Positions 1 to 63,972 of a stretch of DNA of 63,972 nt are shown piece by piece. The notes under the pieces were generated by a model, which was given only the letters and a program-made list of their open reading frames with translations, did not search any database and was not told the DNA's origin. Every line of letters begins with the position of its first letter. Position 1 is the first letter of the stretch. This DNA is from Candidatus Saccharimonadia bacterium (lineage in GTDB: Bacteria > Patescibacteriota > Saccharimonadia > UBA4664): contig JBGTMQ010000012.1 in assembly GCA_041743505.1 (NCBI GenBank), positions 1-63,972 on the forward strand, written 5' to 3'. The position numbers and the translations under genes are program-made.

Positions 1-40
1 GCTCCACCCGCTGGTCGCGGGTAAGATGTGTGTAGGGCAC
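1..40 (-). CDS. possible 5' end of an IS30-family-like transposase gene (partial, runs off the left edge)
   Basis: GTG at 38-40 is preceded by AGGAG (48-52, 7-nt spacing). The 13 visible codons read MPYTHLTRDQRVE, resembling the xYxHLTxxERxxI N-terminus of IS30-type transposases. Far too short to be sure. Confidence 0.25.
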   Translation of the reverse strand, partial: MPYTHLTRDQRVE

Positions 41-150
41 CGTGTATCTCCTGTTTACTGGAAGTTTTTCCAATTACCAGTCTACAGACACGGTGTCCGC
101 ATTTATTTCAGGGGGCGTTGCACTTCGGGGTGGAATGCAAGTATTAATCC

Positions 151-179
151 TTGACTTAATTGATTTTTTGTGTTATTGT
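151..179 (+). promoter_or_regulatory. putative sigma70-type promoter for 234..647
   Basis: TTGACT (151-156), 17-nt spacer, TATTGT (174-179). Confidence 0.3.
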
Positions 180-233
180 TAATAAGCTAGCTTGGGATTA
201 AGCGCCCTAGTACCCCTCCGGAAGGAATCTGAC

Positions 234-647
234 ATGGCAGAGAATACCCCATCACCTGTAGCAAACGGCGACAAGCCGGCAATGCCTCTTGGCAAAGCCG
301 TGAGGACCCTCTTGAAGTGGGGCCTAGTGGTCAACCTGATCATCGCGGTGGTCATCGTCTTGGCTAACGCCAGCGTCTTGAATGCGCTGGCTGGCGCGGC
401 GAACTACGACGGCGCCGGCAAGTGGGTTGCCCTTATCATGAGCAGCCTTGTGTCGCTTGGATTCTGGGTGTTCTTCCTCTTTTTCTTCGAGTTTGTACTC
501 GGGGCGATCGGCATGACACTCTACATGATTTTCAGCGGTGCATGGACCGGCAAGGCCGGTTCGAAGGCCCAGCCAAGCGCGGCTGCGGATGCTCCGTCGC
601 AGACGGCCAGCCCTCAGACGACCACCAGGTCCGATGACGCAGTCTGA
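234..647 (+). CDS. hypothetical membrane protein with Pro/Ala/Ser-rich C-terminal tail
   Basis: ORF track 192..647. ATG at 234 is preceded by GGAAGG. Hydrophobic helices LVVNLIIAVVIVLA and GFWVFFLFFFEFVLGAIGMTLYMIF. Followed by hairpin terminators. Confidence 0.6.
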   Translation: MAENTPSPVANGDKPAMPLGKAVRTLLKWGLVVNLIIAVVIVLANASVLNALAGAANYDGAGKWVALIMSSLVSLGFWVFFLFFFEFVLGAIGMTLYMIFSGAWTGKAGSKAQPSAAADAPSQTASPQTTTRSDDAV

Positions 648-708
648 AAATTCTTCCGGGTAGCTCGTTACTGAGCAGACCGGTCCCGGCATTTATGCTG
701 GGACCGGA

Positions 709-758
709 CCCGTCCCAATAGCTCAACTGTAGGTTGAGAGACTGGGACGGGTTTTTTT
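709..758 (+). terminator. rho-independent terminator
   Basis: Stem CCCGTCCCA (709-717) / TGGGACGGG (743-751) followed by T7. A second hairpin lies at 680-707. Confidence 0.6.
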
Positions 759-766
759 GCCAATTG

Positions 767-1567
767 TCAGCCTCGCCGGTAGGGATTGGGTGGCGGCTGG
801 CAGTGGGGGCAATAGATGGTGGCGCTGCCGCCGAGGGAGCGGCCGGTTAGTGGGCTGTGGCAACGCGGGCAGATATGATCGGTGCGGCGGTGTGGGATGA
901 GCCAGTCGGCTGGAAAGCGGTCGACGTTGGCGTCCAGGGCGATGGCCGTATCGGTGATGCTGCGAGTGAGCTCAAAGAGGAGGCGGCGCTGGGCGTCAGT
1001 GAGTGAATCGAGCTTAGTGTTGGGGTGAAGTTTGGCTTGCCAGAGAACTTCGTCGGCGTATTTGCCGCCGATACCGGCAACGACTTTTTGGTCCATCAGG
1101 ACATCGCGGACGCCGCGTTTTTTGCGGGCAAGGGTGGTGGTGAAATAATCCGGTTTGGTGTCGAGCAGGTCGGGGCCGAGGCTTTTTTCGGCTTTAAGGT
1201 CGTCGAATCTGCGGACGTAGACTTTGCCGAGATGGCGCTGGTCGCTGAGAACGAGGCGCCGGCCGTCACTGAAATGGATGACGAAGGCAGTGTAGCGCGG
1301 GAGTTCGTCGTCGGGCGTGAGGAGGTGCAATTTGCCGGTGAGGCCGAGATGAACGATGAATTGCTCGGGGGCGCCGGTGTCCAAGATAAACCATTTGCCA
1401 TAGCGGTCGATGCTGGTAATGGTGGCTTTGATGAGGAGATGCTCGAGGGCCTCGGTGTCGGCGCGGACGACGCGAAAATCCACCGGCTCGATCCGGGTAA
1501 TGGGCCGGCCGATGATTTCGGGCGAAAGTTGGTGCTTATAGACTTCAAGTTCGGGTAATGATGGCAT
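767..1567 (-). CDS. Fpg/Nei-family DNA glycosylase/AP lyase
   Basis: 266 aa. N-terminal MPSLPELE (Fpg/Nei PELPEVE-like) and C-terminal zinc finger CPRC-x16-CPHC. Confidence 0.8.
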   Translation of the reverse strand: MPSLPELEVYKHQLSPEIIGRPITRIEPVDFRVVRADTEALEHLLIKATITSIDRYGKWFILDTGAPEQFIVHLGLTGKLHLLTPDDELPRYTAFVIHFSDGRRLVLSDQRHLGKVYVRRFDDLKAEKSLGPDLLDTKPDYFTTTLARKKRGVRDVLMDQKVVAGIGGKYADEVLWQAKLHPNTKLDSLTDAQRRLLFELTRSITDTAIALDANVDRFPADWLIPHRRTDHICPRCHSPLTGRSLGGSATIYCPHCQPPPNPYRRG

Positions 1568-1928
1568 GATGCTATTTTATAGCAATACGAAACATAATTG
1601 TGCCCCGCTCAAAATTTTCGAACGGGGCAAGGTTTACCAGCCGTAGAAGCCGATATTGATATTGGAGGCCCGGTGGAGCAACCATCGCTGGTGTTCGAGC
1701 TGATCGTTGGTGATTTGGTCGTCTGTGAAAAAAAGATGGCCCGACATAGCAGGTCGACGCCGCGAAATACCGGGCCGATGTCCTTGAGGTTGTGAAGGTG
1801 ATGGACTAGGTTATTTAAGCTGTTTTATGAATGTTTGTCTAATGGGTTGGTTGGATCGGGCTCTTGTGAGGGGTTTTTGTTTCCTTTTAAGTATGGGTAG
1901 TGCGCAAAGTGGGGTGCGTGGCTTGAGA

Positions 1929-3689
1929 CTACCAGCCTCCCCCGCCGCCACCGCCACCTCCGCCGCCGGCCGAGCCGCCTGAACCGGAGCTGGAGGGAGC
2001 GGTAAAGCTGGCTGCACTGGCGGTACTGAACCCGGCAATGGAGCCGGCAAAGTAGCCGGCATTGAAGCTGGAAGTGCCTGAATACCAGCCGGGATCATGT
2101 TGGTAGAGAGCGGCAAATTCTTTGGCCCAATCTTTTTCGATGCCAAACAGCATGGCGAACGGCAACAATTTTTCGTAGAGCTTGACGAGGGCAGTGTTAT
2201 CGGTGGTATCGATTTTTTCGGTCAGTTTGCCATGTGGGCTTTGGAGTACTTTGATGCGGTCGGCTTCGGCCAGTTGCATGTAGAGCTTGAGGCCGAGGAG
2301 GTACTCGCGGAGCAAAACACCTTTGGCGGTGCGAGCGGGCATGACTTGGGCTGCGATCAGCAAAATAGCGCCGGCGGCAATGACTCCAACACTGTAGGGC
2401 AGCATGAAGAAGCCGAGAATTCCGAGGCCAGATCCGGCCAGGTAGAATGGAAACTTAGCTTTGGACGGCTTGAAGAGGAAGTAGCCGGTAGACGTGAGCC
2501 GCGTGGAGACATCGTCGCCGATGGTGGCCGCGCCCTCGTGGAGCTTGTTCTTGAGAGATTCAAGGCTGACGCGTTTGCCGACGGTGAGGCCGCCTTCAAA
2601 GAGTAGGTTGAGCACGGCTGTTTCTTCGGTGCGCAGGCCGTCGGGAGCGCGGACGAGTTCGACTTCGTAGGTGGTTTGATCGTGCAGGAATTTTTTGATT
2701 TTGGTTTCGTAGATTTTGAGATAGCGGCGGACGGCCAAGTCGATGATCTGGGCGGAGATGGCTTTGGGCTCAAATGATTCGCGCAGGATCACGCTAGAGG
2801 CGATGACGCTGACGTCTTTGGGTGGCGTGTATTCGGCGATGATTGTTCCCCGGCCGGCCGGATCACGGCCGGTGCGCCGCCAGCGGTGGGTGACGAAGCC
2901 GAGCGCGAGTAGTGGCGGCAGAATACCCAGAAACACGATGCGGGCGATGTGGCTGATGAGTTCGGCCCGGGGCACCGTGTAGGCGGCAAATGTGCCAGGC
3001 GCAAAACCGAGTTCGTAGGTTAGCGTCTCGCCGGGATGGAGCGGCCGGGTGGTGGTGAACGTGATGGCGTGCCCGTTGCTAGCAGTGGGTTTCGTGACGG
3101 TGCAATCGCTGGTGGTGCTGCCGCGAGCGCCGGTGAAGCAGCGGGTGCGATCCGCCGTGAGAGCGGCGGCCAGCTCTAGCGTGAGGTGGACACGGGCTGT
3201 AACCGCGCCGAAGACTTGTTGCCACTGGTCGCCGTTGACGTCCCAGAAGTGAGCGTCGTAGCCGGCCTCGGGTTTGGTGGTGACATTGGCCATAGTGTAG
3301 CTAATGTTGTAGGTCTGGCGGCCGTGGACGTAGCGGTCGGCATCACCGATCTTGAGCACCAGATTGTTGTTGTCGGAACTAATGGAGTAGTTCAGGGCGG
3401 CGTCTTGGGCGCCGGTGACCTTATTAACCAGCAGGCTGACTCCGTGGTTGTCGTAGGTCTCAGGGATGGCTCGCAGTAGCCCATGGTTTTGGTCGGAATT
3501 CGGGAACTCGGCGACAATGCGCTCATTAACCCGAAGCTGGCTGATGTGCTGGGCATCACGGGACAGATAGTAATCGGCTTCGAATACTGGAATGGTGAAG
3601 TCTTGCACGCCGGCCTGAGCCGAGCCATGTGGTAGGGCAGCCAGCATGAGGGCGGCGAGGAGAAATTGGGCGATGCGGTGGAGTTTCAT
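1929..3689 (-). CDS. DUF2207-type membrane protein with poly-Gly C-terminus
   Basis: 586 aa. Signal peptide (LAALMLAALPHGSAQA), extracellular domain with HGLLRAIPETY motif, several TM helices, C-terminal SGGSAGGGGGGGGGGGW typical of DUF2207 proteins. Confidence 0.7.
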   Translation of the reverse strand: MKLHRIAQFLLAALMLAALPHGSAQAGVQDFTIPVFEADYYLSRDAQHISQLRVNERIVAEFPNSDQNHGLLRAIPETYDNHGVSLLVNKVTGAQDAALNYSISSDNNNLVLKIGDADRYVHGRQTYNISYTMANVTTKPEAGYDAHFWDVNGDQWQQVFGAVTARVHLTLELAAALTADRTRCFTGARGSTTSDCTVTKPTASNGHAITFTTTRPLHPGETLTYELGFAPGTFAAYTVPRAELISHIARIVFLGILPPLLALGFVTHRWRRTGRDPAGRGTIIAEYTPPKDVSVIASSVILRESFEPKAISAQIIDLAVRRYLKIYETKIKKFLHDQTTYEVELVRAPDGLRTEETAVLNLLFEGGLTVGKRVSLESLKNKLHEGAATIGDDVSTRLTSTGYFLFKPSKAKFPFYLAGSGLGILGFFMLPYSVGVIAAGAILLIAAQVMPARTAKGVLLREYLLGLKLYMQLAEADRIKVLQSPHGKLTEKIDTTDNTALVKLYEKLLPFAMLFGIEKDWAKEFAALYQHDPGWYSGTSSFNAGYFAGSIAGFSTASAASFTAPSSSGSGGSAGGGGGGGGGGGW

Positions 3690-3733
3690 GGGTTTATGAT
3701 AGCAAAACCAGCGTAATGGACTAAAATTATGTT

Positions 3734-4183
3734 ATGAGCTCAGACAAGCACCCCTTATCTCAGCAAGAATTCGAAACCATTTATTCAAAGGTTCCGCGTC
3801 TGACAGTTGAAATAATCCTCGCCAACGAGCAGGGAGTGTATCTAACGAAGCGGAGCATTGAGCCATGCCGTGGCCTGTGGCATTTACCGGGCGGAACTGT
3901 CCGGTTCGGTGAGCCGCTAGTTGAAGCGGTAAAGCGGATTGCGGCCCGTGAGTTGGGTATTAATGTTTCAAGCTCTGAATTGCTTGGCTACATTGAATAT
4001 CCGAGCCACTACCTCAAAGGACTAGATAGTCCGGTGGGTATTGCGTTCAAGGTGGCATCCTATGAAGGTAAGGTAATAGCAAACGTAGAAGCTGAGGATA
4101 GCGACTGGTTTAGCGAGTTGCCCGAGGTGATACATGAAGAGCAACGGCAGTTTCTATGTCAACACTCTTTGATAAAGGCTTAG
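3734..4183 (+). CDS. NUDIX hydrolase, GDP-mannose mannosyl hydrolase (Gmm/WcaH)-like
   Basis: 149 aa. WHLPGGTVRFGEPLVEAVKRIAARELGI matches the modified Nudix box of the Gmm family ([28 protein letters not shown] in E. coli, from memory). Confidence 0.7.
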   Translation: MSSDKHPLSQQEFETIYSKVPRLTVEIILANEQGVYLTKRSIEPCRGLWHLPGGTVRFGEPLVEAVKRIAARELGINVSSSELLGYIEYPSHYLKGLDSPVGIAFKVASYEGKVIANVEAEDSDWFSELPEVIHEEQRQFLCQHSLIKA

Positions 4184-4228
4184 TCCGACATTAGAGACCT
4201 CAGCTTTGCTGATAACAAAAAAGTAACA

Positions 4229-4268
4229 GCCGGGTGGCCCAGACGAAATGTCTGAAGGGCCACCCGGC
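4229..4268. terminator. bidirectional hairpin between convergent genes
   Basis: Stem GCCGGGTGGCCC (4229-4240) / GGGCCACCCGGC (4257-4268). A related hairpin recurs at 7061-7100. Confidence 0.55.
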
Positions 4269-4289
4269 TTGGATGCGTCTCGGTTACTG

Positions 4290-4868
4290 CTAGTCAGCGC
4301 TGGTGAATTCCGCCTCACGGGCTTGGGCCACTTCCGGCTGGTCCGGGAAGGTGATGCTGTTTATCGCCTGACCGTGCTTGAGACCGGCGCGAAGCTGGTC
4401 GTACCAGGTGGTGAGCTGGTGAAGGAACGGCGTTGCGGGTCGGGGGCTGTCGGTCGGGTCAAGCACAAAGAGCCTGACTCGGATATTTTGTATCATCCAC
4501 CCGTCGACGATTTCGGTGTTGACCCGCGCCCGGACATCGGCGATGATGCCTAGTCCTACCTCAATCTGCTCACTGTAGCCACCATCACGGGCGTTGGTGA
4601 CCGGCGAGCTGTGGTTGACCAGGATGAGCGAACGAAGTGGCACATTGTCCCAGCCGGATGGCAGTTCCTCGGGGATGCCGTGAATTAGCTGCACCACAGA
4701 GTCTTGGGTGCTGGTTTGCTGCATCTGGAAGGTGTGGCCACCGAATTCCTGGAACAGCGCGAGGTTGCTCTGATAGCTGAGGAGCTTTTTCAGGGTAGCC
4801 TGGAGCTCTGCGCTCCTCCACCAGTTGGGCTCGACGACAACGGCAGTGTGATGGTTGTTATTGGTCAT
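4290..4868 (-). CDS. hypothetical protein (family C, single copy in the paralogue array)
   Basis: 192-aa ORF with its own TTGACA-17-TACAAT promoter, a long structured leader and a downstream hairpin. No recognisable motif. Confidence 0.6.
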   Translation of the reverse strand: MTNNNHHTAVVVEPNWWRSAELQATLKKLLSYQSNLALFQEFGGHTFQMQQTSTQDSVVQLIHGIPEELPSGWDNVPLRSLILVNHSSPVTNARDGGYSEQIEVGLGIIADVRARVNTEIVDGWMIQNIRVRLFVLDPTDSPRPATPFLHQLTTWYDQLRAGLKHGQAINSITFPDQPEVAQAREAEFTSAD

Positions 4869-4913
4869 AGCAATACCTTTCTCGATGTGATCAAGACGGG
4901 TCTGGCCGTAGCA

Positions 4914-4968
4914 GTAACGGAGAGCTAGCCAGGCGCAAAATGGCTGTGCCCGGGTAGCTCTCCGTTAC
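4914..4968 (-). promoter_or_regulatory. 14-bp perfect stem-loop in the 5' leader of 4290..4868
   Basis: GTAACGGAGAGCTA (4914-4927) and TAGCTCTCCGTTAC (4955-4968) are perfect inverted repeats 27 nt apart, lying between the predicted -10 box and the start codon. Confidence 0.45.
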
Positions 4969-4994
4969 ATGATTGTAAATGAACGATAACTTCT

Positions 4995-5023
4995 ATTGTA
5001 TCATGTAATTATTATTTTGTCAA
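4995..5023 (-). promoter_or_regulatory. sigma70-type promoter for 4290..4868
   Basis: Minus strand TTGACA (5023-5018), 17-nt spacer, TACAAT (5000-4995). Confidence 0.45.
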
Positions 5024-5042
5024 CTTCTGGAATTAAAAATAG

Positions 5043-5070
5043 GACCCGGCCGGTGAATTCCGGTCGGGTC
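5043..5070 (-). terminator. rho-independent terminator after 5089..5931
   Basis: GC-rich stem GACCCGGCCGG / CCGGTCGGGTC followed on the minus strand by AUUUUUAAUU. A near-identical hairpin lies at 6014-6044. Confidence 0.55.
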
Positions 5071-5088
5071 TAAGGGTTTTGCTGAGAG

Positions 5089-5931
5089 TCACGGCTGGGG
5101 CCAAAGGCCGGTGAGCTGATAGGTGAGGTACCCGGCCAGCAGCTCGTCGCGGCGGGCGGCTTTGATGACGACTTGGCCGACAAGTTCTGCGAGCTGCCAG
5201 GGTACCAAGACCTGGCGTCCCGGCTCTCGTACCTGAGCTGAATATTGGTCTGGACCCGTGCACCAGGGATGCTCCGAGGCATCATGAGTCAGGAACCAAT
5301 TCGTGATGCTTTCGGCCAATAGTTCACGGAAACGGATTTCGGGCAGATCGCTCGCAATTATGCGCAGCTCACCGCCGCGGATAAGCTGGCGCAAATCGCT
5401 CTCCAGTCTGAAAACATATGGGTGGTGGTCGCGTTCGAGCACGTAGGTAGGGCTATCCTCCAGCCGGCCTTGACCCAGCAGTATACCCAACAGCCAGGAG
5501 CCATTGGACTTGCGGACCACGACCGGGCGGCCGATGTGCGGGTTGGCCTCATCGAGCTCCCAGTTGACCAGTTTTACCAGGTCATGATTGTTAGGCATGC
5601 CTTCAAGCCAGTAACGTGTGGTCAGGTTCGTTATGGCTTGGCCGATGCGCAACTCTGGGTATTGCCTGTGATAACGGCGCAGGGCCCGGACAGCTTTGAT
5701 CCAGGCGTCCCGGCGTTGGTTATCGCTAATACCAAACCGGTGGCGGGACAGCCACTCGCCAATGTAGCGCCGAAGGGCTTCGTCACCGACACTTGAGAGG
5801 TCGCGGCTGTTCTCGATGGCCCGGCCGTCAAGGAATTCGGCCAAACTGAGCAAAATGTCACGCTGGCCGAGGCCTTCAAGATAGTTGAGCAGGGCCCGTC
5901 TCTTGTTGGCAATTCCGTTTGTGGTAACCAT
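5089..5931 (-). CDS. hypothetical protein, family B (paralogue of 6064..6912)
   Basis: 280 aa. Aligns along its full length by eye with the 282-aa neighbour (shared AVRALRRY, NPHI, LLAGYL, WP.P). Own promoter and terminator. Confidence 0.65.
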   Translation of the reverse strand: MVTTNGIANKRRALLNYLEGLGQRDILLSLAEFLDGRAIENSRDLSSVGDEALRRYIGEWLSRHRFGISDNQRRDAWIKAVRALRRYHRQYPELRIGQAITNLTTRYWLEGMPNNHDLVKLVNWELDEANPHIGRPVVVRKSNGSWLLGILLGQGRLEDSPTYVLERDHHPYVFRLESDLRQLIRGGELRIIASDLPEIRFRELLAESITNWFLTHDASEHPWCTGPDQYSAQVREPGRQVLVPWQLAELVGQVVIKAARRDELLAGYLTYQLTGLWPQP

Positions 5932-5979
5932 AATTTGCTCCTTGGTCGCTGGTTGTTAAAGAGGCAGCAAAACTTGTTT

Positions 5980-6008
5980 ATTATGTGCGGATTGTGGGTT
6001 TTAGTCAA
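5980..6008 (-). promoter_or_regulatory. sigma70-type promoter for 5089..5931
   Basis: Minus strand TTGACT (6008-6003), 17-nt spacer, CATAAT (5985-5980). Confidence 0.4.
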
Positions 6009-6013
6009 GGATA

Positions 6014-6044
6014 AGGCCCGGCCGGTGGATTCCGGTCGGGCCTT
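6014..6044 (-). terminator. hairpin after 6064..6912
   Basis: Stem AAGGCCCGGCCGG / CCGGTCGGGCCTT. Weak U-tract. Confidence 0.4.
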
Positions 6045-6063
6045 GAGGTTTTGCTGGGAGAGG

Positions 6064-6912
6064 CTAGTGCTCGGACGGCTCGGGCCAAGCGTCGGTGACG
6101 AGGTAGATCAAGTACCCGGCTAGTAGGTCGTCGCCGTCGGCGATATCTATCGCCACGTTATAGGCGAGCTGCTTGAGGTGAGCCGGGATTTCGACGTAAA
6201 GTCCAATCCTGATTCGATTAGTGTAGTCGTACCTGTCTGAGCACCAGGTAGGTTCACCATGAGCTGCGAACCGGTTCGTGATCTCCTCGGCCAAGGCACG
6301 GCGGAATTGGCTGACCCGCTTATATTCGTGCGGGGTGAGAATGAGCACTTCGCCACCGCCGATGATGTGGCGCAGGTCGTCTTCGAGGTAAAAGGGAGCC
6401 GCATACCGGCCAAGGTCAATCTGGTAGAACGGCGTCTTGCCGGACTGACCTTGGTTTTGGAGCCAGCCTATAGCCCAGGGACACTCGGCGATGCGCACCA
6501 CAATATGGCGCTGGATGTGAGGATTTGTCCCGTCGAGGATCCAACCCACGAGCTGGACGAACTCCACGTTGGTAGGCAGGGCCTCGCCTTGGTGGCGCTT
6601 CAGAATATCTTCGACCGCTTCGCCAATGCGGCAACCCGGGCGGGCATTGAGGTACCGGCGCAGGGCGCGCACGGCGTTACCCCATTGGCCAAAACACAGC
6701 GAGCTGCCGCTACGAACGCTCTGCTTATAGAGCCAGGCGTCGACGTAGCGACGCATTGTTTCATCGGTGACGTAGTACAGCCCGCGGCCGTTTTCTTTGG
6801 CTCGGTCCCTCAGGACCTGAGCCAGACTGTCCGGCGTGTCGTGGAGACCGATGTACTCGAGGTGCTCGAGCAGGTTTGGGGTCGTGGTGCTCTTTTCGGC
6901 GGTGTGCGCCAT
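6064..6912 (-). CDS. hypothetical protein, family B (paralogue of 5089..5931)
   Basis: 282 aa; see the paralogue at 5089..5931. Own TTGACC-17-TATAAT promoter. Confidence 0.65.
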   Translation of the reverse strand: MAHTAEKSTTTPNLLEHLEYIGLHDTPDSLAQVLRDRAKENGRGLYYVTDETMRRYVDAWLYKQSVRSGSSLCFGQWGNAVRALRRYLNARPGCRIGEAVEDILKRHQGEALPTNVEFVQLVGWILDGTNPHIQRHIVVRIAECPWAIGWLQNQGQSGKTPFYQIDLGRYAAPFYLEDDLRHIIGGGEVLILTPHEYKRVSQFRRALAEEITNRFAAHGEPTWCSDRYDYTNRIRIGLYVEIPAHLKQLAYNVAIDIADGDDLLAGYLIYLVTDAWPEPSEH

Positions 6913-6960
6913 GGTTGCTCCCGGGTAGTAGCGATGTCAATTTGCAGCAAAACTTATGTT

Positions 6961-6989
6961 ATTATACACCAATTTTGCTTATTGGTCAA
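6961..6989 (-). promoter_or_regulatory. sigma70-type promoter for 6064..6912
   Basis: Minus strand TTGACC (6989-6984), 17-nt spacer, TATAAT (6966-6961). Confidence 0.45.
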
Positions 6990-7003
6990 TGCTATTTGTA
7001 TAG

Positions 7004-7060
7004 CTATACCTCGTACAGCTCGAGCGGGGGGGGTTGTCGGGATCATAGAAAAAGAAATCG
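7004..7060 (-). pseudogene. remnant of the 3' end of a VOC/glyoxalase gene (copy 3, frameshifted)
   Basis: The minus strand reads DFFFYDPDNPP, then after a frameshift PLELYEV-stop. The intact gene at 9226..9612 ends FFYDPDKTPLELYEA-stop. An 8-G homopolymer run (7026-7033) sits at the frameshift. Confidence 0.6.
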
Positions 7061-7100
7061 CCGGGTGACCCAGACTCAAACCGTCTGTGGGGCCACCCGG
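7061..7100 (-). terminator. hairpin after 7111..8046
   Basis: Stem CCGGGTGACC / GGCCACCCGG, related to the hairpin at 4229-4268. Confidence 0.45.
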
Positions 7101-7110
7101 CCGGGTTCAT

Positions 7111-8046
7111 TTACCAACCAGTGGCAGGTAGGTGGATCGTGGGTAGCTGGTCGAGTAACCAGGCTCTATGCTCGCGGGCCGGCTGAGCAGGCTCATCTTT
7201 CTTCTGCAACCACCGGCCAAGCTTCAACAGCTCCGGACCCACGAACTCTTCCAGCGTGCGTCGGCGTTCACCGGTATCGCCGCCCGTTTTTACTTGCTCG
7301 TGCAACGTCTTCGCGGACCAAACCCCGATCAAGCCGGCTAGAGCGGCTGTTTGGGTGTCCGAATATCCACGGTAGGCTGCTGTCATGATCATAGATCGTA
7401 GATCGCGGGTAGCCTCATAGCGACCAAAGCTTTCCTCGTCAAGTTCCAGGCAATCCAGCATCTGCTGGAAAAGTTTACCGAGTTTTCGCGAGGCCAGAGA
7501 GGATTCAAGGCTGTCGAGCCCCTGAGCCGCTTTATTTAAGGCATGGTCGTAAATCTCGAATAAATTGAAGGCTGCGTGGAGCGAGTAGCAGGAGAGGAAA
7601 GTCTTGAGGGTGGCGTAAGCCAGATCGGCTATATCATCAGGGTGGCAGGCATCGGCTCTCTCGGATGTGGTTCCGATAAGGCCTATTGTGTGGGCATTGC
7701 CGCTCGCGTTAACGAGTGACCGAATGAAGCCGGAGCGCGTTGTACTGTACTCTTCAGGTGGTAGCCTGAGCTGCGTCCGCACAACCCCGGCACTTACATC
7801 CAGATAGCTATGAGCTTCCTGAAGTTCGTTGGATTCCGCACCAAGCTGGTCAAGATGGTCAGTTGTTAAATGTCGGCCCTCTACCACACAGAAGGCCCGG
7901 GCCAGACAATCGATCCCACTGAAGACCGATCCGTAGAAGCCGCCTGGGGGTACAAAGACTGATTCCGAAGCAATGACCCAGGGCCGCTTACCAATGCGGT
8001 AGAGTAAGGCTTCGGCCCGCCCGAACAGTTTGTGCACGCTCATCAC
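7111..8046 (-). CDS. hypothetical protein, family A (paralogue of 8218..9144)
   Basis: 311 aa, collinear with the 308-aa neighbour (LF.RAEAL, RPWVI, GID.LAR.FC, LVNAS.NAHT.G, RADAC.PD, DLAYATL, LFQQML, WLLD.LPTI, GW-stop). Own TTGACA-17-TTTAAT promoter. Confidence 0.65.
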   Translation of the reverse strand: MMSVHKLFGRAEALLYRIGKRPWVIASESVFVPPGGFYGSVFSGIDCLARAFCVVEGRHLTTDHLDQLGAESNELQEAHSYLDVSAGVVRTQLRLPPEEYSTTRSGFIRSLVNASGNAHTIGLIGTTSERADACHPDDIADLAYATLKTFLSCYSLHAAFNLFEIYDHALNKAAQGLDSLESSLASRKLGKLFQQMLDCLELDEESFGRYEATRDLRSMIMTAAYRGYSDTQTAALAGLIGVWSAKTLHEQVKTGGDTGERRRTLEEFVGPELLKLGRWLQKKDEPAQPAREHRAWLLDQLPTIHLPATGW

Positions 8047-8081
8047 ATCCTTGGGTTGTGAAGGTGGGGCTGGACTAGGTA

Positions 8082-8110
8082 ATTAAACTTGTTTTGCGAT
8101 TAACTGTCAA
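8082..8110 (-). promoter_or_regulatory. sigma70-type promoter for 7111..8046
   Basis: Minus strand TTGACA (8110-8105), 17-nt spacer, TTTAAT (8087-8082). Same architecture as 9180-9208. Confidence 0.45.
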
Positions 8111-8125
8111 TTGTATTATGAGGTT

Positions 8126-8180
8126 TTATGCCTCGTATAGCTCGAGCGGGGTTTTGTCGGATCGTAGAGAAGAAAATGCC
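8126..8180 (-). pseudogene. remnant of the 3' end of a VOC/glyoxalase gene (copy 2)
   Basis: The minus strand reads FSSLRSDKTPLELYEA-stop, the same C-terminus as the intact VOC gene (DKTPLELYEA-stop). It forms the tail of the otherwise implausible ORF 8126..8317. Confidence 0.6.
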
Positions 8181-8217
8181 CCGAAGCTCAAATATTTCGA
8201 GTTTCGAGGGCACCGTT

Positions 8218-9144
8218 CTACCAACCGGCCAGATCCATGGGGATGGTAGGCAGCGTGTCGAGTAGCCAATGCCGGTTTTCTCTCACAGACCAGGCCGATT
8301 CTTTCTTGTCTAGCCACTGAGCTAGCTTCTGAAGTTCTGGGCCGACATGTTTTTCTAGCGATTCCCGCCGACCGGCGATTTGGAGGCCCGTGGATACCGA
8401 GCGGAAGGCTGTTTTATCACACCAGATACCGGCTAACCCAGACAGGGCCACGGTTTGGGCATCTGAGAACCCAAGGCTAGTGGTGGTAGGAATCATTTCT
8501 CGCAAGGCCATGACAGTGCCTTCCCGGCCAATATGGTCCTCAGTAAGCTCCATGTAGACCAACATTTGCTGGAAAAGGACGCCAAGGCTGCGTGGGGCCA
8601 GTGATTGCTCCAGGTTGAGGAGTCCGAGTTCTGCCTTCCTTCTGGGATGTTCGTTGATCATAAACACATCGTAGAGAGGTGCATAGGCAATAAAGGCCTG
8701 GAGAGTGGCATAAGCAAGATCGGCGGCGGCGTCGGGCTGGCAGGCATCGGCCCTATCGGATGCGCTTGCGACGACACCCACAGTATGAGCATTATTACTC
8801 GCGTTGACGAGTAGCTGAATTGGGCCGCTGCGTGAGGCGTCGCGCTCGGCCGGGGCTACTCTTAACTGCGTGCAGATAACATTCGCGCTAATGTCCAGAT
8901 AACGATGGGTATCCTGGAGGTCGCTGGACTCGTTGGCGCTAAGCCCGTCTAGTTGCTCGTTTGTGAGATGGCGGTTCGCGACGCCGCAGAAAGACCGGGC
9001 CAAATTATCAATACCTTCAAAGACCAGCCCATACTTACGCCCTAAGTGGGGCAAAATTGAGTCGGCATGAATCACCCAGGGCCGTTGGCCGATGATGTTG
9101 ACTAGGGCCTCGGCCCGTTCGAATAGATCGAGCACACTTATCAC
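8218..9144 (-). CDS. hypothetical protein, family A (paralogue of 7111..8046)
   Basis: 308 aa; see 7111..8046. Confidence 0.65.
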   Translation of the reverse strand: MISVLDLFERAEALVNIIGQRPWVIHADSILPHLGRKYGLVFEGIDNLARSFCGVANRHLTNEQLDGLSANESSDLQDTHRYLDISANVICTQLRVAPAERDASRSGPIQLLVNASNNAHTVGVVASASDRADACQPDAAADLAYATLQAFIAYAPLYDVFMINEHPRRKAELGLLNLEQSLAPRSLGVLFQQMLVYMELTEDHIGREGTVMALREMIPTTTSLGFSDAQTVALSGLAGIWCDKTAFRSVSTGLQIAGRRESLEKHVGPELQKLAQWLDKKESAWSVRENRHWLLDTLPTIPMDLAGW

Positions 9145-9179
9145 GTCCTTGAGTTGTGAAGGTAGACTGGAACCAAGTA

Positions 9180-9208
9180 ATTAAACTTGTTTTGGGGGTG
9201 GTTGTCAA
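9180..9208 (-). promoter_or_regulatory. sigma70-type promoter for 8218..9144
   Basis: Minus strand TTGACA (9208-9203), 17-nt spacer, TTTAAT (9185-9180). Confidence 0.45.
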
Positions 9209-9225
9209 GTAGAGTGCGCCGTACT

Positions 9226-9612
9226 CTACGCCTCGTATAACTCTAATGGCGTCTTGTCGGGGTCATAGAAAAAGGTGAAGCGCTTGCCGGTATCTTCATC
9301 AACTCGGACGTTCTCAACCTCAACCTGTTTCTGCTTGAGATGTTCGACCGCCTTATCGAGGTCGGCCACTTGAAAAGCCAGGTGGCGCAGGCCGCAAGCC
9401 TCGGGATGGGAAACACGAGATGGTGGATCGGGGAAAGAAAACAGCTCGATAATATACTCGCCGTTGATCGAGAGATCGAGCATATACGAATCGCGCTCTT
9501 TGCGGTACACCTCCCGGACAATTTCGCAGCCGAGTACCCCAGTGTAAAACTGCTTGGATTTTTCGTAGTTGGAGCAGATGATGGCGATGTGGTGGATTTT
9601 TTGGATTTGCAT
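9226..9612 (-). CDS. VOC-family (glyoxalase I-like, YaeR-type) metalloprotein
   Basis: 128 aa. IHHIAIICSNYEKSKQFY, GLRHLAF and FFYDPD..PLELYE are typical of the small glyoxalase/bleomycin-resistance fold family. Confidence 0.8.
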   Translation of the reverse strand: MQIQKIHHIAIICSNYEKSKQFYTGVLGCEIVREVYRKERDSYMLDLSINGEYIIELFSFPDPPSRVSHPEACGLRHLAFQVADLDKAVEHLKQKQVEVENVRVDEDTGKRFTFFYDPDKTPLELYEA

Positions 9613-9661
9613 GGGGTTTCCTTTTTTGACCAGTGTTGTATCCCGGTATTTGGGTAAGGCT

Positions 9662-10570
9662 TTAACTAAAAGTCTTCTGCGTTAATTCAGCAAGGTCTGA
9701 AGATGACAAAATATCGCTGAGCAAGAAATAGCGAGGCGCCTGCAGCGACAGAGACTTATGCTGTCCAAGCACAATCGGCGTCTTTAGCTTAATAATATTT
9801 CCATCGTGATAAATTTTGTAACGTCCGGGTCGATCAGGCATAGGCTCTATATCGGAAATCGCGGCATATGAGCGGATGGCACTCGTGGGTGCGGTTTCGT
9901 AGATGGCAATATATTTTAGTTTAGGTAAGTTAGTCTTCCCGATGCGAGGCTCCCACCAGGCATGCTCATTAACGAACGCTTCGGTATATCCGTCGTTGTT
10001 ACCAGGACAAACAATGGTGTCGTATTGCCGTTGGTCAGGGAGTTTATTGGGTTCTTCCGCGTCAACGGCGGGTTCGACTGACGGCACAAATACATCAAAC
10101 CCGAGCGTGGTCAGCAATAGCTCTATATCAGCAAAGTAGTCTTTAATAGCTTCTTTTCTAAACTCATGTAAATTGTTCAGATTAGGGGATGTTTTATTAA
10201 GTACATTGAAGCGATTTGCGCCTACGGCTAGCGTAACGGCATGAGATTCAAGAAACCTGACTTCAGCTTTGTCGAGTCCGCCGTTTGTTGCAACACAGAC
10301 CACTGCCCATTGCCAGAAAGACCTTTTAGCTTCATGGTCGATAGCGCGCTTATTAAAGTTCTCACTTTCGCCAATGTATATACTCGTTCGCTCGTCATCA
10401 AATAGCATGTATAGCGCGGGCGTATTTAGATCGGCACGTTCACGAGCATACGCTAATTCGCTACGTGGCAATATGTATACGCGAGCAATGCTATTCGATA
10501 AATCAGCGATTTTGACTCCATTGCGATCGGAATCTCTAAGAAATATTTGAACGGTTTTAGAGCGTGACAT
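9662..10570 (-). CDS. GIY-YIG nuclease-family protein with an unassigned C-terminal domain
   Basis: 302 aa. N-terminal half has ALYMLF..SIYIGESENFNKRAIDH...FWQWAVVCV...AEVRFLESH (GIY / YIG / R / H / E pattern). It resembles the DUF4357-associated GIY-YIG family, but the C-terminal roughly 130 aa differ. The gene looks AT-richer than its surroundings by eye. Confidence 0.65.
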   Translation of the reverse strand: MSRSKTVQIFLRDSDRNGVKIADLSNSIARVYILPRSELAYARERADLNTPALYMLFDDERTSIYIGESENFNKRAIDHEAKRSFWQWAVVCVATNGGLDKAEVRFLESHAVTLAVGANRFNVLNKTSPNLNNLHEFRKEAIKDYFADIELLLTTLGFDVFVPSVEPAVDAEEPNKLPDQRQYDTIVCPGNNDGYTEAFVNEHAWWEPRIGKTNLPKLKYIAIYETAPTSAIRSYAAISDIEPMPDRPGRYKIYHDGNIIKLKTPIVLGQHKSLSLQAPRYFLLSDILSSSDLAELTQKTFS

Positions 10571-10704
10571 CTTGGCTACCTATCGGACTCTTGCTTGCGC
10601 CTGTTTCATACCTTGCGAAGGTTATTGTTAACTTAACAAGTTTCTCATTTGCCATAATAAAAAGAGGGAAAGCTCGGCAGCTAGGTTTGACAGTTTAGAA
10701 GGAA

Positions 10705-10737
10705 GCTACCTTATAGCCCTCTTGGCTATAAGGTAGC
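10705..10737 (-). terminator. strong hairpin directly after 10742..12838
   Basis: Perfect 14-bp stem GCTACCTTATAGCC / GGCTATAAGGTAGC with a 5-nt loop, 4 nt downstream of the stop codon. Weak U-tract. Confidence 0.55.
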
Positions 10738-10741
10738 ACGC

Positions 10742-12838
10742 CTACAGAAATTCGCCAACAATCCGTTCGGTTTGGTAAGGCGTAATTCCCTCTTGGACCG
10801 CAAACACCGTGTCTGCAGGCTTGGCCGCAGCTACTAACTGACCGCGGGCTTTGGCATGGAGTTCAAACAGGTCGTAAAGAGTAGGCTTTACAAGTGACGT
10901 CATGGCAATATTCATGAGTGTCAGGGATGACATGTTATTGAGGATATTATTGTTGCGGCTAGGGTGCTGCGTCACTCCCAGATCCGTCCATAACACTTCG
11001 TTTTTCTTTAAATCGATGATAAGCGGCAGGCAGATATGAGTATTACTTGTCAGATCTATGCGGTTCTCGACGGTCCGTGGATCGTAGATTTCGCCGCTAT
11101 GAGGTTTTTGACGCACCATAAAGCCGGCAAAGCACTCAGGCAGTTCATAAAAGGGCTGCTCCGTGTATGAGTTGACACACATAACGATATACCGGATACC
11201 GGCTTTGTACATCACCTCCCGGTCCAGGTCGATGAACTCAGAGGCACCGTCCGGTGCCGAAGTAATATCACCACTGTGGTAGCCACCAAGTTCGCGCAGA
11301 TTGTAGTAGGCGATCTGCATTTTGAACCGACTATTGGAATCTAAGCCGAGGGCGCTAAGATCGAGGTCCGTGCGGTCTTTGCCGTCGGCCCACCAAATAA
11401 AGAATCGAATGGTGTTATCCTCGGGTAACAGAAGCCGACTGCCGCGTCCAAGCGTCTTGAGCGCCCGCGAGGCAGAACGAAGACCCATTGGTACCGTGTA
11501 TTGTTTGAGCGCAGGTTCGATGTAGACCTTACCCAGCGACGGCAGTTGTTTATACTTATCTATCAACGCCCGTTGACACGTAGCTACGACCGCCTGGCAG
11601 GCCTTGTCGTTTATATCGGGCAAAGTATTCTCGACGGCCTGCGCACGAGCCACATTCCCCTTGGGAAAGAACACGCGGGTATCCCGCTGTTGGTTCCGGT
11701 GTTTGAAATGAGTCATGAGCTGAAGCAACACCGGCGATGACACCTCACCCGCTACCTTGTCGAAAGCTTTTAGCACCACTCCGGGGTCTTGGTTCAAACG
11801 CAACAAATGGTCTAACCGGCGAGCCAATTCGCCCGGACGGGTGCTGAGCAATTTGACCGCTTCTGCCATATCCTTTGCCTTTATGAACGACTCAACCTGG
11901 CTATGGAAGGTGGTGAATGGCTTGTCGTTGCGGATAGTATCAAAAGCGTCGGCACATTTGGTATAGCGGTTTTTGTACTCGAACGGATGCAATCGTTCGC
12001 CCAGCCGTTTCCATGCCTCAGGGCGCCGCAGCATATCTTCGGTAAGGCTGTCGCATTGCTCAAGCAGTTCGAGGAGAAAACGGCGGTCAGAGCGTTTGAA
12101 GGCAATGAACTTTGTGGGCTCGGCCAGACTAACGTCGCCGTCCGATTTGGCAACCGCCAGGCGCAGGACGTCGGTAGCAGTTTTGAAGTATTTGGCGACA
12201 GCGCCTGGACCGAGCTTGGTGTATGTAAGAATGTAATGACTGGCTATAGCCAGGTTTTCTTTGCTAGGAATAATGTCGGGTAGATAGTTTGCCGAGTTTA
12301 TTTTGGGCTGCTTCATAAACCACAAAAGGTCTTCTTTATCGGCCAGCGAGTATGAGACTTTGGCTTGCAGCAGGTTGGTAAGAATAGTGTTAAATTCTTT
12401 GTCGGTTCCGATGTCCAGGACCTTCAGTACTATCTCGTCTGCAAGTTTAGGCCGGGGCTTCTTACGATATTTTGGCATTATTCGCGCGCCAACCCAGTCG
12501 CCCAGATAATGCATGTGGGCGTTGATAAACAACTCTAGCTCGCTTGCCTCCATTACCTGGCGGGGGAAATTGGGATACATCGGCCTATAACGGACATTTG
12601 CACCGACTAGCTGCCGCAGTTCTTTAACCAGTTGGTTATGAAACGAGTCAATCTCTTTGAGGGTATAACCTTCCAGGCGCTTGATGACCTTGGACGACAA
12701 AATGTAGCCTAGGCTTTCAATATTTTTAAGCAGCGCAGCAATATGTTGTTCGGTGATTTCGCCTTTACCCGTTCCTTTTGGAACAAGAATTTTCCCAGCC
12801 CGGCGGATATATATTTGATTATTCGAGTCTGATGTCAT
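10742..12838 (-). CDS. large protein with unknown N-terminal region (about 480 aa) and a C-terminal TerD-like domain
   Basis: 698 aa. The C-terminus (FIWWADGKDRTDLDLSALGLDS...AYYNL...HSGDITSAPDGASEFIDLD...IRYIVMCVNSY...FAGFMVR...RIDLTS...ICLPLIIDL) follows the TerD pattern (GLGWD..DLDASAFLL..FYNNL..HTGDN.TGEGDGDDE.I.VDL..I.F.V.I...F.....R..DL). Confidence 0.65.
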   Translation of the reverse strand: MTSDSNNQIYIRRAGKILVPKGTGKGEITEQHIAALLKNIESLGYILSSKVIKRLEGYTLKEIDSFHNQLVKELRQLVGANVRYRPMYPNFPRQVMEASELELFINAHMHYLGDWVGARIMPKYRKKPRPKLADEIVLKVLDIGTDKEFNTILTNLLQAKVSYSLADKEDLLWFMKQPKINSANYLPDIIPSKENLAIASHYILTYTKLGPGAVAKYFKTATDVLRLAVAKSDGDVSLAEPTKFIAFKRSDRRFLLELLEQCDSLTEDMLRRPEAWKRLGERLHPFEYKNRYTKCADAFDTIRNDKPFTTFHSQVESFIKAKDMAEAVKLLSTRPGELARRLDHLLRLNQDPGVVLKAFDKVAGEVSSPVLLQLMTHFKHRNQQRDTRVFFPKGNVARAQAVENTLPDINDKACQAVVATCQRALIDKYKQLPSLGKVYIEPALKQYTVPMGLRSASRALKTLGRGSRLLLPEDNTIRFFIWWADGKDRTDLDLSALGLDSNSRFKMQIAYYNLRELGGYHSGDITSAPDGASEFIDLDREVMYKAGIRYIVMCVNSYTEQPFYELPECFAGFMVRQKPHSGEIYDPRTVENRIDLTSNTHICLPLIIDLKKNEVLWTDLGVTQHPSRNNNILNNMSSLTLMNIAMTSLVKPTLYDLFELHAKARGQLVAAAKPADTVFAVQEGITPYQTERIVGEFL

Positions 12839-12875
12839 GATGATTATAGTTTAGCAGCTACGTGGCTGTGTAGCC

Positions 12876-13340
12876 TCAAAAGACTTTTTTCCATAAAACT
12901 GTGCGACACCGCTCTGCAACCGCTAGTACTACAAGGATGACGGTAATAGTAAATAGCAATTTGAACAAATCAGGCTGATCTTGGCCATTCAGGGCGTATG
13001 CCTGACCGGGTTTGCTTGGGTTGTAGACGATTGCAATTGGCACCGCGTTAGCCAATGATTTATATGTGTCTGAGGTAACATTGATGTTTGCGTACTGCGA
13101 ATCACCTGCTTTATCAAGGAAACTTACCTCAACTACGTAATCCGCGCCGAATTTAACGGAGAAACGTTGTTCAATATGCTTCGAGGCTACATAAGCCGTG
13201 GCTTGCTGCCCGCCAAAAGCCTTAAGAACATGCGGTAGCGCGCCGGTTATATTTCGCATGAATATCATCGCTAAAATTAGCGCGATAAGTGCCAGCAGTT
13301 GCCAGCTTAGTGCGCCCCTAGTTTTCGTTTTGGCTTTCAT
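12876..13340 (-). CDS. DUF3592-like membrane protein (TM, beta-rich domain, TM)
   Basis: 154 aa. N-terminal TM LLALIALILAMIF, central soluble domain, C-terminal TM LLFTITVILVVLAV. The stop is 37 nt upstream of the TerD-like gene start. Confidence 0.55.
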   Translation of the reverse strand: MKAKTKTRGALSWQLLALIALILAMIFMRNITGALPHVLKAFGGQQATAYVASKHIEQRFSVKFGADYVVEVSFLDKAGDSQYANINVTSDTYKSLANAVPIAIVYNPSKPGQAYALNGQDQPDLFKLLFTITVILVVLAVAERCRTVLWKKVF

Positions 13341-13469
13341 TAGCTTATGCGAGTAAAGCGATCCTGTTTAAGCCATTCTAGCTTGCCAGCCGGTTAATAA
13401 AAAGCCTGCCTTCCGGAGCCGACTATGGATATGCTGAAGGCGGCCGGATTTCCGGCCGCCTTTATAGGA

Positions 13470-13679
13470 TCACAAGACGCAGTCTGCCGGTTTGATGTCG
13501 GGTCGGGGCGGGCGTCGGCTCAGCAAGGGCAGTCTATCCCATGACAGGTTGCTCTTGTGGTTGATTGCCCACTGGTACTTCGCCTTTATTTCGGTGGAGG
13601 CGCAGTCGTTGGTGAGGGCGAAGAAGACTTCATCGCCCTCAATGGTGGGTGTGGGGTAAAAGCCATCACCAATCACCAA
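13470..13679 (-). CDS. short ORF, possibly the 3' part of a disrupted gene
   Basis: 69-aa ORF starting at GTG. The same frame stays open upstream to 13797 with no start codon, and an ATG at 13812 lies in another frame. A strong hairpin (13437-13463) follows. Confidence 0.3.
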   Translation of the reverse strand: MVIGDGFYPTPTIEGDEVFFALTNDCASTEIKAKYQWAINHKSNLSWDRLPLLSRRPPRPDIKPADCVL

Positions 13680-13891
13680 AACATATTCGACATGCTTGGA
13701 AGCGTAGCCGCGCTTGACCAGAGGCCGGTCATTGCGACACTCCTGGTGCGGGTAAACAGTCCAATGCCCTGGACACCGGCACTCGGCAAGATGAGATTGC
13801 TTGTTTTACCATAAATGTTAGTCAAAGAAAATCGTACTTCGCTGGCCCACTCTCACTTTGACTCGAGCGTGTTTTACGTTCAAAAATAGCC

Positions 13892-14419
13892 CTACGTGGC
13901 AAACAGTTGGTTGCATACCCGGAACCCATATTGTGTAGTTGCTCCGCGCAGACTATTGCCAAGCTTTCGCGTCTCCGCTCTCAGATCGTCGACTTCAGCA
14001 ATGTCATTGCGCCGCGTGGCGTTGGCAGTTTCGCGCATTTCAACCATCATGCTCCGTAGATCGTTAAGTACCGCGCGTATGCGATTTTGGTCGAGCTCAG
14101 GGGGCGTCACTTGCCCCCAGCTCATTGCTAGACGGTCGAACGTGTTGACCGCGAGATCCATGTAAAACGCGTACGCCTCGGGACCCTGGGGCCACGGCTC
14201 GTGGGCGTGCAGCTCCTGGCTCGCGGCCAAGCACAGATTGTCCACGCGCATAATATAGGGTGTTCGCTCTGTGGTAGTACTCTCATTCTTTGGCGGCTGA
14301 GGGTTGACGTAGGTCTGGTAGGTTATGTAACCCGTAACGAGAGCAATGACAACGGCTGCGGCTGCGAGCCACAACATGGTTCTATTATAGCTGCTGCCCG
14401 AACCTGATTGGCTGCTCAT
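13892..14419 (-). CDS. hypothetical membrane-anchored protein
   Basis: 175 aa with a single N-terminal TM (MLWLAAAAVVIALVTGYITY). No recognisable motif. Confidence 0.55.
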   Translation of the reverse strand: MSSQSGSGSSYNRTMLWLAAAAVVIALVTGYITYQTYVNPQPPKNESTTTERTPYIMRVDNLCLAASQELHAHEPWPQGPEAYAFYMDLAVNTFDRLAMSWGQVTPPELDQNRIRAVLNDLRSMMVEMRETANATRRNDIAEVDDLRAETRKLGNSLRGATTQYGFRVCNQLFAT

Positions 14420-14628
14420 GAGTGCTCTCCTTCTCTCGGAAGTTTCTTGGCGCGAGTGGTGAGTGACTTTTCCTACGATCGTCGTAGGTTAAGTCGTCTC
14501 CCTGAAATTATGCAGTGGCTACTGTGTAACTTCAATGTTCTCGTAGCAGAAGGAAAGTGCGGTGCGTCAGAAAACTGCGAAAATTTGTCGACTTTGATCC
14601 CCGGAATAAGAGCCTTAAACGGGGAAAA

Positions 14629-14670
14629 GACCTCCCGCCAGGTGTGGTGCGAAAACCACTGCCGGAGACC
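14629..14670 (-). terminator. extended hairpin about 190 nt downstream of hsdR
   Basis: Minus-strand RNA: AAAAA-GGUCUCCGGCAGUGGU-UUUCGC-ACCACACCUGGCGGGAGGUC-UUUU (with G-U pairs). A T-run also follows on the plus strand. Confidence 0.4.
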
Positions 14671-14858
14671 TTTTTCGTGTTTGATGGTATCACGATGTCA
14701 TGACAATGTATATCTTGTGGAGTGTAGTTTGTGATCATTGCTGAATCTCTTTTTTCTTTGTAAGACTTTGGGCTAAGTTCATTTATTTCGGTGAGACTAT
14801 TTTGATTGCGGTGGAAGATTGGCATGATAAGGTATTTTTCCTCCGATACAGGTTGAGT

Positions 14859-17186
14859 CTAGTTCTTTACTAATTTACGCTCATTATGTTTCGCATATAG
14901 GTGTTTTTGAAGGTCAAAGAAAGTTGTGCGTATTTCTTCAACATCACCAAGCGTTTCAATGGCGTCTGCCAGAGCGTGGTATAGCAGCGTTAGCAGCGGG
15001 GCGAGCATGGACTCGCTTAGCTCGTCCTCGCCCTCTTGCGCGTATTTGGAAAGTACAAATTGTACGAACTCGGTTTCCTTTTCATCTAGCCTTTCATAGA
15101 TGTCCGGCTCGGCCAGCTTAATGCGCTGCTCCCGGGATATGGGCGGGGTGACGAATGACACGTAGGCCAGCACGTCGAACAGGTCGCTGCCCTCGGCCCC
15201 GATGAGCCGCTGGAGCTCTTCCAAAATGTCGCGGGTGTAGCCGGCGGCGGCCAGTTTTTCCAAGAGGGCCGCCCGTGTATTGGGGTTGGACCAGATGGCG
15301 CGGAGTTCGTCCTCGGTGCCGAAAAACTCCGGTAGGGTGCCAAACAGATTCTCCATAAATTCCTGCACCGACACCGGCTTGCCGTCAGCACCCCAGAGGG
15401 AGGTTTGGATCATGTGCTGGATCTCGCGCTCTTTGCCGTCACGCAGTTTGATCTTGATTTTGGCCTTTTTCGGCTCGGGCTCAGGGTTGTCCACGATAAC
15501 TGGCAGCTCACCCGAATCTTCCGGTCGCTCCTTCGGTTCACGCTTGGTGGTCGGCTCCACTGGTTCACCGTCCCACTCAGGATCGGCAAAGTGGTAATAG
15601 GCGTCCACGAAATCGTAGATGGTGAAGTAGGCCTTGCCGTCAAACAGGCGCGTGCCGCGGCCGATGATTTGCTTAAATTCAATCATTGAGTTGATGGGCC
15701 GCATGAGTACGATATTGCGGACATTCTTGGCGTCCACGCCGGTTGAGAGTTTTTGCGAGGTGGTCAGTACCGTTGGGATAGTACGTTCGTTGTCCTGGAA
15801 GTATTTCAAATGCTCGTCGCCACGTTTGCCGTCTTCGGCCGTTACCCGTACGCAGTAAAACGGGTCCTTGCTGTCCGACAGTTGGTTGACCAGATCTCGG
15901 ATCAGGGCGGCATGGGGTTGGTTGGCGCAGAAGATCAGGGTCTTCTCGTTCTGATTAATTTCACTCAGCACGATGCGCACGCGCTCGGCTTCGCGCTCCT
16001 TGATCTCAATGGTGCGGTTAAAGTCGGGTTCGCGGTAGATTTTGCCCTGCTCAACCTCCCCTTCCACCACGTCATCATCGGTGGTATAGACGTAATCATC
16101 GAGTGTAGTCTTCACCCGCCGCACTTTGAAAGGGGTAAGGAAGCCATCGTTGATGCCCTGCTTGAGCGAGTAGGTATAGACGGGCTCGCCGAAGTAGCGG
16201 TAGGTATCGGCGTTGTCTTTGCGCTTGGGAGTAGCGGTGAGGCCCAGCTGCACGGCGGGCGCGAAGTACTCCAAGATGCGGCGCCAATTACTTTCGTCGT
16301 TGGCGCCGCCGCGGTGACACTCGTCAATAATAATGAGGTCGAAAAAGTCCGGCGGGTACTCGCCGAAGTACGGCGCATTGTCTTTGCCGCTCATGAAGGT
16401 CTGGAAGATGGTAAAGAAAACGCTCGCATTGGTGGGTACGGCGCCTGCTTTACGGATGTCGAGCGGGTTGACGCGCACGATAGCATCTTCACCAAAGTTC
16501 AGAAAGTCGTTCATAGCCTGTTTAGCCAAATTACTGCGGTCGGCCAAAAATAGAACGCGCGGGCGCCGCCGGCCATCCCGGCGCAAGTTCCAGCGACTCT
16601 GGAAAAGCTTCCAAGCGATCCAAAACGCTAATTTGGTCTTGCCCGTACCAGTAGCCATCGTCACCAGTACGCGCTGTTTGTTCTCGGCAATCGCATTCAC
16701 TGCCCGGTTCACGGCGACTTCTTGGTAATACCTCGGACCGTTCCCATTTACTGGTTCGAACGGCACGGCGTCAAAGCGGTTTTTCCACTCGTTTTGGTCC
16801 GAGAAGGTCAGATCCCAGAGCTGCTCGGGGCTGGGAAACTGCGCCACTTCCCCTTCCCGGCCATGCTTCATGGAGATTTCGTAGATGTCGTGGCCGTTGG
16901 TGGCATAGGCGTAGTCAATGTCCAGCTTGGCGGCGTAATCCTTGGCCTGGCCTACGCCTGTAGCCGCCGGTTTGCCTTCGGGTTTGGCCTCGATGACGGC
17001 GATCTTTTGGTTCTTATATACGAGCACGTAGTCGGCAATGTCGGCCTTACCCCGTTCGCCGTTGGCCTGAATGCGACCAGCGGTAATACGGTGCTCCCGC
17101 AAGATTCGGGAATCTTCAACTACGCCCCAGCCGGCGGCTTTGAGCTTGGGATCGATTAATTCGGCGCGGGTGTCGGCTTCGTTCAT
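14859..17186 (-). CDS. hsdR: type I restriction enzyme, R (endonuclease/helicase) subunit
   Basis: N-terminus MNEADTRAELIDPKLKAAGW, Walker A MATGTGKT, DEAH-like IIIDECHRG, helicase C-terminal motifs. The ORF track starts at 17342, but ATG 17186 gives the canonical N-terminus and removes the overlap with 17259..17639. Confidence 0.9.
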   Translation of the reverse strand: MNEADTRAELIDPKLKAAGWGVVEDSRILREHRITAGRIQANGERGKADIADYVLVYKNQKIAVIEAKPEGKPAATGVGQAKDYAAKLDIDYAYATNGHDIYEISMKHGREGEVAQFPSPEQLWDLTFSDQNEWKNRFDAVPFEPVNGNGPRYYQEVAVNRAVNAIAENKQRVLVTMATGTGKTKLAFWIAWKLFQSRWNLRRDGRRRPRVLFLADRSNLAKQAMNDFLNFGEDAIVRVNPLDIRKAGAVPTNASVFFTIFQTFMSGKDNAPYFGEYPPDFFDLIIIDECHRGGANDESNWRRILEYFAPAVQLGLTATPKRKDNADTYRYFGEPVYTYSLKQGINDGFLTPFKVRRVKTTLDDYVYTTDDDVVEGEVEQGKIYREPDFNRTIEIKEREAERVRIVLSEINQNEKTLIFCANQPHAALIRDLVNQLSDSKDPFYCVRVTAEDGKRGDEHLKYFQDNERTIPTVLTTSQKLSTGVDAKNVRNIVLMRPINSMIEFKQIIGRGTRLFDGKAYFTIYDFVDAYYHFADPEWDGEPVEPTTKREPKERPEDSGELPVIVDNPEPEPKKAKIKIKLRDGKEREIQHMIQTSLWGADGKPVSVQEFMENLFGTLPEFFGTEDELRAIWSNPNTRAALLEKLAAAGYTRDILEELQRLIGAEGSDLFDVLAYVSFVTPPISREQRIKLAEPDIYERLDEKETEFVQFVLSKYAQEGEDELSESMLAPLLTLLYHALADAIETLGDVEEIRTTFFDLQKHLYAKHNERKLVKN

Positions 17187-17205
17187 TTTATTATGATGCC
17201 ATGAA

Positions 17206-17235
17206 TTGCGTTTACTGCCTAGCTTCGCGTATAAT
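17206..17235 (+). promoter_or_regulatory. promoter of the TIR-like operon (divergent from hsdR)
   Basis: TTGCGT (17206-17211), 18-nt spacer, TATAAT (17230-17235). GGAGG RBS at 17248-17252, 6 nt before ATG 17259. Confidence 0.45.
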
Positions 17236-17258
17236 CTGATCACCAATGGAGGCAAATC

Positions 17259-17639
17259 ATGGCCGATACCAAGACTGTTTTTATAGCATTTGCAAAAGAG
17301 GATGAAGGTACCCGCAATCTGTTTACTGGACAGCGTGTTCACACAAGGACACCGTTTGAGTTTATCGACATGTCCGTCAAGGAGCCTTACGCTACCGAGT
17401 GGAAAGAGCGAGTTACGACTCGGATTCGGCGAAGCTATGGTGTAATTGCGCTTATCTCATCATCGACACCCAGGGCAACAGGCCAGTTATGGGAAATTAG
17501 TACGGCAGTGGCCGAAGGTAAACCCGTGCTAGGCGTATGGATTGAAGACGGCTATCGCACCAAACCCGCCGAAATGGGCGGCAAGCCGTGTGTCGTCTGG
17601 AGCTGGGATGCGATATCGAACTTCATTGATTCGTTGTAA
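17259..17639 (+). CDS. TIR-like protein (ThsB / MTH538-DUF1863 type)
   Basis: 126 aa. TVFIAFAKEDE...SYGVIALISSSTPRATGQLWEISTAVAEGKPVLGVWI parallels the ThsB pattern RVFFSFHYQD...VTCVLIGSQT..RRWVRYEI..S...GNKIIGIHI, including the conserved Glu in W/Y-E-I. Confidence 0.7.
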   Translation: MADTKTVFIAFAKEDEGTRNLFTGQRVHTRTPFEFIDMSVKEPYATEWKERVTTRIRRSYGVIALISSSTPRATGQLWEISTAVAEGKPVLGVWIEDGYRTKPAEMGGKPCVVWSWDAISNFIDSL

Positions 17640-17644
17640 CCATC

Positions 17645-18133
17645 ATGGCGGATAATACCAAGCTAGAAATCTATAAAATGGCCGCCGAGATGGCCGACAG
17701 GGTTTCTGCTAGGCGTATGCTGGCGAACGGCTTTTTCCTGACGCTGCACACTACTCTGGCAGGTATTTTAGGCATCATGTATGACAAGTTGGCCGAAGAT
17801 AAGCGTGCCGTGCTCCTGTTTATGTCTGTTGTAGGCATCGTGCTGGCTGCTTCATGGTTTTTCAACATCCGGTCGTACAAGCGGTTGAACAAGGCAAAAT
17901 ACGAAGTCATCAACGAGATGGAGAAAGATTTACCCTACCAGAACTTCACCGATGAGTGGGAGCGTCTCAAAGTTGACAACGAAGAAGAAACAACAGGCAT
18001 GCGTAAGCGGTGGAAGAAGTGGAAAGACCGCTATACTGACCTCACCAATGTCGAAGGCACCGTACCCATCGTATTCGCCCTTATTAACATTTTTATCTTC
18101 GTCGGGGCGTTATTTAAGATTATAATTAAGTGA
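17645..18133 (+). CDS. small 3-TM membrane protein (SLATT-like effector candidate)
   Basis: 162 aa. Amphipathic N-terminal helix; TM1 FFLTLHTTLAGILGIMY; TM2 LLFMSVVGIVLAASWFF followed by a charged helix (RSYKRLNKAKYEVINEMEKDL); C-terminal TM VPIVFALINIFIFVGALFKIII. Starts 5 nt after the TIR-like stop codon. Confidence 0.6.
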   Translation: MADNTKLEIYKMAAEMADRVSARRMLANGFFLTLHTTLAGILGIMYDKLAEDKRAVLLFMSVVGIVLAASWFFNIRSYKRLNKAKYEVINEMEKDLPYQNFTDEWERLKVDNEEETTGMRKRWKKWKDRYTDLTNVEGTVPIVFALINIFIFVGALFKIIIK

Positions 18134-18134
18134 T

Positions 18135-18833
18135 ATGGCGACAGACAAAAACTACATAACCAAGGTTGCGAACAATATTAGGGCGAAATTTACGGCCGGC
18201 CAGCTACCGTCAGATGGGCTGGAAATGCTATTCAATAGCTATGCCGTGCTAGCATTATCTAAAGGTGAATCCGTCACTAGTCGGGACGTGCATGACGCCT
18301 GGTCAGCTTGGGCGACCGAATACGACCCGGATAATAATTCCCTCACGCCTTTTGATGAATTGTCCGAAGGCACCAAGGCTCAAGACGACAAGTTTGTTGA
18401 TGCCATTAGGAAGACAGTGGCCGAAATGGGCCTCAAAACTACAGCTAAGATTAGGCTTAGCGTGGGTGCCGAAACATCTGAAACAGAAATGACTGCCGTG
18501 CGTGAGGCGTTTGAATCGACCGACTTTGAGCTTGATTTAAGTGCTGGCCTTGTCAGGGCGTCTGCCGACGAGCTTCCAATGTATGTGGCAATAATTGCTC
18601 AAGGACTTGCGACGAATGCCTTATGGGATCTAATCAAACTCCCAGTCCATAAGGTATTCCAAGATACTCGCATCAACAGGCCTCGCTCGACCGAGGTTAT
18701 TGTTCGGCGAAAGAAATACGAAGCGTTTATCAGTAAGGACAAGTTCCGTGTCAGGGTTTCTACCGAAGATTATGCGTTTCCTGACCTCGATTCGCTGATC
18801 AAATATGTTCAGAATAACAATTTAGATGACTAG
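18135..18833 (+). CDS. hypothetical protein, third gene of the TIR-like operon
   Basis: 232 aa; ATG lies 1 nt after the preceding stop codon. The N-terminal VHDAWSAWATEYDPDNNSLTPFDELSEGTKAQDDKF is reminiscent of the bacterial RyR-domain motif (weak, by eye). Confidence 0.55.
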   Translation: MATDKNYITKVANNIRAKFTAGQLPSDGLEMLFNSYAVLALSKGESVTSRDVHDAWSAWATEYDPDNNSLTPFDELSEGTKAQDDKFVDAIRKTVAEMGLKTTAKIRLSVGAETSETEMTAVREAFESTDFELDLSAGLVRASADELPMYVAIIAQGLATNALWDLIKLPVHKVFQDTRINRPRSTEVIVRRKKYEAFISKDKFRVRVSTEDYAFPDLDSLIKYVQNNNLDD

Positions 18834-18958
18834 ACAAGTCCGTCACATCTCCTGTGCAGGCATTGAATGCGTTAAGCGTGGCTTACTTACTAGCTTCAAG
18901 ACTCGCTACCGGAATAATTTAATCGTCTGTCATTTATTGATTAGATATAATTCTTAGC

Positions 18959-19615
18959 ATGGGTAAGTTGATCAACATCCTACTTAACCGCGATGGAGTT
19001 GTATACCGTTTTGGACGGGTTGTTTTTAATGATGTGGGCGACATCTACTACAATTTTGGCACCAAATACGCCCAGAAGTTGAACTATCATGATTCATACC
19101 ACGCCTCAAACGAGGTGCATCAAGGGCGGCAACGGGGCGATGCGGGGATGGTATCTCAGTTCATCCCGCCAGAGCAAATCACTGCACCTATTCAATTCGG
19201 TTCAACAATTGGACGATTTGAGGATTTTCGCCAATTCAATGGAGCGATTAGTCGTCGAGATGTGCTCCTCAGTAACCCCGAGAGGGTGACTCACCCAGTC
19301 TTAGGGGTTTATCTTGAACCAGCTCGCACACTTATGGTTCGAAGAGCATATGGCTACCTTCCCCCGTTAGAGGCCGAGGTGCTTGCAATTCATACTCGCC
19401 GTCTTACCCCTCTTTTGGATGTAACAGTGGTACACGTCTCAGTTGCATCGACTTTCGGTGGCATTATTGATTTTGACAGGAGATTTACAAGTAAGACTTT
19501 AAAGGATTACTACAAAGGAGTTGGGGGATGGGCGCTGGCTGCCGCGCCCGACTTCAGAATAAGCGTTGAGGCCCATTCTGGTCGACTTCAAGACGTTCCA
19601 AGGCCGCGAGAGTAA
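18959..19615 (+). CDS. hypothetical protein
   Basis: 218-aa ORF. TATAAT at 18943-18948 lies only about 10 nt before the ATG and there is no obvious RBS, suggesting a leaderless-type start. No recognisable motif. Confidence 0.5.
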   Translation: MGKLINILLNRDGVVYRFGRVVFNDVGDIYYNFGTKYAQKLNYHDSYHASNEVHQGRQRGDAGMVSQFIPPEQITAPIQFGSTIGRFEDFRQFNGAISRRDVLLSNPERVTHPVLGVYLEPARTLMVRRAYGYLPPLEAEVLAIHTRRLTPLLDVTVVHVSVASTFGGIIDFDRRFTSKTLKDYYKGVGGWALAAAPDFRISVEAHSGRLQDVPRPRE

Positions 19616-19652
19616 TGATGGAACTTAAGCTTGATAAGTAGTTCCTTACCCA

Positions 19653-20849
19653 TTAATCCCCGAAAAAGGCCTCGGCAAGGAGCGATTGCTTGAGATCGTC
19701 AAGGACAGCAAGTTTTTGCCGGTAGACGCGAGACAGCGCCTGCGTTGATTGTTTCAATTCATCAAATTTTTCCACAAGCTTCTGTTGTTCGGCTAGAGGA
19801 GGAGTGGGGATAGGATAATTTTTTAACTTCGACCCGTTAATATTAGCTTGGTGAACACTCGAGCTCATAACTGTTTTTCCATAGCTTCTTGCGAAGGTGC
19901 TATTCAGGTAATAATTAAGATAATCAGCATTTAGCACTGCCTTCTTTCGCCTTATTCGAATCAAATAGCCGGCGAAGATTGCTGGCATATCGTTTTTATA
20001 GATCGCAGTTTTACCTACTAGCTCGGCGCTATTTGTTCGATTAAATAGTACGTCATCATGGTTAAGTGAATATTTATTAATCTCTCGTTCATCATTTGTA
20101 TAGACAAGATTGCTCCAATCGATTGCTCCGTTTTGGACATTGCCCATTCTCAGTACTGGAACCCTTCCCGTTTCGACTGATTTTGTCGATGAGCCATAGT
20201 CAACACCTTCACAAAGTTCACCTAGCTTTGTCATCTCCCAGCCTTGCTCCATAAGCGAATTCTCTACATTTCGCTCTAAAATCTTTTGTGAGTTGCTAAG
20301 CTGTTTTTCAACGTTAGCTCTGGCGGCGGCGATGGCGGCGAAGACTTTATCTAGGATGCCGGCAATGCGTTGCTGCTCAGAGGTTGACGTAGGATATTGG
20401 ATTGTAAAATTATTTGCCAAAACCGAGCGTGCAAGCTCTGTTTGTCCGCTTGTTCCCTCCCCAGCCTGCTTGATTTGGTCTTCGATGCCTATTAGAAGGT
20501 AGCCAAAGTAATCAGGGTGGAATTTTTCTTGTTTTGGCCGCGCGATGGTTACATGAGAGTCTACAGTTGCGGGTTCAGAAGAAGCACTTCGTAGTTGTGC
20601 GACTCGGCCGAGCGTGCCCGTACCTGTGGAGTTTATCAGGACATCACCTGCTCTCAGGAGCCGCTCTTCACTTACTTTTTTTACGTGACTATCGTGGCGA
20701 CGCGCAAATGTAAAATCCACCTTGTGATCACGCACACACTTTTGGTTTAGGACTTGGATGCCGCCTGATTCGAGGTATTTAGGCGAGATGCCACGATTTA
20801 ATAACTCGCAGGCTTCGCCTAGCGTAGAGGTCTCCCAGCCCGCCTTCAT
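19653..20849 (-). CDS. hsdS: type I restriction-modification specificity subunit
   Basis: 398 aa with two target-recognition-domain halves, each followed by a conserved helical spacer (EQQRIAGILDKVFAAI / EQQKLVEKFDEL). 4-nt overlap with hsdM. Confidence 0.85.
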   Translation of the reverse strand: MKAGWETSTLGEACELLNRGISPKYLESGGIQVLNQKCVRDHKVDFTFARRHDSHVKKVSEERLLRAGDVLINSTGTGTLGRVAQLRSASSEPATVDSHVTIARPKQEKFHPDYFGYLLIGIEDQIKQAGEGTSGQTELARSVLANNFTIQYPTSTSEQQRIAGILDKVFAAIAAARANVEKQLSNSQKILERNVENSLMEQGWEMTKLGELCEGVDYGSSTKSVETGRVPVLRMGNVQNGAIDWSNLVYTNDEREINKYSLNHDDVLFNRTNSAELVGKTAIYKNDMPAIFAGYLIRIRRKKAVLNADYLNYYLNSTFARSYGKTVMSSSVHQANINGSKLKNYPIPTPPLAEQQKLVEKFDELKQSTQALSRVYRQKLAVLDDLKQSLLAEAFFGD

Positions 20850-22330
20850 AGTAGCTTGCGAATTGATTGGAGGATTTTAGCGCTCTCGGCATCAAGAGCA
20901 GCGATTTCGTCGAGGATTTCTTCGGGGGTGCGGTGAGGCGCGGCTTCGGGGGCGTGGGGGTTTTTGACGGAGAGGTCGAAGGTGGTTTGGCTGATGTCGT
21001 CGACGTTGATCGCCCAGCTTTTGTCGGAGTCGGCCTTGGTTTTTTCGAGTTCGACGAACTCGGCCATGTCCTGCTCGCTGAGCGGGTTGGTTTTGCCGAG
21101 GTTGCGGCCGGGGTTGAGCTGGTAGTACCAGATTTGATTGGTGGGGGCTCCTTTGTCGAAGAAGAGGACCACAGTTTTGACGCCGGCGCCCTGAAAGGTG
21201 CCGCTGGGCATATCGAGAATAGTGTGGAGATTGGCACTTTCGAGGAGGAGTTTGCGCAAGGAGACGGAGGCGTTGTCGGTGTTGGAGAGAAAGGTGTTCT
21301 TGATGACGATACCGGCGCGGCCGGGGGCGCGGAGGATTTTGAGGAAGTGCTGCAGGAAGAGGAAGGCGGTTTCGCCGGTTTTGATCGGGAAGTTTTGCTG
21401 GATTTCGGAGCGGATTTTGCCGCCGAAGGGCGGATTGGCCAGCACGATGTCGTAGCGGTCTTTTTCTTCGATATCGGCGATGGGTTCGGATAGTGTGTTC
21501 ATGTGCCGGAGGTTGGGGGCTTCGATGCCATGGAGGATCATGTTCATGGTGCCGATGACGTAGGCCAGGGATTTGAGCTCTTTGCCATAGAAGGTGTACT
21601 TTTGGAGGGTTTCGACGTCGTGGGTAGAGAGCTTTTGGGGGTCGTCGCCGCGTATGTAATCGAAGGCTTCGCACAAGAAACCGGCTGAGCCGACGGCGCC
21701 ATCGTAGACGGTTTCGCCGATGCGGGGGTTTACCACTTGGATAACGGCTTTGATGAGTGGGCGCGGGGTGTAGTATTCTCCCCCGTTGCGGCCGGCGTTG
21801 CCCATGTTTTTGATCTTGGCCTCATAGAGGTGGGACAGTTCGTGTTTTTCGGCTTGGCTGCGGAAGCGCAGACTATCAACGATGTCGATGACGTCGCGGA
21901 TGACATAACCGCTCTGGATTTTGTTGCGCAGCTCGCTGAAGATTTCGCCGATTTTGTACTCGATGGTGTCCGGGTGTTCGGTGACAAGCTTGTATTTGGC
22001 GAGGTATGGGAAGAGATCATTGTTGACGAAATCGCGCAGGTCGTCGCCGTTTAGGGCAATATTGTGGTCAAGTTTACCGTCGGCGGTTTTAGGTGAGGCC
22101 CAGGTGGTCCAGCGATGGGCTTCATCAAGGATGTAGGCGTAGGGTCGGTCGGCCAGGGCGGCTTCGGTTTTCTTGTCTTCCTCGAGATCATTGAGGTACT
22201 TAAGGAAGAGGATCCAGGAGGTTTGTTCGACGTAATCGAGTTCGTTGCTGACACCGGCGTCTTTCCAGAGGGTGTTGTCGATGTTTTTGAAAGCTTGCTC
22301 GAAGTTGGCAGGTTTGGTGGTGTCTGGCAT
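20846..22330 (-). CDS. hsdM: type I restriction-modification N6-adenine DNA methyltransferase subunit
   Basis: 494 aa. N-terminal HsdM domain (LWKDAG..DYVEQTSWILFLKYL), GEYYTPR, motif I DGAVGSAGFL, motif IV NPPFGG. Confidence 0.9.
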   Translation of the reverse strand: MPDTTKPANFEQAFKNIDNTLWKDAGVSNELDYVEQTSWILFLKYLNDLEEDKKTEAALADRPYAYILDEAHRWTTWASPKTADGKLDHNIALNGDDLRDFVNNDLFPYLAKYKLVTEHPDTIEYKIGEIFSELRNKIQSGYVIRDVIDIVDSLRFRSQAEKHELSHLYEAKIKNMGNAGRNGGEYYTPRPLIKAVIQVVNPRIGETVYDGAVGSAGFLCEAFDYIRGDDPQKLSTHDVETLQKYTFYGKELKSLAYVIGTMNMILHGIEAPNLRHMNTLSEPIADIEEKDRYDIVLANPPFGGKIRSEIQQNFPIKTGETAFLFLQHFLKILRAPGRAGIVIKNTFLSNTDNASVSLRKLLLESANLHTILDMPSGTFQGAGVKTVVLFFDKGAPTNQIWYYQLNPGRNLGKTNPLSEQDMAEFVELEKTKADSDKSWAINVDDISQTTFDLSVKNPHAPEAAPHRTPEEILDEIAALDAESAKILQSIRKLL

Positions 22331-22418
22331 ATGAGTAATTTTACGCTGTCAGCGGAATTATTGAAAATTAGGGAGATGTTTTGTTCTCTTTTTGTTCGGT
22401 TTATGATATTCTTTGCCT

Positions 22419-22814
22419 ATGGTGAAAGACTTCGATAGGTGGAATCGCTATAAGCAGTTGCTAGATGCTACTCAGGCCAATGTTTACTATCGGACGAGAG
22501 AAGTATGGTGGTGCTCCATTGGCGTAAATATCGGACGAGAGCAAGACGGTCATCATGAACGGTTTGAACGTCCAGTACTGGTATTGCGGCGATTTAACAG
22601 CGGTCTCTTTTGGGGCGTCCCTATATCAACAAAACTTAAACCTACCAACCCGTACTATTTAGCTTTCAAACACGAAGATGAATTATATTCGGCGATTATC
22701 TCGCAAATGCGGATATTTGATACTCGGCGTCTTGTCCGAAAACTATATACCCTTGATCAATTTAATTATGCCAAGATTAAATCTAACGTTATCCGTGAGC
22801 TAGCAATAGCCTGA
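22419..22814 (+). CDS. MazF/PemK-family toxin-like protein
   Basis: 131 aa from ATG 22419. REVWWCSIGVNIGREQDGHHERFERPVLVL matches the PemK/MazF N-terminal pattern (GEIWWV.LG.N.GSEQ.G..RPVLIL). No antitoxin-sized ORF upstream. Confidence 0.65.
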   Translation: MVKDFDRWNRYKQLLDATQANVYYRTREVWWCSIGVNIGREQDGHHERFERPVLVLRRFNSGLFWGVPISTKLKPTNPYYLAFKHEDELYSAIISQMRIFDTRRLVRKLYTLDQFNYAKIKSNVIRELAIA

Positions 22815-22822
22815 AATAAAAC

Positions 22823-22842
22823 GGACTCCCGATGGGGAGTCC
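22823..22842. terminator. hairpin between convergent MazF-like gene and ligA
   Basis: Stem GGACTCCC / GGGAGTCC, followed on the minus strand by GUUUUAUUU (terminator for ligA). Confidence 0.5.
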
Positions 22843-22886
22843 TCGGAGCCCTGAGGCGATTGTAAGTAGATTATAGCAAATGTCAT

Positions 22887-24908
<2,022 letters not shown>

Positions 24909-25700
24909 CTAGGTGGCCTCGGGTTGGGTGTCTTGTCTGGCCTTTAGTTCGCGGTAGAGCCGGAGGAGGTAGAGATTGACCAATGGCAGGGTGATGAGGC
25001 CGAGAATGATCTGGTAGAGGCTGTTAAGCGCGTTGATGTCGCGGTAGACCAAGCCTAATAGCAGCGCCGGCAGATAAGCTAGGGCAGTGGCGACGATAAG
25101 TATGAGCAAAAGGAAGGCGAAGCGGCCAAGCAGGCTCCAAAACCGGCCTTTCGTCAGCCGCCAGCTATATCGAAGTGACTGAATGGGCGCCAAACCGTCT
25201 TCGACGACGATGTAGGTACTGAAGCCGAACCGGATGAATAGCCAGAGACTTGGCGCAGCCAGGACCATCGAAACCACGGCGAACAATAGAACCTCGGCTA
25301 TCGCCGGTGACGTGCCGGGGATAGCCGAGAGAGCCATCAGTAAGAGCGTGGCCCCAAAAGCAGCCGGCGCCAACACTACTAAGAGGCCGAGGCTGGCCAG
25401 TAGAAACCGGAGTACAGCGCCCGAGCCTTTGTAGTAGGCTTGGCGGATACTGGGCAGGCGCTGGCCATTCAGGGCGGCTATAGTCATATAAATTAGTGCC
25501 ACATTCATAAAGATTGCGGCAAAAAAGCTGTAGGCGCTAAACCCGCTATCGTTGGCGAGATCGTCAAAGAGCTTTAGCACGTTGGTTGGAATAGCTACGA
25601 TGGCGACCAGCAGAAGGTAAGGCCACCAGTGGGCGCGAAAGTCGCGGATAGCAGCTATAAAGAGTGCCCAAGGGCCGATGAGTGACGGTTTGCGGGTCAT
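24909..25700 (-). CDS. polytopic membrane protein, function unknown
   Basis: 263 aa with about 6 TM helices. Tightly packed between htpX (4-nt overlap) and ligA. Confidence 0.6.
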   Translation of the reverse strand: MTRKPSLIGPWALFIAAIRDFRAHWWPYLLLVAIVAIPTNVLKLFDDLANDSGFSAYSFFAAIFMNVALIYMTIAALNGQRLPSIRQAYYKGSGAVLRFLLASLGLLVVLAPAAFGATLLLMALSAIPGTSPAIAEVLLFAVVSMVLAAPSLWLFIRFGFSTYIVVEDGLAPIQSLRYSWRLTKGRFWSLLGRFAFLLLILIVATALAYLPALLLGLVYRDINALNSLYQIILGLITLPLVNLYLLRLYRELKARQDTQPEAT

Positions 25701-26596
25701 GCCTTGCCAGCCATTTCATGCAAGCGGCGGATGCGCTCCTCGACGGGCGGGTGGGTGCTGAGCAGCTTGGCTAAGGCGCGACCAAAGCTGCGGGACTGGC
25801 CTTTGAGCGGGTTGGAGATGTAGAGCGGTGCGGTAGCTGAATCGGCGCGCTGGAGGCCGCGGGGATCCTGGGAGATTTTGGCCAGGGCGCGGGCCAGGCC
25901 GTCGGGGTAGCGGGTTAAGAGCGCGCCCGAGGCATCAGCCAGATACTCGCGGCGGCGGGAGATGGCCAGCTGCACCAGCATGGCCACGAATGGCGCAAGC
26001 AGGGCGCCGACGATGCCCAGGATGATCATGAGCGGATTGGTGTTACCACCTTCTTCGCCGTCGCCGCCCCAGAAGCTGAGGTGGAGGAACAGGTCGGCGA
26101 TGAGTGAGATGACGGAAACTAAGGCGACCACGAGGGCCATGAAGCGAATATCATAATTGCCGACGTGGCTGAGTTCGTGGGCGATAACTCCCTCCAGCTC
26201 GGCCTTGTCCAGGATCTCGAGGATGCCGGTGGTGACGGCGACGACGGCGTGCCCCGGATCACGGCCGGTGGCGAAGGCGTTGGGTGACGGGTCGTCGATG
26301 ATGTAGACCTTGGGCATGGGCAGACCGCCAGCGATGCTGAGGTTTTCGACGATGCGGTAAAGCTCCGGCGCGTCTTTTTTCTCGATGGGCCGGGCGCCGC
26401 TCATGGCTAGGGCGATCTTGGCCGAGGCAAAGTACGAGATGGCGGCATAGACAATGGCAAAGACTAAGGCCGGGATGAAGAAGCCCGGCCGGCCGAAGGC
26501 GTGACTGAGAATATAGGCAACCAGGCCAACGAAGACCACGAACCCAATCAGCAGGAAGAAACTACGGCGTTTATTGGCCGCGATCTGGCTGTACAT
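25697..26596 (-). CDS. htpX: M48-family zinc metalloprotease HtpX
   Basis: 299 aa. HELSHVGNYD (HExxH), TM helices flanking the protease domain, C-terminal THPPVEERI. Confidence 0.9.
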   Translation of the reverse strand: MYSQIAANKRRSFFLLIGFVVFVGLVAYILSHAFGRPGFFIPALVFAIVYAAISYFASAKIALAMSGARPIEKKDAPELYRIVENLSIAGGLPMPKVYIIDDPSPNAFATGRDPGHAVVAVTTGILEILDKAELEGVIAHELSHVGNYDIRFMALVVALVSVISLIADLFLHLSFWGGDGEEGGNTNPLMIILGIVGALLAPFVAMLVQLAISRRREYLADASGALLTRYPDGLARALAKISQDPRGLQRADSATAPLYISNPLKGQSRSFGRALAKLLSTHPPVEERIRRLHEMAGKA

Positions 26597-27245
26597 GGAT
26601 CGTGCGTGGCTCCTGCGGGTTACTGGTGGGTTGGTATGAGGCGGTAGCCGGCTGTGGCGTTGACGGGGCGGCCGCTTGTGGGGCCGACGATGGGGCGGAC
26701 TCGCCGGCTATCACGGGGATAGATTCGGGCGGCGCCGTGTTAGACGGAGACTGAGGTGGAGACTGGGCCGGAGCCAGGGCGGCAGCCGGGGGCGGCATCG
26801 GTACGGGAGCTGCTACCGGCGGGAATTCGGTGCTGGTGGTGCTGGCTTCTTCGCCCTCGTTGGGCAAATCGGCGGTGATGCCCGGGGCCAGGGGAAGCGG
26901 GTTCGGGGTGGTTACTTGCTCGTCGAATTTGTCTGAGTTTAAGCGGTCGGTCAGCTTGTAGAGGGCGGTGCGGGCATCGGAGGTATCGAGAGCCGGGTAA
27001 ACGCGCTCGACGAGCTCCATGGCCGCGGCCAGACGCAGGGCTACCGGCAGGCGGGTCTTGGAACCATTGAGCAGGTCGATGGCGACGGCGCCAGCAAGCT
27101 CTACCATGAGCACCCGCAGGTGCTGGCTGAGGCCCGTTTGCTCGGTGCCTGGCAGTTGCTCGGCGACCTTAACGATGTGTGGACCTAGCTCAATAGCTCC
27201 TTGCCAGCTGTGGGTTTGCTGATAATCTGACAGCGACATAGGCAT
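26571..27245 (-). CDS. hypothetical protein with four-helix-bundle-like N-terminus and Pro-rich tail
   Basis: 224 aa. WQGAIELGPHIVKVAEQLPGTEQTGLSQHLRVLMVELAGAVAIDL resembles 23S-IVS-type four-helix-bundle proteins. The C-terminus is a low-complexity Pro/Ala/Ser stretch. Confidence 0.5.
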   Translation of the reverse strand: MPMSLSDYQQTHSWQGAIELGPHIVKVAEQLPGTEQTGLSQHLRVLMVELAGAVAIDLLNGSKTRLPVALRLAAAMELVERVYPALDTSDARTALYKLTDRLNSDKFDEQVTTPNPLPLAPGITADLPNEGEEASTTSTEFPPVAAPVPMPPPAAALAPAQSPPQSPSNTAPPESIPVIAGESAPSSAPQAAAPSTPQPATASYQPTSNPQEPRTIHVQPDRGQ

Positions 27246-27251
27246 TTTCCT

Positions 27252-27809
27252 CTAAAACTTAACTGATACGGGCTTCTCAATTTCGGCTTGGTTTTCAACT
27301 TCGAAGAAGTCGCGATGAGTAAATCCTAGCATACCGGCCATCAAGTTGGTTGGAAATACCTGCAGCTTGATGTTGTAATCGCGGACGTTGCCGTTGTAGA
27401 ACCGGCGGGCGGCCTGGATTTTGTCCTCGGTGTCGACCAATTCGCCCTGCAGTTGCTGGAAGTTCTGGTTGGCCTTGAGGTCGGGGTAGGCCTCGGAGAC
27501 GGCGAACAAGCTCTTGAGGGTGTCGGAGAGCATGTTCTCGGCCTCAGCTTTTTGAGCGATGCCAGTGGCGTTGATGGCGGCGGCGCGGGCGGCGGTGACC
27601 TCCTCGAAGACGCTCTTTTCGTGCTTGGCGTAGCCCTTGACCGTCTCCATTAAGTTAGGGATGAGGTCGTAGCGGCGCTTGAGCTGGACGTTGATATCGC
27701 TCCAGGCCTCGTCGACCCGGACGCGGGAAGCGATCAGGCCATTGTAGATGACGATAAGGCCAATAATCAAGACGACCAGTACAATAATAATGATAAGTGT
27801 CAGAGACAT
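27252..27809 (-). CDS. lemA: LemA-family protein
   Basis: 185 aa. N-terminal TM, then the typical LemA sequence (YNGLI..R..V.EAWSDI.VQLKRRYDLIPNL...V.GYA.HE...F..V..AR). Confidence 0.9.
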   Translation of the reverse strand: MSLTLIIIIVLVVLIIGLIVIYNGLIASRVRVDEAWSDINVQLKRRYDLIPNLMETVKGYAKHEKSVFEEVTAARAAAINATGIAQKAEAENMLSDTLKSLFAVSEAYPDLKANQNFQQLQGELVDTEDKIQAARRFYNGNVRDYNIKLQVFPTNLMAGMLGFTHRDFFEVENQAEIEKPVSVKF

Positions 27810-27925
27810 TTGCTAGGTAATTCCTTGTTGTTGCTTTTATTATAGCAAATTACCCGAGGGGGCGGTATCGCCGCGTTTTTATGGTATTTGGCGGGTTTTA
27901 AGCAATTAGTGAAAGGTGCCGACCA

Positions 27926-28288
27926 TTAGGATTGCCGAGTAAAGCTCCATTGACCGATGTTAATGCGGGACCGACTGGAATTGAACCCGACCCATTGGCC
28001 GGTCATGTGCCGGCCGTCTTCGGAAATAATTAATTGGATAGCACCGTGAAAAACTGCTCCGTGATAGTGCCCGGCCGGGGAGGTGTGCTCTTCCCAAATC
28101 CCGGTGGCAATATTTTGGTCGAGGGTGAGGCCAAGCGACAACCGGCTCTCGGTTTGATCTTCGACCGATTGGCCGGTGCACTGCGTTCCCCGCTGCTCGA
28201 ATATGACCGAATGCTCACTCTCAAGACCCTGGCCGTGCGAGCTACTCAAATACGTATAGCGGCTAGTCCACCTTCCGGATAGGTTCAT
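27926..28288 (-). CDS. hypothetical protein
   Basis: ORF track 27926..28312 has a TTG start; ATG at 28288 (MNLSGRW...) is preferred. No recognisable motif. Confidence 0.5.
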   Translation of the reverse strand: MNLSGRWTSRYTYLSSSHGQGLESEHSVIFEQRGTQCTGQSVEDQTESRLSLGLTLDQNIATGIWEEHTSPAGHYHGAVFHGAIQLIISEDGRHMTGQWVGFNSSRSRINIGQWSFTRQS

Positions 28289-28418
28289 GGATTTATTATA
28301 TAAGTAATCCAATGGATACCATCGATCAAAAAGGCTTGGATTAGGCGTGATTTGAGAATTGTGTTATAATATATTGTGTCGTGCACCTGCTGAGACTCTC
28401 CATTGAAGGAGTTTTTTC

Positions 28419-28709
28419 ATGACAACCAAGCCCAAAACTATCAGATTACCTGATAAGAGCGAGCTACTTCGGCGGCTTCGATCGCCTGATACCACTCCCC
28501 TAGACAATGAGGTCTATGACCATTTGGCCGAACACGCCGACCAGCCTGTGGATGGCGCAGGCTTAGTCGCAATCGTGCATCAAGCACTAGCGACAATCCA
28601 GGAGCGCGAACCCAATGCATACTGGCCAAGGGCTAAACTGCTTTTCGTGATAGCGAGCATCGTTGACGATGCCGAAGTTCGGATCGACGCCAACCTGGCT
28701 GTCACGTAA
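28419..28709 (+). CDS. hypothetical protein
   Basis: 96 aa. AGGAG-like RBS (GAAGGAG) upstream of the ATG and a strong terminator downstream. Confidence 0.55.
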   Translation: MTTKPKTIRLPDKSELLRRLRSPDTTPLDNEVYDHLAEHADQPVDGAGLVAIVHQALATIQEREPNAYWPRAKLLFVIASIVDDAEVRIDANLAVT

Positions 28710-28737
28710 CCTGCATAAGATCATATGCACTATATAA

Positions 28738-28771
28738 AAGCGTCCATCGTTAACCACGATGGACGCTTTTT
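28738..28771 (+). terminator. rho-independent terminator
   Basis: Stem AGCGTCCATCGT / ACGATGGACGCT with a 5-nt loop, followed by T6. Confidence 0.7.
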
Positions 28772-28987
28772 TCATTACACTGGGGCACTCAAGCCCTGTA
28801 GGTATCACGGGAAGCACAGCATCCAGCTTGCTTTCGACCCTGAGGACGAGAATCTTAGTGGTGAGGGTGACTCCTCATGGACGATAAATTACGGAAGGCG
28901 ATGGCCTTCATCCCGCACAGTCCGCTACGGGAGTGAACCGGGTTTAGGCTTCCCTCTGCTGACGCATCCACCTCGCGTCTGCCTCTA

Positions 28988-29016
28988 TTTACTCCTATCG
29001 ACTTTTATGCTATAAT
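28988..29016 (+). promoter_or_regulatory. sigma70-type promoter for 29066..30160
   Basis: TTTACT (28988-28993), 17-nt spacer ending TGC, TATAAT (29011-29016). A small palindrome GGTCA-CT-TGACC at 29034-29045 sits in the leader. Confidence 0.45.
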
Positions 29017-29065
29017 ATGTAAGTCCTGCTTTTTGGTCACTTGACCACAATCTGGAGGTCCTTCC

Positions 29066-30160
29066 ATGGATAACGACGAGCCAAATGTTGGCCACCTATT
29101 CGTCCGCATTGATGATGAGGCCGAATTAACAATTCCTGAGTTCACGGCGGCCTTGGACCGGCGGGCACTTGAGCTCGCCACTGCGGGGTTTCTCACCCAC
29201 CCATCGCGGACTGAGCTCGCTGCCATTTGTCACCTGCGTGCGCATGGCCGAATTACCGGACGCCAGCTTCTCGAGCTTACCGCCAAAAGCGTCCATCTGG
29301 ACGCTGCTTTGGCCCACAAACCAGATCAGGAGTTCATCCAAGAGCCTGTTTTCGGGGTCCAACCCGGAGTCTGGGCCAACCTGGGACGGCTCGTCCTCGG
29401 CGAAGATGTCACATTCGAGCCTTTCCCTCTACCAGATGATCCTGGCCGTCTCACAGTGACCGTTTACGAGGCTCAACAAGCCTGGAGAGAGCGGCAGCGT
29501 GATTTAATGCGTGGCTGGTTCAAGACCGTTATGACGGACCTTGAACAAGCTCTGCGTCAAGAGAGTCTTTACGACTTCGAAACTGTCGACGATTTGCCGG
29601 CAGAGTTGGTGCGGGCCCTCGAAGCGGATATCGTTCGCAAACACTTCGACGGGCTGTACGGCATTGGAGCTGCACTTCACTCTCAACCCTCAGCTTCCGC
29701 CTCGGGGCTTGGGCGCGCGATCGGTGTGCAAGGCGTGTGGGTGGCAGACGCTCTCGCCAGGGCTATCTTACGCACAATTGCCGAGCTTGAAGCAGCAGAC
29801 GCGACCAACCAAGAGGAGCGTGATGCGCTCAAGCTGCATATCAATCTATGGTGGGGGTTGCTCAAGGGCTATGCCTACAGTGCCGTTCACCATCATTTCG
29901 GCCAATCCCTGCCAGGCATGCTGGCTTCAGACCCAGACGTCGTGGAGCGAATCTGCGCAGCCCTCGAAAGCGGGCTAACTACCATCAACCGTGAGGGCCG
30001 AGGCGTCGAACGCCACGGTGAAGTGGAAGGCTGGTCTGATGGACACGGCGAGTTGGCACAGCGCATTGCTTTGACCTATACCTCGAAGCTCGTTACTGAG
30101 CTGAAGAATGCGGTCGAAGCCGAACGCCGGGCGATGGAAGCACTCAGGAACATACGCTAG
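29066..30160 (+). CDS. hypothetical protein
   Basis: 364 aa with GGAGG RBS, predicted mostly alpha-helical. No recognisable motif. Confidence 0.6.
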   Translation: MDNDEPNVGHLFVRIDDEAELTIPEFTAALDRRALELATAGFLTHPSRTELAAICHLRAHGRITGRQLLELTAKSVHLDAALAHKPDQEFIQEPVFGVQPGVWANLGRLVLGEDVTFEPFPLPDDPGRLTVTVYEAQQAWRERQRDLMRGWFKTVMTDLEQALRQESLYDFETVDDLPAELVRALEADIVRKHFDGLYGIGAALHSQPSASASGLGRAIGVQGVWVADALARAILRTIAELEAADATNQEERDALKLHINLWWGLLKGYAYSAVHHHFGQSLPGMLASDPDVVERICAALESGLTTINREGRGVERHGEVEGWSDGHGELAQRIALTYTSKLVTELKNAVEAERRAMEALRNIR

Positions 30161-30326
30161 TATTGCCCGCCTGACCGGCCGGATTCATTTCGGCTAGTCA
30201 GGCGGTTCAGTTTGTGTGGTTCGGCTGTTTCCATCTTTAGCTGATAAAACGGAGGGAGGTATATGAATTGCAGCACTATTTCGGTAGCAGAGGCTCAATC
30301 AAGCCTTATTATAAGTATAATAATAA

Positions 30327-30412
30327 TGGTAGGCGGGGCGGGATTCGAACCCGCAAGCCGGTTAGGGCAGCGGATTTTAAGTCCGCCGTGTATACCATTC
30401 CACCACCCGCCC
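30327..30412 (-). tRNA. tRNA-Leu (anticodon UAA), CCA encoded
   Basis: Minus strand GGGCGGGTGGTGGAATGGTA...GGCGGACTTAAAATCCGCT...long variable arm...GCGGGTTCGAATCCCGC...ACCA. Anticodon loop CTTAAAA. Confidence 0.85.
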
Positions 30413-30586
30413 GAGTGATGATCGGAATTATTATAGTAGCATTATTGGTATTTGTCTCTCCCGCAAAGCTTGCTTTAGATGTTGCCAAATCTCACATTTA
30501 TTGTTATAGTATAGCATCGGTTAGCGTGCAGTTGATACAACTCCAACAAACCGTGCCGTACCTTCACACTACGCCATGAAGGAGGC

Positions 30587-31006
30587 GTGATGACGCGAAG
30601 ACGTTCTAAAAGAGTTGAGCTTGGAGCCCGCTATCTCGGCTTGGCCGCGGTAGCCACTCTGGGCGGTGCTGCCACACTCTCCTGCGGCAGCGAACAACCG
30701 CAGGAGCAGGTCTACTGCACCAACGCGAACGGCGTTGTCGTCGACGAGGACTACTGCGATGATAGCAGTGGCCACGGGGGCGGTGGCGGCTTCTTTTTCT
30801 TGAATACCGGCAACCACGGCTACGGTCATCAGCCTGGCCATCGATTGACCGGTGGCCAACGTTTCCCCTACAACGACACTGGCGCCCGGAGCAGACTAGG
30901 TTTGCCCACTACCGGCAAGGTCGGTAACGGCGTTGCCCGCGGCGGAGGTTTTGGAACCGGTTCCGGTGCCAAAGGTGGCGGTACCGGCGCGAGTACAGGG
31001 AGCTGA
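30587..31006 (+). CDS. DUF1190 (YgiB/YjfM)-like Gly-rich lipoprotein
   Basis: 139 aa. AAGGAGG RBS; GTG 30587 or ATG 30590 as start. Signal peptide plus lipobox-like ATLSCGS, Cys pairs, Gly-rich tail with VARGGGFGTGS (compare the RGGFG motif in E. coli YgiB). Confidence 0.65.
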   Translation: MMTRRRSKRVELGARYLGLAAVATLGGAATLSCGSEQPQEQVYCTNANGVVVDEDYCDDSSGHGGGGGFFFLNTGNHGYGHQPGHRLTGGQRFPYNDTGARSRLGLPTTGKVGNGVARGGGFGTGSGAKGGGTGASTGS

Positions 31007-31008
31007 TC

Positions 31009-32415
31009 ATGCGACGCGTTGAAATTGGCAAGATTCGCCAGGCTTGGCGAGCAACTATTGCCAGTCAGGGCCTGATTTACAGCGAAGAGGTCGGGGCGGA
31101 CGGCAAGCCGTACGACTACTGGACCGAGGGACCATACTACGATTTCACTAGTAGTGAGATCGAGCACCTCGAGCACGAAATGGCCAAGTTGTTCCAGATG
31201 TGCATTGTGGCCGTTGACCACGTGGTCGAAGGCTGTCCGCAGAATCCGACCTCGAATGCGAGAGCGGAGGTTCAAGCGGCGGGCGCCTGCACGCCGGATA
31301 CCTGCCTTATTAGCAAGTGGTACGGCACGCCGGCGTTTGCGCATCGTGAGATCATCCGCAGTTGGTACGACGATGATGCCGAGAACTTCTCGGGTGATTT
31401 TTCGCCCAGCGTGATTGGCCGGTTCGATATCCGTTACGACGGCAACGGGCCGCCTAAGTTGCTGGAGTTCAACGCCGACACACCAACGTGTTTGCCGGAA
31501 GCTGCGGTAGTCCAATGGCATTGGCACGAGGATACCAACCAGGGCCGCGACCAGTGGAATGGAATTCACGATGCATTGAAGGATGCCTGGAAGCGCAACA
31601 TTTCAAAGCTCATCCAGGCACGCCCGCATTTGCCTCAGGAACTAACGATTCACTTTGCTTGTGACGCCGCCGAAAAGTCCGGTGAAGACTTGTTCAACAC
31701 CGAGTACATGATGGAGGTGGCACGCCAGGCATTTGATGAGGCCAGCCCTGAGGAGACCGGGCAATTGTTCGGCGGTCGCAAGATCCGAGTCAAGTTCCTG
31801 TGGATGAGTGACATCGCAGCCGGAGACGTCGAGGCCGGAGACCGTTTCTACGAAGGTACCGACCCAGATACCCGGCAGCCAATTCACATCATCTACAAGC
31901 TCTACCCCTGGGAGTACATGTACGAGGAGCCGAGCGCTAAGCAAGCTTTCCGCGACATGGGCGACCACCGGAACGGCACCGTCTGGATCGAGCCGCCTTA
32001 CAAGATGCTTTGGAGCAATAAGGCGCTCCTGGCTGTCCTCTGGAAAGTCTACAAGGACGACCCCGAGCATAACTACCTGTTGCTCCCGGCTTACTTCGCT
32101 GATGAAAAGCCGTCAGATATGACGACCTACGTCAAGAAGGCCCTACTGGGACGCGAAGGCGCCAACGTCAGTATTGTTGTTGACGGTGACGAAGTGGAGA
32201 GTTTTGGTGGGCCGTACGGCGATGAGGGGTATATTTACCAGGAATTCGCTGCCCTGCCCGACTTTCCGGATTCGACCGGGCAATCGCACTACCCAGTGCT
32301 AGGTGCCTGGATGATTGACGGGGAGCCTTATGGGCTCAACATCCGCGAGAGCGATGGCCTGATCACCACCAACTACAGCAGGTTCGCCTGCCACGTCATC
32401 GACTCGTACCTCTAG
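31009..32415 (+). CDS. glutathionylspermidine-synthase-family ATP-grasp amidoligase (YgiC/YjfC type)
   Basis: 468 aa. GRFDIRYDGNGPPKLLEFNADTPTCLPEAAVVQWHW, KLYPWEYM, WIEPPYKMLWSNKALLAVLW, LLPAYF, REGANVSIV and GPYGDEGYIYQEF closely follow E. coli YgiC motifs. Confidence 0.85.
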   Translation: MRRVEIGKIRQAWRATIASQGLIYSEEVGADGKPYDYWTEGPYYDFTSSEIEHLEHEMAKLFQMCIVAVDHVVEGCPQNPTSNARAEVQAAGACTPDTCLISKWYGTPAFAHREIIRSWYDDDAENFSGDFSPSVIGRFDIRYDGNGPPKLLEFNADTPTCLPEAAVVQWHWHEDTNQGRDQWNGIHDALKDAWKRNISKLIQARPHLPQELTIHFACDAAEKSGEDLFNTEYMMEVARQAFDEASPEETGQLFGGRKIRVKFLWMSDIAAGDVEAGDRFYEGTDPDTRQPIHIIYKLYPWEYMYEEPSAKQAFRDMGDHRNGTVWIEPPYKMLWSNKALLAVLWKVYKDDPEHNYLLLPAYFADEKPSDMTTYVKKALLGREGANVSIVVDGDEVESFGGPYGDEGYIYQEFAALPDFPDSTGQSHYPVLGAWMIDGEPYGLNIRESDGLITTNYSRFACHVIDSYL

Positions 32416-32427
32416 AACGGAGCCGTC

Positions 32428-33303
32428 ATGGAGCTCAATTTTTGGATTGCGGTGACTCACGTTGCCGTGGTGATCGCGGGAGTTGTCGGTTTTTACTGGC
32501 TGATTAACTCCATTACAAAATGCGTCGACCAAGAGCAAATCCTGGTACGCCACAATGAAGCCTACCTCAGGCTGCGCCAAGGCATGGTACTGGGACCGGT
32601 CATCGCCACCATAACTACCGTCCCCCAAGGAATGCATTATTGGGGCTCAGTGGGGTGGGTGGCCTTGGCTTTCTGCATCGGTGCCTTCTGGAGCGTCGTT
32701 GGGCACTGGGTGGTCGACTGGATCTTTTTGAGCCGCCGGACCAGTGCGTTTGACGACACCAACGTGTCCATCGCCACAGCCAAGCTGGGGTTCTCGGTTG
32801 CGATGGGAATTGTTACGGCGGCGGCTTTCATCGGCAGCGCGCCTAACCGGGTTACCGGCCTGGTCAGCCTGGGAGTTTTTACTTCGCTAGCAGCTGCCGG
32901 CTTGCTGTTGACCTTGACGGCTTTCAGCACGCTTCTCAGGATCAAGGCGGTATCGGGTTCCCGGACGAGCTTGCGTCAGCACCTGTTGAGCGACAACCCG
33001 GCAGCCGGTTGGTATGCCTTGGCCGCACTGGTGCCGGCTAGCTTTGTCCTGGGGGCCGCTATGGCCGGTGATTTCACCACTTGGGGCGACAGCCTCAAGG
33101 GCTTTGGCCTGGCAGTGGCGGTAGCGCTGGTGGGCTCATTAGCCGGAGCGCTTTTCATCGACCTGACTATCCTAACGGGCAAGGGCTTCACGCTGTGGGG
33201 CATCTTGGACCGACGGGAAACATCCGGTGCCAAGCTGTTGCTTTCGTTCATGGTGGCGGCCACCCTCCCGGTGGCACTTGTGGTGAACCAATACGTGGCC
33301 TAG
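32428..33303 (+). CDS. polytopic membrane protein, possibly DUF350-repeat (YjfL-like)
   Basis: 291 aa with about 8 TM helices. Assigned mainly by context (third gene after the ligase) and weak N.A.A...G motifs. Confidence 0.45.
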   Translation: MELNFWIAVTHVAVVIAGVVGFYWLINSITKCVDQEQILVRHNEAYLRLRQGMVLGPVIATITTVPQGMHYWGSVGWVALAFCIGAFWSVVGHWVVDWIFLSRRTSAFDDTNVSIATAKLGFSVAMGIVTAAAFIGSAPNRVTGLVSLGVFTSLAAAGLLLTLTAFSTLLRIKAVSGSRTSLRQHLLSDNPAAGWYALAALVPASFVLGAAMAGDFTTWGDSLKGFGLAVAVALVGSLAGALFIDLTILTGKGFTLWGILDRRETSGAKLLLSFMVAATLPVALVVNQYVA

Positions 33304-33321
33304 CACCATGCTAGTACACAT

Positions 33322-33368
33322 AGGCCCCGTCTCTTCCGGAATTTTCCGGATGGAGACGGGGCCTTTTT
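33322..33368. terminator. bidirectional terminator between convergent operons
   Basis: Stem AGGCCCCGTCTC / GAGACGGGGCCT, followed by T5. Confidence 0.7.
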
Positions 33369-33389
33369 CATGGGAATTGGTGAGCTTAG

Positions 33390-34268
33390 CTAAAGGCCAA
33401 GCTGACTGCGGAGGTAGGGCGGAACAGCCATTGAAGCCTGGTAGGTCTCGGCTGTCAGGTACTGGTTCGCGCCCTGGATGCCCTGGGAGCGCTGCTTGAA
33501 TTCGGGTGCGTCCAGCAGCTTTAGCTCCTGAGCCGATGCGATGGCAAAACCAAACGACGTCAACTGATATCCGGGTACAACGGCTGTATGAAGCCGGGCG
33601 TGACCATAGACATGCCGCAGACGCTGCAACTGCTCTTTGACCTCCTGAGGCTGAAACAGCAGCGAGCCGCACTGCATCATGACCACGCCGCCGGGTGCGA
33701 GGATGGCCTTGACCTGAGTTAAGAAGGGCACGTCGAACAACTGCTCGGCGGCGCCGCCAGGAATGGGGTCGGTCAGGTCCAGGACCACAACGTCAAATTG
33801 TCCGGTGCAATCTTTGACATACTCGGCGCCGTCGGCGTAAACCAGCTCGGTCCGGGGAGCATCGAAGGAACCGGCGGAAATTGCCGGTAGGTGCTCGCGG
33901 CTGAGGCGGGTGACCAGGCTATCTATTTCCACCTGGACAACCCGTTCCAGCTTTTGGAAGCGCAACGCCTGGCGCAGAGCGCCGCCGTCGCCACCGCCAA
34001 TAATAAGCATCTGGCGGGGCGTGCCAACCTGCAGTCCAGGAAGCTGGACCATCATTTCGTGATATATGAACTCATCACTTTCGGTGGTCTGAATGATTCC
34101 GTCGATAACCAGCATCCGGCCAAAGAACGGAGTGTCAAGGACCTGGATATGGCCATACTTCGAGTTTTCATCATGCAGGACCTTGGTGACTTCCACTGAG
34201 ATGCGGACTCCGGAGCGGCCGAATGGCAGATCCTCTTCGGTTAGCCAGAATGATTGATTGGTGCTCAT
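33390..34268 (-). CDS. speE: spermidine synthase (polyamine aminopropyltransferase)
   Basis: 292 aa. LIIGGGDGGALRQ, VEID, DLTDP motifs. Confidence 0.9.
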   Translation of the reverse strand: MSTNQSFWLTEEDLPFGRSGVRISVEVTKVLHDENSKYGHIQVLDTPFFGRMLVIDGIIQTTESDEFIYHEMMVQLPGLQVGTPRQMLIIGGGDGGALRQALRFQKLERVVQVEIDSLVTRLSREHLPAISAGSFDAPRTELVYADGAEYVKDCTGQFDVVVLDLTDPIPGGAAEQLFDVPFLTQVKAILAPGGVVMMQCGSLLFQPQEVKEQLQRLRHVYGHARLHTAVVPGYQLTSFGFAIASAQELKLLDAPEFKQRSQGIQGANQYLTAETYQASMAVPPYLRSQLGL

Positions 34269-34269
34269 G

Positions 34270-34659
34270 TTACGATTGTACTCCCCTCTGAATGGTTGTC
34301 ATATTGGCTACTTTTGCTCCGAGTGCCTGTTTAATGACCTCGGCGCCGACTTGTGGATCCATGGCTTGCCCACAGGTTAAAATATCGACTGCCGCATAGC
34401 CATATTCAGGCCAGGTGTGGATTGAAATGTGGGATTCTGCCAGAAGTGCTAAGGCTGTAATACCTTGTGGCTCAAACTGGTGCGAAGTTACTTGCAGCAC
34501 GGTAGCGTGCGAAGCCTCCGCTGCTAGGCGCAGAAGTTCTACCAGACAAGCCCGGTTATCAAGCAATTGGCGGTCACAATCCCATAGATCGACCAAGACA
34601 TGCCGGCCGATGATGGCAGGGGTGGATAACTTGGATTGGTAGTGTGATGCGGTCTTCAT
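34270..34659 (-). CDS. speD: S-adenosylmethionine decarboxylase proenzyme (class 1, pyruvoyl-dependent)
   Basis: 129 aa with self-cleavage/active-site motif LLAESHISIHTWPE. Start lies 1 nt from speE. Confidence 0.85.
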   Translation of the reverse strand: MKTASHYQSKLSTPAIIGRHVLVDLWDCDRQLLDNRACLVELLRLAAEASHATVLQVTSHQFEPQGITALALLAESHISIHTWPEYGYAAVDILTCGQAMDPQVGAEVIKQALGAKVANMTTIQRGVQS

Positions 34660-34669
34660 ATCTGTTTCG

Positions 34670-35044
34670 TTACCGTGTTAATACCTGCTGCTCAGCTAAT
34701 GTGGCTTCAAAGAACGCTTGTGAAAAAGCAGCGGCTTCATCGGCATCAAAAGCACGGCAGGAGAATATATTGATATACGCCTTATTCCACTCTTCACTGA
34801 AATGGGCGGTAATAGAGCTGGTTTCAATCAGCTGCACCAATGTATAACCGGCCGATTTGGCGTCGGCGAGGCCAAAACGCTCAGCCCACGGTTCTCCGTA
34901 AGTCTTCATGTCAATAACCTGACAAAGCTCCTTGGCGTAGGTAACTAGATGGTCGCGTGAGCGGATAGTTTGAGGATTGCATCCGGTCAAGTTTAGGACT
35001 AGCTCCATACCATAGGTGGTAGGGGCCATAGTAAGTGTCTTCAT
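34670..35044 (-). CDS. AdoMetDC (SpeD/SpeH) paralogue with divergent active-site motif
   Basis: 124 aa, same fold pattern as 34270..34659, but the motif reads LIETSSITAHFSEE instead of ESHISIHTWPE. Confidence 0.7.
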   Translation of the reverse strand: MKTLTMAPTTYGMELVLNLTGCNPQTIRSRDHLVTYAKELCQVIDMKTYGEPWAERFGLADAKSAGYTLVQLIETSSITAHFSEEWNKAYINIFSCRAFDADEAAAFSQAFFEATLAEQQVLTR

Positions 35045-35186
35045 ATATTGTCTGTTAATACTTAACTTTGATTGATCTGATATTTTAGCAATAAATAATT
35101 AATAAGTCAATAGGATTTGTTGTTAAAACTATTACTATATGTTAAAGTAATATTTGTCGCCTTCGTGTTGCAACTAGACAAAGTGA

Positions 35187-35660
35187 TTGGAGCTCTGTCG
35201 TGCTCACTTACGGCTGGAAAAACGTTGGTGTGCCGCTTGGGCGAGAGCCGTGATAATCACGAGCGAGTCGCTCGATTTTCGGCCCTGTGCCATACAATCA
35301 CCGGTCCGCTACCGGGAGCTGCCGAAAGGCACCCTCGTCAGGCTCACCACCACCGGCAATGACGTCATTGACCTGGCGCTGCATGGACCTTTCGGAGCCC
35401 GCTATCCCGTTCATGGAGTCGCTGTCACCGTTTTGGCTGCCCCTTGGCGGTTCATATCTCCCAACAATGTGCTCATGAATGTCTCCACATTAGGTGGCAA
35501 GCCGCTCGACCAGGCCTGCCTGTACGACTTCATCAGCACACGCATCGAGTCAATGTTCCCGGGTGTGGCTATGTTGTTGACCGAAAGCTACTCAAGTTAT
35601 CTTTGCAAAGTTGCAACGGTCAGCGTTTGGAACGCTGCTGAGTTGTACTCCATCAGCTGA
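35187..35660 (+). CDS. hypothetical protein (start uncertain)
   Basis: ORF with TTG at 35187; GTG at 35250 is also possible. A strong terminator follows directly. No recognisable motif. Confidence 0.45.
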   Translation: MELCRAHLRLEKRWCAAWARAVIITSESLDFRPCAIQSPVRYRELPKGTLVRLTTTGNDVIDLALHGPFGARYPVHGVAVTVLAAPWRFISPNNVLMNVSTLGGKPLDQACLYDFISTRIESMFPGVAMLLTESYSSYLCKVATVSVWNAAELYSIS

Positions 35661-35665
35661 CCCCT

Positions 35666-35705
35666 ACCGGGTGCTTTGCTCACCCGAGCAAAGCACCCGG
35701 TTTTT
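35666..35705 (+). terminator. rho-independent terminator
   Basis: 16-bp stem ACCGGGTGCTTTGCTC / GAGCAAAGCACCCGGT followed by T5. Confidence 0.75.
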
Positions 35706-35791
35706 CTATTGGCTGATGCTTGAATCAAGATCCAAAAAAAGTGCCCAGAGCGCGAATTGCGCTCTGGGCACTGGCCGAGAAAAATGATCCT

Positions 35792-36844
35792 CTAGCTGAC
35801 CACCGCGGGTTGGGGCAACTGAGCCAAAATGGTGTCAGGCAGAGCCGCATCGGCGATGTAGAACACCGTGTCGCCCGACTGCAATGGGGTGTTGCGGCGC
35901 GGTTTGATGGCCGGGTCGGCCTGACCGTGCATCAGCGCGATAACCAGGGCTCCCGGACCCGTGTCTTCATCTTCGAGGAAGGCCCGTAGTTGGCCGTAGG
36001 TCAGGCCGTTGCAAGCGTCCGGGACCGTGAGCGGGAAGATGTCAACGCCTTCGAGGTTGCTCGAGAGGATCGACAGCACCCGGCTCATGCCTCGGCATAG
36101 GGCCTCACCAGCGATCTGGTGGATCTGATCTTGCTGCACACAGGTGACATCGGCCAGGTGGCTGAGCTCGACGGCATGGCGCGGGTTGCGCAGGGCCGGT
36201 ACCAAGCGGACATCGGGGCAGACCCGGCGGACCCGGGCGGTCAAAACAATGACCGCATCGTCACCGTCAACGTCGACGATAACGGTCTTGGCCCGGGCGC
36301 AGACTTCGCTCAGAATCTGCTCATCGGTGAGCAAACCGCGGCGAAAATGAAGCTGCCTGTCGTCTGCGAACGGCCGCTCGGCCAATTGGTCGGGGGCCAC
36401 CAGGACGGCTATGTCATGCGGATCGTTGGCATTGAGCTGGGCAATCAGTTCGGGACCATGTTCATGGTCCCAACCGATGATGACAACATGGTTATTGAGG
36501 TGAGTCACCTTACTCACTCCTTTCAGGCGGCGCTGGGCGAGCGAAATCAGCAGAGCTGTGACTTGGCCAAGGACCATGCCAAGGGCAACGAAGCCTACGG
36601 TCATGAGGCTTACTGCAATGACCCGGCCGCCAGTGGTTTTGGGCGTGATGTCGCCGTAACCAGTCGACGAGATGGTAGTGATGAACCAGTAATAATAGTC
36701 CCGGGGATGGGCCATGACTGGTTCAAACCACCACATCAGAGGCCAGCTGATTGAAAACACCAGCAGAACGAACATTGGCACCAGATACCAGCGGCTTAGC
36801 AGCCGGCCGGACCGGGCCAGTACCAGAATTAGCCAGAAGGGCAT
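35792..36844 (-). CDS. potassium channel with RCK (TrkA-N/C) domains
   Basis: 350 aa. Selectivity filter TTISSTGYGDITP between two TM helices, followed by an RCK-type Rossmann region (VVIIGWDHEHG). Confidence 0.85.
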   Translation of the reverse strand: MPFWLILVLARSGRLLSRWYLVPMFVLLVFSISWPLMWWFEPVMAHPRDYYYWFITTISSTGYGDITPKTTGGRVIAVSLMTVGFVALGMVLGQVTALLISLAQRRLKGVSKVTHLNNHVVIIGWDHEHGPELIAQLNANDPHDIAVLVAPDQLAERPFADDRQLHFRRGLLTDEQILSEVCARAKTVIVDVDGDDAVIVLTARVRRVCPDVRLVPALRNPRHAVELSHLADVTCVQQDQIHQIAGEALCRGMSRVLSILSSNLEGVDIFPLTVPDACNGLTYGQLRAFLEDEDTGPGALVIALMHGQADPAIKPRRNTPLQSGDTVFYIADAALPDTILAQLPQPAVVS

Positions 36845-36884
36845 TTCGCCCCCTCTCTGTTTGGAAGAACTCCCTCGTAGGTGG

Positions 36885-36929
36885 ATTATACCACATATAT
36901 TTTACATTTAAATAGTAATGTGGTATAAT
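36885..36929. promoter_or_regulatory. 12-bp perfect inverted repeat overlapping a TATAAT box (operator candidate)
   Basis: ATTATACCACAT (36885-36896) and ATGTGGTATAAT (36918-36929), 21 nt apart, in the divergent region between the K+ channel gene and 36972..37271. Confidence 0.4.
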
Positions 36930-36971
36930 TGAGAGATACTGACCGTTCACCGAGTAGAAAGAATTTGTGCC

Positions 36972-37271
36972 ATGTTGATATGGGGAATTATTTTTCTAGC
37001 CGCCGGAGTATTTGGCTACAGTAGTGCCCAGCTCATGGCCGGCCGAATACTGGCCGATGGCGAGCTCGAAGCGGCAGGCAACCAAGTAGTGCCCGCGCCG
37101 CTCGTCAGATCCCCGGCTGCCAGGGCCTATGAGTTGGCGCTTAGCCTTCCGGCTACCACTCACAATTCTTCCCTGCGCAAGACAGCACCGATCTACCTGC
37201 TGGTTCTGGCTGGACGGTTGCTAATACTGATTGGGGCCGCCCTGATTGTCCTGTCACTGATGCCGTGGTAA
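36972..37271 (+). CDS. small membrane protein (2 TM)
   Basis: 99 aa. TM helices IWGIIFLAAGVFGY and IYLLVLAGRLLILIGAALIVLSL. A terminator follows. Confidence 0.55.
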   Translation: MLIWGIIFLAAGVFGYSSAQLMAGRILADGELEAAGNQVVPAPLVRSPAARAYELALSLPATTHNSSLRKTAPIYLLVLAGRLLILIGAALIVLSLMPW

Positions 37272-37280
37272 TGAACCACC

Positions 37281-37312
37281 AAGGGCGAGCCGCGAATGCG
37301 CGGCTCGCCCTT
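37281..37312 (+). terminator. hairpin terminator
   Basis: 14-bp stem AAGGGCGAGCCGCG / CGCGGCTCGCCCTT with a 4-nt loop. Modest T-tract. Confidence 0.55.
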
Positions 37313-37332
37313 AATTATTGAGAAATTATAGC

Positions 37333-37406
37333 TGGAGGCGCCTACCGGAATTGAACCGGTGTACGAGGTTTTGCAGACCTCTGCGTAACCACTCCGCCAA
37401 GGCGCC
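37333..37406 (-). tRNA. tRNA-Cys (anticodon GCA), CCA encoded
   Basis: Minus strand GGCGCCTTGGCGGAGTGGTTACGCAGAGGTCTGCAAAACCTCGTACACCGGTTCAATTCCGGTAGGCGCCTCCA. Confidence 0.9.
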
Positions 37407-37550
37407 GCAAATGGTAACCGCTTGATTATACGGAAAATTGATCTAAAGCTCTAGTAGCTCAGGTTTGTACACTGGTATTTTCTGATGATTTATGCTATAA
37501 TTATCTATTCCATAGTCTATGCACCGATCTTCTGAGAGGACTGACACGCA

Positions 37551-38204
37551 ATGGAACGTGAGAACGCGGAAACTTCGCAACCGCGAACCAAGTTCAAGTT
37601 TGACATGAGCAAACACGGATGGTGGGCCGGAGTGATTTTGGCGCTTGTGGTGGTAATTGGCTTTGCGCTGTGGTTTATCAACGTAGTGTCCGATAAAGTC
37701 ACGAGCTTGCCACCTGGCGGCGGGCTGCCAGTGATCGACGAGACGCTGATGCCGGCGATCTCGACAATGTTTTGTGCTCCCGGGGCTGCCAGCCAGCTGC
37801 CCCGGGAGCTGGCTGGCGCCGTCAATACTACCCAGGCGCAGGCTAAGGTCGCTGCTAGTCCGGCTTCGCAGATTCTGCTGGAGCGCCATATCGGGGGCGA
37901 TAACCTGAAGGCAGTAGCCTTCATCGCCTTCGATCCGAAGTATTGTGGCTACTGGGGTAATATTAATTTTTACCCAGTCACCGGCCGTCAACTGCCGGCT
38001 TACGATTTTTCCCGGGAGTATGACAAGGATACGGTAGCGCTCGTTCGTGATGGCAAACCGTTCAGCCCGGGCAATAACATTTGCATCAGTAACATTCCCC
38101 CAACCGCCCAGGTGGTTGACGGGGGCATCAAGATGGTGTTTTCCTGCGACCGGGATTATCCAGTCAACACGTGGACGCAGCAGCAGCCCAGGCTGACTCC
38201 GTAA
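37551..38204 (+). CDS. hypothetical membrane-anchored (secreted-domain) protein
   Basis: 217 aa. N-terminal TM WWAGVILALVVVIGFALWFI and a terminator downstream. Preferred over the antisense ORF 37443..37991. Confidence 0.6.
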   Translation: MERENAETSQPRTKFKFDMSKHGWWAGVILALVVVIGFALWFINVVSDKVTSLPPGGGLPVIDETLMPAISTMFCAPGAASQLPRELAGAVNTTQAQAKVAASPASQILLERHIGGDNLKAVAFIAFDPKYCGYWGNINFYPVTGRQLPAYDFSREYDKDTVALVRDGKPFSPGNNICISNIPPTAQVVDGGIKMVFSCDRDYPVNTWTQQQPRLTP

Positions 38205-38229
38205 CCATTTTCACGCCCCTTTTGAGGGT

Positions 38230-38262
38230 AAGCCGCATGAGTGACAAACTCATGCGGCTTTT
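38230..38262. terminator. bidirectional hairpin
   Basis: 12-bp stem AAGCCGCATGAG / CTCATGCGGCTT, flanked by T-runs on the plus strand. It overlaps the stop codon of 38250..40595. Confidence 0.6.
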
Positions 38263-40595
38263 AATGTGATGATGCCGGTTGTGGCATCAACTTCAACAAT
38301 GTCACCGTCATGCAGAACTTTTGTGGCGGTGCGGGTGCCGATAATGCAGGGTTTTTGTAACTCACGAGCCACAATAGCTGCATGGCAGGTAATGCCGCCG
38401 ACATCGGTGACAAAGGCGGCAGCTTGGCGCATGGCCGGCATAAGGTTAGGGTTGGTAACGGAACTGACGAGAATATCGCCCGGCTGCATCTTGGGCAGGT
38501 CTGCCGGCTGGTTGATGATGCGGACAAATCCCGTGGCACGGCCGACGAAGGCGATCTGGCCCGTCAGTGTGACGCCGCCGGCTGATGCTGTGACGTCAGC
38601 GGCCGGCGGTTTGACTTCCTGCCTCAGGAAGGTGGCGGCCGATGGGCCGGTCATGACTTGCTCAATGCCATCGCGATATGCGTACACCGCTGCTTCAAGC
38701 CGGTCGGAGAGATTATCTGGAACACGGCCCTGGCGAATAAGAGCTTGAGTCTCGGTATTGGTTAGAAAATTAATGAGCTCCTTGGGCAGCTGATACCGGC
38801 GCGAAAGTTCGGCAGCCAGGTGGCCCATGGCGGCGTAAGTTAAGAAAAATGCCTCTTTGCGCAGGGCTTTGAGTAACACCCAATCGCGGGCAATACTAAA
38901 CGAACGCTGTAGTCGGACTGGCAGCCGGGCATTTAGGACTTTGATTGTTGCAGCTGTGGCGCCGGGCGTCCCCGCGAGTTGGGCATGACGGCGGGCAGCG
39001 GCGGCGGGATTGGCGCGGTAGTCTCTGAGCCGGCGCTCGATGTCGGCTAGTTTATAAACTGGGCCCGCGTAGCCATAGGTTAGCCAAAAATAGCATTGCT
39101 GGTGGGTGGTAAGCACCGGCGAGCCGGTTTGCACGTCCTGGTCTGTGGCCAGCCGTAAAAGGGCCAGCTCTTCCTGGGCAATTTCTGACAGCTCGGTTGG
39201 GGTTGTGAGCGTAACGAAGTCGGCAGCCGGATTGGCGGAATGAGTCGTGAGCCTGGCGGTTAACTCGGTGGTGAGGTACGGTGTGCCGAGGTCACTGTAG
39301 GTCGGGATGATGCCGCGCTCGTAAACCCGTTCGTAGAGGCGCATAACGGACCTGTGACGGGCGGCAAATTGGGCGGATGTTAGGCGGCTTAGATCAGCGG
39401 AATACAGGTCGCGGCTGACCGTTTTGAGCTGGTCTATATCCCGGCGTAAGGCCCGATTGAAGGCAATGAAGCTAGCTGGGCGAGTCAGCAAACGGGCTAT
39501 GATCTCCTGGGCTGCTACATCCCATTTGGGGATTTCGGCGTACCAATAGACGTTGCTGTCATGGAAATCGAACAGGCATTCCGGTGGTGAGGTGACATAG
39601 CGGCCGGCACGAACCGCCATAATATAAGCTAGCCGGGAAACAACAAACGGAATCACTTGATAATCGGTGATGAGGAGTTCGAATTGCGGCGTGGTTATGG
39701 GCCCGGTGTCTTTGATAGTGGCTGATGGGAGCGTGGTAATGGGCCGGGACTGGATGATCCAAAGCTTTTCGTCATGAATAGCCCATTCGATGTCTTGTGG
39801 CCGGCCAAAGTGAGTTTCCAGCTGTTGACTAGTGGTGACTAATTGTTGGATTTGAGATTTGGTGAGGGTAGATTTGGAAGTTTCTTGCGGCGTTAAGGGC
39901 GTGGACTGATTGCGGCCGTCGCGGTAGGCTAGCTGATGACTCTGGCCGAGCGGTTGATGACTGATGAGCTGTCCGTTTGCAGCCTTGACTATGAAGCTTT
40001 CCGGGGTAACGGCGCCTTGGACGAGGAGCTCACCTAACCCGTAAATGGCTTCAATGATGATCTCATCACGCCGGCCGGATACCGGGTTGGCCGTGAACAT
40101 AACGCCGGAGACGCCGCTCGGGACCATGGTCTGGACGATGACGGCCACATCCTGGCTGTCGGGTTTGGTTTGGTGTTCGGCTGCGTAGGCCCTAGCCCGC
40201 GCGGAGTTGATAGAGGCGCGGCAGGCTTTGACAGCGTCTGTCAGGCCGGCTTCCGGGACATTGAGGTAGCTCTCGAGCTGGCCGGCCCATGAGGCAATTT
40301 CTGAGTCTTCGGCAACAGCAGACGAGCGTACCGCGACGAGATTTACGCCAAGGTCTGTGAAGGCACGCCGGATGGAGCGTTGGAGTGCGGACGGATCGCT
40401 GCGGAAGGCTGCCGTGGTAATGACAAAACCAGACGGCACCGGCACACCAATCTGCATGAGCTCCCCGAGGGCGGCGGCCTTTCCGCCAACTTGGGTGATA
40501 TCGGACAACGATACGTCATGTAATGGCTTTATCAAGCTCATGATTTTATTATAGCTGATGCATGATTCGTTATTAACGTCAGATTTGACTGACAT
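38250..40595 (-). CDS. PEP-utilising enzyme family protein with N-terminal ATP-grasp (PPDK_N) and C-terminal phosphohistidine swivel domain
   Basis: 781 aa (ATG at 40541 is an alternative start). N-terminus VGGKAAALGEL...VAVRSSA.AED; C-terminus ILVSSVTNPNLMP...AAFVTDVGGITCHAAIVARELQKPCIIG. No PEP/pyruvate TIM-barrel domain follows the swivel domain. Confidence 0.8.
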   Translation of the reverse strand: MSVKSDVNNESCISYNKIMSLIKPLHDVSLSDITQVGGKAAALGELMQIGVPVPSGFVITTAAFRSDPSALQRSIRRAFTDLGVNLVAVRSSAVAEDSEIASWAGQLESYLNVPEAGLTDAVKACRASINSARARAYAAEHQTKPDSQDVAVIVQTMVPSGVSGVMFTANPVSGRRDEIIIEAIYGLGELLVQGAVTPESFIVKAANGQLISHQPLGQSHQLAYRDGRNQSTPLTPQETSKSTLTKSQIQQLVTTSQQLETHFGRPQDIEWAIHDEKLWIIQSRPITTLPSATIKDTGPITTPQFELLITDYQVIPFVVSRLAYIMAVRAGRYVTSPPECLFDFHDSNVYWYAEIPKWDVAAQEIIARLLTRPASFIAFNRALRRDIDQLKTVSRDLYSADLSRLTSAQFAARHRSVMRLYERVYERGIIPTYSDLGTPYLTTELTARLTTHSANPAADFVTLTTPTELSEIAQEELALLRLATDQDVQTGSPVLTTHQQCYFWLTYGYAGPVYKLADIERRLRDYRANPAAAARRHAQLAGTPGATAATIKVLNARLPVRLQRSFSIARDWVLLKALRKEAFFLTYAAMGHLAAELSRRYQLPKELINFLTNTETQALIRQGRVPDNLSDRLEAAVYAYRDGIEQVMTGPSAATFLRQEVKPPAADVTASAGGVTLTGQIAFVGRATGFVRIINQPADLPKMQPGDILVSSVTNPNLMPAMRQAAAFVTDVGGITCHAAIVARELQKPCIIGTRTATKVLHDGDIVEVDATTGIITLKAA

Positions 40596-40742
40596 TATCG
40601 GGCGGGCGTATACTGGAGTTGTTATGAACTATTATAGTGTTTTAGGTTTGCTGATTCTGAGCTCGGAGTAGCTCGGTTGAAGGTGGCAACATTGCAGCTA
40701 TCAATCGGGCTTTAGGGCTCGTTTTTAATTAATACCTCGCCT

Positions 40743-43649
40743 ATGACTAGCAAAGAACTTATCGAACAAACTAAACGGCTGATTGCTATACCGTCGACGG
40801 CCGATAACCCGACGGCTTTGCGGCAAGCGGTGGACTTTGTGGCCGGGATGATCACAAAGCGGTGTCCGGACGTCACGTTTGAGTGGTTTGAGACCCACGG
40901 CAAGCACAGTTTTTTGGCGTACCGCGGCAAGCTCCGACCGGCCGAGTTTGATATTTTGCTGAACGTGCACGTGGATGTGGTGCCGGGTAAGCCGGAGCAA
41001 TTTAAAGCGGTGGAGAAGAACGGCCGGCTGTACGGGCGTGGCGCTTTGGACATGAAGGGTACTACCCTGGCCCTAGCCGATGCTTTTTGTGAGTTGGTTG
41101 ACGATGCGCCTTACAGTTTGGGTTTGCAAGTTGTGTCGGATGAAGAAATCGGCGGCGAATACGGCACACGGGTCCAGATAGAAAGTGGCGTGCGGGCAAA
41201 GTTCGTCATTATGGGTGAATACGCTAACGAAAAGCATGTGATTTATAATGCCGCTCGCGGCTTGTGCTGGGCTGAGATTGTTTTTAAAGGCAGGTCAGCC
41301 CACGGCGGCCATCTCTGGAAAGGCACTAATGCCGTGGTTAAGGCCGGAGATTTTGCCGGCGCTGTGCTCAAGCACTACCCTACCCCGGACAAGGAAACCT
41401 GGACGACGACGGCCAGCATCGCTAGCCTCCAGACACCTAACCAGACATTTAACCGGGTGCCGGACACGGCGGTGCTGAAAATTGATTTTAGGTTTACCAA
41501 GGCTGACCCGGTGTTTCGGGATCTTGACTCGCTGCGGGCGTTTATTGCCAGTATTGATCCTGACGCGGAGTTAGTAGCCGCTGATGTGTTTGGGCCGGCG
41601 GTTCATGTGGATGAGCTTAATCCGTACGTCCAGGGCCTCAGTGCGGCTATGCGACAGGCGACTGGCTCCAAGCCGCAGTATTTGGGGCGGCCGGCCGCCA
41701 GTGATGGACGGCACTTTGCGGTAATTGATAACGATATCATTGAATTTGGCTTGTACGGCAAAGATTCCCACGCTGATAACGAGTCGGTAGAGCTAAAGTC
41801 TTTTGCTGAGTACCAAGCGATAATGCACGGTTTTTTGGCCCAGCCGATTCCGGCTAAGCTGAAGCCGACGATTGTCCGGACCGAGCCGTTGGGTTATACG
41901 GTGTTACGCGAACTAGTAGCACGGCCGACGGTGACTAGTGACCGGATTGCTAATGAGGCCGCACTGGGATATATCGGGAAGTTTCTGAGCGACCGGGGTA
42001 TGCACGTTGAGCAGTTTGAGTATGAAGGTTTTGACTCGATAGTGGCCACCACAAAGGTGCGGAACAAGCGGCCGGCGGTGATGTTATACGCCCATATTGA
42101 TGTGGTGCCGGGTAAGCCAGAGCAATTCAAGCTGAGTGTTAAGGGTGACGAATTGCATGGCCGGGGCGTTTTGGATATGAAGGCGGCCATTGCCAGTTAC
42201 TTGGCGGTGGTGGATGAACTGCGGCTGGAGCTGGGCGCGTATGATTTTGGCATTATGATCACCAGCGACGAAGAGGTGGGCGGCAAGCATGGCGCCGAGA
42301 AATTGGTGCAGGAGGCCGGCTACCGGCCTGGCGTAGTGATTGTGCCGGATGGCGGCGAGGGCTGGCAGATCGAGCGGTTTGCCAAGGGTGTGCAATGGAT
42401 CAAACTGGTGGCCTCCGGGAAAGCCGGGCACGCCTCCCGTCCTTGGGAGGGTGACGACGCCATCCACCGACTGCTTGGAGCTTTGCATGATATTAAGGCC
42501 TTGGTGCCGGCCAACCCGTCACGCGAAGATACGATATTGAGTGTGGGGACGATTGAGGGCGGCACCACAGCTAACCAGATTCCGTCTGCCGCTTCGGCCA
42601 TGCTGGATGTGCGCTACGGCAGCCTGGCGGATTACGAACAATTGTATCCGCGTATTCAGGACGTGAGCCGGGAACATGGCGTTGAAGCCATCTTGGTAGT
42701 TAGCTCGCCACCATGCGTGACTGATTTGGACGACCCGCTCATTAAACCGTTTCGTCGGGCCATTGCTGAGGCGTGCGGCCAGGCGGCAGGTTCGTCGATG
42801 AGTTATGCTGCTACGGATGGGCGGTACTTTAGTGCCGTCGGTATCCCTTGCATTGTGACGACCCCGCCTGGGGCTGGGCGCCACAAGGACGACGAATGGT
42901 TGTCCAAGACCGGGTTTGATCAATTTGGCGTCATTCTCAAGCAGTACCTCACCGAAGTGGCGGCTGAGCCGGCGCTGGCCGTGGTTCCGGTTAAGGGCCA
43001 GGAGTATGTTTGGTACGCCTCGTATGGCTCAGGACTTTGCAAGGAATTATTTATGTCGGTGATTGAAGGTGGCCGACCTGCGGGTGCGGCCCGTGATTTT
43101 CGTGGCTGTACCGACAAAACGCCGCCGTTGCGGGATTATTTTATGGCCTTGCCGCATGCGCTGTACTTTGGCGGTGAATCTGAGACCTGGACCGGCGGGT
43201 TCCCGACTTTGGGGCTGGCCAAAGGCCCTAAGGCTCATACGATTGCGCGGGCGTACCTTATCACGCTTGCGCAGTACAAGGAGATCCTGGCACAAGAGAA
43301 TTCTCGGGACCGCATTGCGGAGTTGCCGATTGAAGCAGCCATAAAGCACGGCCACGCCACTATTGGCGACGGCACCGGCAACTACGAAGAGCTAATGTAC
43401 TGCGGCACCAAAGACGGTTACCCGATCTTTGCGGTCACTGCAACTACGCCCCGCCAGCCCTATGCGCCGCCATCGCCGGCTTATACCCGGATGCTGTGCA
43501 TTGGCTTGTCACAGGATAAGGGTTTTGAGACGGAAGCGGCTGTGGATTACTTGATGCAGGCGCAAGGTATAAACGGCACATATAAGCCGGCTGAGCTGTC
43601 AGCCTTGATGGATGAGACTACCGCTAGTCATACCGGTCGTCCTTTATAA
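40743..43649 (+). CDS. fusion protein: two tandem M20 (ArgE/DapE/CPG2-type) peptidase modules plus a C-terminal GGCT/AIG2-like domain
   Basis: 968 aa. Two copies of the M20 signature (LLNVHVDVVPGKPEQF...LYGRGALDMKG and MLYAHIDVVPGKPEQF...LHGRGVLDMKAA, each followed by SDEE.GG). The C-terminal roughly 230 aa begins YVWYASYGSGLCKELF, like the YFAYGSNL motif of gamma-glutamylcyclotransferase-fold proteins. Confidence 0.75.
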   Translation: MTSKELIEQTKRLIAIPSTADNPTALRQAVDFVAGMITKRCPDVTFEWFETHGKHSFLAYRGKLRPAEFDILLNVHVDVVPGKPEQFKAVEKNGRLYGRGALDMKGTTLALADAFCELVDDAPYSLGLQVVSDEEIGGEYGTRVQIESGVRAKFVIMGEYANEKHVIYNAARGLCWAEIVFKGRSAHGGHLWKGTNAVVKAGDFAGAVLKHYPTPDKETWTTTASIASLQTPNQTFNRVPDTAVLKIDFRFTKADPVFRDLDSLRAFIASIDPDAELVAADVFGPAVHVDELNPYVQGLSAAMRQATGSKPQYLGRPAASDGRHFAVIDNDIIEFGLYGKDSHADNESVELKSFAEYQAIMHGFLAQPIPAKLKPTIVRTEPLGYTVLRELVARPTVTSDRIANEAALGYIGKFLSDRGMHVEQFEYEGFDSIVATTKVRNKRPAVMLYAHIDVVPGKPEQFKLSVKGDELHGRGVLDMKAAIASYLAVVDELRLELGAYDFGIMITSDEEVGGKHGAEKLVQEAGYRPGVVIVPDGGEGWQIERFAKGVQWIKLVASGKAGHASRPWEGDDAIHRLLGALHDIKALVPANPSREDTILSVGTIEGGTTANQIPSAASAMLDVRYGSLADYEQLYPRIQDVSREHGVEAILVVSSPPCVTDLDDPLIKPFRRAIAEACGQAAGSSMSYAATDGRYFSAVGIPCIVTTPPGAGRHKDDEWLSKTGFDQFGVILKQYLTEVAAEPALAVVPVKGQEYVWYASYGSGLCKELFMSVIEGGRPAGAARDFRGCTDKTPPLRDYFMALPHALYFGGESETWTGGFPTLGLAKGPKAHTIARAYLITLAQYKEILAQENSRDRIAELPIEAAIKHGHATIGDGTGNYEELMYCGTKDGYPIFAVTATTPRQPYAPPSPAYTRMLCIGLSQDKGFETEAAVDYLMQAQGINGTYKPAELSALMDETTASHTGRPL

Positions 43650-44034
43650 GCTCCACCCACATGCCGTCGGGGTCTTGGATGAAGAAAAAGCTGACGTTTG
43701 AGCCGAACATGATTGTTGTGCTTTCGTCGGCCAAGCTTTTGCTCTGCAGATCAGCTAGTGCCGCCTCGATATTATCAGTTTGTAACGCTATGTGCTTCAC
43801 GCCAATTTCCGGCAGATTATTGCCGTATTGGTAATTGGCTCTTGGTTTACTGAGGCTCTCCTTGTAAGCAAAAATTTCTAAGAACGACCCGCCGAGTTTA
43901 AGGTGCACAATACTCATGGAGCCGTCGGATTCGTCGTACCTGTGAACCGATTCATATCCTAGGCTTTCATAGAATCTCACTGATGCGGCCAGATTGCGGA
44001 CAGATATGGCCGTGTGATGTGGACGGTAGCTCAC
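43624..44034 (-). CDS. VOC-family (glyoxalase/lactoylglutathione lyase-like) protein
   Basis: 136 aa. HHTAISVRNLAASVRFYESLGY, HIALQ and FFIQDPDGMWVELI. Confidence 0.8.
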   Translation of the reverse strand: MSYRPHHTAISVRNLAASVRFYESLGYESVHRYDESDGSMSIVHLKLGGSFLEIFAYKESLSKPRANYQYGNNLPEIGVKHIALQTDNIEAALADLQSKSLADESTTIMFGSNVSFFFIQDPDGMWVELIKDDRYD

Positions 44035-44627
44035 TTTTGGCCGTTGTTTCCGGTTTCATTCAGCCACGCTCCTAATTTCCCAAAATTTGACCGCTCTTGC
44101 CATTTGGCCCAAATCTTATCACGCTCGAGCCCCTTTAGTTCGCTTAGTGGCTTACTGGCTCCGTTGGGTATAAAAATACGCCACAGATCAGACCAGCTCT
44201 CTTGAATGTTTGTGGGCGCTATGCGCTGGGCTAGCATTCCGGCATCACCTTGTTCGCTGAATACTTTTATCTTGCCGGCGGCATTAACGTATGCCAGTGC
44301 GCTGATAAAGCGGCACCGGCGAGAGCTTAAACCGGAAGTTAATCTAAGTAGACCATCTATACCGACCGTTTGGAGCACGTATTTGATGTAAGGCCCGGGG
44401 AAACCGTTTAGTTCGTCGATGCCGAATGAACTGTCTTCGACAACCAGGGGTGATTTTAAAATCTCGAAGGCCTGCTGAGCTTTTGAAATGACTATCTCTT
44501 CTACGCTGTCTGCCTGTGGCTCGATTAAGGCAAGCTTGATCTGTTTAACGACAATAGTCATACCTTCGAGGTGCTTCTGCATGGAGTTAACTTTCCCAGT
44601 GTTGCCAGTAACGAAGTGTATAGTCAT
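44031..44627 (-). CDS. rdgB: non-canonical purine NTP pyrophosphatase (RdgB/HAM1 family)
   Basis: 198 aa. IHFVTGNTGKV, EDSSFGIDELNGFPGPY. Confidence 0.8.
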   Translation of the reverse strand: MTIHFVTGNTGKVNSMQKHLEGMTIVVKQIKLALIEPQADSVEEIVISKAQQAFEILKSPLVVEDSSFGIDELNGFPGPYIKYVLQTVGIDGLLRLTSGLSSRRCRFISALAYVNAAGKIKVFSEQGDAGMLAQRIAPTNIQESWSDLWRIFIPNGASKPLSELKGLERDKIWAKWQERSNFGKLGAWLNETGNNGQK

Positions 44628-44628
44628 C

Positions 44629-44991
44629 CTAAGCCAAATGCTGAGTTATATCCATAAGATTGCCGACGGTGATTTGATGCGCGTCGTCGACCTGGGTTTG
44701 GTGGCGGTTGTTTTCTCTGAGTACAACCAGGCCGAAATGCAGTTTTTCTTTGGGGGTCTGGAGGTCGCCGGCAAAGGAGTCGCCGAGCATGATGGCTTTG
44801 GCATAGTCGATGGGACGGCCCTGTTCGGCTTCGGCCTGCCGGATGCCTTCGGAGGCCGGGATGGAGGCGGACACGGTATCAATGAGCGTGTCGTCGATGT
44901 CGGCGAACCAGATGGACTCGGTCCAGGAAATTTTTGTAACTGCTGGCGGTTGATTCATGACGGTATCATACCAGATTGGAGTCTTGTGCAT
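44629..44991 (-). CDS. truncated HAD-like hydrolase (motifs I and IV only)
   Basis: 120 aa. FADIDDTLIDT (DxDxT) is followed after only about 35 aa by AIMLGDSFAGDL (GDxxxxD). The cap and motifs II/III appear to be missing. Confidence 0.45.
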   Translation of the reverse strand: MHKTPIWYDTVMNQPPAVTKISWTESIWFADIDDTLIDTVSASIPASEGIRQAEAEQGRPIDYAKAIMLGDSFAGDLQTPKEKLHFGLVVLRENNRHQTQVDDAHQITVGNLMDITQHLA

Positions 44992-45069
44992 TTAACCATA
45001 AGAATTATCTTGCGTTTTTGTGGCAAGCAAGACATAATTAGATTAATCAGTCTATAAAAAGGCCTGGCA

Positions 45070-45603
45070 ATGAATGAATCTCCGTTCAATACAATAAAGC
45101 AAGGTGGCCTGAAAAGGGTTGCTCTCATCCTCGTGGCAGTATTAGTGGTCGGGCTGGGAGTCTGGTGGATTGCCACGACGGTGAAGGCGCAACAGGATGC
45201 CAAACAAAAAGCAGCCGATATCGAGGTGCAGGTGAAGCCGAAGACCGCCTATGTATCGCTGGATGTTTTGGGTCTGCGGTATAAATCGTCAGATTCGGCC
45301 GGCCAGGTATCCTACGATGTTACTACGATTGGTGACGTAAAGACGGTGCCACTCATTTCCAGCCGCCTGAAGCTGGCTGAATATAGTTGTGCGGGTGAGA
45401 ATACGGGCGAATTTGGCTATTTACTGGAAGTAACGCCCGCAGCCTTTGGTATCGAGCCGACTTACAAGAAGGTGGTCGGCGGCAAGACGTACGGCCTGGT
45501 CAGCACAACCCGGAAAGAATGCTTCAACGAAGAGTTGGTTAAACAATTTGGTGAGACCGTTCCGAAGGCGATTGTCGAGAGTTTGGAGCCGATCTCTCAG
45601 TAG
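45070..45603 (+). CDS. hypothetical membrane-anchored protein
   Basis: 177 aa with N-terminal TM VALILVAVLVVGLGVWWIA. A terminator follows. Confidence 0.6.
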   Translation: MNESPFNTIKQGGLKRVALILVAVLVVGLGVWWIATTVKAQQDAKQKAADIEVQVKPKTAYVSLDVLGLRYKSSDSAGQVSYDVTTIGDVKTVPLISSRLKLAEYSCAGENTGEFGYLLEVTPAAFGIEPTYKKVVGGKTYGLVSTTRKECFNEELVKQFGETVPKAIVESLEPISQ

Positions 45604-45664
45604 AGTTTGGCGAGTAGCGTTTTGGCGCTGAGCGGGATTATGATTGCGCGGGACTAAATGCTTT

Positions 45665-45714
45665 CCCCTGCTATACCTACTGAACTGAGGGCAGTAAGTA
45701 TAGCAGGGGTTTTT
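45665..45714 (+). terminator. rho-independent terminator
   Basis: 12-bp stem CCCCTGCTATAC / GTATAGCAGGGG with a 21-nt loop, followed by T5. Confidence 0.6.
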
Positions 45715-45778
45715 AATTGTGCCTTTGTTAAGGCATGATTTGGCTGCTGCATTTTGCCGACTGCCCTCAGTTCAGTAG
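45677..45778. repeat. 18-bp perfect inverted repeat whose left arm is the loop of the terminator
   Basis: CTACTGAACTGAGGGCAG (45677-45694) and CTGCCCTCAGTTCAGTAG (45761-45778). Confidence 0.6.
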
Positions 45779-45894
45779 GTACCCTATGTGAAGTGGCGCA
45801 AGATTGCTATGAGTAGGGTTGGGTCGTATGGAGCTGTTGGGGTGTGCCGTAGCCCGGGCTCCCTTCGGTCCAAGTACCATTCTGCGTAAAAGCT

Positions 45895-45921
45895 AAAAGC
45901 GGCCGAGGTGAGACCGCCTTT
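45895..45921 (-). terminator. terminator after the 1252-aa gene
   Basis: Minus-strand AAAGGCGG-loop-CCGCUUUU followed by AGCUUUU. Confidence 0.4.
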
Positions 45922-45947
45922 AGAGTGAGCGCCTTAGCCGACCGGGC

Positions 45948-48900
45948 CTACGGGGAGTAAACCGGTGTGGTTATCCGCTGGGTAGCACTGCCGTTGCAGT
46001 CGAAGATGACCATGCGGGTGTTATTGGCAGTGGCGCCATTTTGGGGCTGCAGACACCGGCCCGAGAAGGTGTTTTTTAGAGACCCGTTGGTCTGCGGCGT
46101 CCATTCCTGCTGTGCTTGCCCATTGCAATCCCATATCTGAACCGGCGTATTGTTGGCTTTGGCGAGGTTGGCCACTTCCATGCATTTACTCAGGACGCGG
46201 TAGGAACCGCTGCTTGAGCCGGCTTTCTTGAGGAAGTGGAATTGCTGAGCCGCGTTGCCGACGCAGCCAAACAGGTTCAGTGCATTGCCGTTGGCGGTGC
46301 CGAAGTTGTAGTCATCGACACACTTGCTGCTGGAACTGTGGACCAGCTGGCCGGTCGCTACAACGCCGCTCCACTTCTGATGAGCCAGGCCGTTGCAGTC
46401 CCAGATTTGCAGCCTGGCGCCGGTCTTGGTCGGGCTCTGTGGGGTGTCTGCGTCCAGGCATTTGTTGGAGTTTGGATTTAACCAGCTGCCGTCGGTGCGT
46501 TTTTGCCACTTCTGGGCGACGCCCCCATTACAGTTCCAGATGTGGACTTTAGTGCCACTTACCGTGCCGGAGCCGTTGACATCCAGGCACCGCCGCTCGC
46601 CATTAAGGTGCAATTCGCCGAGCGTGGTGCTGGCTTTGTCGTAGTGGAAGACCCATTCCTGGTTGCGGTGGGAGTTGCATGGCCCTACTTGGACAGGGTT
46701 ACCGTCGGCAACGGTATAGTTAGCATTTTCTATACAATAGTTGTTCACGCCATGTATGGCACCCACGCTACTGCTGTCCCGGCCAGTCATTTCCTTCCAA
46801 AGTTGCGGTGCGGATTTACCGGTTTTGGCTTGAAAAAATGAGTTGTCGTCGTAGGTGTTGGCGTACATAGAGGTGTTGAGATCACGCAGTAAGGTTGGCA
46901 GCTTGTAGGTGTTTTCCATCCACTTCATGAAGTAGGCCGCGACACTGTACGCATCGGTGTAAAGCTGGTGCGGGAGTGGGGCTGCCAGGTCGTGGGTTCG
47001 GTTGAAGTAGACCTCACCCTGTGAACGTGCCACACCCTCAGCGATCCACTTAGGAGCCCGGTCGGTGTAGTAATACTTGTTGTCTTGAACAATGTGGACT
47101 GATTCATGAATGGCTGGGCCAATATCCCCCTTGTTATTGCGGAAGTGGTCAATACCCATTGTCATGGTCTGGTTATTGCTACCTGTGCCACCGACGAAGG
47201 CGATTACGTTGGCGTTGCCCGCAAAGTTAGGGTCAAATTTGATAGTCATAGAACTGAATGGCGTATAACTGCCACGTGCCAGGGAGTCGGCAAGCTTGGG
47301 GTACCAGACCTCAAGCTCAGGGACGGCTACGGTCCGTGCCCACTCCCCCAGGTCTTCATAGCCACTGGGTGCGTTGATAGTAATGGACGGGATGCCGGTG
47401 GTGTTAGCTGCGGTCGGCTGGGTCACGGTTACGGCCGTGGTCAGGGGCGAGGTTTGACCAGCACTATTGACGACCTGGACCTGGTAGCGGTAGGTGGTAC
47501 CGGCAGTTACGGTCTTGTCGGTGAAGTAGGCGCCCCGCCGCTTGGAGTCAATGGCAGCCGTATCGGGCTTGGTGGTCCCGATCTTGACGTCATTGCGGTA
47601 GACGTTGTACTCCTTGACGGTGATGCCGGTGCTAGGATTCCAGTTCAGCGCGATGCTCGGACCGCCGGTGTAGACCTTGAGACCGGTGGGTGCCGTAAGG
47701 CTAGGTGACGGCGAAGCTGATGGCGATGAAGATGGGCTGGGGATCGGGGTGGCCGTAGGTGCGGGGGTCGAAGAAGAGGTTGGAGTCGGTGTAGCTGTGG
47801 CTGTGGCCGCCGGGGTAGGTGCGGGGGTGGGCGGAGTGCCGGCGGGTGTACTGAGCGCTGTGAACCAATTCTGGGCAGCACCGCCGTTACAGGTGCGGAT
47901 CTCTAACTTGGCTGCGCCCGCGCTGCTGCTGCCTACTGTCTGTAGACATTTGCCGGAGTTCGGGTTTTTGAGGCCGCCGTTGGTTTGCGGGACCCATTCC
48001 TGGGCGACGTTACCGACGCACTCCCAAAGGACGACCGCTGTGCCATCTGCTGTGCCAACGCCCGAGACGTCCATGCACTTGCCCAACGCACGCATGGCGT
48101 AGGTGTTAGCCTTGCCCTGAACGGGCATCGGGGCCCAGTCTTGGGCTTTATTGCCAACGCAATCCCAGAGTATCAACCTCGTGCCGTTGGTGGTGTTAAA
48201 GCTGTCGACGTCTACGCATTTATTCCCGATGCCGATAGCACTGCCGGTGAAGAGCGGGGCTTGCCACTTCTGCCAGACGCCATTATTGCAGTCCCAGATG
48301 ACAGTCTTGGTATTGTTGTCGCTGCGGCCGCCCTCGGTCTCGAGGCACTTATTGGCGTTGGGATTGCGCAAGCTTCCGTCCTGCTGAGCGACCCATCGCT
48401 GAGCTACCCCACCGGTACAAGCCGCCGCTTGGACCTTGGTACCGTTGGTTTTGCCGCCGCCGGCAACATCGAGGCATAGACCGCCCCAGTCAGACTTGAG
48501 GACGCCGGTATTGGTGCTGCCTTTGTCGTACGTGAATACCCATTTTTGCTGCCACTGGCCGTTGCAGTCGAGGAGCTGGAGTTGCGTACCGGCATTTTCG
48601 CTGGTATCAAGGCACCGGTTGGCGATGCCCCGGATCTCCGTGTAGTCGTCCGATATAAGGTTGCCCCGCATCTCTTTCCAGAGCTGGCTGATACTGCGGC
48701 CGGTGGTTTTGCGGGTGAAGTCGGCTGAATAGAAGTCGCCACGGTAGGTGTTTTTGTGCTTGGCGATCATGACCTTGCGGATAAACTGGTTGTCGTACTT
48801 TTCCTGGATCCAGTTTAGAAAATATGACCCGTCGGAGTAACCCGGGTATGGGGTGATGTTTTCTGCCGGGGCCCGTGGAGCTCGTTCGCGCATGAAGTAC

Positions 48901-49706
48901 TCGCGGGTCCAATCGGCGACACTTTCGGTGTACCACTTGGCGTTTTGAGATGTATCCCCGCTGTTAATGTGGTGCGTTAACTCGTGCATGAACATACCAA
49001 GGCTGTCTTTTTGGTGGTTGGGGTCCTTTATCCACTCTTGTTTGACGTTGACCTGGTTTTTGTCGTAGTTGGCGACATCTCCCGTGCCGTTAAGGCTGGT
49101 GTCGATGAAGATCTTGAAAGAAGTGCCGGGGGTGTAGTCGGGGTAGGCAACGGCGTCCGACAGCTTGGGGAACCAGGCTTCGATCTCAGGCTGGATATTA
49201 TTGACTAAAAAGTCGCGGACTTCTGGGGCTGCTGTGGTGTCGAAGGCAATGGTTGGCACAGGCGTGGTGCTGCGCGGATGCGTGGCGGAGACAGCGGCCG
49301 AAAGCTCTGAGGCACCATCGTTCGCGCCGACGGCCCTGACCTGGTACTTGTAGGTTGTGCCGGCAACGACGGTTTTATCCATGAAGGTGCGGGCGGTTTT
49401 ATCCTCAGTGGTTTCGCCCACACCCGGCGTGAGGGTGGCGACTTTGACGCCGTCGCGGAAGACCTCGTAATTCTTAACTGACGGGCCGGTACTAGCGTTC
49501 CAGATGAGGCCGATACTGTTACCACCGGTACGGGCAGCTACTTGCCCAGGAATAGCGGGTGTATCCGCTGCTGCCAAGGTTAAGGCCAATAAATACCCGG
49601 AGATACCAATGGCGACGGTAACTGCCAAGGTAAGCACCAGGTTGCGCCTTGATAATTTTATTGGTTGTTTAATTGTCTGTGCGTTGGCCTTTTTGTCGCT
49701 GTCCAT
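45948..49706 (-). CDS. large secreted surface protein: 2 x [FN3-like, BSP-type (PF04450-like) metallopeptidase-like domain, ricin-type beta-trefoil lectin domains] joined by a Pro/Thr linker
   Basis: 1252 aa. N-terminal anchor LVLTLAVTVAIGISGYLLAL; HExxH-like MFMHELTHHI and AIHESVHIVQD; many QxW lectin repeats (QQKWVF, QRWVAQ, QKWQA, QDWAP, QEWVP, QNWF; second half QEWVF, QKWQK, QKWSG, QQFHF, QEWTP); PT-rich linker encoded at about 47697-47850. Confidence 0.75.
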   Translation of the reverse strand: MDSDKKANAQTIKQPIKLSRRNLVLTLAVTVAIGISGYLLALTLAAADTPAIPGQVAARTGGNSIGLIWNASTGPSVKNYEVFRDGVKVATLTPGVGETTEDKTARTFMDKTVVAGTTYKYQVRAVGANDGASELSAAVSATHPRSTTPVPTIAFDTTAAPEVRDFLVNNIQPEIEAWFPKLSDAVAYPDYTPGTSFKIFIDTSLNGTGDVANYDKNQVNVKQEWIKDPNHQKDSLGMFMHELTHHINSGDTSQNAKWYTESVADWTREYFMRERAPRAPAENITPYPGYSDGSYFLNWIQEKYDNQFIRKVMIAKHKNTYRGDFYSADFTRKTTGRSISQLWKEMRGNLISDDYTEIRGIANRCLDTSENAGTQLQLLDCNGQWQQKWVFTYDKGSTNTGVLKSDWGGLCLDVAGGGKTNGTKVQAAACTGGVAQRWVAQQDGSLRNPNANKCLETEGGRSDNNTKTVIWDCNNGVWQKWQAPLFTGSAIGIGNKCVDVDSFNTTNGTRLILWDCVGNKAQDWAPMPVQGKANTYAMRALGKCMDVSGVGTADGTAVVLWECVGNVAQEWVPQTNGGLKNPNSGKCLQTVGSSSAGAAKLEIRTCNGGAAQNWFTALSTPAGTPPTPAPTPAATATATPTPTSSSTPAPTATPIPSPSSSPSASPSPSLTAPTGLKVYTGGPSIALNWNPSTGITVKEYNVYRNDVKIGTTKPDTAAIDSKRRGAYFTDKTVTAGTTYRYQVQVVNSAGQTSPLTTAVTVTQPTAANTTGIPSITINAPSGYEDLGEWARTVAVPELEVWYPKLADSLARGSYTPFSSMTIKFDPNFAGNANVIAFVGGTGSNNQTMTMGIDHFRNNKGDIGPAIHESVHIVQDNKYYYTDRAPKWIAEGVARSQGEVYFNRTHDLAAPLPHQLYTDAYSVAAYFMKWMENTYKLPTLLRDLNTSMYANTYDDNSFFQAKTGKSAPQLWKEMTGRDSSSVGAIHGVNNYCIENANYTVADGNPVQVGPCNSHRNQEWVFHYDKASTTLGELHLNGERRCLDVNGSGTVSGTKVHIWNCNGGVAQKWQKRTDGSWLNPNSNKCLDADTPQSPTKTGARLQIWDCNGLAHQKWSGVVATGQLVHSSSSKCVDDYNFGTANGNALNLFGCVGNAAQQFHFLKKAGSSSGSYRVLSKCMEVANLAKANNTPVQIWDCNGQAQQEWTPQTNGSLKNTFSGRCLQPQNGATANNTRMVIFDCNGSATQRITTPVYSP

Positions 49707-49821
49707 TGAAGATATAGTCCCACCACTTATAGCTAACTTTGTCTTTATTTAACCATAAGCACAATAGTGGGCGCAAGGTTTTATATAGCATATGGGCTGA
49801 TGTAAGCCAAAATATATTAAG

Positions 49822-49850
49822 CCCTCAGCCGGAAATGTAGCGGCTGGGGG
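49822..49850 (-). terminator. terminator after 49883..50296
   Basis: Stem CCCTCAGCCG / CGGCTGGGGG, followed on the minus strand by a U-rich run. Confidence 0.5.
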
Positions 49851-49882
49851 CTGGAAGCGGTTTCCCGCTGACATGGGGGTGA

Positions 49883-50296
49883 CTAGGCTGGCTGCCAGTG
49901 TGTCACCGAAATTTGTGACCGGCTGATGCCCAGCCTGGCAAAGATGCCGCGGTGGTCGGTGTCGCTGAAGGCGTTTTTACGCGCCTGGAAGAAGGCCTGG
50001 TCGACCCAGTCGATCTGGAAACTGAGATTGCCTCCGCCGTCTGGATGCCGCTCGCAGTAGACACCTCCCCAATGGTAGAGGATGCCGGAGCGGGCCGTCA
50101 GTTTGGCTCCGAAGGCCCGCATCTCTTCGATGCAAACCCCGAGCGTGGCGTCGTTCGGGAGGGTGATGTGGCAGACCGACATGGCGCAAACCGATTCAGG
50201 CGAGTAGCTATTCAGGGGCGAAGCCGGTGGTACAACTAGTTCCAGGGTGCTGGCCGACGATGCCAGTACGGCTGTGTCCATTTCCGAAGCCTCCAC
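49883..50296 (-). CDS. hypothetical protein
   Basis: 137-aa ORF with a terminator downstream. No recognisable motif. Confidence 0.5.
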   Translation of the reverse strand: MEASEMDTAVLASSASTLELVVPPASPLNSYSPESVCAMSVCHITLPNDATLGVCIEEMRAFGAKLTARSGILYHWGGVYCERHPDGGGNLSFQIDWVDQAFFQARKNAFSDTDHRGIFARLGISRSQISVTHWQPA

Positions 50297-50386
50297 TATA
50301 TCGACTCAATGCGCGGTGCATTAAGTTATCCGTCATTATAACTGATTTGACGCTTTGGCAGCGATACAGCCGACAGCCCCTCAAGA

Positions 50387-50608
50387 CTATCGGGTTACTT
50401 CTATTTTGTAGGGAGCGACATGCCTCCAGATAGTTGTAAGGGCGACCCGCAGCAGCATTATACCTCCGAGGAAAATCGCGATTGTCGCTACGATGCCCAC
50501 CGTGCGGAGGAGTAGATAGAGGCCTCCGAATGTCAGCGGTGTTCCGACCATTGCAGTCCCGATCATGATTGTCAGACCGAACAGGATATTCCAACCCAGG
50601 GTGCGCAT
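50387..50608 (-). CDS. small membrane protein (2 TM)
   Basis: 73 aa. ILFGLTIMIGTAMVG and IVATIAIFLGGIMLL. Confidence 0.45.
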   Translation of the reverse strand: MRTLGWNILFGLTIMIGTAMVGTPLTFGGLYLLLRTVGIVATIAIFLGGIMLLRVALTTIWRHVAPYKIEVTR

Positions 50609-50673
50609 TAGAGGTCCTTTCAGCGTTCCTAAGGGATGTAGTATTGAACGGTAGTATATTATACCATGTTTTG

Positions 50674-51312
50674 TTAACTTTTCCCTACCGAACCAACTTG
50701 CATTTCTTGCCCGTCTCCTGCATGGGCCTGAACGTGTATCTGGTTACCGGCCTGAAGGCCATCTATCGTGGCGTGACTCACTGGCGGTTTATCTGGGGAT
50801 TTAACGAAGACCGCCCCAATGATGGTTGCTTGAGGGTCGCCATACCTGGGGTGGACCCTGGTTAGTCCCATGAGATAGGTATTACCATCCGGACCTTGAG
50901 TTACCGCCGGATTGAAGATCAGCACCTCGCCTTGTGGCCGGATATCAATGGAGGTCGGGTCAATTTCGGGCGCATTTTCATCAGGGGCCGTGAGGAGCTG
51001 ATCTGCTTCCGGGACTCGTATGGTTCCGCTATAAAACTCCACGGTATTGCCAGGTGTTATGAGGTTCTGAACAGTCTCGGGAACTTGCTCGGAGGCTTTT
51101 TGGATATTCGGATGTTCGCTAATTACCTCAATCAGGTTGTCTGTTTCCCATGCTACTCTTGCCGCGGCGAGACCCACAAGAAAAAGTGCCGCAACGCCTT
51201 TCTTGTCGAGGCGAAGCGGAATTAAACGGCGTTTTTCGGGGGCTTTTTCGGCGCCAAGTTCGCTATTGGTTACTGATCCACCTGGGTTGAAGCCATCTTC
51301 TGGGTTTGACAT
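50674..51312 (-). CDS. hypothetical membrane-anchored protein (paralogue of 51475..52098)
   Basis: 212 aa. TM VAALFLVGLAAARVAW. Shares VEFY.GT.RV, DP.SIDIRP.GEV.I.NP.V.QGPDG.YLMGL and KPPVS.AT..GLQ with its neighbour. Confidence 0.6.
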   Translation of the reverse strand: MSNPEDGFNPGGSVTNSELGAEKAPEKRRLIPLRLDKKGVAALFLVGLAAARVAWETDNLIEVISEHPNIQKASEQVPETVQNLITPGNTVEFYSGTIRVPEADQLLTAPDENAPEIDPTSIDIRPQGEVLIFNPAVTQGPDGNTYLMGLTRVHPRYGDPQATIIGAVFVKSPDKPPVSHATIDGLQAGNQIHVQAHAGDGQEMQVGSVGKS

Positions 51313-51474
51313 GTGAGATCCTATTCTTTAATCGTTGGGCTGCTCAATTTGCCGGCATGATTCTGCGGCCTTTTGGGCTAGCTCCTGGTTGTTGTTACGC
51401 AACGCAACGGGTATCATCCCGGCTCTCTGTGATGGAGCGCTAACTAATATTTGTAAATCGATCCCCTCTATGAG

Positions 51475-52098
51475 CTACCCCTGTTCTACTGTGGCGACTG
51501 ATATTTGATCACCTTCTGGTGCTTGGGCCTGCACGCGCAGCTCGTTGTGGCCGCTCATCTGAAGGCCTTGTGTGGTGGCCTGGCTGACTGGCGGCTTTTC
51601 TGGCACCGCAATGAATACGCCTGTCACTGCTGCTGCCTGAGGATGCTCGGGTTGCGAGTTTCCCCCGGCCAGACCCATCAAGTACGTTCCATCCGGGCCT
51701 TGAATGACCGTCGGGTTGAGAATTACAACCTCTCCATGCGGCCGGATGTCGATTGAGGCTGGATCCACGGGCTGCGCATGCGCAGCAGGCGCGTTGAGCA
51801 ATTGACCCTCTGAAACCCTGACAGTCCCATGGTAAAACTCTACTTTGCTACCCGGAGTGACGAGATCCTGAACGAGGCCCGGTACTTCCGCCGCGGCTGC
51901 TTTGGCATCTTGCTGGCCTTCGATGTAATTTGCGCCAGCTTCTATTGTCATGGCCGCAAGACCGATAGCGCTGCCGGTCACAATCATAACCTTGGGGACA
52001 GTGCGCCAGTCGCGCTTGTCGCAGGTATCTTCGGCCGATTGTCTACTACGCGGTCTTAGCCGCTCGTCGGGTATGTTTTCATCTTCTGGGCCCGGCAT
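51475..52098 (-). CDS. hypothetical membrane-anchored protein (paralogue of 50674..51312)
   Basis: 207 aa; see 50674..51312. Confidence 0.6.
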   Translation of the reverse strand: MPGPEDENIPDERLRPRSRQSAEDTCDKRDWRTVPKVMIVTGSAIGLAAMTIEAGANYIEGQQDAKAAAAEVPGLVQDLVTPGSKVEFYHGTVRVSEGQLLNAPAAHAQPVDPASIDIRPHGEVVILNPTVIQGPDGTYLMGLAGGNSQPEHPQAAAVTGVFIAVPEKPPVSQATTQGLQMSGHNELRVQAQAPEGDQISVATVEQG

Positions 52099-52140
52099 CG
52101 AGTGTTCCCTTTTATGATTGTTATGGTAAGCATAGCACTC

Positions 52141-53103
52141 CTAAGCTACCTCAATAACTACGTTGCCGGTTTTCTGCCCCGTTTCGACGTACCTAGAGGC
52201 TTCAATAATCTGATCTAGTGGATATGTCCGGTCTATCACCGGTTTGTAGGCGCCGGACTCTATGAGCTGTTTGATATATTCCATGGTTTCTTTGTTAATT
52301 TTGGGTATGGGGAATATGACCCGCCGGCTGCCGGTAATGGCAAACCAGATGGCCAGGAGTGGGTTTTGTCCACCAGGGCCAAGTTCCGTGGAGCAATACT
52401 TCCCTGTTGGTTTCAGCACGTTCTTGCAGGCGCCGTATGTGCTTTTGCCTACGGCATCAAATGCAAAGTCAAACCTGTCATCTACTTTGGTAAAGTCCTC
52501 GGTTTCATAATCTATAACGTTATCCGCGCCCAGAGATTTCACGAGTTCGACGTTCTTGGTGCCGCAAACTGCGACCACTTCCGCTCCCAAGTGTTTGACG
52601 ATTTGGACGGCGGCTGAGCCAATGGCGCCTGAAGCACCATAGACCAGTACCTTTTGACCTTTTTTGACCTCTCCAGCTTTGATGATGCTGAGCGCATACG
52701 TCGCGCCTTCGCCGGCCGGGGCTAACTCCTGGTAGCCGAATCCCTTGGGCATTTTTGCGATGGACCCGCCGGCTGCTACAGCCATGTACTCCGCGTGCGC
52801 ACCGGACCGCACATCCTCAAACCCAAAGACGTTGTCGCCGATGCTAAATTCCGTGACATCCGCGCCTACTTCCACCACCTTGCCGGCAAATTCGCTGCCC
52901 GCGATGAGTTTCCGGGGTTTTGTGAGCCCGGTAACTACCCGCGATACAAAATACTTGGCGCTCCTAAAACCGGTATCGGTACGGTTTACGGTAGCGGCGT
53001 GTATTTGGATCAGGACCTCGTTGTTCTTGGGTACGGGTTTTTCTACGACCTTGATCTGAAGCACTTCGGGAGACCCGTATTCTGTGTAAACTACTGCTTT
53101 CAT
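52141..53103 (-). CDS. zinc-type/MDR-family NAD(P)-dependent oxidoreductase (quinone oxidoreductase-like)
   Basis: 320 aa. MKAVVYTEYGSPEVLQ, Rossmann motif VLVYGASGAIGSAAVQ. Confidence 0.8.
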   Translation of the reverse strand: MKAVVYTEYGSPEVLQIKVVEKPVPKNNEVLIQIHAATVNRTDTGFRSAKYFVSRVVTGLTKPRKLIAGSEFAGKVVEVGADVTEFSIGDNVFGFEDVRSGAHAEYMAVAAGGSIAKMPKGFGYQELAPAGEGATYALSIIKAGEVKKGQKVLVYGASGAIGSAAVQIVKHLGAEVVAVCGTKNVELVKSLGADNVIDYETEDFTKVDDRFDFAFDAVGKSTYGACKNVLKPTGKYCSTELGPGGQNPLLAIWFAITGSRRVIFPIPKINKETMEYIKQLIESGAYKPVIDRTYPLDQIIEASRYVETGQKTGNVVIEVA

Positions 53104-53173
53104 GGCTTAATTATAACAAAAGTGACTTTGGCTATTTGTAATAAGACTCCTAAATAAAAAAGCCCAATGGGAC

Positions 53174-53983
53174 TTATAAATCGGTTATTGGGTTACTAAA
53201 TTGATACTCCCTTGCCTGTTTTAGAATCTCTATACGCAAAGCCGTCGGAAGCTTAGTCTCAAGGGGACGCCAAAACTCAAGAGTGGGTGGTCCTTCAATT
53301 TCCATTCGTGTTCCGTCTCGCCAAGCAGCATCAAATCCAAGTCGCCACGAATGAAGGCAAGTTTGCCAACCTGCCCCCAGCTCTGTTTTGCCAAACAGCG
53401 GGTCTCCAAAAATTGGATGGCCAATCCAGGCAAAATGAATGCGTATTTGCTGCTTCCTCCCGGTGAACGGCTCAGCCAAAATTAGAGAGAAATCAGAGTC
53501 GCTCCAAAGAGTAGCGAACCTGGTAACCGATGGATACACCTTCTTGTCAGGGAGGTAGTCATGTAGCGGTACCCACCAATGACTTTTTTGATCGTCGTAC
53601 TGGATGTTTCCTCTAGGGCCAGCGACGCGAACTAGCCCTTTCCTACCAGAAGTTAGCGGAAGGTCTATGACTCCTTCGGATGGCAGCCCAACTGTTTTCG
53701 TGATGAGTAGGTAACGTTTATCAACAGTTCTTTTGTTAAATTGCCGGGTAAGCTTGCCATGAACCTGGAGATTCTTAGCGAAGAGCACTACCCCGGTTGT
53801 CACCTTGTCTATCCGGTGCACGGGAAATAGTTGCTCTTTGGCCTCGCTGGCTAACCCTGCCATATCAGTCTCGTGACTATCCCCTACTACCGAAATGTTG
53901 GCGGGTTTGTTCAGCGCAAGTATAGCAGAGTCCTCTAGTATGACTGAGTGACTTCGAAGCTCGGCCCAATTCAATTCAGGCAT
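53174..53983 (-). CDS. RluA-family pseudouridine synthase
   Basis: 269 aa with catalytic motif HRIDKVTTGVVLFAK and GRKQQIRIHFA. Confidence 0.8.
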   Translation of the reverse strand: MPELNWAELRSHSVILEDSAILALNKPANISVVGDSHETDMAGLASEAKEQLFPVHRIDKVTTGVVLFAKNLQVHGKLTRQFNKRTVDKRYLLITKTVGLPSEGVIDLPLTSGRKGLVRVAGPRGNIQYDDQKSHWWVPLHDYLPDKKVYPSVTRFATLWSDSDFSLILAEPFTGRKQQIRIHFAWIGHPIFGDPLFGKTELGAGWQTCLHSWRLGFDAAWRDGTRMEIEGPPTLEFWRPLETKLPTALRIEILKQAREYQFSNPITDL

Positions 53984-54040
53984 TGCCTGGGGCCCCTAAG
54001 TTGAAAACGATTGTACGAATCTTTTTCATTATCTTTCTCT

Positions 54041-54892
54041 TTATTGAACGACTACGTCTTTAAGTGTTGCTTTGGCGCCTTTGAGCAGTGCGTAGGTCAG
54101 CTTGTCCATTGTCGCACCGTCAAAGATGGCGTGTTTCACGGCTGTATGATGGAATGATACATTGCGCAGTACAGCACCCCGGAATGATGCTTTCTTAAGT
54201 GACGAACTGTTAAAAGTAACCCCCTCCAAGACTAAACCATCGAACGAAATGCCAGACAAATCAGACTTACTAAACTCGGTATTGAGTAGTTTTGTGCCGA
54301 CGAACGTGGCGCCTTTTAGTGCTGAGGCATTGAGCTTAGCATCGGTCAGGTCGGCTTTGTTAAAATTCACATTCTGAAGATCACTACTACTAAAAACTGC
54401 GTTTTTCAAGTTAGCCTCGACAAAGCTTGCTGCGTTTAGCGCTGCTGCTTTGAACTTCGCATCGTGTAAGTCCGCCCTATCGAAAGATGCTCCCGCGAGG
54501 GCGCTCATGCTGAAGTCCTTGCCTGCAAGATCAGTGCCGGTCAGATCCGCCTGCGTCAAAACTGAGGCTTTTGCCGTCGACTTGCTTCCTGAAACTTCTT
54601 TTATGCCATCGACAATTGTCTTATATAAACTGGATTCAGCCTTGTCTTCACCTGTAGGGTTTGTTCCACCCTTTGCTATGTTATGGGGGACTTGTTCCAT
54701 AATTTCAGAAACATCGCCGAATGAATCGACCGTCACTTGGTATGCTTCATCGTCGCTCTTACCCTGCTTTTTTAGGTCATTAAATTTCTCGAGTAGGTTA
54801 GCGAGCAGTTCCTGAGTGACATCTGCTCGTGCAGGAAAGTCACCGTATGGTGCAAATGCTTCATCTAAAAATTGTGATAGTTTCTTTTCCAT
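54041..54892 (-). CDS. pentapeptide-repeat protein with PadR-associated N-terminal helical domain
   Basis: 283 aa. N-terminus like DUF1700-type partners of PadR. The C-terminal half is A(D/N)LxG-type pentapeptide repeats (ADLTGTDLAGKDFS, ADLHDAKF, ANLKNAVF, ...). Confidence 0.75.
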   Translation of the reverse strand: MEKKLSQFLDEAFAPYGDFPARADVTQELLANLLEKFNDLKKQGKSDDEAYQVTVDSFGDVSEIMEQVPHNIAKGGTNPTGEDKAESSLYKTIVDGIKEVSGSKSTAKASVLTQADLTGTDLAGKDFSMSALAGASFDRADLHDAKFKAAALNAASFVEANLKNAVFSSSDLQNVNFNKADLTDAKLNASALKGATFVGTKLLNTEFSKSDLSGISFDGLVLEGVTFNSSSLKKASFRGAVLRNVSFHHTAVKHAIFDGATMDKLTYALLKGAKATLKDVVVQ

Positions 54893-54904
54893 TTCATTTC
54901 CTCC

Positions 54905-55252
54905 TTACAATAATCCATCTAGGATCTGCTTTGCGTAGTCCCAGTTTTGTTTGTTAACTTCGTATAGCTCACGACCACTTTCAGTGATCTGATAATATTT
55001 CCTTCGACCGCCCCGGGTTTCACTACCCCAATACGAAGTTATGTGCCTATCGTTCTCTAGGCGTTTGAGACTCGAGTACATTGTCGCCTCTTTTAACTCG
55101 TAAAGCTGCTGAGAATGCTCATGTACGAGTCTTGTAATTTCGTAGCCATACTTATCGCCACCCGTCAAAAGCTTGAGGATGATAGTGTCGGTGTGTCCGC
55201 GAAGTAAATCTGATGATAGTTTTTTATCAATCATGTTTACAGTGTATGTCAT
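54905..55252 (-). CDS. PadR-family transcriptional regulator
   Basis: 115 aa. LLRGHTDTIILKLLTGGDKYGYEI...SLKRLE. Confidence 0.85.
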   Translation of the reverse strand: MTYTVNMIDKKLSSDLLRGHTDTIILKLLTGGDKYGYEITRLVHEHSQQLYELKEATMYSSLKRLENDRHITSYWGSETRGGRRKYYQITESGRELYEVNKQNWDYAKQILDGLL

Positions 55253-55328
55253 ATTACTATGACTGTCAATGTAATTTATTTAGACAGCTGCGCATGTGAG
55301 ACTCTAGCTATTAATTCAGGGGGTATAC

Positions 55329-55360
55329 AAAAAATAAAAAAGCGCACCTTTCAGTGCGCT
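55329..55360 (-). terminator. orphan rho-independent terminator (minus strand)
   Basis: Stem AGCGCAC / GTGCGCT with a 6-nt loop. The A-rich run 55329-55340 on the plus strand gives a U-tract on the minus strand. No minus-strand CDS lies immediately upstream of it. Confidence 0.5.
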
Positions 55361-55515
55361 ATATCTGTTATTTCAATTTGGCGCGGGTAAGGCTACGATA
55401 GTAAACCTTACTTCTTAGACTCTTGCGGGATACTCCTTTGAAATGCTTTATACTGTACACTGAACAGAGCATGAATTACTCGTTGCCATCAAAGTGAAAC
55501 AAGCAAGGAGGCGTT

Positions 55516-56070
55516 GTGGCAAAAGTAATTTTCGGCATGACAATGTCGTTAGACGGTTTCATTAATGACGCAAATGGCAGCGGAGCCTTGTTATCCTCTG
55601 ATTTTGAGGAACTAATGCAATCAGACATGATGCAGGATTCAATTCGTACTACGGGCGCAGTGGTGATGGGACGAAGAACCTTTGAAATGGCCGAAGATCC
55701 TGACTCCTATGCAGATGTCTATGAGTATCAAGTGCCGATTTTTGTTATCACTCATAATGCGCCAGCTAAAAAACCAAAGGGAAATGACCGCCTACACTTT
55801 ACGTTTCTAGATAATGTTGAAGCTGCAATTGAGCAAGCCAAACAAACTGCAGGAGACAAGGACGTCACAGTTGTTGGAGGACCGAATATCGGACAGCAGC
55901 TATTAATGAAGGGGTTGGTCGACGAATTGCAGATTGACATTATGCCCGTACTGCTTGGGGCCGGTCAACGACTTTTTGATAACCTTGAGGGTCTAGAGCT
56001 AAAGCTTAACAAAACCCACCTTATTGAAACGGAACAGCGTACGAGCATGTGGTTCACTGTTCAGAAGTAA
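55516..56070 (+). CDS. dihydrofolate-reductase-like (RibD C-terminal domain) family protein
   Basis: 184 aa. GTG start with AAGGAGG RBS. GMTMSLDGFI, VVMGRRTFE, VVGGPNIGQQLL. Confidence 0.8.
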   Translation: MAKVIFGMTMSLDGFINDANGSGALLSSDFEELMQSDMMQDSIRTTGAVVMGRRTFEMAEDPDSYADVYEYQVPIFVITHNAPAKKPKGNDRLHFTFLDNVEAAIEQAKQTAGDKDVTVVGGPNIGQQLLMKGLVDELQIDIMPVLLGAGQRLFDNLEGLELKLNKTHLIETEQRTSMWFTVQK

Positions 56071-56129
56071 TCATTTCACTCGGTGATGATATTCAGCTTA
56101 TCCGGGGAATTATTAACAGGTTAGCCGCC

Positions 56130-56723
56130 TTAAGCTCCAACAGTACCTGTCTTGACTTTTCCAGCTCGCTTGTAGTTGACAATAATCACTCCACTTGGCG
56201 TAACAGAACTCTCTAGTAATGTAAATGCTGCCGGAATCGTGCCATTGTCAAACAACTTTTGTCCTTGACCAAGGGTTAATGGGTGAATTTTGAGCCAAAG
56301 CTCGTCCACTAAATCATTCTTAAGTAGTAGCTGAACAAGCTCACCACTGCCGTGAACTTGAATGTCAGAACCTTTAGAATTTTTGAGCTTTTCGATATTT
56401 GCCATGCTTTTAAGGAAAACTGAGTTTTTCCAATCTGCCTTTTTCATGGTGTTGGATATGACGTATTTTGTGACATCATTGATACCTGGCCATCCATTTT
56501 CATGCTTTGGCCAATAATCAGCAAAAATCTCAAATGTTTTTCTGCCCAAAAGAAGGTCTGCAGGTTTCATCTGTTTTTCCATGACCTTACCATAAACTTC
56601 GTCAAAATAAGGTGCAACCCAACCGCCATATTTGAAACCGCCTGATGTATCTTCCTCAGGTCCACCAGGCGCTTGCATTACTCCATCTAATGTAATCATT
56701 GATAAGACGATTATTTTTCTCAT
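56130..56723 (-). CDS. dihydrofolate-reductase-like (RibD C-terminal domain) family protein
   Basis: Start moved to ATG 56723 (MRKIIVLSMITLDGV), which has an AGGAGG RBS. LLGRKTFE, VHGSGELVQ. Confidence 0.8.
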   Translation of the reverse strand: MRKIIVLSMITLDGVMQAPGGPEEDTSGGFKYGGWVAPYFDEVYGKVMEKQMKPADLLLGRKTFEIFADYWPKHENGWPGINDVTKYVISNTMKKADWKNSVFLKSMANIEKLKNSKGSDIQVHGSGELVQLLLKNDLVDELWLKIHPLTLGQGQKLFDNGTIPAAFTLLESSVTPSGVIIVNYKRAGKVKTGTVGA

Positions 56724-56845
56724 GTAATTACAGCCTCCTAAGTTTAGTGTCGAAAAACATTTTATCATTAATTGTGTTTTTGTCTGTGAAGAACTTAGCC
56801 CAACAATTTAACCTCTCACAACATTTAGGATAGGCTAGCAATGTA

Positions 56846-57265
56846 CTAATCGACAGTTGTCGGTTTGGTAGACGACTTAGTTGAGAGGGCGAATGATTGC
56901 TCGAGCATTTTGCGCAATATATCGAGTTTAATATCAGCAAGCTTATTTATATACAGACATGACACGCTCTGCTTGTGTTTGCCAAGTACTGTCAGCTCAT
57001 GAGTGTATCTATCAAACCCTTCGAAATAAACAGTAATACTAGCTTTTCGCGGACTGAAAGCGAGCCGCGGCATATCGCCCTCATGTCCTGTTTCATACCT
57101 ATAATGCTGCGAGCCAAACCCAATGATACTGGGCCCCCACATGTACGGTTTTTCTCCGGAGATTTCTCGCATCATAACAATCAATGTGCGAGCTTCTTCG
57201 CGTCTTTTTTCGCTCGCGTTCTCAAGAAACGACTCTATACTGACTCCTGTCCGCCGTGTTTTCAT
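56846..57265 (-). CDS. DUF1801 (YdhG-like) domain protein
   Basis: 139 aa. KPYMWGPSIIGFG.YRYETGHEGDMPRLAFSPRKASITVY. Confidence 0.7.
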   Translation of the reverse strand: MKTRRTGVSIESFLENASEKRREEARTLIVMMREISGEKPYMWGPSIIGFGSQHYRYETGHEGDMPRLAFSPRKASITVYFEGFDRYTHELTVLGKHKQSVSCLYINKLADIKLDILRKMLEQSFALSTKSSTKPTTVD

Positions 57266-57468
57266 ACTGATAATTATATCAAAAGAAAATGGACCACAAA
57301 AAAGGTTTATTTAGGGTGCTTAAGTTTGGTGCTCCGTGTGAGCGAGAGTTTCCACGAGATCAGGGATGAAATAGCCCGATGGAGGGACATTTTGACTGCA
57401 CAATACCAAGCATACTTGATCCTACATAAGACCTGAGACTTACATTAGACTAGGGGCAACTCTTGACA

Positions 57469-57849
57469 TTATCCTTCTACAGCTACCGCAAAGCCACCGT
57501 ACGCCATTTTCTTCATATCGTTCGGCATTTCAAAGTCAGTCTGATCGCTATATGATTCATCCATCTCAGCAATAACTTTCTTGTTTACTTCATCGCGATG
57601 TTCTTTTGATTCAAAAACAATAAAAGAGAACCAGACATTCTCGTCATCACCCGCACCAGCCATTTCTTTATAAGCACGTGATTTTAAGTCACCCATTTCT
57701 TGTTGCTTGAGGTCATCCCCTCTGCACTCGAAGTATTGAAGCGCACCATGCTTCATCCAAGAATCACGACCCATTTCTGCCATTTTTTGGTACTCAGCTT
57801 CTTTGCCTTTTGGTACCACAAGTACAAAACCATCAATATATTTTGCCAT
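57469..57849 (-). CDS. DUF1428 family protein
   Basis: Start taken at MAKYIDGFVLVVPK. GALQYFEC and the FGGF-like C-terminus are typical of DUF1428. Confidence 0.7.
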   Translation of the reverse strand: MAKYIDGFVLVVPKGKEAEYQKMAEMGRDSWMKHGALQYFECRGDDLKQQEMGDLKSRAYKEMAGAGDDENVWFSFIVFESKEHRDEVNKKVIAEMDESYSDQTDFEMPNDMKKMAYGGFAVAVEG

Positions 57850-58289
57850 TTTATACACTCCCTTTCATTTAAGTTAGTTCCCATCTGATTTTAACATTCG
57901 ATAATGACCTAGGTAATACTTACGATTTACAATACTCGCACTTCTGGTTTTTATCATCCCGCGTGTACCCACTCTCTCCGTTAAGAGTAATGTGATCCAG
58001 GCCTTTAATCACTATGGTCTGGGACTGAGCATGTTCTAATAAGGATGTTTTAGTAAATTGATCCTTGTTAGTCTCCAAGGGCAGCATCACCGGGCAAACT
58101 ATGGCTGGCAGTAGAGGTGCGAGGATACTTGAATAGAAAGGAAACTCTTCCGTTGGAGTTAGTCCTGCAGTCCGGTGCAAGAGTGCAGATCAACAGCTTC
58201 GATGATCTACTGGCCGAGCTTGGCAAGTTTGGCGTATAGCATACGATAAGACCATTGCATAATTTATTGTAAAATGTTATAAGTAACTC

Positions 58290-58583
58290 ATGAAAAACTT
58301 TAGTATCGGCTACAGCATCTCTGGCCTATATTTTGAGATTGACGAAACTACGCTATCAGCACAAAGCATCACAACTGGTGATACCTTCTACGTTGGATAC
58401 ACAGGTAACAAAGGTAAGTTTGCGATCTACATTACGCTCAACGACATTATCGAAGGCGAGAATGGACAGGCCGACACAGCCGTAGTGAATGTCCTGATTA
58501 ACGACTATGCTACATCAGACAAGTTCAAAGAGTACACACTCAAGCTCAAGACCGAGTGGCACAACTTCGACGAACTCAACTAG
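58290..58583 (+). CDS. hypothetical protein
   Basis: 97-aa ORF, AT-rich. No recognisable motif. Confidence 0.45.
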   Translation: MKNFSIGYSISGLYFEIDETTLSAQSITTGDTFYVGYTGNKGKFAIYITLNDIIEGENGQADTAVVNVLINDYATSDKFKEYTLKLKTEWHNFDELN

Positions 58584-58772
58584 ACATTCATTTTCTGGTG
58601 CATCAATGACGTACTAGAATGATTGCATGAAGACGAAACCCAAGCGACAGCGGAATCTAATCGGCCAGAGGGCGCATCACATTGTTGCCCGAGCCGTTAG
58701 GACTGGGCAACGAGTTTGAGCCACTCAGCCCAAAAACCAATGAAAAAGCCCTAGACTGAGCTGAGGCATTTT

Positions 58773-58805
58773 CATTGGTGCGGGTATGTCTTGCGCTTCA
58801 GAACT
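58773..58805. repeat. copy C of the tRNA-Gly 3'-end core with flank X
   Basis: CATTGGTGCGGGTA matches 61309-61322 (the last 11 nt of tRNA-Gly plus 3 nt). The following TATGTCTT...CTTCAGAACT matches the flank at 60427-60447. Confidence 0.6.
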
Positions 58806-58820
58806 ATTCGGCATCGTACA

Positions 58821-60260
58821 TTAGGTTTGTCTATGCAGCCATTCGAACTGCTTGAAACATTCGTTAGCAACCTCGTTGCTCCACCCGCCACCACTCTTTT
58901 GAGTTGCATCCCACACCAGCATTTCGATAAGATTGTTGCTTTCGGCCTCTCGTTTAGCGTAGTCAGGATCACCGGCCTTGGGCATTGTCAGCTCACGCAA
59001 TTTTTCGATGAAATCCTCTTTGCTCGTAATCACTGGTGGTTTGTAAATTGAGATTTTTGAGTTGTCCATGCTAGGTGGAACATAGCCATAGCCAATGGCT
59101 GCCTGTAACAACTTTTGTATAAAGCTACCGGTAGGCCCATCTGCAAGTGGTTGGGCGGGGTGAATGCTGCCTATAAAAAGGTACTGTCCCGAGGCTGAGA
59201 CGTCATCGCCCTGGTAGTGTGATGAATAGTTCGTAACAAACAAAGCAGTGTGCTTATCGGGGTTCTCCGGTGTAGGCTCTGGCCGACTCTCAAACGAGCG
59301 CCTCACGTCCGCATACCACTGCGCTTTGTCTATGGTTGCGTCAGTTTCAGTTGGCGAATTGACGTCGATAAAGACTATCAGCGGTAGCTCGTCCGTCTTC
59401 TTTTCGAGCGCCCTTTTGTATAGCAGGTTTATGTCGCCCCTAACGGCTTTTCTGAAGTTGGCCGTGCCGGGTCGGTGCAGCACGCCGTCACGTTGGCGAC
59501 TCTTTGCTTCAACCGCGACTCGATTACCCGTTTCGGGGTGAACCGCGATAAACTCTGCGCGCTTAGGGCGCTTACCGTTCTCGTCTTTTTCGCCTGGATC
59601 ATAAAACTCTAGCTCGCAACCCATCCTGACAAAAAGCGATGCGACACCAATTTCGTAGCGGACTCCCTGGAACTCTTCGTGATCGCGAAGCCGCTCCAGC
59701 CACTTGTCCGACTTATAGCCTTTGTGAGTTAACAGGTATGCGTCGAATGCGAGGCTTAGCAGGGCTTGCGTGTCGCCTGTAGTCAGCATCGTTCTTGTGT
59801 GTTCGTCGACCACTTTTACATCGAGATCTTCTCTTGTATCAGAACCTTTTAGCCCCTCAAAGCACCGCTTGATATAGTGCCTTTCGTCAGCTGGTTTGGC
59901 AGTTTCGGCATCCCACCACTCCTGGCCGAGGGTCAGCTGGAGATTCCGCAGGATAAGCTGGTGGAATGTAGCATGCGGGTTGTCGTCGTACATGACTTTG
60001 TTGCCCGCTGCGAGGAATGTCTTACCCTTAAAAGTTATTGTATTGGGCATGTTGATGTAGATGCCCTTGCTATTCAGAAAATCAGTTCGCGCCCTGGAGT
60101 CTTCATGGACGTCAAGAACTTCTTGCGGAACTTCAGTCGGTAGCTTCGGTGGTTTCAGCCCCTTTGGTAGGCAGCATTTTTTATATTTATTTCCACTTCC
60201 ACAAAAGCAAAGATCGTTCCGTCCGATTTTGCTCTGTTTGTCTTTTTGTGCTTTAGCCAT
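58821..60260 (-). CDS. SEC-C motif protein with a PD-(D/E)xK nuclease-like core
   Basis: 479 aa. N-terminal RNDLCFCGSGNKYKKCC (SEC-C metal-binding motif). Central YEIGVASLF...AEFIAVHPETGNRVAVEAKS resembles an E...D/E-x-K restriction-endonuclease-fold core (by eye). Confidence 0.6.
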   Translation of the reverse strand: MAKAQKDKQSKIGRNDLCFCGSGNKYKKCCLPKGLKPPKLPTEVPQEVLDVHEDSRARTDFLNSKGIYINMPNTITFKGKTFLAAGNKVMYDDNPHATFHQLILRNLQLTLGQEWWDAETAKPADERHYIKRCFEGLKGSDTREDLDVKVVDEHTRTMLTTGDTQALLSLAFDAYLLTHKGYKSDKWLERLRDHEEFQGVRYEIGVASLFVRMGCELEFYDPGEKDENGKRPKRAEFIAVHPETGNRVAVEAKSRQRDGVLHRPGTANFRKAVRGDINLLYKRALEKKTDELPLIVFIDVNSPTETDATIDKAQWYADVRRSFESRPEPTPENPDKHTALFVTNYSSHYQGDDVSASGQYLFIGSIHPAQPLADGPTGSFIQKLLQAAIGYGYVPPSMDNSKISIYKPPVITSKEDFIEKLRELTMPKAGDPDYAKREAESNNLIEMLVWDATQKSGGGWSNEVANECFKQFEWLHRQT

Positions 60261-60339
60261 GGTCTAATTGTATAGGCCGGTATGATTAACGTATATTTTT
60301 CTGCTGATAGAGCCATGTTCGCACGCGACTACCTTAAAC

Positions 60340-60447
60340 AAAAAACAAGCCCCTTTCGGTCTTGTTTCCATAATGGAACCTGTTTTTTTGAGAATCAGGG
60401 TTCTGATGATAATACATTGGTGCGCATATGTCTTCAACTTCAGAACT
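60340..60447. repeat. copy A of the tRNA-Gly 3'-end core, hybrid flanks
   Basis: 60400-60424 (GTTCTGATGATAATACATTGGTGCG) is identical to 61294-61318. Looser similarity extends about 60 nt to the left, including a hairpin. The right flank (60427-60447) matches copy C rather than the tRNA. Confidence 0.65.
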
Positions 60448-60536
60448 GGTTCTGTCCTGATTGACGCCTTGGCTTATGTTTGCTATAAACAAGCCATCTT
60501 AGGAGCAACCGGCTCCTAGCTCTTTGAGGGGGACGC

Positions 60537-60944
60537 ATGGTTTGTGTGCGGTGGATATCGGGAGTCATGCTGGCAATGCTACTTCTCGTAGCAGGTGGCG
60601 GAGTCGGCGCGGCAAATGCAACAAGCAACGCAAGTCCAACCACTGTTGTAGCAGCCAGCCAAGCGGTACAGCCAACCGTCACGACGGCGGTTAGGGTGGC
60701 TTACGATACCGTGCCGATGCACGCCTGCCAGGAGCAAGGTCACGCAGGTGCTAGTGTCTGGAATCCCTACGCAAATGGCTGGTGGTGCTACGGTGTTGAT
60801 TTCGCACCTCCATTTGTTACCAACGCTGGCATGGTGGACTTCCCGGCATATTGCAGTCGCCATTACCCCGACTCTCAGGCCACCAACCGCAACAACAGCG
60901 TATTTGGCTGGAAGTGCGAGCGGATCGAGCAGCGAGACATTTAG
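60537..60944 (+). CDS. small secreted Cys-containing protein
   Basis: 135 aa. Signal peptide MLAMLLLVAGGGVGAANA and 4 Cys. GAGGGGG RBS upstream and a hairpin downstream. Confidence 0.55.
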   Translation: MVCVRWISGVMLAMLLLVAGGGVGAANATSNASPTTVVAASQAVQPTVTTAVRVAYDTVPMHACQEQGHAGASVWNPYANGWWCYGVDFAPPFVTNAGMVDFPAYCSRHYPDSQATNRNNSVFGWKCERIEQRDI

Positions 60945-60957
60945 TACAGTTCTACGA

Positions 60958-60990
60958 AATATCCCCTAGACCTTTGGTCCGGGGGATATT
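60958..60990. terminator. hairpin between convergent small genes
   Basis: Stem AATATCCCC / GGGGATATT with an inner GACC/GGTC stem. Weak U-tract. Confidence 0.4.
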
Positions 60991-61011
60991 CATGCAAGCG
61001 GCGGGGTGTTA

Positions 61012-61149
61012 TTACTTGCGTTTATCTGGGAGTGAGTCGATCTTCTTCGACGTGGAGAGCAGCAGGCGGATAATCCATACAATGAACGCTATTGTTGCAA
61101 TGATAAGCACGTACGGCACAAGAGCAGAAATGATGCTGAGAATATCCAT
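61012..61149 (-). CDS. candidate 45-aa hydrophobic small protein
   Basis: Below the ORF-track cutoff. MDILSIISALVPYVLIIATIAFIVWIIRLLLSTSKKIDSLPDKRK: one TM helix plus a basic tail. RBS weak. Confidence 0.3.
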   Translation of the reverse strand: MDILSIISALVPYVLIIATIAFIVWIIRLLLSTSKKIDSLPDKRK

Positions 61150-61239
61150 ATATACCGGCCAGTCCCTTTAGTGATTAGCCCTATGTATAGCACGGGCGAG
61201 AGGTTGTATCAAGCATCTAGTGACCCAATGACCACAAAA

Positions 61240-61318
61240 ACAGACCTCGAAAGGCCTGTTTTTGAAGAGAATGGAGCTTTTTTGAAGACCAGAGTTCTGA
61301 TGATAATACATTGGTGCG
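61240..61318. repeat. copy B: downstream flank plus 3' end of the intact tRNA-Gly
   Basis: See copies A and C. Includes a small hairpin (61243-61270) paralleled in copy A. Confidence 0.6.
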
Positions 61319-61387
61319 GGTACAGGGACTCAAACCCTGGGCCTCTTCCTTGGCAAGGAAGCGCTCTATCAACTGAGCTACACCCGC
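61312..61387 (-). tRNA. tRNA-Gly (anticodon GCC), CCA encoded
   Basis: Minus strand GCGGGTGTAGCTCAGTTGATAGAGCGCTTCCTTGCCAAGGAAGAGGCCCAGGGTTTGAGTCCCTGTACCCGCACCA. Confidence 0.9.
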
Positions 61388-61396
61388 AAATCTAAA

Positions 61397-61472
61397 TGGT
61401 GGCGAGACTCGGACTCGAACCGAGGACACGAGGCTCTTCAGGCCACTGCTCTACCAACTGAGCTATCTCGCC
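61397..61472 (-). tRNA. tRNA-Phe (anticodon GAA), CCA encoded
   Basis: Minus strand GGCGAGATAGCTCAGTTGGTAGAGCAGTGGCCTGAAGAGCCTCGTGTCCTCGGTTCGAGTCCGAGTCTCGCCACCA. Confidence 0.9.
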
Positions 61473-61512
61473 ACGGCCGGGACGGTTGTCATTGCCATAA
61501 AAGGTACCCGCA

Positions 61513-61541
61513 TATAGTACACGAGCAAGCGGTTGTTTTCA
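61513..61541 (-). promoter_or_regulatory. promoter of the tRNA-Phe/tRNA-Gly pair
   Basis: Minus strand TTGAAA (61541-61536), 17-nt spacer, TACTAT (61518-61513), about 40 nt upstream of tRNA-Phe. Confidence 0.45.
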
Positions 61542-61739
61542 ACCTATCGCTAAGCCATATACCATAGAGCAACTCTAGTGCTGACGCTTGGGGCAATTTA
61601 ACAGTGTTTTCTCGGCATCGAACCGCTTGTCTTATAAAAACGTCTAGTGATATATGACACCTTTAAGCTAATAATAAGCAAGTCAAATTGGCCAATTTGC
61701 GAACGGTCTGAGTATAACAAGTAGATAAGGGATCAATAT

Positions 61740-61952
61740 ATGAGACTGAAAAAATTAGTAACTGGTGTTGCAATAGCCGGAGCACTGGTGATGCCCGCGT
61801 CCGCTCTAGCCTATGGGGGTGGTGGCGGACACCACCAATCCCGGAGTGGTGGCAGCCTGATCAATGTAAGTAATCTTGTGAATGTGGGTAACGTTCAGAC
61901 CTGCGGGATTTTGACGATCCTCAGTAAAACCACCTGCGTCCAATACAATTAG
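61740..61952 (+). CDS. small secreted Gly/His-rich, two-Cys peptide
   Basis: 70 aa. AAGGGA RBS. Sec signal VAIAGALVMPASALA followed by YGGGGGHHQSRSGG. C-terminal LINVSNLVNVGNVQTCGILTILSKTTCVQYN. A terminator follows. Confidence 0.55.
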   Translation: MRLKKLVTGVAIAGALVMPASALAYGGGGGHHQSRSGGSLINVSNLVNVGNVQTCGILTILSKTTCVQYN

Positions 61953-61980
61953 TTAAGATTTAGCGTAATTTAGATTAGTC

Positions 61981-62014
61981 AAAAAGCCGGCCCAGATAAT
62001 CCCGCCGGCTTTTT
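61981..62014. terminator. bidirectional terminator
   Basis: AAAAA-AGCCGGC...GCCGGCT-TTTT. Confidence 0.65.
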
Positions 62015-62035
62015 GCTTGTTTTATGGGTAAGCTT

Positions 62036-62527
62036 TTACTTCACCACTTCCATCGCCTTGAATAGTTGGCGCCATTGATCGCTTGATAGGTTGGAATCTG
62101 GCTTGGCGAATAGGAGTGTACCTTTGGTGTTCAGCACTGCCGCCTGCTTACCATTAAGCTCCTTTGGGCGTGTCAGATGGACCGTTCCGACCTCGGTATC
62201 GAATTTCTCGTACTCATTCATACCAGCTACGACCTTGTCGTATACTTGGGGGATATCGATGAAGGACTCGGGGGTAGGCTGTTCGCTGATAACCAGTTTG
62301 GCGCCGTTTATGGTGACATTGAAGGACAGGAGCTTCTCTTTGGAGGCGTATTTAACGGAGTCGCTATCGGTCACGATATCTTTCGAGCCTGGCACAAGAA
62401 TAGTGGAGGTAACCTGTGTCTTGATGGGACCAGGGATGGGTGGCTTGGGAGCTACTAGCAAGCCGGTTATGACTATCGTACCAATGCCGATGACTACGGC
62501 AATGTTTATCCAGAACCATTTATTCAT
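62036..62527 (-). CDS. hypothetical membrane-anchored protein
   Basis: 163 aa with N-terminal TM WFWINIAVVIGIGTIVITGLLVA. Starts 10 nt downstream of the preceding fibre-like gene. Confidence 0.6.
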   Translation of the reverse strand: MNKWFWINIAVVIGIGTIVITGLLVAPKPPIPGPIKTQVTSTILVPGSKDIVTDSDSVKYASKEKLLSFNVTINGAKLVISEQPTPESFIDIPQVYDKVVAGMNEYEKFDTEVGTVHLTRPKELNGKQAAVLNTKGTLLFAKPDSNLSSDQWRQLFKAMEVVK

Positions 62528-62536
62528 ATTTTAAAG

Positions 62537-63972
62537 CTAGCGCAGATTTATATTAACGTACAGTGAGCGGCCGCAGTTAACCGGAGATCCGGCCACACCG
62601 GCGGTACAGGCGGTAGCTGGGAAAACGACCCTGGAATAGCCAAGATACGTGTAAGGCGCTGGAACTTTACAAGTTGGCCCTATTCCACAACCATTTTGTG
62701 CTGCAGGCACGGCTACAGTAACCGCATATCCAGCCGTACCACCGCTAGCAATCAGGTTGGCGGCCGTGCCGGCTGTGGCTTTGACTGAGCCTGAGCCGCC
62801 GCTAGCAATGATGCCTGACGGAGCGTTGCTGACACTGGCAGCGCCACTTGAAGCGACTACCACGCCGCGTAATGACTGATTGGCGGCGCTTGAAGCGGCA
62901 ACACCGTTGCCGCTAGCGATAACTGTTTGACCGATACTGAGTGCTGCAGCGCTAGTGGTGTACTCCTTTTGGCTAGTTGTAAACGTACGGGTATCGTAGA
63001 CGGCGGTGATCACATTGGTAGTTGCAGTGCCTCTAACATCCGCAATACACAGAACGGGGTTACTGGCGCTCCAAGTTGGGAAACCAGCCGTTTCGGTGCT
63101 GGCGGCCTGGAGGGCGATGGCACCACTGGAATTAAAGCAGACATGCTGCCAGATATTGCCTCCGCTCATTCCGCTGAGCGTTAAGGTGGTGGCCGAAGCA
63201 ACGATAACTTTGCGGCCGCTGCTATAGGCAACGCAAGGTTGCACGACCACCTGTGTCGTAGAGCTTGTGGAGGCTGACACCTTGCAGGGCCCGGTCACCG
63301 CGGCAGTCTGGACCGAGGGTAAGTCTCCGGGGTTTGACCCTGAGTCTGGTACCACTCCATACAGTAGAAAACCAAGCCCGGCGGTGGTAGCGACATCCTC
63401 CCAGGCGCCGTTAATACACCCGCGAATTCCTTCGCTTGAGGCGTTGTAGTACAAGGCGCCCTGGTTAGTATCACCACTACAGGTGGCTGTGTCGGCGAAG
63501 GTGCTGAAAGAATCGAGGTTGAGTAGAATTTGATTGGCGTCACCGGTGCTGCCAGAGCCGACCGATACAATATTTGCGGAGGTATCAACGGTAAATTCGG
63601 CGAGCGAGCTAGCATTCTGCACCTGGAATGCCGTGGTGGTGTTCACCGGCGTGGTCACCTGCAGGTTGGCCGTGGGAGCACTGGTGCCCACGCCAACCTT
63701 GCCACCACTGGTAACCTGCAGGCCCAGGTGGTGGACCCGGAAAGACTGGGCTGGGCTAACGGTTTGGCTGTTAGAGACCGTCGCGGTAGTACTAGAAGCC
63801 CCACCACCGTAGGCGGTAATAACTCCTTTAGCGCCGCCATTACCCCAGACCAGCTCGCTACCCACCATGGCGGCGGTAAAGACACTGGCGCTAGCCGTGA
63901 CGGTGGTGCCCGACTGGGTGGCGGTCGTACCGGTACCGGAGTTGTACTGGTAAGGCGACACACTCAAGGTGT
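62537..63972 (-). CDS. Gly/Thr/Ser/Ala-rich fibre-like surface protein (5' end probably outside the window)
   Basis: At least 476 aa. The frame is open to the window edge. Contains GKVGVGTSAPTANLQVT, like the G.VGIGT..P...L.V motif of tail-fibre/fibrous adhesin proteins. Several Cys near the C-terminus. Confidence 0.6.
   Translation of the reverse strand, partial: TLSVSPYQYNSGTGTTATQSGTTVTASASVFTAAMVGSELVWGNGGAKGVITAYGGGASSTTATVSNSQTVSPAQSFRVHHLGLQVTSGGKVGVGTSAPTANLQVTTPVNTTTAFQVQNASSLAEFTVDTSANIVSVGSGSTGDANQILLNLDSFSTFADTATCSGDTNQGALYYNASSEGIRGCINGAWEDVATTAGLGFLLYGVVPDSGSNPGDLPSVQTAAVTGPCKVSASTSSTTQVVVQPCVAYSSGRKVIVASATTLTLSGMSGGNIWQHVCFNSSGAIALQAASTETAGFPTWSASNPVLCIADVRGTATTNVITAVYDTRTFTTSQKEYTTSAAALSIGQTVIASGNGVAASSAANQSLRGVVVASSGAASVSNAPSGIIASGGSGSVKATAGTAANLIASGGTAGYAVTVAVPAAQNGCGIGPTCKVPAPYTYLGYSRVVFPATACTAGVAGSPVNCGRSLYVNINLR

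Follow-up and report, generated by a model that had tools for sequence, protein, structure and literature searches.

A candidate Thoeris-type cassette with an 8xMP membrane protein and a RyR-like partner, nested in a type I restriction-modification locus

Introduction

Type IV Thoeris consists of a ThsB TIR protein and the caspase-like ThsE, and its signal is N7-cADPR. Defence is lost in the E79Q mutant of PsTIR, the ThsB of Pseudomonas sp. 1-7 (Rousset et al., bioRxiv 10.1101/2024.10.24.620036). Other Thoeris types use membrane effectors. According to Yirmiya et al. (bioRxiv 10.64898/2025.12.03.692087), these are TM-Macro in type II, DUF2270/ThsF with three transmembrane (TM) segments in type V, and SLATT/ThsH in type VII. 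These systems have two genes each, and their effectors are predicted to oligomerise and breach the membrane on binding an ADP-ribose-derived signal (bioRxiv 10.64898/2025.12.03.692087).

Phages counter Thoeris with RyR-domain proteins, two of which are RyDEP (PMC13232231) and RyR Tad, gp68 of phage vB_PatP_CB1 (bioRxiv 10.64898/2026.06.04.730250). Only recently was the RyR/R12 pocket shown, in these anti-defence proteins, to bind or cleave cADPR isomers; the ligand bound is 2'cADPR, 3'cADPR or cADPR (PMC13232231; bioRxiv 10.64898/2026.06.04.730250). RyR Tad is a validated cADPR sponge (bioRxiv 10.64898/2026.06.04.730250), and phage RyR-domain proteins act as signal sponges or hydrolases (PMC13232231; bioRxiv 10.64898/2026.06.04.730250).

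Here we examine a cassette of three genes in a 63,972-nucleotide stretch of DNA from a Candidatus Saccharimonadia bacterium (contig JBGTMQ010000012.1; hereafter the window). We consider it fairly probable that the cassette is of the Thoeris type and works by TIR signalling and abortive infection; an 8xMP membrane protein would be the effector and a RyR-like DUF7701 protein would have a role for which we favour that of a brake. We found no description of this cassette in the literature, and we infer its function from the sequences of its proteins and the company they keep.

Results

A three-gene cassette interrupts a type I restriction-modification locus

Pfam domains confirm that hsdR and the hsdS/hsdM pair, all on the minus strand, flank the cassette (Table 1). 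We conclude that the cassette interrupts a type I restriction-modification (R-M) locus in the opposite orientation, as a preliminary description of this DNA had proposed. The same description read ORF1 to ORF3 as a tight operon with a GGAGG ribosome binding site, and the intergenic gaps of 5 nt (ORF1/ORF2) and 1 nt (ORF2/ORF3) agree with this reading. It had also assigned the operon its own promoter. The -10 element is an exact TATAAT (17230-17235), but the -35 element TTGCGT matches the consensus at only three of six positions and is weaker than claimed. A scan with consensus promoters left this site uncalled, and promoter-like sites in the region were no commoner than expected by chance. From its sequence, then, a promoter upstream of ORF1 is plausible, not established.

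Table 1. Features of the cassette and the flanking R-M genes, in coordinates of the window.
Feature	Position	Strand	Description
hsdR	14859-17186	-	ResIII, EcoEI_R_C, HSDR_N (Pfam); divergent from ORF1
Putative promoter	17206-17235	+	TTGCGT-18 nt-TATAAT; within the 72 nt that separate the divergent hsdR and ORF1
RBS	17248-17252	+	GGAGG, 6 nt 5' of the ORF1 ATG, read from the sequence
ORF1	17259-17639	+	126 aa; ThsB-type TIR, type IV Thoeris clade
ORF2	17645-18133	+	162 aa; Pfam 8xMP membrane protein, presumed effector
ORF3	18135-18833	+	232 aa; DUF7701 + C-terminal domain X
ORF3 residues 1-100, DUF7701	18135-18434	+	Four-helix domain, distant RyR/R12 relative
ORF3 residues 101-232, domain X	18435-18833	+	Small alpha/beta domain, ~130 aa
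ORF4	18959-19615	+	218 aa; orphan, 125 nt 3' of ORF3; outside the conserved cassette
hsdS	19653-20849	-	Methylase_S (Pfam)
hsdM	20846-22330	-	N6_Mtase, HsdM_N (Pfam)

A fourth ORF on the same strand was considered as a cassette member and rejected. ORF4 has no match in Pfam, PADLOC, NCBIfam or PHROG, and tblastn found no homologue in the loci fetched to that point. A MazF-like toxin also flanks the cassette, in addition to the R-M genes.

The layout has a precedent in the prr locus of E. coli, a type Ic R-M system in which the gene for the anticodon nuclease PrrC is embedded between hsdS and hsdR. In both cases genes of the abortive-infection kind occupy this position in a type I R-M operon. 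The two inserts have no sequence relationship, however; the insert described here runs in the opposite orientation, and nothing suggests that it is regulated by the R-M proteins.

ORF1 belongs to the TIR clade of type IV Thoeris

ORF1 had been described as a ThsB-type TIR with the conserved glutamate of LWEI, and profile and alignment both bear this out. Its score against PF08937 (ThsB_TIR) is 32.4 bits with a cut-off of 21.2, and the putative catalytic glutamate, E79 in GQLWEIS, is invariant in the alignment and aligns with E79 of PsTIR. With PsTIR, a validated type IV Thoeris ThsB, ORF1 shares 44% identity (E 3e-40). It is 76% identical to a TIR in IMG labelled 'Caspase - Type IV', and 71-78% identical to metagenomic TIRs encoded directly 5' of Peptidase_C14 genes. 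A search of plasmid DNA returned a short TIR match only.

The cassette thus resembles type IV Thoeris in having a short TIR of the same clade, with the same catalytic Glu79, as the first gene of the operon. It differs in that 8xMP and DUF7701 occupy the effector position and a caspase-like gene is absent. The effectors of types I and II are likewise missing, as the preliminary description had stated: ORF2 to ORF4 gave zero matches to SIR2, SLOG or Macro domains. PADLOC-DB 2.0 holds no model for ORF2 or ORF3.

ORF2 is an 8xMP membrane protein

ORF2 matches the Pfam family 8xMP (PF24838) with 131.1 bits (threshold 30) over model positions 1-135 of 136. An AF2 monomer model (pLDDT 86.5) and hydropathy agree on its topology: a cytoplasmic helix at the N terminus is followed by a TM hairpin (~30-46 and ~55-73), then by a helical, charged stretch (74-139), and the protein ends in a third TM segment (~140-160). 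This is the architecture that had been read from the sequence at the outset. Within the N-terminal helix, R19, S21, R23, R24 and N28 are invariant in an alignment with 103 homologues. Searches of the PDB by sequence and by fold found no relative of 8xMP, and literature searches on 8xMP and PF24838 found no relevant paper. The Pfam name implies an octamer.

The initial comparison of ORF2 with SLATT-type effectors was not supported by searches with the SLATT models. SLATT_6 reached only E = 0.056 (13.5 bits, cut-off 27.1), and among 37 members of the family the window protein was the only one to touch any SLATT model at E <= 1. Nor was there support for placing ORF2 among the putative '3TM' effectors of Yirmiya et al.: in roughly three quarters of the 100 rows of that class, every TIR was of another type, 'FISHSW'. 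Like the type II, V and VII systems, the cassette begins with a short TIR and continues with a small protein of several TM segments, but ORF2 is in none of their effector families. Those systems have two genes, whereas here a conserved RyR-like third protein is present, plus a fourth domain in this lineage.

ORF3 combines DUF7701 with a lineage-specific domain

The preliminary description had found no clear family for ORF3 beyond a weak RyR-like motif at the N terminus. The first statement has to be withdrawn, since residues 6-94 match Pfam DUF7701 (PF24792) with 98.3 bits (threshold 27) and the remainder belongs to a second small family; profile, hhalign and BFVD fold comparisons favour the RyR hunch. 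The best sequence matches of the DUF7701 profile in the PDB are RyR-domain proteins (6uhi at 1.2e-5; 3nrt, 4n05 and 6uag at 0.02-0.03). Hhalign aligned DUF7701 with RyR Tad (E 2e-4, probability 47%) and paired H53, W56, H67 and D84 with the RyR Tad ligand residues H129, W132, H154 and D171. The spacing of these pocket residues matches that of H75, W78, H100 and D117 in RyDEP, and the 17 residues from H67 to D84 recur both in RyDEP (H100-D117) and in RyR Tad (H154-D171). In a Foldseek search of BFVD, RyR-domain phage proteins ranked directly below DUF7701 proteins (probability 0.99-1.0, E 0.007-0.08).

Direct matches to the RyR family itself are faint. ORF3 gave no match to PF02026 (RyR) at E <= 1, one phage DUF7701 protein reached 0.29, and a PDB fold search with full-length ORF3 returned nothing significant, with RyR2 at rank 40. 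A distant 8xMP gene is followed by one for an 89-aa protein whose top Pfam match is RyR, at 0.006 (17.2 bits, where 27.4 is required). Taken together, the profile comparisons and predicted folds suggest that DUF7701 is remotely related to the RyR (R12) domain and shares its H-x2-W...H-x16-D pocket.

Within the putative cADPR-isomer pocket, H53-x2-W56 and D84 are invariant in the family. Position 67 is histidine in ~90% of members and asparagine in ORF3, so that the phosphate-contacting residue is replaced in the window protein itself. Literature searches on DUF7701 and PF24792 found no paper. DUF7701 is like RyDEP and RyR Tad in being a small helical domain with this pocket and in occurring alone in lytic phages; unlike them, it scores under the PF02026 threshold, and one of its loops is ~11 residues shorter. 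Because the protein studied here is host-encoded, lies in a TIR operon and is coupled to a membrane protein, we place it on the side of defence rather than counter-defence.

The C-terminal domain, which we call X, matched no Pfam family. It has 30 stand-alone relatives of ~130 aa each, and its AF2 model is of moderate confidence, with weak tautomerase/MIF-like fold matches only. One relative, P0228, is 47% identical to domain X, and its gene comes immediately 3' of DUF7701 in an operon of the order TIR-8xMP-DUF7701-X. Elsewhere the domain thus has a gene of its own, the fourth of the operon, while it is fused to DUF7701 in ORF3 and at locus L005, and we regard it as a lineage-specific accessory of the proposed cassette. 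For a 160-aa gene 3' of DUF7701 at two loci (L004 and L013), equivalence to domain X was not supported; BLASTP found a shared patch of 15 residues only, and the X-family HMM missed it.

Gene order is conserved and bears on the role of each protein

The module is present in at least 440 species-representative genomes, mostly of Actinomycetota and including candidate-phyla bacteria. The triad of TIR, membrane protein and partner recurs as a unit in Saccharimonadales, Actinomycetota, Chloroflexi and one archaeon, and related loci also lie beside R-M genes; the preliminary description had named both as points to be checked. Triads of this kind are also present in the cultivable genera Streptomyces and Mycolicibacterium, and a plasmid of Haematospirillum carries a TIR-8xMP pair. 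Chance cannot account for the arrangement, given how many unrelated genomes share the order of these genes.

At 71 of 80 species-representative loci, DUF7701 lies directly 3' of 8xMP and usually overlaps its stop codon. Such an overlap suggests a stoichiometric complex, which would suit a receptor that binds the TIR signal and opens or assembles the 8xMP pore. The two proteins would then form a membrane effector gated by its ligand, in formal parallel to the action of cADPR on a RyR channel. The invariant residues of the RyR-type pocket point in the same direction, as do the second, more RyR-like small protein found after distant 8xMP genes and the fusion of DUF7701 to domain X, which shows it to be at work within an assembly of several parts. 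However, 8xMP can apparently be driven without DUF7701, given three TIR-8xMP pairs that lack it (L169, L180 and L170) and two true TIR::8xMP fusions (L126 and L129). In addition, 44 lytic Streptomyces phages (~130 kb) carry solo DUF7701, such as gp199 of phage Sham, never with 8xMP, and a protein of this kind is more easily explained as a damper than as an activator. On this evidence we regard the receptor role as unlikely. One candidate 8xMP-DUF7701 fusion, P0106, was set aside since its junction resembles a frameshift, with loss of the final TM segment.

The same pairs and fusions modify a further proposal of the preliminary description, namely that one small protein senses and another kills. 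It needs revision in view of loci that lack the third gene. Because TIR and 8xMP apparently work there without it, the third protein is better seen as a regulator that binds the signal than as the only sensor.

A TIR also lies directly 5' of 8xMP, as a short gene, at 37 of the 80 species-representative loci, and a TIR is close by in two more. About half of the 8xMP-DUF7701 pairs have no adjacent short TIR; their neighbours are STAND NTPases, TIR_2 fusions or genes that could not be recognised, so that the pair may respond to other inputs. This distribution, including the STAND NTPase neighbours, could also be taken to mean that no small-molecule relay exists and that the TIR is an NAD+-depleting effector, as in CBASS, Pycsar and SPARTA, with 8xMP-DUF7701 as a separate sensor or an independent membrane toxin/antitoxin-like pair travelling along; NADase effector activity is known among bacterial TIRs. 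The neighbours of the closest TIR relatives argue otherwise. A Peptidase_C14 ORF is present at 69 of 80 closest metagenomic TIR relatives (directly 3' at 62), 8xMP is present at six of the 80, and none has both. A caspase HMM built from the confirmed neighbours matches those 69 loci, and found no caspase-like ORF in 84 8xMP loci or in the window. This strict alternation of caspase and 8xMP is what an effector swap predicts. Moreover, members of the ORF1 clade make N7-cADPR and pair with a signal-activated caspase, and the RyR-type pocket points to an ADP-ribose-derived ligand. A cassette without a relay thus seems to us quite improbable.

That the module has no immune role at all, and is instead a mobile addiction or membrane-stress module stabilising the R-M island or a housekeeping function of bacteria attached to cell surfaces, is highly improbable: R-M and MazF-like flanks would allow a selfish-element logic and integrases or recombinases occur at many loci, but the clade of the TIR is known for sensing phage in defence, solo DUF7701 in lytic phages implies phage-host conflict, and the neighbourhoods (R-M genes, Schlafen/AlbA_2, DUF4268, integrases and recombinases) are typical defence islands.

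Discussion

The mechanism that we propose for the cassette is a Thoeris-type relay with a brake. ORF1 would sense phage and convert NAD+ into an ADP-ribose-derived signal, which, judged from the clade of the TIR, is possibly N7-cADPR. The 8xMP protein would replace the caspase-like protease of type IV and kill the cell or arrest its growth as an oligomeric, membrane-breaching assembly. DUF7701 may bind the same signal in its RyR/R12-type nucleotide pocket and, being made in step with 8xMP, could either sequester or hydrolyse stray signal or keep the pore shut, so that the effector would fire only once the output of the TIR exceeded the capacity of DUF7701. We favour the brake because 8xMP appears to work with TIR alone in other lineages, DUF7701 occurs alone in phages, and, by analogy, phage RyR proteins are sponges or hydrolases. 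The tight translational coupling would equally suit a stoichiometric sensor complex.

If the proposal is correct, the cassette would represent a new Thoeris effector module, composed of a membrane protein and a RyR-like partner and derived from type IV by a simple effector swap. The module would also be at work in candidate-phyla bacteria, which defence catalogues cover poorly, and would illustrate clearly how a type I R-M operon can harbour a defence cassette. The RyR/R12 nucleotide pocket would be found on the host side, wired to a membrane protein, which would make the proposed link between cADPR and RyR testable in bacteria. The solo DUF7701 genes of the ~130-kb Streptomyces phages would be predicted to form an anti-defence gene family.

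In a broader reading, the TIR makes a cyclic ADP-ribose signal that drives an oligomeric pore in the membrane, and a host-encoded RyR-type (R12-like) protein binds the ligand as the partner of this pore, with the solo DUF7701 of Streptomyces phages serving as counter-defence. We offer it tentatively and hold it to be rather doubtful. If it is true, prokaryotes would possess an axis that runs from a cADPR-type signal through a RyR domain to a membrane channel. How cADPR acts on the ryanodine receptors of animals has long been disputed, and such an axis would offer a model of this action in bacteria and possibly its ancestor.

A three-gene operon splits a type I R-M locus

The preliminary description placed three tightly spaced ORFs inside a type I restriction-modification locus, and the sequence bore out their positions and the gaps of 5 nt (ORF1-ORF2) and 1 nt (ORF2-ORF3). 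Pfam confirmed hsdR, hsdS and hsdM on the minus strand on either side of the cassette, so the cassette splits the locus and is transcribed in the opposite direction. The RBS-type GGAGG described ahead of ORF1 lies 6 nt upstream of its ATG. Of the claimed TTGCGT-18-TATAAT promoter, the -10 element is exact but the -35 element matches at only 3 of 6 positions; a promoter scan did not call it and found regional promoter-like sites no commoner than in shuffled sequence. We regard it as a plausible putative promoter. G+C content is 47-50% in the cassette and 45-50% across cassette and ORF4 (17100-19500), whereas hsdR and the greater part of hsdM (15000-17000 and 20700-22200) have 54-58%, which would fit a later insertion. 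By its best hits and neighbours, the window belongs to a Saccharimonadales chromosome.

Searches with ORF4, which has a TATAAT about 10 nt upstream, drew no match from Pfam, PADLOC, NCBIfam or PHROGs, nor did the comparison loci fetched up to that search contain a homologue. We therefore place it outside the cassette unit; it could be an orphan, or no gene at all. Just past hsdM and adjoining ligA is a PemK/MazF-like toxin ORF (PF02452, 33.7 bits), with no obvious antitoxin ORF nearby.

Features of the window and of loci fetched for comparison (L-numbers)
Locus	Feature	Position	Strand	Remark
Window	hsdR	14859-17186	-	Pfam
Window	ORF1	17259-17639	+	126 aa
Window	ORF2	17645-18133	+	162 aa
Window	ORF3	18135-18833	+	232 aa
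Window	ORF4	18959-19615	+	218 aa
Window	hsdS	19653-20849	-	Pfam
Window	hsdM	20846-22330	-	Pfam
Window	PemK/MazF-like ORF	22413-22814	+	133 aa
L101	8xMP-type triad locus	2631-8359
L121/L122	DprA/SLOG-like protein	4388-4864		158 aa
L126	TIR::8xMP fusion	2982-3869
L129	TIR::8xMP fusion	3150-3989
L166	distant 8xMP, RyR-like protein	3304-7828
L168	distant 8xMP, RyR-like protein	58-867
L169	TIR-8xMP pair	2723-4519
L179	phage DUF7701	2495-2758		phage Sham gp199
L184	stand-alone X	2501-2908

ORF1 is a type IV Thoeris TIR

The assignment of ORF1 to ThsB-type TIR proteins held: its ThsB_TIR score exceeds the Pfam threshold, and it shares 44% identity (E 3e-40) with ThsB of Pseudomonas sp. 1-7, which makes N7-cADPR and loses defence upon an E79Q change (bioRxiv 10.1101/2024.10.24.620036). 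Identity to an IMG TIR labelled 'Caspase - Type IV' reaches 76%. The glutamate noted in LWEI is E79, invariant across the TIR alignment in 8xMP-linked and caspase-linked proteins alike. We conclude from sequence comparison that the ORF1 TIR is a member of the type IV Thoeris clade.

ORF2 probably takes the place of the caspase-like effector

ORF2 is a full-length member of the Pfam family 8xMP (PF24838, 131 bits). The suggested kinship with SLATT proteins found no support: SLATT_6 matched only at E = 0.056, and only 1 of 37 family members matched any SLATT model. That ORF2 is a small membrane protein is upheld by the agreement of AF2 helices with hydropathy. In the AF2 monomer (pLDDT 86.5), a long helical hairpin is followed by two short helices and then a helix at the C-terminus, and strong TM segments lie at about 55-75 and 140-160, with a weaker one at 30-46. 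Residues R19, S21, R23, R24, N28, W71, L81, K85, E93, E104, E137 and P141, invariant in the family alignment, are presumed to be mostly cytoplasmic. Neither sequence nor fold search found a solved relative.

Among metagenomic relatives of the ORF1 TIR, we fetched the loci of the closest 80, 5 of which were too short for judgement. A caspase-like ORF was present in 69, directly downstream of the TIR in 62 (Peptidase_C14 identity was Pfam-checked on a sample), and 8xMP in 6; none of the 80 had both. Likewise, no caspase-like ORF occurs in the window or in 84 8xMP loci. Such exclusivity inside one TIR clade is expected from effector exchange in a signalling system. The cassette thus shares its TIR clade with type IV Thoeris and differs in carrying 8xMP in place of the caspase-like effector. 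We predict that 8xMP fills the effector slot, the either/or pattern being the strongest argument for this. In L121 and L122, the gene after a type IV-clade TIR encodes a DprA/SLOG-like protein (DNA_processg_A, E 2e-6) that may be a second effector; a caspase-like gene lies elsewhere in these loci.

The triad is conserved

Scanning one genome per species, we found 8xMP relatives in at least 440 genomes and analysed the best 80, in which Actinomycetota predominate and Saccharimonadales, Chloroflexi and one archaeon also occur. DUF7701, the ORF3 family, lies directly downstream of 8xMP in 71 of these, mostly with an overlapping stop codon. Immediately upstream of 8xMP, 37 of the 80 have a short ThsB-like TIR, and 2 others have a TIR nearby. 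The complete triad, and hence the proposed synteny in other genomes, was found in at least 36 of the 80. Some loci without the short TIR have, in its upstream position, a gene for a STAND NTPase (NB-ARC/TPR or NACHT) or for a TIR_2 fusion. Recurrence beside R-M genes was also found: in L101, the second such case, the cassette again lies within a type I R-M locus, between a Schlafen/AlbA_2 gene and a group made up of DUF4268, hsdS and hsdM.

TIR-8xMP pairs without DUF7701 occur downstream of a type I hsdR (L169), on a Haematospirillum plasmid (L180) and in reversed gene order (L170). An ADP-ribosylglycohydrolase gene precedes the L169 pair and may substitute for a signal-degrading partner. L126 and L129 encode single-protein fusions of a ThsB-like TIR to 8xMP; further stand-alone TIR genes flank both, and hsdM/hsdS lie upstream in L129. 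In L166 and L168, the gene after a distant 8xMP encodes an 89-aa protein with a HEIW...PYTQLTDIEKESDRE motif, whose top Pfam match is RyR (E 0.006); a 2100-aa TIR_2-TPR protein comes next. These arrangements suggest a robust core in which 8xMP is joined by a TIR, a RyR-like small protein or both. A 253-aa homologue annotated as 8xMP plus DUF7701 (P0106) was rejected as a fusion; its junction is frameshift-like and removes the last TM segment, and an error of assembly or sequencing is the probable explanation.

ORF3 joins a distant RyR-like domain to a mobile domain

ORF3 had been described as lacking a clear family, with a weakly RyR-like N-terminus. The first point is superseded, as residues 6-94 match DUF7701 (PF24792) and the C-terminal domain, X, forms a family of its own; the second was strengthened, the relationship being distant. 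ORF3 missed the PF02026 threshold, and searching PDB folds with the model of both domains returned nothing significant. A DUF7701 profile built from 31 sequences had RyR-domain proteins as its best PDB-sequence matches (6uhi, 1.2e-5 over two repeats; the Bacteroides 'putative ryanodine receptor' 3nrt, 4n05 and 6uag at 0.02-0.03). Alignment by hhalign to RyR Tad (gp68 of phage vB_PatP_CB1) gave E 2e-4 at a probability of only 47%, and in Foldseek against viral models, RyR-domain phage proteins (probability 0.99-1.0) rank right after phage DUF7701 proteins.

Phage RyR-domain proteins bind 2'cADPR, 3'cADPR and cADPR, and one cleaves them (PMC13232231; bioRxiv 10.64898/2026.06.04.730250). Their ligand residues are H75/W78/H100/D117 in RyDEP (PMC13232231) and H129/W132/H154/D171 in RyR Tad (bioRxiv 10.64898/2026.06.04.730250). 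In DUF7701, H53, W56 and D84 are invariant and H67 nearly so; these residues align to theirs with the same H-x2-W and H-x16-D spacings, whereas the window's clade has Asn at position 67 for the pocket His. Profiles and models together point to DUF7701 as a distant RyR/R12 domain.

No Pfam family covers the last 132 residues of ORF3. Exhaustive searching with HMMER gave 30 stand-alone proteins of about 130 aa that are related to X. One (P0228, 47% identity) is encoded fourth in an operon ordered TIR-8xMP-DUF7701-X, which argues that ORF3 is a genuine DUF7701::X fusion; the closest relative of the window, L005, shares it. In L184, the gene directly before X encodes a ResIII helicase of 836 aa, and TIR, 8xMP and DUF7701 are absent from the surroundings, suggesting a mobile accessory domain of more than one system.

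Phage copies and a model for the cassette

Stand-alone DUF7701 (37-52% identity) occurs in 44 lytic Streptomyces phages of about 130 kb, none with 8xMP, and retains all four pocket residues. Because 8xMP-DUF7701 is abundant in Streptomyces hosts, the solo phage copies look like counter-defence, as candidate sponges or decoys.

In our model, the TIR would sense infection and make an ADPR-derived signal, possibly N7-cADPR, 8xMP would act as an oligomeric membrane effector, and DUF7701 would bind the signal. DUF7701 could be a receptor that opens an 8xMP pore, an alternative compatible with its tight coupling to 8xMP and its fusion to X. We prefer a brake role, in which DUF7701, produced in step with the effector, would serve as buffer, hydrolase or gatekeeper: some TIR-8xMP systems lack it, phages use it on its own, and its characterised relatives are sponges or hydrolases.

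PADLOC gave weak ThsB matches for ORF1, and PADLOC-DB 2.0 holds no model for ORF2 or ORF3. Our literature search found no paper naming 8xMP, DUF7701 or their accessions. A December 2025 survey describes Thoeris types I-XI plus about 18 untested effectors (bioRxiv 10.64898/2025.12.03.692087); both names are absent from the supplementary material searched, which covers part of Table S1, and that table may list the effector under a generic label. Equating the survey's '3TM' class with 8xMP found no support in about three quarters of its 100 rows, all of which go with a different TIR type. We rate the cassette as a putative Thoeris variant with an exchanged effector, rather than a wholly new kind of system.
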